From Promethearchaeota archaeon (GTDB lineage Archaea > Asgardarchaeota > Lokiarchaeia > Sigyniarchaeales > SOKP01), in NCBI GenBank assembly GCA_016930515.1, contig JAFGGO010000008.1:1-20541 (forward strand): a stretch of DNA of 20,541 bases. Direction: 5' to 3'. Below, one piece after another: positions 1-20,541 of the stretch. The notes below the pieces were generated by a model. The model was not told where the DNA came from. It did no database searches and worked only from the letters and a program-made list of their open reading frames with translations. A program made the translations under genes and the position numbers. The first letter of the stretch is position 1; the number at the start of each line of letters is the position of its first letter.

Positions 1-837
1 GCCACTTAAAGCGCTCAGGCCGTACGATATGTAACCCCAAAAAAAAGGATATGTCCTGTAATTGTTCATGTCTTCGAACGGAGAAAGTTCGGCTCTTCCA
101 ATGAACAAGCCAGGGTAAATAGATGGCCATGAATCGTTTAGCAATAGATATCTCAACAATACTTGAATCCCGACTAATAAAAAAAGAAAACCCAGTAAAA
201 AAATTATAATTTGAACATTGGTTCTTTCAATATGTATCTCTTTTTTCCTTTTTTTAAGAAAATATGAAACATTATGATTTTTAACAAGATCTATTAAAAA
301 AAGAATGAAAATGCTTAAAATCAAGCCAGTAGAAATTGCGTTGATGGTTAAATTTGCTTGATCTAATATCAAGACGCATGTGCCCATAAAAGAAAAAGAA
401 ATCAAGGGATATAAAGTAAATTTGTATAAACCAAATTTCTGAGAGATTTTTTCGTGAGTTTTATTGTTTGAAAAAAAGATGTCGTATATACAAGCACCGG
501 GTAAATAACCCAAGCTGATAATACAAATGATTGCTCTTGCATACGACAAAAATCCGACCTGTGCCCACGAAATTATTGTAATGGGATTATAAAGCGGTAA
601 AATTAATTGTGATATACATATGAGTAATAAAATTAATGCTTTAATAGCTTGCTTAGACGGGATTTTAAAATAAAAATTTCTTTCTTTAATGCTAATAATA
701 TTTGGATTAAACATGACAATTGCAATGACAATCATTGCAATACCAACGATAACTAAAAGAAAATCAATCCAAATCCCAATCAAGAATATGAAAATTAATA
801 TAGATGTAAAAATTATATGTTTCCTATTCTCTATCAT
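1..837 (-). CDS. Partial multi-pass membrane protein (279 codons in window, runs off the left edge); possible GT-C-type glycosyltransferase-like or glycan-assembly protein
   Basis: Not in the ORF track. Translated by hand: ATG at 837-835 with an in-frame stop just upstream, and no stop down to base 1. MIENRKHIIFTSILIFIFLIGIWIDFLLVIVGIAMIVIAIVM... has several hydrophobic segments, a GYLPGACIYDIFF segment, then a loop LLNDSWPSIYPGLFIG...YPFFWGYISYGLSALSG. The function is inferred only. Confidence 0.8.
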   Translation of the reverse strand, partial: MIENRKHIIFTSILIFIFLIGIWIDFLLVIVGIAMIVIAIVMFNPNIISIKERNFYFKIPSKQAIKALILLLICISQLILPLYNPITIISWAQVGFLSYARAIICIISLGYLPGACIYDIFFSNNKTHEKISQKFGLYKFTLYPLISFSFMGTCVLILDQANLTINAISTGLILSIFILFLIDLVKNHNVSYFLKKRKKEIHIERTNVQIIIFLLGFLFLLVGIQVLLRYLLLNDSWPSIYPGLFIGRAELSPFEDMNNYRTYPFFWGYISYGLSALSG

Positions 838-1009
838 TTATAAAAAATAGAAATTATCAGAGATAAAAAACTTTCCTTCATTTATATGAAATCAAATAAT
901 AAATTGTTTTTTATATATTCAATAAGCTTTATTCAATGGTATCAATCCCATCCTTTAATTTTAATATAACATTTAAAAGTATAATTGGATCATTAAAAGA
1001 ATATGTAAA

Positions 1010-2143
1010 ATGAGTAAAAATATTTTAGTTACGGGTGGGGCTGGATTCATTGGCTCTCATTTAGTAGATACTTTAATCGAAAAAGGACATGAAGTTACTG
1101 TATTGGATTCTCTTGATAAACAAGTTCACGGGAATAAACAAGAACCCCCTCTCTATTTAAATAAGGACATTACATTTATTCACGAATCAGTGGAAAATTA
1201 CGATATAGCTAAGAAATTAATTCAAGATCACGATGTCATATATCATCTTGCTTCGATCGTGGGTGTTGGACAATCAATGTACGAGATTGAAAGATATGTA
1301 AAAAAAAACATGCATGGAACATCCGTTTTGCTTGATATTCTTGCTAATTGCGAACATTCGACGCAGAAAGTGATAATCGCCTCTTCTAATACGATATATG
1401 GAGAAGGGAGTGCTAAATGCAATAATTGCGGTATAGTAAAGCCCGATTTAAGGAGCGAATCACAATTAAGCTTAAAAGATTGGAATATATATTGTCCAAA
1501 ATGTAAAGCCCCACTAAAACCAATACTGACCCCTGAATCTCGCTCATTTAATTCTAGCTCCATTTACGCCTTGTCTAAACAAGTACAAGAACAGATGGGA
1601 TTGCTTATTGGAAAGACTTATGGTATCAACACTACTGCATTGAGATTTTTTTTAGTCTACGGTCCAAGACAAGCATTATCTAATCCTTACACTGGCGTTT
1701 GTTCTATCTTTACTAACAGGGCGTTAAAAGGAGAAACGCCCTTAATTTTTGAAGATGGATTACAAACTCGCGATTTTGTAAATGTAAAAGATGTCTGTCA
1801 AGCCCTCGTTCTCGCAATGGAAAAAAAGAATGCTGAAGGGGAAGTTTTTAATGTAGGGACTGGATGCCCAACAACCATAAAACAAGTAGCAGAAATCATA
1901 TTAGAAAAGACTAATCCAAATTTAAAACCAATAATCACGCAAAAATATCGAACGGGCGATATTAGGCATTGTGTTGCTGATATCTCAAAAATTAAAAATA
2001 AGCTTGGGTACGAACCCTCTGTTGATTTTCGTGAAGGAATCGTTCAGCTTATAGAATGGATTAAAAAGGAATCAAGCCTCGAATATTGCAATAATATAAA
2101 TTTGGCAAACGAAGAATTAGAAAAAAAAGGCTTGATAAAATAA
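1010..2143 (+). CDS. NAD-dependent nucleotide-sugar epimerase/dehydratase (extended SDR) with CxxC...CxxC insertion; resembles the dTDP-L-rhamnose 4-epimerase (WbiB-like) group
   Basis: TGGAGFIG Rossmann motif, ASSNTIYG, catalytic YALSK, VYGPRQALSNPYTGV, EDGLQTRDFV, RTGDIRHC; CNNC/CPKC insertion between the catalytic Ser and YxxxK. Confidence 0.85.
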   Translation: MSKNILVTGGAGFIGSHLVDTLIEKGHEVTVLDSLDKQVHGNKQEPPLYLNKDITFIHESVENYDIAKKLIQDHDVIYHLASIVGVGQSMYEIERYVKKNMHGTSVLLDILANCEHSTQKVIIASSNTIYGEGSAKCNNCGIVKPDLRSESQLSLKDWNIYCPKCKAPLKPILTPESRSFNSSSIYALSKQVQEQMGLLIGKTYGINTTALRFFLVYGPRQALSNPYTGVCSIFTNRALKGETPLIFEDGLQTRDFVNVKDVCQALVLAMEKKNAEGEVFNVGTGCPTTIKQVAEIILEKTNPNLKPIITQKYRTGDIRHCVADISKIKNKLGYEPSVDFREGIVQLIEWIKKESSLEYCNNINLANEELEKKGLIK

Positions 2144-2148
2144 AGGAG
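2144..2148 (+). promoter_or_regulatory. Shine-Dalgarno-like AGGAG upstream of the 2156 start
   Basis: TAAAGGAGAATACTCATG, with AGGAG ending 7 nt before the ATG. Confidence 0.5.
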
Positions 2149-2155
2149 AATACTC

Positions 2156-3205
2156 ATGAAAAAAGTAATGATTACGGGTTCTAATGGATTTGTAGGTTCT
2201 CATTTAATTAAGAAATGTATTAGAGAAGAATGCGAAATACTTGCCTTAATTCGGCCTAAATCTTCTTTTAAGAATTTAATCTCTTTTACAGACGGAAAAG
2301 AATATTTTTCAGATTCAGAAAAGGAAAATTTTAAAGGAGAGCTCGTAAAAATTCAGAGTAATAATAGGGATATTACCTTTATCGAATGCGATATAAAAAA
2401 TGCGGTATTAATGGATAAAATTATACAAGAATTCGTTCCAGATATCGTCTTTCACTTGGCGGCTCAACCATATATCGTTCCCTCTTGGGAAGATCCGAGG
2501 GACACGATTGAAACGAACGTTATTGGAACGATAAATATATTCGAACCTCTAAAAATAAATAGAATAAACGCCAAGGTGATATTAGCTTGTACGGCAGCGG
2601 AATTTGGGGAAACTACCAAGCTCAACCGACCATTAAAGGAAGAGGATCCTTTAAAAGCAACTCACCCCTACGGAATCAGTAAAATCGCAGCTGAATTGCT
2701 TTCGAGACAATATTTCCTAAATTTTGGCATCGAAACCGTGAATTTGAGGTTCTTTAACCTGACGGGAGACAATCGAGAAAACGACGCTCCTTCCGACTTC
2801 GTTAGAAAAGTTGCAGAGATCGAACTGGGATTGAACAAACCCGAAATTGAAGTGGGAAACCTCAATCCATATAGAGACTTTACGGACATCAATGAGGCCG
2901 TGGAAATAATCTGGCAAGCGGCATTAAAAGGAGTTGCTGGAGAAACTTATCACCTTTGCTCTGGGAGGAAAACTCAAATAAGAGAATTACTCAATATTGC
3001 TTTAAGTTTTACAAAAAAAGAAATAAAAGTTGTTGAAAATGTCACCAATAAGCTTCGGAAAACAGATGAGGACGTTTTAGTTGGAGATAATTCTAAACTT
3101 CAAAAAGAGTTAGGTGTAAATGTTTTAAAACCAATAGAAATTACTCTAAGAGAAATGTACAATTATTGGATTGATTACTATACTGAAAATAACCTTCAAT
3201 GTTAA
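2156..3205 (+). CDS. GDP-mannose 4,6-dehydratase-family SDR, more likely an Rmd-like 4-keto-6-deoxysugar reductase
   Basis: TGSNGFVG, PDIVFHLAAQPYIVPSWEDP, NVIGTINI, HPYGISK, VGNLNPYRDFTD. The dehydratase T-S-E segment reads T-A-A (ACTAAEFG). Confidence 0.75.
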   Translation: MKKVMITGSNGFVGSHLIKKCIREECEILALIRPKSSFKNLISFTDGKEYFSDSEKENFKGELVKIQSNNRDITFIECDIKNAVLMDKIIQEFVPDIVFHLAAQPYIVPSWEDPRDTIETNVIGTINIFEPLKINRINAKVILACTAAEFGETTKLNRPLKEEDPLKATHPYGISKIAAELLSRQYFLNFGIETVNLRFFNLTGDNRENDAPSDFVRKVAEIELGLNKPEIEVGNLNPYRDFTDINEAVEIIWQAALKGVAGETYHLCSGRKTQIRELLNIALSFTKKEIKVVENVTNKLRKTDEDVLVGDNSKLQKELGVNVLKPIEITLREMYNYWIDYYTENNLQC

Positions 3206-3232
3206 ATCAGCAAGTATCAAAATGTTTTAAGT

Positions 3233-4267
3233 ATGAAATTTTTAATTACAGGTGGTTTGGGATTCTTAGGATCCAATCTTTCTCAAAAAGTTCTCCGTGA
3301 GAAAGAAGAAATTATCGTTTTAGATAATTTTTCAAAAATTAATTGTAAAAACAACTTGAAATGGTTGAAAAAAAATGGAAATTTTAAATTAATCAATCAG
3401 GATGTAAGAAACCAAAAAAAAATAGATAATATTATTAAAAATATTATCCCTGATGTAATCTTTCACACGGCTGGCCAAACTGCGGTTACAAAATCGATTG
3501 AAAATCCTCGAAAGGATTTTGAAATTAATGTTGGTGGAACAATTAATCTGCTTGAAGCCATTAGAAAATATTCTCCTCAAACAATCCTCGTATATTCTTC
3601 AACAAATAAAGTGTATGGTGATTTAAAATACCTGTCCCTCTCTGAGGGGGATATGCGATATCATTTAAATAATTCTCAAGATGGGTTGGATGAAACTTTA
3701 AAACTAGATCTTCAAACCCCTTACGGATGTTCAAAAGGAGCTGCTGATCAATATGTTTTGGATTATGCAAGCATTTACGGTTTAAGAACGACTGTTTTTC
3801 GACATTCTGCCATCTACGGTCCAAGACAGTATCCATCATTTGACCAGGGGTGGGTAAGTTGGTTCTGCTTAAAAGGTTTGGAAATAAAATATAAAATTGA
3901 AAAGGATAAAATTAAGGTATTAGGAAACGGGAAACAAGTAAGGGATGTCTTATATGTGGAAGATGCGGTAAATCTCTATTTTAATGCAATCAGTAAAATC
4001 GAAAACATAAAGGGAATACCCTTAAATATTGGTGGTGGTTTTGAAAATAGTTTATCCATTCTTGAATTAATTTCTTTCTTAGAAAAAGAGCTTAATATTG
4101 ACATAAATTACGAAATTGATCAAGAAAGAGAGGCCGATCAAAAATATTTCGTTTCAGAGAATAAAAAAGTAAAAGATATTTTGGATTGGAAGCCAAAAAT
4201 ATCATTTCATCACGGTTTAAAAAAATTAATAATATGGTTGGAATCAAACCTTAAATCGGATATTTAG
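3233..4267 (+). CDS. rfbE: CDP-paratose 2-epimerase (CDP-tyvelose epimerase)-like SDR
   Basis: TGGLGFLGSNL, AGQTAVTKSIENPRKDFEINVGGT, YSSTNKVYGDL, TPYGCSKGAADQYVLDYA, FRHSAIYG, DQGWVSWF, GNGKQVRDVL: motifs characteristic of RfbE/Tyv. Confidence 0.85.
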   Translation: MKFLITGGLGFLGSNLSQKVLREKEEIIVLDNFSKINCKNNLKWLKKNGNFKLINQDVRNQKKIDNIIKNIIPDVIFHTAGQTAVTKSIENPRKDFEINVGGTINLLEAIRKYSPQTILVYSSTNKVYGDLKYLSLSEGDMRYHLNNSQDGLDETLKLDLQTPYGCSKGAADQYVLDYASIYGLRTTVFRHSAIYGPRQYPSFDQGWVSWFCLKGLEIKYKIEKDKIKVLGNGKQVRDVLYVEDAVNLYFNAISKIENIKGIPLNIGGGFENSLSILELISFLEKELNIDINYEIDQEREADQKYFVSENKKVKDILDWKPKISFHHGLKKLIIWLESNLKSDI

Positions 4268-7200
4268 TATGTAGAATTTCTATTCTAATAATGATCTCCC
4301 TATTACGAATTTTAAACGAAAATTTCTTCCCTTTTTTTGCTTTTCCATACTTTTCAATTCCACATTCTTCCTTGATATAATTAATAAACTCTGGATTGAG
4401 TTCTTTTTCGATGTCGTAATTGTTTTGAATGTTTACAATAAGTCTTTCTTTTCCTCGTTCGAGACCTAGATCCTTGCGTGCGTTCTGAAGATAGCGCGTA
4501 ATCTCTCGAGCGTCGCCTTCTTTAAATAAATCATCGTCGAGCTCAGAATTGATGAGGATGATTCCCTTTGGTAAGATTTTTACGGCATAGGGTTCCTTGG
4601 CGTTTTGATCTATCTGAAGGTGCTCCTTGGTTATTTCATATTCATTTCCGTCGAGCTCGAGCGTGAATTTGCCTTTTGCCATGCTTTTCTTTATCTCGTC
4701 GATACCCATTGATTCCAAGTGTTTTTGGACCTTAAGACGATTCTTTTTGAAGTCCTTTCCGAGATTTCCAGTGTTTAGCACGAGAGATTCTTCATAGAAG
4801 GATTTGGCTTTTTTTTCCGGAACGAAAGTGAGCCCCTTCACGTTTAATTCTTCCTTTATCAAGGATTCGAACTTTTTTACGATGTTTTTTTCTTCAGTTT
4901 TGAAATACAACAAGTACTCTTTTATTGGCTGTCGCGTGTTTATCCTCACTTTATCCCGAAGCCCTCGCAGTTCCTGAACCAAGCTCATGACGAATTCCAT
5001 TTCTTCAATTAACGACTCGTTAATTAAATTTTCTACTGGTTCTGGAAACTCTACTAAATGCACGGATTTTGTTTTTTTATTGTAATTAAAGGACTCTTGG
5101 AGCTGTAGGAAAATTCTTTCCGTTAAAAACGGAAGAAACGGAGCCATTAAGCGATTTAAAATGTCGATTGTATAATAGGTAACATTATATGCGTCTTGAT
5201 CCTTGTTTAGAAACCGCTTTCTCGACAAGCGAAGGTACCAATTGCTCAAGTCGTTGATAACAAATGTTTGAATAGCATCAGCAGAATTGAATATCAAATA
5301 ATCGTCGAGGTATAGTTTGACCTGCTTGACAAGCTGATTTATTTTTGCAATCAACCATAAATCTAAGGAGTTATTTAGCTTATCGGGATCGAAGTTTAAA
5401 TCTGGAACAATTTCGTTATTTATAGTGTTGTTAAAAAACAAGATAAAGGAATTATAATATTTCGTAATGAATTGCGAGATGACATACTTGATTGCGTCAA
5501 CACTCAGCCGCTTTTCCTTGTGGGGGGGTCCTGAAACGTAATACAACCATCGCAAGGCGTCCGATCCCTGCTCGTTGAAAATGAACCATGGATCGATGGT
5601 ATTTCCTAAGCTCTTGCTCATCTTCCTGCCTTCGCCGTCCAAAACGATACCGTTTACGACAACGTTCTTGTACGCATTTTTGTTGAACACGGCGGTTCCG
5701 ATGGCGTGCATCGTGTAAAACCACCCGCGAGTCTGGTCCATTCCTTCGGCTATAAAGTCTACTGGATAGGCAATTTCTTTATCGATAAGGTCCTTGTTTT
5801 CGAATGGATAGTGATATTGGGCAAAAGGAGCTGCTCCCGAATCGTACCAGCAATCTATGACCTCAGGGGTTCGTCTCATCTCTTTTTTGCATTTTGGACA
5901 CGATATCAGCACATCGTCGATCATTGGTTTGTGGTAATCTTCGAGCTCTACATTACCAATTGAGAGTTGTTTTAATTCTTCAAACGATTCCACGCAGAGC
6001 TCGTGTCCGCAAGAATGGTTCGAGCAAGACCAGATGGGTAATGGCGTTCCCCAGAATCGCTCCCTCGAGATGGCCCAATCGCGAGCGTTGTCTAAAAAGT
6101 TTCCAAAACGACCCGTCCCGATTAATTTTGGAACCCAATTTATTTTCTCGTTGTTGTCCAATAAATCTTCCCTGAAGCGCGACATCTCGATGAACCACGA
6201 TTCCCTTGCGTAATACAACAAAGCCCGATTACATCGCCAACAGAACGGGTAATCGTGAGAGTACTTGCGAGTGTCGAGTAGCTTTCCCATTTTTTTCAAT
6301 TCGCCTACCACCCACTTGTCCGTGTCCCAAACGCCTTTCTTGCCCATATCCTCTCGATGGATCTTGAAATATTTGCCAGAAAGCTCCGGAATCGAGTCGT
6401 CAAAAAAGCCTTTTTCGTTTATAGGTTGCACGAATGGAAGATCGTATTCCAACATCACGTTGTAGTCGTCCTCTCCGAACGCTGGCGCAATATGAACGAA
6501 TCCCGTGGAAATGTTATCTGTCGTGGGTTCTGTCGAGACGTAGTCCGCGTTTACCACTATGAAACCGTTCTCATCTGCCACTTCGTTAAAATACGGAAAT
6601 AACGGCTCGTATTTCTTATACAATAAGTCAGAACCGTAAAATTCCTTTTCTTTTTCGTAATTTCCCTCTCCGAGCACCGTGTTTAGCAAATTGGTCGCGA
6701 TTATATATTTTTCGTTTTTGTATTTCACGAGCGAATAGCGACTGTCGGCGTTAGCCGCTAATGCTACATTGCTCAATAAGGTCCAAGGCGTCGTGGTCCA
6801 CGCAACGATTTTTACGTCTTTAAAATTGGGATCAAGAAGCCTGAACGTGATGTAGACTGTCTCTTCTTCCACTTCCTCGTACCCTTGGGAAACCTCGTGG
6901 GAAGACAGGGGCGTCTCGCAGCGAGGGCAATACGGCACGACCTTCTTGCCCTTGTAAATCCTCTTTTTATCATAGATTTGCTTTAACGACCACCACACGG
7001 ATTCGATAAAGTAATTCTCGCAAGTGATATACGGATGGTCCATGTCTAACCAGAAAGCCATTCGCTTGGTAAGCTTTTCCCATTCCGATACGTATTTGAA
7101 CACGCTCTCGCGGCACTTTTTGTTAAAATTATCGATACCGTAATCTAAAATGTCCTTTTTCGTGCTTAAATTTAACGCTTTTTCTACTTCTAACTCGACA

Positions 7201-7448
7201 GGAAGACCGTGGGTGTCCCACCCTGCCTTGCGCGGGACCCAATACCCATCCATGAATTTATACCTTAAGATGATGTCTTTTATGCTCCGTGCGTACACGT
7301 GGTGGATCCCCGGCATGCCGTTCGCCGTTGGAGGCCCTTCCGTGAATTGAAACCTTCCTTTAGGCTTTTTAGCGTCGAGAATTAATTTAATGATCGAAAT
7401 TGAATCCCAATAATCCAATATTTTTACTTCCTCTTCTGGTAAAGGCAT
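4251..7448 (-). CDS. ileS: Isoleucine--tRNA ligase (type 2 / archaeal-eukaryote-like IleRS)
   Basis: EGPPTANGMPGIHH (HIGH-equivalent), GWDTHGLPVE, editing domain WTTTPWTL and GFVHIAPAFGEDD, DWAISRERFWGTPLPIW, EGMDQTRGWFY, KMSKSLGN, LSNWYLRLSRKRF; long C-terminal region with AREITRYLQNARKDLGL typical of type 2 IleRS. Confidence 0.97.
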   Translation of the reverse strand: MPLPEEEVKILDYWDSISIIKLILDAKKPKGRFQFTEGPPTANGMPGIHHVYARSIKDIILRYKFMDGYWVPRKAGWDTHGLPVELEVEKALNLSTKKDILDYGIDNFNKKCRESVFKYVSEWEKLTKRMAFWLDMDHPYITCENYFIESVWWSLKQIYDKKRIYKGKKVVPYCPRCETPLSSHEVSQGYEEVEEETVYITFRLLDPNFKDVKIVAWTTTPWTLLSNVALAANADSRYSLVKYKNEKYIIATNLLNTVLGEGNYEKEKEFYGSDLLYKKYEPLFPYFNEVADENGFIVVNADYVSTEPTTDNISTGFVHIAPAFGEDDYNVMLEYDLPFVQPINEKGFFDDSIPELSGKYFKIHREDMGKKGVWDTDKWVVGELKKMGKLLDTRKYSHDYPFCWRCNRALLYYARESWFIEMSRFREDLLDNNEKINWVPKLIGTGRFGNFLDNARDWAISRERFWGTPLPIWSCSNHSCGHELCVESFEELKQLSIGNVELEDYHKPMIDDVLISCPKCKKEMRRTPEVIDCWYDSGAAPFAQYHYPFENKDLIDKEIAYPVDFIAEGMDQTRGWFYTMHAIGTAVFNKNAYKNVVVNGIVLDGEGRKMSKSLGNTIDPWFIFNEQGSDALRWLYYVSGPPHKEKRLSVDAIKYVISQFITKYYNSFILFFNNTINNEIVPDLNFDPDKLNNSLDLWLIAKINQLVKQVKLYLDDYLIFNSADAIQTFVINDLSNWYLRLSRKRFLNKDQDAYNVTYYTIDILNRLMAPFLPFLTERIFLQLQESFNYNKKTKSVHLVEFPEPVENLINESLIEEMEFVMSLVQELRGLRDKVRINTRQPIKEYLLYFKTEEKNIVKKFESLIKEELNVKGLTFVPEKKAKSFYEESLVLNTGNLGKDFKKNRLKVQKHLESMGIDEIKKSMAKGKFTLELDGNEYEITKEHLQIDQNAKEPYAVKILPKGIILINSELDDDLFKEGDAREITRYLQNARKDLGLERGKERLIVNIQNNYDIEKELNPEFINYIKEECGIEKYGKAKKGKKFSFKIRNREIIIRIEILHTKYPI

Positions 7449-7622
7449 TTTAGATCGTTCTTTTATATCTTTTTAAATCTCAATGTATGATTTTAAAAAA
7501 TCAATATTTCTTATGAATTTTGGGATTGGATGTTCTATTAATATGATGACGACTAACGAGGGTAGATGTGAAGAAGACCAAAACTAATAGTTATGCAAGA
7601 AATAGATATAATTAGGGTGTTT

Positions 7623-9305
7623 CTAAGGCATCATGTCCGAAGGGGGCGTCTTGAGACAGAATCCACACTTTCCAAAAGAAATGATCGTTTGGTTCCAACA
7701 ATGCTCGTGATACGAGCGTTCGCAATAGGGACATTGAATGTGGCAAGATTTGTCCCCGGCGATCTGATTTGAACACGATGGACACTCTATTTTATGGCAA
7801 ATAACACACGATACTACTGAAACTTCGAAAATATTGTTTGATATTGCGTCAAAAAGGTCGACAAGGTAGGTAAACGGCGTCCACTTGTCGAAGAACCGTT
7901 TAAAGGAGGATTGCAGGTTGTTTTTTATTTTATCGCGAGACTCGATTTCGAAATCGTTTAAGACCTTGATTTCGGGCAGTTTCAAGGGGTATTCTCTCGG
8001 CAGAAAAATCTCGAATTGAAATACGATATCCTCGGACTGCATCTTGCCTTTCATGTCAATTCTCAGGCTCGATGTGGCGTGGTCGTATTGCAGGTCCTTG
8101 TAGTGATCCCTTAACAAAACAATTTCAAAATTAATACGGGAATTCTTGTCTACTAACCACGAGATTTCTCGAACGATCTCTACAGGTTCAGTTTCTCCAT
8201 CTCTCCAGTTCTTATAAGCATTGAGGTTTTTCACGGGTATTTGGATGATGTCCTGCAATTCTCCAGTTAAATTTATAATAGGAGGTTTTGGATATGGGCT
8301 TAAATCGATTTCCATAAAATAATTCTTGAAACCGTAAGTTAATAAGTGAACCTTGAGCCGAGCAACGCTCTCTGGAACGATATCGCATTTATATTCGCCC
8401 GTGATTTTCTTTGCTTCTTGTTCGATATCCTGAACAAAAAACAATCTCGCTTCGAGGTCGTGCAGGGCGTCAACAATATGGGGGGGATTATTTTCGTTCC
8501 AAGTGTTTATAGTTTTTAATTCTTGATCAGGGATTCCTAATATGGACTTTAAACCTTCTGGGAGCAATATAGTTGGTTTTTGAGGATAATTTGAGAAATC
8601 TACACCGATAATAAAAGTTTTAGTGATAGTTATTGTAATGTAAATATTGATATCCGCCCTGTTTTTCCCTCTTTGATCAAACGCGTAAGCCTGTTGGATC
8701 AAGCCAAGTTCCGTTTCAATGGCTAAATCAGGTTCCTGATTGTCCGAAAGATCCTGCTCTCTTGTTAGACTTTCTGAAATTGTTTTTGATGGTTCATTTG
8801 TATCCGACCTATCAACCTCAGAGTAATTAAGAATGTCGTAATCTCTATGAACATTTGAAGGAGTAATATAATCACCTTCATGTACATCAGAGGGGTACGC
8901 ATTCAAATCAGGAGTTATGTAATCTTCGGTTTCCTGAGAACCAACAATAATATTAGAATTATTTTTATAATCTTCAATAATTTCCTCTACGACTATAGAG
9001 CCTTGGATTGAATCATAAATTTTTCCTTTAAGCTCGTCCATTATATCTACGACACTTGAACTTGGGTTCCATTCATCTAAGCGTTCTAATCGAAAATCTC
9101 CAAGTAACTCCTTTATCTGATCGTGAAAAATAAAGCGGGGTGGTGATTCAGGGAAGTCTTCGTCAAATTTCACTTCTAACTCGAACTTTACATCGGGGGT
9201 TTCTTGCACGAAGCCAAACAAGTGAGCGATGTTGCCAGATACCATCCAAAACGAATATTTAGCAGCAATTTTCTGAGCTTCTTTCAGGATTCTTTGGTGG
9301 TCCAT
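7623..9305 (-). CDS. Tandem UBC-like/RWD (inactive E2-fold) repeats plus C-terminal C4HC3 RING finger; putative FANCL/listerin-like E3 ubiquitin ligase
   Basis: Four ~95-aa units, each with a (F/Y)PxxP(P)-type turn (FPESPP, YPQKP, YPKPP, YPLKLP) followed by Trp and a helix (EWNPSSSVVDIMDEL, TWNENNPPHIVDALHDL, NWRDGETEPVEIVREI, KWTPFTYLVDLFDAI). C-terminal CVIC...CPYC-x4-H-x2-C...CGFC. Confidence 0.75.
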   Translation of the reverse strand: MDHQRILKEAQKIAAKYSFWMVSGNIAHLFGFVQETPDVKFELEVKFDEDFPESPPRFIFHDQIKELLGDFRLERLDEWNPSSSVVDIMDELKGKIYDSIQGSIVVEEIIEDYKNNSNIIVGSQETEDYITPDLNAYPSDVHEGDYITPSNVHRDYDILNYSEVDRSDTNEPSKTISESLTREQDLSDNQEPDLAIETELGLIQQAYAFDQRGKNRADINIYITITITKTFIIGVDFSNYPQKPTILLPEGLKSILGIPDQELKTINTWNENNPPHIVDALHDLEARLFFVQDIEQEAKKITGEYKCDIVPESVARLKVHLLTYGFKNYFMEIDLSPYPKPPIINLTGELQDIIQIPVKNLNAYKNWRDGETEPVEIVREISWLVDKNSRINFEIVLLRDHYKDLQYDHATSSLRIDMKGKMQSEDIVFQFEIFLPREYPLKLPEIKVLNDFEIESRDKIKNNLQSSFKRFFDKWTPFTYLVDLFDAISNNIFEVSVVSCVICHKIECPSCSNQIAGDKSCHIQCPYCERSYHEHCWNQTIISFGKCGFCLKTPPSDMMP

Positions 9306-9530
9306 GCGGTTTCTAACCTTTTTCCGTAATTACTATTAATAGAAATAAAATCACTTTTTAAATATAACTCTATTTTTTTGATTTTATTAGTTCTTAAACG
9401 AACTTTTCTAAAGTATTTTATAATATAAAACAATTTAGCTTATAAGATGTATTAAGTTTATAATTTACTCAAAAATTTTATCTTAAATAACTTAAATTAT
9501 TTTTGAAATAAAAGAAATATTATTTGAAAA

Positions 9531-10886
9531 TCACGAGGCTCTATTCCCTTCACCTACTTTTCTATAATAAAAACCAAGTTTTTCCAATGAATTTCTATTA
9601 AAAATATTTCGTCCATCAATTAGAATTGGTGTTCGAACCTTGATTTTAATATGATTTAAATCAAGTTCATAATAATCTCTATGGTTCGTGGCAAAGATTA
9701 GAACATCTGCCCCTGTGAGGGCTTTGTCGATATTTTGGGTTAAATCCGTCTCATGATAATCTTTTTTCTTAACATAGGGATCGTGTGCGATATATTCAAT
9801 ATTATGAGAGTGATAGCGTTCTTTTAAAATCGAGACTATTTTTTCCGAGGGCGAGTTCCGAGTATCGTCTGTATTTGCCTTGTAAGATACTCCAAATAAT
9901 GCAATTTTCAGATTATCGTGTTTATCCGCCTCTTCTAGAGCAGACTCCATTAATTCGACGATATGTTCTGGCATATAGTCGTTTAGTCTCCTTGATTCAG
10001 GAAGAATTTTTGGGGTATAATAGTGTGGTGTATATGTTTCTAATCCATACATTAATAACCACGGATCTTTTGTAAGACAATGACCACCTACTCCCGAACC
10101 TGGCATGTGCATTAATCGATCGTGTCGATGATTAATGAGTTCTATGATTTCAAAAATATTTCTATTATAACTTTCCGCAACCAAAGCCATTTCGTTAGCA
10201 AAAGCAATATTTACATCTCTATAGGTGTTTTCAATGCATTTTGTCAATTCTGCTGTAAGAGTGTCGGTAATTTGGAGTTCTTTTTTAACAACTTTTCCAT
10301 ATAGGAATTTGGCCTTTTCATTAGCTTCCGAACATCCTCCCCCTATAACTCGTGGAAAGTCCGTAATGTATTCAATTAATTTTCCAGGCATTACCCTTTC
10401 GAACGAAAAAACCAAGAAAAAATCTTTTCCTCTTTTTAAGCCGCTTCCTTTTTCTAAGATTGGTGCAACAATATTGTTTGTTGTTCCCGGAGCTACTGTA
10501 GATTCTATAATAATAGTAACTTCTTTTTTTAAATATCTTGATATTTTATTTGAAACATCAATAAGAGATTCATATCTTGGAATTTTATGGTCATCTACGG
10601 GTGTTTGGACATCAATTAAAATATAATCTGCCTCTTTAATGATGTCGTATTTGTTTGTAACATTAAACTTTCCGTTTTTTACTACTCTTTCTATTAATTC
10701 ATCTAATCCAGGTTCTTCTCCTTCAAAAGGACTTTTACCTGAATTCAAGCAATCAATCTTCCATCCCGATCTTTTTGACATTCTCTGAATGCCAGTAACA
10801 TAAAAATCCGGAACATTTGCTAATAATGCGGCCATTGGAATTCCGACATAACCCATTCCAATAACTACTACTCTAGTTTTTGTCAT
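9531..10886 (-). CDS. UDP-N-acetylhexosamine (ManNAc/GlcNAc) 6-dehydrogenase, UDP-glucose/GDP-mannose dehydrogenase family
   Basis: GMGYVG, VQTP, ESTVAPGTT, ERVMPG, AELTKCIENTYRDVNIAFANE, catalytic GVGGHCLTKDP, GVSYKANTDDTRNSP, IDGRN; WecC/WbpA-like. Confidence 0.9.
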   Translation of the reverse strand: MTKTRVVVIGMGYVGIPMAALLANVPDFYVTGIQRMSKRSGWKIDCLNSGKSPFEGEEPGLDELIERVVKNGKFNVTNKYDIIKEADYILIDVQTPVDDHKIPRYESLIDVSNKISRYLKKEVTIIIESTVAPGTTNNIVAPILEKGSGLKRGKDFFLVFSFERVMPGKLIEYITDFPRVIGGGCSEANEKAKFLYGKVVKKELQITDTLTAELTKCIENTYRDVNIAFANEMALVAESYNRNIFEIIELINHRHDRLMHMPGSGVGGHCLTKDPWLLMYGLETYTPHYYTPKILPESRRLNDYMPEHIVELMESALEEADKHDNLKIALFGVSYKANTDDTRNSPSEKIVSILKERYHSHNIEYIAHDPYVKKKDYHETDLTQNIDKALTGADVLIFATNHRDYYELDLNHIKIKVRTPILIDGRNIFNRNSLEKLGFYYRKVGEGNRAS

Positions 10887-11047
10887 TTCATTTATTTAAA
10901 TATATAATTTTATTTCAAAGGGTACCTCTTTAATAGATTTAAAAGAAGTGAACAAATATCCAAATGAATACTCTAATAAAAACTATGATGAGACAAAATT
11001 TTTCTTAATAATAGAAAATTAAATGATCAATATTTAACAATATTTGC

Positions 11048-11731
11048 TTATTGTTTTTGGTTTTTTTTCATTAAAGATTTAGTGAATAATATATCTAATT
11101 CTTGGTCAATATCAACACTCCTTTCTTTTGGCATTATATAAGGAAGTGTTTTAGGACAATAAAAAGTATTATATTTTTTCAAAATATCTAATTTAGCAAT
11201 ATAAATCGCACCGTTAGGTATAAATGTCTTCTCATAATCTTGTCTTCGAGAAGTCTTCCTATCAAACAAGAATTTCAAATAATTTTGTTCTAATATCAAT
11301 GTCCAATAAGGAGGGTGTTCCGATTCTTTTACACTCACAATTGAATCACATTCGGAATTCAAAAATAGGTTTATGCTTTGCTCTATATCTAAAACAGTTC
11401 TAAGGGGGCTGGTTGGTTGTAAAAGCAATATTATTGTTGAATCTTCCTTTAGACCTTCTATTTGCCCAATAACATTAAAAATAGCATCAATAGTCGAACT
11501 TTCGTCACTTGATAATTCTGGGGGTCTATCAAAGACTTCTGCACCATATTTTTTTGAAATTGCGGCAATTTCTTTATCATCAGTTGAAACTATAATTCTA
11601 TTAATTTTCTTACATTTTAAAGCCTCAATAATAGTATAAGCAATTAAAGGAATTCCATTTATCATTCTGATATTCTTTTTTTTAATTCCTTTAGAACCAC
11701 CGCGAGCTGGAATGATACAAATTATTTTCAT
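11048..11731 (-). CDS. neuA: Acylneuraminate (CMP-nonulosonic acid) cytidylyltransferase
   Basis: IIPARGGSKGIKKKNI, IVSTDD, RPPELSSD, LLQPTSPLR, RRQD, NGAIY, SVDIDQELD. Confidence 0.92.
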   Translation of the reverse strand: MKIICIIPARGGSKGIKKKNIRMINGIPLIAYTIIEALKCKKINRIIVSTDDKEIAAISKKYGAEVFDRPPELSSDESSTIDAIFNVIGQIEGLKEDSTIILLLQPTSPLRTVLDIEQSINLFLNSECDSIVSVKESEHPPYWTLILEQNYLKFLFDRKTSRRQDYEKTFIPNGAIYIAKLDILKKYNTFYCPKTLPYIMPKERSVDIDQELDILFTKSLMKKNQKQ

Positions 11732-11745
11732 ATCTCTCGTTTTTT

Positions 11746-12885
11746 TTATTCTTTAAAAAATTCTAAGATCTTGTCTACAATAAATTTCTGTTCATTTTCT
11801 GTGAAATTAGGAGAAAAAGGGAGTGTTAACAACTTTTTGGAAATGCGTTCTGTTTTTGGAAGATCATTGTTTTTATAATTATATTTATTTCTGTAAAATT
11901 TTTTTAAATGAATTGGATGGAAGTAAACTTTTGTATATATATTATTTTCAATTAAAAATTGTTGTAATTCGTCCCGCCTTGTTGGTTCATTTAAAAAAAT
12001 GCTATATAATTGGTATACACAATACATATCCTGTAATTCCGGAATAATCATTACATTTTTCACATTTTTTAGAATATGGTCATAATATTTGCCTTTAGCC
12101 CTTCTTAATTCAATCAATTTATCAATCTTTTCCAATTGAGAAAGTCCTAATGCAGCACAAATTGTAGGCATTCTAAAATTATAGCCGATTTCAATATACT
12201 CCATTTCTTTTGTGGTTGTAAAATAATTCTCACCAGGTTGTTCTACTCTTCCATGGGATCTTATTAAAAGGAGTTTTTCGTTGATTCGCTTATCATTAGT
12301 GCAAACTGCACCACCTTCTCCTGTTGGTATAATCTTATTTTGGCAGAAACTTAAAATACTCGAATGTCCAAAAGTTCCTGCAAATTTATTTTTATATTTC
12401 GCTCCAAAACTCTCTGCGTTATCTTCAATGAGAATTAGATCATGATCATCAGCAATCTCCCTTAGCTCATTAATGTTTTTACATACTTTTCCTCCATAAT
12501 GCATTGGAATTATTGCTTTTGTTTTGTTTGTTATTTTTTCTTTTATGTCCTCAAGATCTAATCCCAAAGTATCTTCTTCGATTTCTGCAAAAACAGGTCT
12601 TGCTCCTGCCAAGATGGCGCAATTTGCTGTTGATATAAAAGACATTGAGGGAACTATTACTTCTCCATTAATAATGTCATGTGCTAATAAAGAAGCGTGC
12701 AATGCAGATGTACCTGAATTAAATGTAACAATATGCTCTATATCAAAATATTTTTCTAATCTTGTTTCAAATTCTCTTATTTCAGGGCCGACTGCCCAAT
12801 AAGATCCTCGTCGTATTACATCAGATACCTTCTGAACATCTTTTTCGTCCCAATATATATCAAATAATGGAAATGTTGTTCTCAT
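11746..12885 (-). CDS. DegT/DnrJ/EryC1/StrS-family PLP-dependent sugar aminotransferase
   Basis: NSGTSALH, EVIVPSMSFISTAN, IEDNAESFGA, SFCQNKIIPTGEGG (PLP lysine), GYNFRM. Confidence 0.93.
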   Translation of the reverse strand: MRTTFPLFDIYWDEKDVQKVSDVIRRGSYWAVGPEIREFETRLEKYFDIEHIVTFNSGTSALHASLLAHDIINGEVIVPSMSFISTANCAILAGARPVFAEIEEDTLGLDLEDIKEKITNKTKAIIPMHYGGKVCKNINELREIADDHDLILIEDNAESFGAKYKNKFAGTFGHSSILSFCQNKIIPTGEGGAVCTNDKRINEKLLLIRSHGRVEQPGENYFTTTKEMEYIEIGYNFRMPTICAALGLSQLEKIDKLIELRRAKGKYYDHILKNVKNVMIIPELQDMYCVYQLYSIFLNEPTRRDELQQFLIENNIYTKVYFHPIHLKKFYRNKYNYKNNDLPKTERISKKLLTLPFSPNFTENEQKFIVDKILEFFKE

Positions 12886-12892
12886 TATAGCA

Positions 12893-13948
12893 TCATATTA
12901 GATTGTTTTTATTTAATACATTCCTGATTTCTTCTTTTGAGATAGTAGGAAGGTGTTTAGTGTTATATAAGAATTCGTTTTTATCAACAATTTTGCTTCC
13001 GTTGATATCTATTTTGTTACGAGTAATATCATGGGTTAAAAATGTATGGGGATAAATAATATACATATCATCTGTTTCATAACAACTTGAAAATTCTATA
13101 GGAGAAATCAATTCCTCATCTAATTTTTCTTTTATACGTGGTCCAATAGTTATGATTGTTAAAGTTGAGGGATCTTTTCCTATTTTAGGACAATATTCTT
13201 CGATAATGACCTCGATTAAATCCTTAATTAATATTACTGGCATCTTTAGAACGAAAATCTCTCCACCTTTAGATAATGTTGCTGATTTTAATACTAACCC
13301 TATCGCATCCGAAATAGATAAGAAAAATCTTTTCATCTTTTCATCCGTGAGAGTTACATAATCTTCATTTTTAATTTGATCCTTGATTAAAGGAATAATT
13401 GATCCTCTAGATCCAAGTACATTACCAAACCGGACGCAGGATATAGTCGTATTATGTGTACCCTTGGTCATCTCACGTGATAAACATAACCTTTCCCCAA
13501 TCATTTTTGTGGCACCCATAACCGTTGTAGGGTTAATGGCTTTATCCGTGGAAATATGAACCATCTTTTTAACATTGTTGTAATAAGCTGCATCAATAAC
13601 ATTCGAGAGTCCAAAGATATTTACACTACTGGCCTCCATTGGATTATACTCACTAATAGGGACATGCTTAATGGCGGCGGCGTTAAAAATATAGTCAACA
13701 TTCTCGCTTGCGATCCTAATTCTTTCTAAGTTCCGGATATCTCCTAATAAAAACCTTAGTTGACTTAAATGATCTTTAAAGCGTAATCTTGTTTCCCATA
13801 GTTCGTTTTCGCTATTAGATAGTATTCTTATTGTTTTTGGTTCAAATTTTAGGAGTTGTTCTACTATTTCAGAACCAATTGTCCCTGTTCCACCTGTTAC
13901 TAATATGATTTTGTCTTTATAATGATCTTTTAAATTCAAAATTTCCAC
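12893..13948 (-). CDS. Soluble UDP-N-acetylglucosamine 4,6-dehydratase (polysaccharide biosynthesis CapD/PglF/PseB family), GTG start
   Basis: TGGTGTIG, AAAIKHVPISEYNPME, STDKAINPTTVMGATK, VRFGNVLGSRGSIIP, GGEIFVLKM, EKLDEEL. Confidence 0.9.
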   Translation of the reverse strand: MEILNLKDHYKDKIILVTGGTGTIGSEIVEQLLKFEPKTIRILSNSENELWETRLRFKDHLSQLRFLLGDIRNLERIRIASENVDYIFNAAAIKHVPISEYNPMEASSVNIFGLSNVIDAAYYNNVKKMVHISTDKAINPTTVMGATKMIGERLCLSREMTKGTHNTTISCVRFGNVLGSRGSIIPLIKDQIKNEDYVTLTDEKMKRFFLSISDAIGLVLKSATLSKGGEIFVLKMPVILIKDLIEVIIEEYCPKIGKDPSTLTIITIGPRIKEKLDEELISPIEFSSCYETDDMYIIYPHTFLTHDITRNKIDINGSKIVDKNEFLYNTKHLPTISKEEIRNVLNKNNLI

Positions 13949-14098
13949 TTTGTAAATATTGTATTAATTTAAAATTAATTTGTAGAAATACTATAATATA
14001 GAAAAAATTATTTGATTTGAAATCAAAAAGAATAAAAAAGAATTTGTAAAATGAAATATTGTTTTCATATTAAAATATTATAGGATGATAGGATTAAT

Positions 14099-14470
14099 AT
14101 GAGTGAAAGATTCAAAGATTGGAAACCCCCAAAATTTACAAAAAAAAATCATAATAGAAGTAAATCAGAATATGGATGGCATGTTTGGTATTTGGAAAAT
14201 TTAAAATTAGGAAAAAACACGGATATAGGATTTGGAACAAAAATATTTGCCCATTATGGTGTAACTATTGGTGATAATGTACAAATGGGTGCTGATTGTT
14301 TAATTTACAGCTACGATACTGAAAGAAATCTTAAAGGACCGATAATTATTGAGGAAAATGTTTTAATTGGTGCTAAATCAGTTGTACTACCACGAAAAGA
14401 TGGTAAACCTTTAATAATTCAAAAGAACAAAAAAATACCCATAGGAAGCGTTATTACAGATAATTTTTGA
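14099..14470 (+). CDS. Short left-handed beta-helix (hexapeptide repeat) acyltransferase
   Basis: Hexapeptide repeats LKLGKNTDIG, VTIGDNVQMG, IIIEENVLIGAKSVVLP, IPIGSVIT; divergent from the dehydratase/aminotransferase genes. Confidence 0.8.
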   Translation: MSERFKDWKPPKFTKKNHNRSKSEYGWHVWYLENLKLGKNTDIGFGTKIFAHYGVTIGDNVQMGADCLIYSYDTERNLKGPIIIEENVLIGAKSVVLPRKDGKPLIIQKNKKIPIGSVITDNF

Positions 14471-14508
14471 ATATTATCATATTAAAATTATAAATAATTG
14501 AATAGTGT

Positions 14509-14513
14509 AGGAG
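14509..14513 (+). promoter_or_regulatory. Shine-Dalgarno-like AGGAG upstream of the 14521 start
   Basis: GTAGGAGAATTTCAATG, with AGGAG ending 7 nt before the ATG; same AGGAGAAT context as at 2144. Confidence 0.5.
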
Positions 14514-14520
14514 AATTTCA

Positions 14521-15168
14521 ATGAAAGTTTTAGTGATTGCTGCACATCCCGATGACGAGGTTCTTGGTGTTGGAGGGACAATCTGTAAACATGTTGAAAA
14601 TATGGATGAGGTTTATATTTGTATAGTTACAAAAGCGTACGAACCCGAATGGTCAAATGAATACATTAAGCAAAAACTTACAGAACAGAAGCAAGTAGAT
14701 CAATTACTTCATGTTAAAAAAAGATATAATCTTGATTTTCCTACAATAAAACTTAACACAATTCCACATGGTATGCTCAATAATGCCTTAAAAAAAGTAA
14801 TTGAAGAAGTAGAGCCTGATATCATATATACACATTTTGAAGATGATTTGAATCAAGATCATAGAATAATATTTCATTCTACAATGGTAGTAGCAAGACC
14901 TCCAAGAAGAATCAAGGTTTTGAGTTATGAAATCCTTTCATCTACTGAACTTTCCAATAGTGGTTTTAATCCAAATTATTATATTGATATTAAAAAATAT
15001 CTTAGTTTAAAAATCGAAGCTTTCAGAATATATTCTTCAGAAGTAAAAAAATTGCCACATTCAAGAAGTTTAGAAGGTGTAGAATTACTTTCAAAATATA
15101 GAGGAATTCAAGTTTCTTTAGAGTGTGCTGAGGCCTTTATCATAAAGAAGGATTATTGGATATTATAA
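14521..15168 (+). CDS. PIG-L/LmbE-family zinc-dependent N-deacetylase
   Basis: AAHPDDEVLGVGGT, PDIIYTH, DLNQDH, YSSEV, AEAF. Confidence 0.9.
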   Translation: MKVLVIAAHPDDEVLGVGGTICKHVENMDEVYICIVTKAYEPEWSNEYIKQKLTEQKQVDQLLHVKKRYNLDFPTIKLNTIPHGMLNNALKKVIEEVEPDIIYTHFEDDLNQDHRIIFHSTMVVARPPRRIKVLSYEILSSTELSNSGFNPNYYIDIKKYLSLKIEAFRIYSSEVKKLPHSRSLEGVELLSKYRGIQVSLECAEAFIIKKDYWIL

Positions 15169-15253
15169 AAGTAATATTATTTGGATCATAATCAATTTAG
15201 AATTTTTAAAAAATACTTTTTTATTAATTAACAATAATCAATAAAATTCTTTT

Positions 15254-15287
15254 TATGAGTTAAATTATTAACTCATATTAAATGAGT
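15254..15287. repeat. Perfect 10-bp inverted repeat plus a third half-site upstream of the SDR-cupin gene; candidate operator
   Basis: TATGAGTTAA (15254-15263) - ATTA - TTAACTCATA (15268-15277), followed by another ATGAGT at 15282-15287. Confidence 0.6.
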
Positions 15288-15313
15288 AATTAAATTATAA
15301 AATTGAATTAAAT

Positions 15314-16708
15314 ATGAAAAAGAATGTTCTTATTGTTGGTGGTCTTGGTTATATTGGAAGTACACTGTATTCCTTGATAAAAGAAGAAGAAAATGAATGG
15401 AATGTAGAAATACTTGATAACCATTTATACAAAGATATTACTCCAGTTCATCCATTTATTGAAGTGGATGTAAGAGATAAGGACAAAATTAGTAAAAATA
15501 TAAAGAACTTCGATTATGTAGTTAATTTAGCTGCGATTGTTGGAGACCCTGCTTGTTTAGTTGATACAAATCTAGCTATTGAAATAAATTGTATTGGAAC
15601 AAGAAATCTTTCTGAGGTTTGCAAAGAATTAAATAAATTTATCATACATATAAGTACCTGTAGCATTTATGGTAGTGAACCTAACATAATCGTAAAAGAA
15701 GAAGACGAAGGATTTCCAATAGATTTTTATGGACAAACAAAGTATACTCAAGAGCGGCTAGTCAGAAATATATGTGAAAACAGTTTCTGCGTCCTTAGGT
15801 TAGGTACTGCTTATGGATTAAGCCCAAGGATGAGATACGATTTAGTTGTGAACACATTTGCGGGTAGAGCTATTAACGATAAAAAAATAACAGTTTTTGG
15901 TGGAGAACAAGAACGACCATTTGTACATATAAAAGATATATCCCGAGCAATAATTCATGTTATCAACAATGATATTAAGGGGATCTTTAACATTCAAGGT
16001 CAAAATCTTAGTCTAATTAAACTTAGTGAAATAGTAAGATCTATAACAAAATGTGATGTTGAAATTAAAACTGAGGTTATTGATAAGCGTAGCTATATGG
16101 TTGACAATTCTAAATTCGCTAAAACTGGATTTAAATATAAATATTCGATTGAATATGCCATTCAAGAAATAATGAATTCCCCGACTATTAATAACATGTA
16201 TGAAAGAATATATTCAAATTTAAAATTAGCTGAAAGGCTCAAAATTAAGAAATTAATCCAAGAAAGTAAAATTAAGATTATTGAAGGAGGTATTGCCGTA
16301 GATGATAGAGGAAGCTTAAGTTTTGTAAATGATTATAATTTCTTTGGTGTTAAACGCTTTTATCAAGTCTATAATTTTTCAACATCAACCATCCGAGCTT
16401 TTCATGGTCATTTAAAAGAAGCTAAATATGTGTATGTCGCTGAAGGTTCAGCTATAGTAGCGGCAGTAAAATTAGATAATATTGAATCCCCTTCAAAAAA
16501 TGAAAAAATAAATCGATATATATTATCAGAGAAAAAACCACAAATATTATTTATTCCTCCCGGTTATGCAAATGGATTTAAACCATTAGAGAAGAGAACT
16601 AGAATTCTTTTCTTTTCAACTAGTACTTTAGAGGAAAGTAAAGGAGATGATTATCGATATCCTGCGGATTATTGGGGAAACAACATATGGGAAGTTGAGA
16701 ATAGATAA
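15314..16708 (+). CDS. Fusion of NAD-dependent epimerase/reductase (SDR) and C-terminal cupin (RmlC/FdtA/WxcM-like sugar epimerase/isomerase)
   Basis: VGGLGYIG, LAAIVGDPAC, STCSIYG, YGQTK, GLSPRMRYDLVVN, RPFVHIKD; from about aa 319: DDRGSLSF, VKRFY, IRAFHGH, LFIPPGYANGF. Confidence 0.85.
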   Translation: MKKNVLIVGGLGYIGSTLYSLIKEEENEWNVEILDNHLYKDITPVHPFIEVDVRDKDKISKNIKNFDYVVNLAAIVGDPACLVDTNLAIEINCIGTRNLSEVCKELNKFIIHISTCSIYGSEPNIIVKEEDEGFPIDFYGQTKYTQERLVRNICENSFCVLRLGTAYGLSPRMRYDLVVNTFAGRAINDKKITVFGGEQERPFVHIKDISRAIIHVINNDIKGIFNIQGQNLSLIKLSEIVRSITKCDVEIKTEVIDKRSYMVDNSKFAKTGFKYKYSIEYAIQEIMNSPTINNMYERIYSNLKLAERLKIKKLIQESKIKIIEGGIAVDDRGSLSFVNDYNFFGVKRFYQVYNFSTSTIRAFHGHLKEAKYVYVAEGSAIVAAVKLDNIESPSKNEKINRYILSEKKPQILFIPPGYANGFKPLEKRTRILFFSTSTLEESKGDDYRYPADYWGNNIWEVENR

Positions 16709-16714
16709 AAAAAG

Positions 16715-17611
16715 ATGATAAAAATGACAAATATATTAGTAACTGGTATAAGTGGGATGTTAGGATCAATGGTTTTTAATTATCTTTCAAGAAATTCAGA
16801 ATTTAATGTTTTTGGAACCGTAAGAAATTCTAAATTTCTAAATAATAATATATACCTTTTTGATGCATACGACATTTCTCAATTAGAAAGGAAAGAAATT
16901 TTAGAACTTAATGTTGAATATATTATTAATTGTATTGGCATTACAAAACCATTTTCAAAAGATGATGACCCAGAAGGTGTAATGCGAGCAATCAAAATAA
17001 ACGCCGAATTTCCTTGGCAATTGGCGAAATACGCAAAAAAATATAATATAAAAGTTATTCAAATAGGAACGGATTGTGTCTATAGCGGTAAAGAAGGAAA
17101 CTATTCTGAAGACGCTAAGCACGATCCATTAGATGTATATGGGAAATCGAAAAGCTTAGGAGAAGTATTTGATGGAACAACTTTAATTATACGATCGTCA
17201 ATAATTGGTCCTGAGTTAAAGAAAGAAACAACATTTCTACTTGAATGGTTTTTAACTCAACCAGAAGGGGGAATTATAGGTGGTTTTGAACATCATATTT
17301 GGAATGGAATAACAACACTCCAATTTGCTGAAATATGTGAAAAAATAATCTATTTGAATAAATTTGATGATCTTTTAAAAATCTCGAATGTTCATCATTT
17401 TATACCAAACGCAACAGTAAATAAATACGAATTAATGAATATATTTAATGAAATATTTCAAAAAAGATTGATAATAAATAGAATCAATAAACCTGATGAA
17501 ACTGTGGATAGAACTCTTTCAACAAAATTCAATGAATTATCTTCAATATATCAAAATAAAGATATGATACAAGCATTAAGAGAATTAAAAGATTACTTTA
17601 AAAATTTATAG
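16715..17611 (+). CDS. RmlD-like 4-keto-6-deoxysugar reductase (start may be the second Met, at 16724)
   Basis: TGISGMLG, INCIGITK, INAEFP, GTDCVYSG, YGKSKSLGE, RSSIIGPEL, WNGITT, VDRTL. Confidence 0.85.
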   Translation: MIKMTNILVTGISGMLGSMVFNYLSRNSEFNVFGTVRNSKFLNNNIYLFDAYDISQLERKEILELNVEYIINCIGITKPFSKDDDPEGVMRAIKINAEFPWQLAKYAKKYNIKVIQIGTDCVYSGKEGNYSEDAKHDPLDVYGKSKSLGEVFDGTTLIIRSSIIGPELKKETTFLLEWFLTQPEGGIIGGFEHHIWNGITTLQFAEICEKIIYLNKFDDLLKISNVHHFIPNATVNKYELMNIFNEIFQKRLIINRINKPDETVDRTLSTKFNELSSIYQNKDMIQALRELKDYFKNL

Positions 17612-17617
17612 GAACTT

Positions 17618-18403
17618 TTATTTATTCTTTTCAGCCCAAAATAAAATCATCCAAGAAAAAATCTTAAATGGATATTTTTTAAGAATTTGAAATGTAAGTT
17701 TATTGATTATTTTCGCAAGAGGTTTAGAAAAAATAGCATGGCTAAAAGTTGCTCCAACTGTTTTTATGTTTATAAAACCTATTTTTTTTAATGAATTTAC
17801 TAAACGTTTTGGTCTAAAAGGATCTTCATCACTAACTTCTCCATAAGGGTTTTTAAATAATCTTTTAATTAATCTTGTAACTATATTTAAAGGATAATAT
17901 ACTGAAAAATCCAAAATAATAAGTCTTCCTCCAGGTTTTAAAATTCTGTTAAATTCTATTAAAAATTCATCAAATCCAATCTTTACTAAATGATGAAAAA
18001 AGAGCGGACTGGCGATCAAGTCAAAAAAATCATCATCATAACCTGAATGAAGAATGTCTCCTGTTTTTACTTCAATATTATATTTTTTAGAACACCTTTT
18101 TATGGCAATGGGAGATAAATCTATTCCATAAATATTTTCTGCGAATTTTTCTAAGTATTTGTAATCATCACCAGAACCACATGGAGCAATCAATAATTTA
18201 TTAACTTTCTTATTACCAATCTGATTTTGTATCAAGGATTTCATTTGATCTTTAGGAAAAATATAATTAAATCGAAATCTTTCACTTGAATTTATTGCTG
18301 GAGATTTTAATATTGAAATAAAGAACGATTCCTTTCTTTTTTTACTTGAATTGATATACCATTCAAGTTCGTTTTCTATCTTTTTTTTATATTTCTCTGT
18401 CAT
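17618..18403 (-). CDS. Class I SAM-dependent methyltransferase
   Basis: LLIAPCGSG (motif I variant), YGIDLS, GDI, FDLI, FFHH, RILKPGGRLIILD. Confidence 0.85.
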   Translation of the reverse strand: MTEKYKKKIENELEWYINSSKKRKESFFISILKSPAINSSERFRFNYIFPKDQMKSLIQNQIGNKKVNKLLIAPCGSGDDYKYLEKFAENIYGIDLSPIAIKRCSKKYNIEVKTGDILHSGYDDDFFDLIASPLFFHHLVKIGFDEFLIEFNRILKPGGRLIILDFSVYYPLNIVTRLIKRLFKNPYGEVSDEDPFRPKRLVNSLKKIGFINIKTVGATFSHAIFSKPLAKIINKLTFQILKKYPFKIFSWMILFWAEKNK

Positions 18404-18426
18404 TTTATTTTATGAATATTGAATTA

Positions 18427-19497
18427 TTACCTTTCTTTATTGTTGTAAAATTCTAAAGAATTGCCAAGTAATATATTACAAATCTTTTCTGCGATATTTT
18501 TACCATAATGAGATACAGGTTCAATCTCCTTTGATAATATAAATTCTCCAGCTTCGAGCATTTTTTCGACATTAATTCCTGTTAAACAATTAATTCCTAA
18601 TTGGATCAAATCAACTCGCTCGGTACTCTCACGAATAGTTAAACAAGGGGTACCTAATATAGCGCATTCTTCTACAACGGTACCACTATCAGTTATGACT
18701 AATTCTGCTTCCTTCTCCATTCCTAAAAATTCTAAAAAACCTTGAGGTGGTATTGGGTTTATTCCTTCAGGAAATTTTAATCCAAATTTTTCCATGTAGT
18801 TCTTGGTTTTTGGCATTAAAATAAATTTTATTTCTTTTTGATGTTTCTCATATAATTTTCCTAAAAATAAAAGAATTAATTCCAAGTTTTGTTTTTGTTC
18901 CGTGTTTTCTGCCCTATGACATGTTACTAAATAAAATGGTTCTTCTTGCTTAAAATTAGTCTTAACAGCGTTGACTACTTCGATGATGGGATTTCCAACA
19001 ATCCAACTCCTTCTGGGATTTAGACCTTCTCTTAATAAGTTTTCTTTGTGTTCTGGTAAATAGCAGATGTTCATATCGGCTAAGTGATCAATTACAATTC
19101 TATTCTTTTCTTCTGGCATTAACCAATTTTTACTTCTCATTCCCGATTCAATATGTACTAATGGAATGTTTAATTTAGATGTTGCCAGAGCAAAACCTAA
19201 ACTACTGTTATTATCGCCTAATACAATTACAAACTCAGGTTTTTCTTTATTAAGGGTTTTTTCAAATTCGATCATCAAATTTGCTACTTGAGTTGCGTGA
19301 GTACCGCTTTTAATATCTAAATTGTAATCCGGTTCTCTGACATTTAATTGATCGTAGAAAATTTTATTAAGATTATAATCGTAATGTTGGCCACTATCTA
19401 CAATCACATTCTTAAAATGTTTATCTAAAATTTTTATTATTTGAGACAATCTAATAATATCTGGTCTAATACCAATGCATGTTATAATTTTTCTCAT
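18427..19497 (-). CDS. Non-hydrolysing UDP-N-acetylhexosamine 2-epimerase (WecB family; FnlC/CapG/WbjD-like subgroup)
   Basis: GIRPDIIRLS, GQHYD, VLGDNNS, HIESGMRS, PEEKNRIVIDH, LLREG, TCHRAEN, TDSGTVVEE, RESTER. Confidence 0.9.
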   Translation of the reverse strand: MRKIITCIGIRPDIIRLSQIIKILDKHFKNVIVDSGQHYDYNLNKIFYDQLNVREPDYNLDIKSGTHATQVANLMIEFEKTLNKEKPEFVIVLGDNNSSLGFALATSKLNIPLVHIESGMRSKNWLMPEEKNRIVIDHLADMNICYLPEHKENLLREGLNPRRSWIVGNPIIEVVNAVKTNFKQEEPFYLVTCHRAENTEQKQNLELILLFLGKLYEKHQKEIKFILMPKTKNYMEKFGLKFPEGINPIPPQGFLEFLGMEKEAELVITDSGTVVEECAILGTPCLTIRESTERVDLIQLGINCLTGINVEKMLEAGEFILSKEIEPVSHYGKNIAEKICNILLGNSLEFYNNKER

Positions 19498-19700
19498 ATT
19501 AAAACCATAATTAGAGGAATTTTAAAAATACTCTACATAAATTTAATAAATTAAAGTGTTCTATGGCTAATAATTATTTACACTATTTTTGATGAAATTA
19601 TTAGCTTGAGAAAATTAAGTTTTAATCAATAACTTATAATAACCTCGACATATTCTCAAAGTTATTAATATTTAACAATGAATTTGATTTTTTTTATAAT

Positions 19701-20426
19701 ATGATTGCATTAAATAAATTGAATAAACTATTTGTATTATTTTCAAAATTGATACCTAATAGATTATGGGTGATTATTCTGAGAGGTCCTCTTCGAGGAT
19801 ATAGATGGCTTGTAGGTGCTGCAGCAGGAGAAGCAAAGGGTTTGTCAATATTATTTAATCTATCAGAGAAATCCCAAATGAAAAAAGCAAGAGAAAATTT
19901 ATCCAAAAATGGAATATGTTTTGATATCGGAGCTAATGTTGGAATTTATACATTGTTATTTTCAAGATATTCAAAAAAAGTCTATTCTTTTGAACCGCTC
20001 CCAAGAAATATTAGTTATTTATTCAGGATAATATCTAAAAATAATATTAAAAATGCTATTATTGTACCCTGTGCTGTTTCAAACACTAATGAAATTTTAA
20101 AGTTTAAAGAAGGAGATAGTATAGCATTGGGTAAATTAGATAAAAAAGGAACAATTCCCGTTCAATCAATTACATTAGATAATTTTGTTAAAAATTTGTC
20201 TATTAAGCCAAATATGTTAAAAATTGATGTTGAAGGCGCGGAATTAGCGGTTTTACAAGGTGCTGATGAATTACTTAGAAAGTCTAAACCCAAAATCCTT
20301 CTTTCAACTCACGGAAACGATATTAAACAAAAATGCTTAAATTATTTGAATGATATTGGTTATGAAAAAATTGAACCAATAGACATCGGTTCCATCAAAA
20401 AAGCAACAGAATTTTTAATCAAATAA
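19701..20426 (+). CDS. FkbM-family methyltransferase
   Basis: FDIGANVGIYT, VYSFEPLPRN, ITLDNF, LKIDVEGAELAVLQGA. Confidence 0.92.
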   Translation: MIALNKLNKLFVLFSKLIPNRLWVIILRGPLRGYRWLVGAAAGEAKGLSILFNLSEKSQMKKARENLSKNGICFDIGANVGIYTLLFSRYSKKVYSFEPLPRNISYLFRIISKNNIKNAIIVPCAVSNTNEILKFKEGDSIALGKLDKKGTIPVQSITLDNFVKNLSIKPNMLKIDVEGAELAVLQGADELLRKSKPKILLSTHGNDIKQKCLNYLNDIGYEKIEPIDIGSIKKATEFLIK

Positions 20427-20541
20427 AGATATCTTAATAAGTTTTTATTATACGCTCTATATTCAATTATTTCATTTTATTTTCAAAATAGATCTTTAAA
20501 TACAACACTTTAAAACAAATAAAATATATTTTTTTTTATGA

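Follow-up and report, generated by a model that had tools for sequence, protein, structure and literature searches.

Class I synthetases show few natural rearrangements of their signature motifs. One of them, found in type-2 isoleucyl-tRNA synthetases (IleRS2), exchanges residues 1 and 3 of HIGH and is an established route to antibiotic hyper-resistance. A G/AXHH motif is present in 86 of 163 IleRS2 sequences, and the natural ALHH enzyme of D. radiodurans displays a mupirocin Ki of 6.6 mM that drops 823-fold upon reversion to HVGH (Brkic et al. 2023, PMC10485003). The same study introduced GVHH into the IleRS2 enzymes of T. thermophilus and P. megaterium, which raised the Ki by approximately 200-fold at a modest kinetic cost, and found that IleRS1 does not accommodate the swap. 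All 41 archaeal IleRS sequences in its supplement carry HXG(H/T).

Three IleRS types, IleRS1, IleRS-A, and IleRS2, have since been defined (Modrusan et al. 2026, PMC13752280). In that paper GIHH is stated to be a feature of the HUP-2 domain only, and the IleRS2 of a Diapherotrites archaeon (DaIleRS2) tolerates an introduced GIHH with just a two-fold decrease in the rate of isoleucine activation. Its text mentions neither Asgard archaea nor a natural archaeal GIHH enzyme, and one archaeal IleRS-A is reported to react unexpectedly to mupirocin, so that the mupirocin response is imperfectly predicted from clade membership. IleRS-A, the HUP-1 type, is described in the literature as intolerant of the swap and usually mupirocin-sensitive.

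Here we describe a natural GIHH enzyme encoded within a 20,541-nucleotide stretch of DNA (hereafter the window) from an Asgard metagenome-assembled genome (MAG). A preliminary description, made from the sequence alone, reported a swapped signature at residues 47–50 of an IleRS with an intact KMSKS motif, and translation together with gapless alignment confirms both the content and the coordinates. It had also proposed a search for a second ileS, a tabulation of the motif across Asgard archaea, and an IleRS phylogeny, each of which we carried out. The features of the gene are collected in Table 1.

Table 1 Features of the ileS gene and its product, with positions in the window.
Feature	Position	Strand	Basis
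ileS, type-2 IleRS (IleRS2), 1065 aa + stop codon	4251..7448	(-)	ORF list; TIGR00392
GIHH (aa 47-50), swapped class I HIGH signature	7299..7310	(-)	translation; gapless alignment to solved IleRS2
KMSKS (aa 609-613), second class I signature, intact	5610..5624	(-)	translation
Catalytic Rossmann (HUP) domain with inserted CP1/editing domain, Pfam tRNA-synt_1, aa 10-637	5538..7421	(-)	PF00133, E 1e-121
WTTTPWT (aa 217-223), Thr-rich CP1 editing-site motif, intact	6780..6800	(-)	translation
Anticodon-binding helical domain (Anticodon_1), aa 696-845	4914..5363	(-)	PF08264, E 6e-30
Type-2 C-terminal domain (DUF5915/ARD3), aa 862-1057	4278..4865	(-)	PF19302, E 5e-20

The reverse complement of positions 7299–7310 reads GGG ATC CAC CAC and encodes Gly47-Ile48-His49-His50, in the context GPPTANGMP-GIHH-VYAR. 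With Gly at the first motif position and His at the third and fourth, the sequence belongs to the G/AXHH class (Gly or Ala at position 1, His at positions 3 and 4). In phmmer comparisons of the first 150 residues with the PDB, GIHH aligns without gaps on the HVGH of T. thermophilus IleRS2 (1ile); it likewise falls, gapless, on the HVGH of wild-type P. megaterium IleRS2 (8c8u) and on the GVHH of the engineered mutant 8c8w. To reach any canonical HxGH, the window codons would need four or more nucleotide changes, and G[IV]HH is retained in all 33 close homologs (57–88% identity). The motif is thus a real feature of the gene, and we reject sequencing error or chance as its source. We take WTTTPWT to serve in editing, an assignment made from established knowledge of IleRS editing.

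The protein scores 862 bits against the ileS equivalog model TIGR00392 (cut-off 621.4; 864 bits in the genome search). Among solved structures, phmmer ranks P. megaterium IleRS2 highest (763–771 bits), ahead of T. thermophilus IleRS2 (744 bits), eukaryotic cytosolic IleRS (620–667 bits), and IleRS1 (246–359 bits), and the full-length alignment to P. megaterium IleRS2 extends to residue 1005 of 1032. Pfam detects no zinc-binding C-terminus of the IleRS1 kind and identifies the type-2 domain in its place. The equivalog score, the Pfam domains, and the ranking of PDB scores therefore identify the enzyme as a type-2 IleRS, and we regard it as confirmed that GIHH occupies the HIGH-motif position of a complete IleRS2.

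These comparisons also establish how the window enzyme relates to the described systems. It resembles the bacterial G/AXHH enzymes (D. radiodurans ALHH, Streptomyces griseus; PMC10485003) in its type-2 C-terminus, in the identical alignment position of the swap, in its intact KMSKS motif and editing site, and in its housekeeping role, but it differs in its Asgard host, in its placement outside the bacterial crown, and in sharing no more than ~45% identity with any bacterial IleRS2. The best solved matches, P. megaterium 8c8w (771 bits) and T. thermophilus 1ile/1jzq (744 bits), are gapless at the motif, and the equivalent of Trp130 in P. megaterium IleRS2 is kept in the window enzyme (SEWEK); identity to the two is nonetheless only ~42–45%, and the P. 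megaterium enzyme is naturally HVGH. T. thermophilus IleRS2 is considered to have reverted to HVGH. DaIleRS2, as described in PMC13752280, is likewise an archaeal IleRS2, but is naturally canonical where the window enzyme is naturally swapped. IleRS-A shares the domain order, including the type-2 C-terminus, and the cellular role, but is only ~31% identical, carries PPYTTGxI-HLGT, and forms a separate clade.

The host is a Loki-type Asgard MAG (Promethearchaeota, placed by NCBI taxonomy within the Asgard kingdom Promethearchaeati) with a 4.0-Mb assembly that is 94% complete and has an estimated contamination of 5.3%. The preliminary description made part of its argument conditional on an archaeal host, and this is borne out by the nearest relatives and by the gene that adjoins ileS. 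The closest proteins (57–88% identity) and loci are named as Promethearchaeota, Hodarchaeota, or similar Asgard MAGs, and some of them lie on Asgard contigs of 0.4–3.7 Mb (e.g., G279:C1). The gene upstream of ileS (7623–9305) encodes UQ_con and RWD domains and is an Asgard-typical, eukaryote-like E2/RWD protein; its linkage with ileS, as an E2/RWD-RING gene, is conserved in one sister genus only (L011/L100) and therefore does not help in interpreting the motif. The G + C content of ileS (0.417; GC3 0.51) matches that of ValRS (0.418) and LeuRS (0.43) in the same genome and hence gives no sign of recent transfer. A mis-binned bacterial contig is rejected on these grounds: the adjoining E2/RWD gene, the Promethearchaeota homologs on contigs of up to 3.7 Mb, and the aaRS-like G + C content. 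A nucleotide-sugar gene cluster fills the remainder of the window, and the low-GC sugar genes, not ileS, are the compositional outliers.

Protein and TIGR00392 searches of the 94%-complete assembly recovered no second ileS, finding only ValRS and LeuRS besides, and five further genomes of the swapped Asgard clade also contain a single IleRS. Sole-copy status and the conservation of the motif in 33 of 33 homologs argue for a probably functional enzyme.

To place the swap within the phylum, we scanned 400 Asgard genomes and then extracted the genes, typing those that were not extracted by E-value class. One form is an IleRS-A-like enzyme with PPYTTGxI-HLGT, which the majority of genera in the host's family (f1), order, and class possess, as do a number of other families. 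Many other Asgard families carry an IleRS2 with canonical H[PVMA]GH that is ~42% identical to the window enzyme. Swapped IleRS2 occurs in 17 of the 400 genomes, distributed over genera g1, g4, g6, g8, g9, and g10 of family f1 and one genus each of f3 and f4 in the same order, and recurs as GAHH in families f5 and f6 of the same class. GVHH or GAHH is thus present in deeper Asgard relatives that fall outside the host's family but within its order or class, with GAHH in two of them. As far as these sequences go, the swap is a fixed, old trait of one Asgard clade that spans several families of one class, and in the window lineage IleRS2 occupies the role of the IleRS-A used by sister genera.

We inferred three trees: a FastTree phylogeny of 79 rows, a second FastTree phylogeny of 230 rows that includes 149 representatives of 50%-identity clusters, and an IQ-TREE quick search under LG+C20+F+G4 (PMSF) on 64 rows by 945 columns. 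Sampling is biased toward the query's nearest neighbors, the searches are FastTree or “quick” IQ-TREE, and a single verified eukaryotic sequence is included. In all three trees the Asgard G[AVI]HH sequences form one clade with support of 99–100. Both phylogeny and score group the window enzyme with IleRS2 and not with IleRS1 or IleRS-A, and the Asgard IleRS-A sequences separate from it at 99–100. Each of the three also puts the swapped Asgard clade within IleRS2 but outside a crown that unites the sampled bacterial IleRS2 and HYGH/eukaryote-type sequences (100 in the 230-row FastTree, 98 SH-aLRT under C20). Its archaeal neighbors include Thermoplasmatales (GVHH), a Halobacteriota MAG (GVHH), Poseidoniia (GIHH), Thermoplasmata (GIHS), Altiarchaeales (ALHH), and Pacearchaeota (GLHH).

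The preliminary description suggested that the enzyme bears on the origin of eukaryotic cytosolic IleRS, and here the trees do not support it. The eukaryote Blattamonas, the one verified sequence of its kind among the cluster representatives, groups with all PPFATGLP-HYGH sequences in a distinct clade (99–100) within the crown, and the window's PPTANGMP-GIHH lies outside this clade and thus outside the eukaryotic cytosolic lineage. Since the HYGH/eukaryote sequences are a separate clade, the window enzyme shows no particular tie to the eukaryotic cytosolic IleRS, and the picture of the origin of the latter is unchanged. A homolog search with a Loki HYGH-type IleRS as the query returned only Asgard sequences and no eukaryotes, so the placement depends on Blattamonas and the HYGH representatives.

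The swap is evidently routine within IleRS2. Some 73 sequences among the 149 representatives of the nearest 50%-identity clusters have G/A/SxHH, and by parsimony the motif state must have changed at least 14 times over the 230-row tree, in which 208 rows were scored. The motif also covaries with the third residue that follows it: canonical PPTANG-type sequences mostly have Thr there (46 of 56), swapped sequences mostly Ala or Ser (84 of 99), and the window enzyme has Ala. Phylogenetically independent pairs show the association in the same direction (median sign-test p 0.03). The sampled sequences extend the range of swapped IleRS2 enzymes to Thermoplasmatota, DPANN, and a Halobacteriota MAG in addition to Asgard archaea. 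With roughly half of the IleRS2 representatives and several other archaeal phyla carrying the swap, the preliminary description overrated the surprise. The finding is real and modestly new, as the GIHH swap has already been described and is common in bacteria; what it adds is a wider known range for the variant, which serves as the sole IleRS of a whole Loki-type Asgard clade.

The reading that best accounts for the identity of the gene, the position and conservation of its motif, its single copy, and its place in the trees is probably the following: ileS encodes the single housekeeping IleRS2 of a Loki-type Asgard archaeon and carries a natural exchange of the first and third HIGH residues that is old rather than recent, with mupirocin binding weakened by analogy to bacterial enzymes. 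The enzyme is an IleRS2 with a HUP-2 catalytic domain and an ARD3/DUF5915 C-terminus in which the two residues trade places to give GIHH. From the bacterial structures we infer a catalytic mechanism in which His49, at motif position 3, would supply the imidazole and transition-state role of the usual first histidine, with the shifted motif helix of IleRS2 making space for it beside the adenine. Isoleucine activation would be almost normal because His49 would assume the transition-state role in the room created by the helix shift, and mupirocin-like inhibitors would be bound hundreds of times more weakly. Hyper-resistance of the window enzyme is predicted on the same analogy, and the intrinsic mupirocin resistance proposed in the preliminary description is a reasonable expectation; the connection that the preliminary description drew between type-2 GxHH enzymes and mupirocin hyper-resistance in bacteria matches the published work (PMC10485003). 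The swapped clade branches among the archaeal IleRS2 enzymes, outside the bacterial/eukaryotic crown, and in this lineage its enzyme stands in for IleRS-A.

How the swapped enzyme reached this clade is a matter on which the evidence divides. One history, which we hold only tentatively, is vertical descent of the IleRS2 that other Asgard families carry as HxGH, with His at position 1 and Gly at position 3 exchanged in place on the branch leading to the class, separately from the bacterial swaps. Constraining all 17 Asgard IleRS2 rows (8 GxHH and 9 HxGH) to a single clade yields a tree that beats the free quick search by 6.9 log-likelihood units; at a p-AU of 0.58, a common Asgard clade within which the swap took place is not rejected. 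Branching within the clade roughly tracks taxonomy from class to order to family, and the recurrence of state changes across the 208 rows makes repeated swaps plausible. The grouping is nevertheless absent from the free trees, non-rejection is not demonstration, and most sampled members of the class have IleRS-A and not IleRS2. A second history, which we hold just as tentatively, is an ancient inter-archaeal transfer, in which a swapped IleRS2 from a DPANN- or Thermoplasmatota-like donor entered an early member of the class, at first existed alongside the resident IleRS-A, and later took over in certain genera, the window's among them. The wider distribution of IleRS-A in the class speaks for it. 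In FastTree the sister group of the swapped Asgard clade is the A/GLHH enzymes of Altiarchaeales and Pacearchaeota, with support of 91 and 97, and two relatives carry both types: G127 encodes IleRS-A and a GAHH IleRS2 divergently, ~1.07 kb apart on one contig, and G151 encodes IleRS-A and a swapped IleRS2 on separate contigs. However, under LG+C20 PMSF the Asgard clade sits in a polytomy and the DPANN sequences move to the base, so their pairing may be a long-branch or compositional artifact, while the G127 contig spans just 4.4 kb and G151 has a contamination of 7%.

A recent bacterial source is very improbable. The preliminary description offered two origins, extension of the GxHH form into Asgard archaea and acquisition from bacteria, of which we favor the extension and find the acquisition unsupported. 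A recent gain of a bacterial mupirocin-resistance IleRS2, either MupA-like or from GxHH Ignavibacteria/Bacteroidota, would explain why the best non-Asgard matches in a pattern scan include many Ignavibacteriota/Chlorobiota GxHH enzymes (39–41% identity), but no bacterial sequence exceeds 45% identity, the clade is excluded from the bacterial crown at 98–100, its members are spread across several Asgard families, and the G + C content of ileS matches that of the genome's other aaRS genes. The plasmid-borne MupA and MupB of staphylococci are also type-2 IleRS enzymes, ~40% identical to the window protein, and their models (NF000257 and NF000258) give high partial scores; at 784.6 and 756.6 bits against cut-offs of 1900, however, membership in either family is rejected. 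MupA, moreover, keeps a canonical HAGH and acts as a mobile extra copy; the window ileS has GIHH and is a chromosomal sole copy.

Whether selection underlies the motif is a separate matter, and it comes close to an even call that the swap is a neutral state, reached by drift and tolerated by the IleRS2 scaffold, which is unconnected with any inhibitor in the habitat. The frequency of swapped cluster representatives (about half) and of flips (at least 14) agrees with neutrality, as does the small kinetic cost of the engineered swaps (PMC10485003); the HUP-1/HUP-2 split is argued, in PMC13752280, to predate mupirocin. Yet the motif is strictly kept down to 57% identity and covaries with the third residue after it, which speaks for a motif that is established and under constraint and against free drift; antibiotic selection is not proved by either.

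On the reading that we prefer, an old swap in a housekeeping IleRS2, natural archaeal enzymes are now available to test beyond bacteria the idea that a HUP-2 domain tolerates the swap and so becomes hyper-resistant. Most worthy of follow-up is the patchwork of IleRS types across a single Asgard class, together with a possible ancestral pair of IleRS-A and swapped IleRS2. It may be, although we think it unlikely, that the ancestor of the class had both IleRS-A (the mupirocin-sensitive type) and swapped IleRS2 (the hyper-resistant type) and that its descendant lineages kept one or the other, the swap having appeared in archaeal IleRS2 separately from the bacterial events or even being ancestral near the base of IleRS2. 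If so, the Asgard pair would be the archaeal counterpart of the IleRS1 and IleRS2 pair of Bacillaceae, and natural products that target IleRS would have shaped archaeal translation in sediments. The 400-genome scan also recovered further IleRS forms: a 951-aa PPFATGLP-HYGH enzyme accompanies IleRS-A in genera g11 and g12, and of two deep forms, PPTTNGFM-HVGH occurs in f31 and PITANNPM-G[MV]H[HT] is a second copy in f13, f16, and f18.

Both types of isoleucyl-tRNA synthetase, the deep archaeal form (IleRS-A) and the swapped type 2 form (IleRS2), can occur together in relatives of the window's organism. A single 4.4-kb contig (G127:C311:1-4455), from a genome of the same class as the window, encodes IleRS-A and a GAHH-bearing IleRS2 in divergent orientation, and G151, a genome from the genus nearest the window's, carries IleRS-A and a swapped IleRS2 on separate contigs. 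These two genomes hint at an ancestral IleRS pair that subsequently underwent differential loss.

Positions of the IleRS genes, the motif-linked residue and the neighbors of ileS
Feature	Location	Strand	Remarks
951-aa HYGH-type IleRS	L118:1108-3963 (G204:C12); L147 (G271:C30)		proteins P0122-P0241
Motif +3 position	window aa 53, nt 7290-7292		
560-aa protein matching UQ_con (E2-like) and RWD	window 7623-9305	-	directly upstream of ileS, same strand
Nucleotide-sugar/glycan gene cluster	window 1-4267 and 9531-20426		both flanks of ileS
IleRS-A (HLGT)	G127:C311, start near 1995	-	L251/L255 contig
GAHH IleRS2	G127:C311, start near 3070	+	L251/L255 contig
Second IleRS-like gene (f13, f16, f18)	L252 (G082:C7); L253 (G075:C14); L254 (G011:C35)		

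In genera g11 and g12 of the window's own family, many genomes pair IleRS-A with a second IleRS of 951 aa, which bears the eukaryote-type motif PPFATGLP-HYGH. Its top match among solved structures is a eukaryotic cytosolic IleRS (9w01_B, 731 bits), with IleRS2 of P. megaterium scoring 705 bits. In the trees, these sequences fall into an HYGH clade together with the eukaryote Blattamonas, Actinobacteria, and CPR sequences, where they are not the direct sister of Blattamonas. The swapped IleRS2 was not found in G152, a 74% complete MAG of the window's own genus, which instead carries a 1031-aa PPFANGLP-HYGH enzyme (L146, G152:C163). This enzyme clusters with a sequence from Peregrinibacteria (CPR), and its presence is explained either by a contaminated bin or by a transfer of its own.

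Three other Asgard families (f13, f16, and f18) encode an additional IleRS-like gene of 995-1078 aa that exceeds the cut-off of the ileS family model TIGR00392. Its motif, PITANNPM-G[MV]H[HT], is another swapped-looking form, and the genes constitute a deep clade of their own with a support of 100, which branches between the main IleRS2 and the f31-type enzymes. The text of PMC10485003 and that of PMC13752280 contain no mention of this lineage.

IleRS2 from MAGs labeled Thermoplasmata and Methanobacteriota (L012 and L013) reads GIHS, the swapped motif with serine rather than histidine at the fourth position. Among PPTANG-type IleRS2, the third residue after the motif (motif +3) is mostly Thr in canonical sequences (46 of 56) but Ala or Ser in swapped ones (84 of 99). 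This association yields a median p of 0.03 for independent pairs on the tree, and term searches in Brkic et al. (PMC10485003, main text) found no mention of it. The mupA gene of S. aureus plasmid pPR9 (L163), which confers high-level mupirocin resistance in the clinic, encodes the canonical motif HAGH; the swapped motif is therefore not the defining feature of MupA.

Linkage of the UQ_con/RWD gene to ileS recurs in one sister genus only (L011/L100). The flanking cluster comprises several epimerase/dehydratases, UDP-glucose dehydrogenase, a DegT aminotransferase, a cytidylyltransferase, PIG-L, UDP-GlcNAc 2-epimerase, and methyltransferases. The compositional outliers of the window are these nucleotide-sugar genes and not ileS, with the GC3 of the cluster (0.21-0.31) lying below the genome mean of 0.35.

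Follow-up and report, generated by a model that had tools for sequence, protein, structure and literature searches.

The window analysed here is a 20,541-nucleotide stretch of archaeal DNA. On its minus strand, positions 7623-9305 hold a real open reading frame for a protein of 560 amino acids plus stop codon, P0001, lying between an IleRS gene and sugar-nucleotide genes. The original prediction had these coordinates right and had named an Asgard host, an assignment with which the assembly names of the homologues and their class assignment agree. The ATG start matches the N-terminus of the homologues, 306 of which are full length at 50-65% identity. All of these full-length relatives come from Asgard (Lokiarchaeia-type) assemblies, and we found near-full-length or strong matches in only one class of the phylum. 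Within its source genome, P0001 is a single-copy, conserved protein. Its chain is made up of four repeats that resemble ubiquitin-conjugating (E2) enzymes stripped of their active site, a tether between the first and second of these, and a C-terminal zinc finger.

The four repeats are assigned to the UBC/RWD fold class by different routes: structure places repeat 4 there, sequence does so for repeats 1 and 4, and repeats 2 and 3 are tied in by their likeness to repeat 1. Repeat 1 (aa 1-100; 9006-9305, minus strand, as for all features below) is predicted by Pfam UQ_con and by hhalign to the genome's E2 to be a UEV-like dead E2 fold from which the catalytic loop between HPN and Cys has been deleted. 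Repeats 2 (aa 195-290; 8436-8723) and 3 (aa 291-388; 8142-8435) appear as RWD/UBC-like folds in the AF2 model and by hhalign, each with a YPxxP motif, the former without Cys and the latter without a conserved one. Repeat 4 (aa 389-495; 7821-8141), identified by Pfam RWD, VIA and profile comparison, has a canonical RWD/UBC fold with a YPxxxP motif and reads W-T-P-F against the W-S-P-A of E2. We read the conservation of hallmark residues and zinc ligands from a 38-sequence alignment of relatives, in which F51-P52...P56...W79 of repeat 1, P241-P244...W269 of repeat 2, P339-P342...W367 of repeat 3 and Y439-P440...P444...W475 of repeat 4 are all invariant.

In the per-domain Pfam check proposed with the original prediction, UQ_con scores 34.8 bits on P0001 (cut-off 27; best stretch 39-117) and RWD scores 35 bits on repeat 4 (cut-off 22.8). 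Comparison of the repeat sub-alignments with one another by hhalign links repeat 1 to repeat 2 (97.1%, E 6e-11), repeat 2 to repeat 3 (97.8%, E 1e-12), repeat 1 to repeat 3 (93%) and, at 68% and E 5e-5, repeat 1 to repeat 4; repeats 2 and 3 give no significant match to repeat 4 in this comparison. The prediction of four repeats of this class thus holds, on invariant hallmarks, two Pfam models above cut-off and the hhalign links among repeats 1-3. Structural evidence on P0001 comes from AF2 models throughout, and the model of the repeats covers aa 195-560 (366 residues), with repeat 1 outside it. Repeat 2 is modelled as a helix, strands and a long helix, repeat 3 has the same order of secondary structure, and pLDDT is about 90 in both. 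Repeat 4 is matched by VIA to the RWD of RNF25 (Z 11.9), RWDD1 (11.7), the TSG101 UEV (11.4) and E2s (about 11), and its profile matches E2s of the PDB at E about 1e-5; repeats 3 and 4 together align to the tandem RWD of Knl1 (VIA Z 10.0, 170 aligned).

Active E2 enzymes carry their catalytic Cys about 8 residues past an HPN motif, and no repeat of P0001 has this combination. HPN is absent from all four repeats, as had been claimed from the sequence, and the only Cys outside the finger, C307, is not conserved. Aligned by hhalign to the genome's active E2 family, repeat 1 (92.3%, E 5.6e-7) skips the active-site loop, and repeat 4 (76%, E 2.4e-5) lacks both HPN and Cys; relative to the E2 P0238, repeat 1 has lost this loop and repeat 4 has other sequence in its place.

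Between repeats 1 and 2 lies an acidic linker (aa 101-194; 8724-9005) that is gap-rich and variable in length in the family alignment and is presumably flexible, in keeping with the earlier suggestion of a UEV-like N-terminal module on a flexible tether. Embedded in it is a short conserved motif (aa 126-149; 8859-8930; E-E-Y-I-T-P-D-L-N-A-Y-P... then I-T-P-S), in which T131, P132, D133 and P138 are invariant across the family alignment and Y137 nearly so. At the other end of the protein, a Pro-rich tail (aa 555-560 and the stop codon; 7623-7643) is kept in many relatives and missing in others.

The domain at aa 496-554 (7644-7820) is identified as a RING finger by AF2, VIA, Foldseek, profile comparison and ligand co-occurrence. 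It is the most conserved part of P0001 and is modelled with pLDDT above 90, with a helix that begins at ligands 5 and 6. When the RING alone was compared with 48,161 PDB representatives, all 50 top VIA matches were RING or U-box domains from established or putative E3 ligases, so that a PHD or other non-RING finger, named beforehand as an outcome that would count against the prediction, is not what the model shows; one of the 50, PHF7, carries the name PHD finger. Ltn1 is the best rigid-body match (Z 7.1, leading the row below it by more than 1, and again at 6.1), and FANCL (4ccg_Y, Z 5.5 at rmsd 2.1 Å), Rbx2 (5.2) and APC11 (4.9) score lower, while the best Foldseek match is APC11 at 33% identity. 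The finger's profile matches Arkadia/RNF165 (E 6.5e-5) and RBX1 (E 3.5e-4 over 41-96, nearly the whole finger), and a profile of repeat 4 plus RING matches RBX1 at E 8e-5; judged by sequence profile, the finger is closer to RING-H2/RBX1 than to FANCL. A phmmer search of PDB sequences with the RING by itself gave no significant match (best E 0.21; APC11 0.59), and its alignment makes the register with APC11 visible. We discarded a designed C2H2 finger array at the top of the RING-only profile list as a repeat artefact of C-P-x-C-G-K words. The Pfam finger model matched by most relatives is Prok-RING_1 (PF14446; 25/55, best E 3.8e-6), which carries no description of fusion to UBC/RWD arrays; its cut-off of 29.1 bits is reached neither by P0001 (13.5 bits whole, 16.2 for the RING alone) nor by the best relative (27.2). 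Ten of the 55 relatives match zf-rbx1 (best E 0.002, 18.8 bits against a cut-off of 31), and zf-ANAPC11 scores 10.6 bits against a cut-off of 25.

The original prediction described a C4HC3 RING. The RING itself stands, and its eight listed ligands are invariant or nearly invariant, but the ligand list was incomplete: C508, C511, C521 and H535 are conserved as well. Among 53 sequences counted, the C508/C511 insert, C521 and H/C535 occur together in 43; the five that truly lack the insert all lack both of the other ligands, and the other five of the 53, which include one fragment, do not fit the pattern. Because these four residues are gained and lost together across relatives, we infer that the finger holds a third zinc site like that of RBX1/APC11. 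The sites would then be C500/C503/H533/C536, C525/C528/C547/C550 and C508/C511/C521/H535. RBX1 (with ligands numbered as in the SCF structure paper), RBX2 and APC11 likewise have C-P-x-C plus one Cys in an insert that separates the first ligand pair from the second, and their third site is completed by a His that lies between ligands 5 and 6 (H-x-H-C). In contrast to these small stand-alone subunits, P0001 has its finger fused to pseudo-E2 folds, has C-x2-C rather than C-x-H at ligands 3 and 4, and lacks the N-terminal cullin-binding strand.

Repeats 2-4 and the RING reproduce the layout of FANCL, a human DNA-repair ligase and the E3 of the Fanconi anaemia core complex, which works with FANCD2/FANCI and UBE2T. 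Like P0001, FANCL has three Cys-less UBC/RWD folds (ELF and double RWD) ahead of a C-terminal RING whose core spacing is C4HC3, and its size is that of our 360-430 aa relatives, which consist of exactly three repeats plus RING; the FGKCGFC motif of the P0001 finger, invariant in close relatives, presumably corresponds to FGxCxxC of FANCL. Our comparison drew on PDB entries 7KZP_L, 9A0J_L, 3K1L, 3ZQS and 4CCG. In the PDB, Foldseek matches aa 195-560 best to full-length FANCL (9a0j_L, E 5.7e-9; 408 columns, target of 373 residues), aligned co-linearly over its whole length as the prediction had implied; other FANCL entries follow at E 3.7e-7 (7kzp_L) and 2.8e-3 (3k1l_B), BRE (BRCC45) ranks third at E 1.5e-6, and listerin comes next at E 3e-5. 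The TM-score to FANCL is 0.26, because the domain orientations differ. In the VIA comparison of the 366-residue model, single-domain matches to repeat 4 fill the 50 rows and FANCL is not among them, an effect of rigid-body Z ranking rather than evidence against the fold match.

The source genome has the remaining parts of a ubiquitin pathway, which the original prediction had asked for: three E2, five ubiquitin-like, four E1-like and seven JAB genes, including a Ub-E1-E2-JAB operon. At least two E2s score 90-95 bits with UQ_con, and the one inspected, P0238, has HPN and a catalytic Cys. The other two E2 genes are on contigs C71 and C187, an E1 gene lies at L033:3123-4370 on the minus strand, and a processing site is predicted in the ubiquitin-like protein P0239. 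A divergent relative, P0143, lies directly after a Ub(GG)-E1-E2-JAB series on the same strand, the only one of the contexts examined with a ubiquitin operon. Beside the four-repeat orthologues we found no ubiquitin genes except a weak UQ_con gene 3 kb off in locus L032, several of the contigs being too short to tell.

We propose that P0001 is probably a RING-type E3 ligase for ubiquitin or a ubiquitin-like protein in the Asgard ubiquitin system, equipped with pseudo-E2 binding modules. The three-zinc RING would recruit a charged E2, and repeats 2-4, joined by long continuous helices into a rigid body, would hold a partner or substrate, a task that falls to the double RWD in FANCL. Repeat 1, on its acidic tether of about 95 residues, would probably bind ubiquitin or E2 non-covalently, the role that Cys-less E2 folds serve in UEV proteins and BRE/BRCC45. 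These proteins (Mms2/Uev1 and the TSG101 UEV among them) resemble P0001 in their E2 folds without catalytic Cys and differ in having no RING and only one to three folds. Ligase activity, E2 binding and the part played by each repeat are predictions. Two invariant residues, the hydrophobic I502 flanked by ligands 1 and 2 and the Trp in the helix (W537), occupy positions at which RINGs usually contact E2. Several observations weigh against a ligase. The P0001 gene is not beside ubiquitin genes, and the genome's own ubiquitin operon already ends in another protein, membrane-anchored and with a RING-like Cys/His-rich tail. The basic residue that serves as a 'linchpin' one position past the last Cys in many active RINGs is found two positions past it here, and some eukaryotic RWD-RING proteins use the RING as a scaffold only.

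The reading that ranks next after a ligase, although we consider it unlikely, is a non-catalytic scaffold. Here the pseudo-E2 array would organise a complex, for example by pairing with a JAB/MPN deubiquitinase in the manner of BRE/BRCC45 within BRISC, and the RING would be only structural or an interaction module. The Pfam BRE model matches repeat 1 at E 3.7e-4 and nine of 55 relatives, BRCC45 is high in the Foldseek list, the genome has seven JAB genes, and RWD-RING proteins of the SEA/GATOR2 complex are among the matches. BRE, however, has no RING, and in P0001 the RING is the part under strongest conservation, down to its usual E2-contact positions. The finger also travels as a module, forming the C-terminal end of beta-helix and LRR proteins in the usual receptor-plus-RING layout, and in P0143 a relative occupies the E3 slot of a ubiquitin operon.

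A role in ribosome-associated quality control, in which RWD and RING would act at the stalled large subunit with an archaeal Rqc2/NEMF homologue and mark nascent chains, seems to us quite unlikely. Here too the resemblance itself is as originally claimed: listerin (PDB 8AAF_e, 9GY4_F, 9OFV_e) has an RWD directly followed by a RING and is the sole eukaryotic E3 that the family profile matches across both domains, in one stretch (yeast Ltn1 1398-1559, E 1.3e-5). Ltn1 also leads the VIA list of the RING, and Foldseek returns listerin among its top matches for each of the two models. Yet listerin is outside the top 60 in profile searches with repeat 4 plus RING and with RING only, and it is a protein of about 1,500-1,800 aa with an N-terminal domain, a long HEAT/ARM solenoid and a single RWD, whereas P0001, at just 560 aa, has neither N-terminal domain nor solenoid, only its four UBC-like folds, linker and RING. 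We know of no third zinc site in listerin. The genome does contain an Rqc2-type NFACT_N gene, but 11 of 14 control genomes match NFACT_N as well, which makes it uninformative here. The IleRS gene adjoins the P0001 gene here and in one relative, is 7 kb off in L030 and is absent in L032, an association that, seen within one family, may be plain synteny.

That P0001 is a true FANCL orthologue or direct ancestor, with site-specific mono-ubiquitination of a DNA-repair clamp as its function, is very unlikely despite the co-linear alignment and the size of the three-repeat relatives. FANCL clusters are the nearest named neighbours in a language-model search (0.87, ahead of listerin at 0.84), a search that was queried with a homologue and serves only as a lead. 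None of the FANCL Pfam models (FANCL_C, FANCL_d1-d3) matches P0001 at E up to 10, and the only one found among relatives, FANCL_d1, stays below its cut-off of 23.8 bits, narrowly in one (21.7) and at 17.1 in another. Against orthology are also the low TM-score, the restriction of strong matches to one class, and the occurrence of tandem RWDs in many unrelated eukaryotic proteins (Knl1, CENP-O/P, Mediator, BRE) that are likewise in the match list. P0001 further departs from FANCL in its fourth, UEV-like N-terminal fold on an acidic tether, its third zinc site in a finger nearer to RING-H2/RBX1 by profile, its archaeal host and its inter-domain geometry. FancD2 had no match in the 94%-complete genome, a weak argument given that the model was silent in all control genomes too.

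We reject as highly improbable the view that the finger belongs to the PHD or another non-RING class and recognises marks on proteins or nucleic acids, in a protein with no part in conjugation. In its favour are a PHD-like C-x2-C-x4-H-x2-C spacing with Trp right after the sixth ligand, weak Pfam matches (PHDvar_NSD at E 0.026, PHD in 4/55 relatives), and PHF7 and MLL3 PHD fingers low in the Foldseek list. The PHD matches are few and of low probability, PHF7 is itself an E2-binding finger, and this view is opposed by the uniform RING/U-box VIA matches, the RING-like helix at ligands 5 and 6 and the significant profile matches to RING-H2 domains and RBX1.

P0001 is thus most likely an undescribed archaeal ubiquitin ligase. 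Asgard archaea are already known to possess ubiquitin, E1, E2, small RING E3s and UEV domains; within the literature we searched, only eukaryotes are described as having ligases that consist of inactive E2 folds in an array. RNF25, whose RWD is the top VIA match of repeat 4, also joins RWD and RING in one chain but has a single N-terminal RWD, a RING well downstream and no repeat array; RWD+zf-C3HC4 clusters are among the language-model neighbours. The original prediction of a candidate ancestor of RWD-RING ligases goes further than our evidence, with no FANCL Pfam model at cut-off and near-full-length relatives in one class only. It is conceivable, if doubtful, that the broader Asgard family of RWD-array RING proteins, with two, three or four pseudo-E2 folds, is the stock of the eukaryotic RWD-RING ligases FANCL, RNF25 and the C-terminal module of listerin, in which case the 'dead E2 plus RING' design of E3 would predate eukaryotes. 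For tracing where FANCL, listerin and kinetochore-type RWD proteins came from, the family supplies a concrete outgroup, and an RBX1/APC11-type third zinc in an archaeal RING would bear on the origin of cullin-type RING subunits. P0001 itself provides a simple, intron-free model of how pseudo-E2 folds and a RING cooperate, and a ligase candidate with cognate E1 and E2 in the same genome. Public runs list no RNA dataset for the gene; the two DNA datasets listed for it are sediment and hot-spring metagenomes.

P0001, the 560-residue protein encoded by the gene at 7623-9305, is most likely a RING E3 ligase, in which four catalytically dead E2/RWD-like repeats precede a C-terminal finger. The gene is a single open frame on the minus strand of an AT-rich window; the plus strand is ruled out, and the start agrees with the N-terminus of relatives. 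The four repeats of the original prediction are real: in the alignment each carries an invariant aromatic-Pro...Pro turn and a helix-starting Trp, and both UQ_con and RWD pass their curated Pfam cut-offs on P0001. Profile-profile comparison gives strong links among repeats 1 (aa 1-100), 2 (aa 195-290) and 3 (aa 291-388) and a weak one between repeat 1 and repeat 4 (aa 389-495). As a reference for active E2s we used an alignment of the genome's own E2 family, in which P0238 carries both the HPN motif and the active-site Cys. Repeat 1 matches this family with 92% probability and a clean gap across the HPN-to-Cys loop; repeat 4 does so with 76% probability and neither HPN nor the catalytic Cys, retaining the E2-type W-(S/T)-P motif. 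Residues 195-560 were modelled with AlphaFold2 from a 40-sequence alignment (mean pLDDT 87.5); the model predicts three helix-strands-helix units with long continuous helices between them. In rigid-body comparison its repeat 4 falls among RWD domains (RNF25, Z 11.9; RWDD1, 11.7), E2 enzymes and the UEV domain of TSG101. We propose that the pseudo-E2 folds would hold substrate, ubiquitin or E2; the tethered UEV-like repeat 1 could plausibly bind ubiquitin or an E2. The otherwise variable acidic linker (aa 101-194) contains a conserved motif at aa 126-149 (window 8859-8930, minus strand; T131, P132, D133 and P138 invariant), which may serve in docking or autoinhibition.

The finger (aa 496-554) had been described as having eight ligands. 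All eight are invariant or nearly so, but the list was incomplete, as C508, C511, C521 and H535 are conserved too. We tabulated ligand co-occurrence in 55 relatives of several architectures, counting the 53 with the first ligand pair. In 43 of 53 sequences the C508/C511 insert is accompanied by C521 and by either His or Cys at 535, both latter ligands are missing from all five sequences truly without the insert, which span at least three different architectures, and five of 53 depart from the pattern, one being a fragment; this is a pattern rather than a statistic, because related sequences are not independent. In RBX1 and APC11, a third zinc site is built from such an insert and a His lying between the fifth and sixth ligands. 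The predicted ligand pattern of the P0001 finger is that of RBX1/APC11, and the searches agree with this comparison: an APC11 alignment has the same ligand register, Foldseek ranks APC11 first for the RING-only model (33% identity), and family profiles match RBX1 over nearly the whole finger (E 8e-5 and 3.5e-4) and Arkadia-type RING-H2 domains (E 6.5e-5). From the RING fold we infer ligase activity, and the roles of the individual repeats are proposed in the same spirit.

Two eukaryotic ligases had been named as likenesses, and the resemblance stands at the level of domain order and not of family membership. A listerin-like role in ribosome quality control is one competing reading: a family profile finds the RWD and RING of yeast Ltn1 in one stretch (E 1.3e-5) and listerin ranks first in rigid-body comparison of the RING model (Z 7.1), but P0001 is missing the listerin solenoid. 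True FANCL orthology would fit the two best PDB matches of the 195-560 model, both full-length FANCL (Foldseek E 5.7e-9 and 3.7e-7), whose alignments span all of both proteins; the TM-scores are low, however, at about 0.26, the domain order being shared and the mutual orientation different. When the homologue P0031 was used in a language-model search, the named clusters closest to it after its own were those of eukaryotic FANCL (0.87, 0.86, 0.85), followed by listerin fragments (0.84); with scores under 0.9 these are leads only. The FANCL RING itself aligns with Z 5.5 and 2.1 A rmsd. All FANCL Pfam models stay below their cut-offs, and the highest-scoring one is FANCL_d1 on repeat 1 of one relative (21.7 versus 23.8 bits). 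FancD2 was not found in the 94%-complete genome, with a model also silent in control genomes. In its predicted layout, and presumably in its mode of action, P0001 resembles FANCL, but these results do not place it in either the FANCL or the listerin family. A BRE-like non-catalytic scaffold would draw on BRCC45/BRE, which comes next in the Foldseek list and is followed by listerin, tandem RWD proteins of the kinetochore and the central domain of FANCL; BRE itself has no RING. Least tenable is a non-RING finger: when all 48,161 PDB representatives were searched by rigid-body comparison, the top 50 were all RING or U-box, one of them (PHF7) named a PHD finger, and the match lists hold few PHD fingers, with weak scores, upholding the predicted RING identity. 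The closest Pfam finger model is Prok-RING_1, with every individually listed score under its cut-off.

The genome supplies the partners expected of a RING E3 ligase, as the original prediction had asked: its 4.0 Mb hold three UQ_con, five ubiquitin-like, four ThiF-type E1-like and seven JAB matches, with Ub-like, E1, E2 and JAB genes in a row on one contig (C26). The last gene of that row (L033:290-1429, minus strand) encodes P0359 (379 residues), in which several membrane helices are predicted and a small Cys/His finger lies at the C-terminus; it also has a stretch rich in Ser, Pro and Lys, gives no Pfam match and looks like a membrane-anchored RING-like E3. The P0001 gene itself lies outside any such operon. 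A divergent family member, P0143, is encoded in one on a JGI metagenome contig (L054:2671-8076), where genes for a ubiquitin-like protein (84 aa, ending GG plus four residues), ThiF E1, UQ_con E2, JAB and P0143 share one strand. P0143 (691 aa) directly follows JAB; its four repeats and RING are preceded by an extra RING-like finger at the N-terminus. PheRS beta lies upstream of this operon.

A word-indexed search returned 306 relatives of P0001, the best 120 of them full-length at 50-65% identity; the named ones come from Asgard assemblies and are labelled 'hypothetical', 'E2 variant' or 'ubiquitin-protein ligase'. When whole genomes were searched with P0001, 49 of the 68 belonging to the window's own family gave strong matches. 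Searching with the family profile extended near-full-length matches to sister families within the order and class but to no further family in the phylum, and matches beyond that class were to single domains only. In the outer families of the class there are two or three paralogues, 370-480 residues long and without repeat 1. Some close homologues (55-58% identity) carry the submitter labels Hod-, Thor- or Odinarchaeota, which look unreliable because strong matches in the genome searches fall in one class only; a spread over those lineages is unsupported by the genome-based distribution.

Parts of P0001 recur elsewhere. The repeat-2-like domain (aa 195-290) is found by itself in many Asgard proteins, 160-760 residues long, that otherwise lack annotation (P0197-P0237; G294:C172, G135:C59 and others), most without Pfam matches. 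E3s usually combine a recognition domain with a RING, and the three-zinc finger also ends beta-helix (NosD-like; P0168-P0171, P0177) and leucine-rich-repeat (P0192) proteins at 45-60% identity; a second finger protein of the window's own genome (275 aa; L036:2352-3179, contig C32) has it near the N-terminus. Judged by these sequence contexts, the finger is a mobile module. In another family of the phylum (f21), a 299-codon frame (L046:591-1487, minus strand; also L047) combines a pair of FPxxPP...W repeats with a two-zinc C4HC3 finger that lacks the third-site insert and has C-x4-C-x4-H-x2-C spacing, reminiscent of that of FANCL. It is a predicted double-RWD plus RING protein outside the class holding the four-repeat form.

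We found no description of the four-dead-E2 plus RING family in the literature searched on Asgard archaea or Lokiarchaeota with FANCL, listerin, RWD or RING. FANCL and RWD go unmentioned in the main text of two recent structure-based surveys of Asgard proteins, and a single Asgard RWD-like sequence is reported to lie at the base of eukaryotic RWDs (PMC6601020). New here are the table of ligand co-occurrence, the RBX1 profile matches that reach significance, the catalytic-loop deletion in repeat 1 relative to the genome's own E2, the class-level distribution, and the two-repeat RWD-RING protein in another Asgard family.

In the window, the P0001 gene has the isoleucyl-tRNA synthetase gene (4251-7448, minus strand) directly downstream and a run of sugar-nucleotide/glycan genes on its other side. 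That synthetase is also directly downstream at one related locus (L031) and 7 kb off at another (L030), and glycan, sulfation and sugar-nucleotide genes surround the orthologue in all three relatives examined, a conservation that may be plain synteny. G+C content is 0.40-0.46 at 5001-7000, over the synthetase gene, and 0.37-0.40 in the P0001 gene itself, compared with 0.26-0.32 in most of the window.
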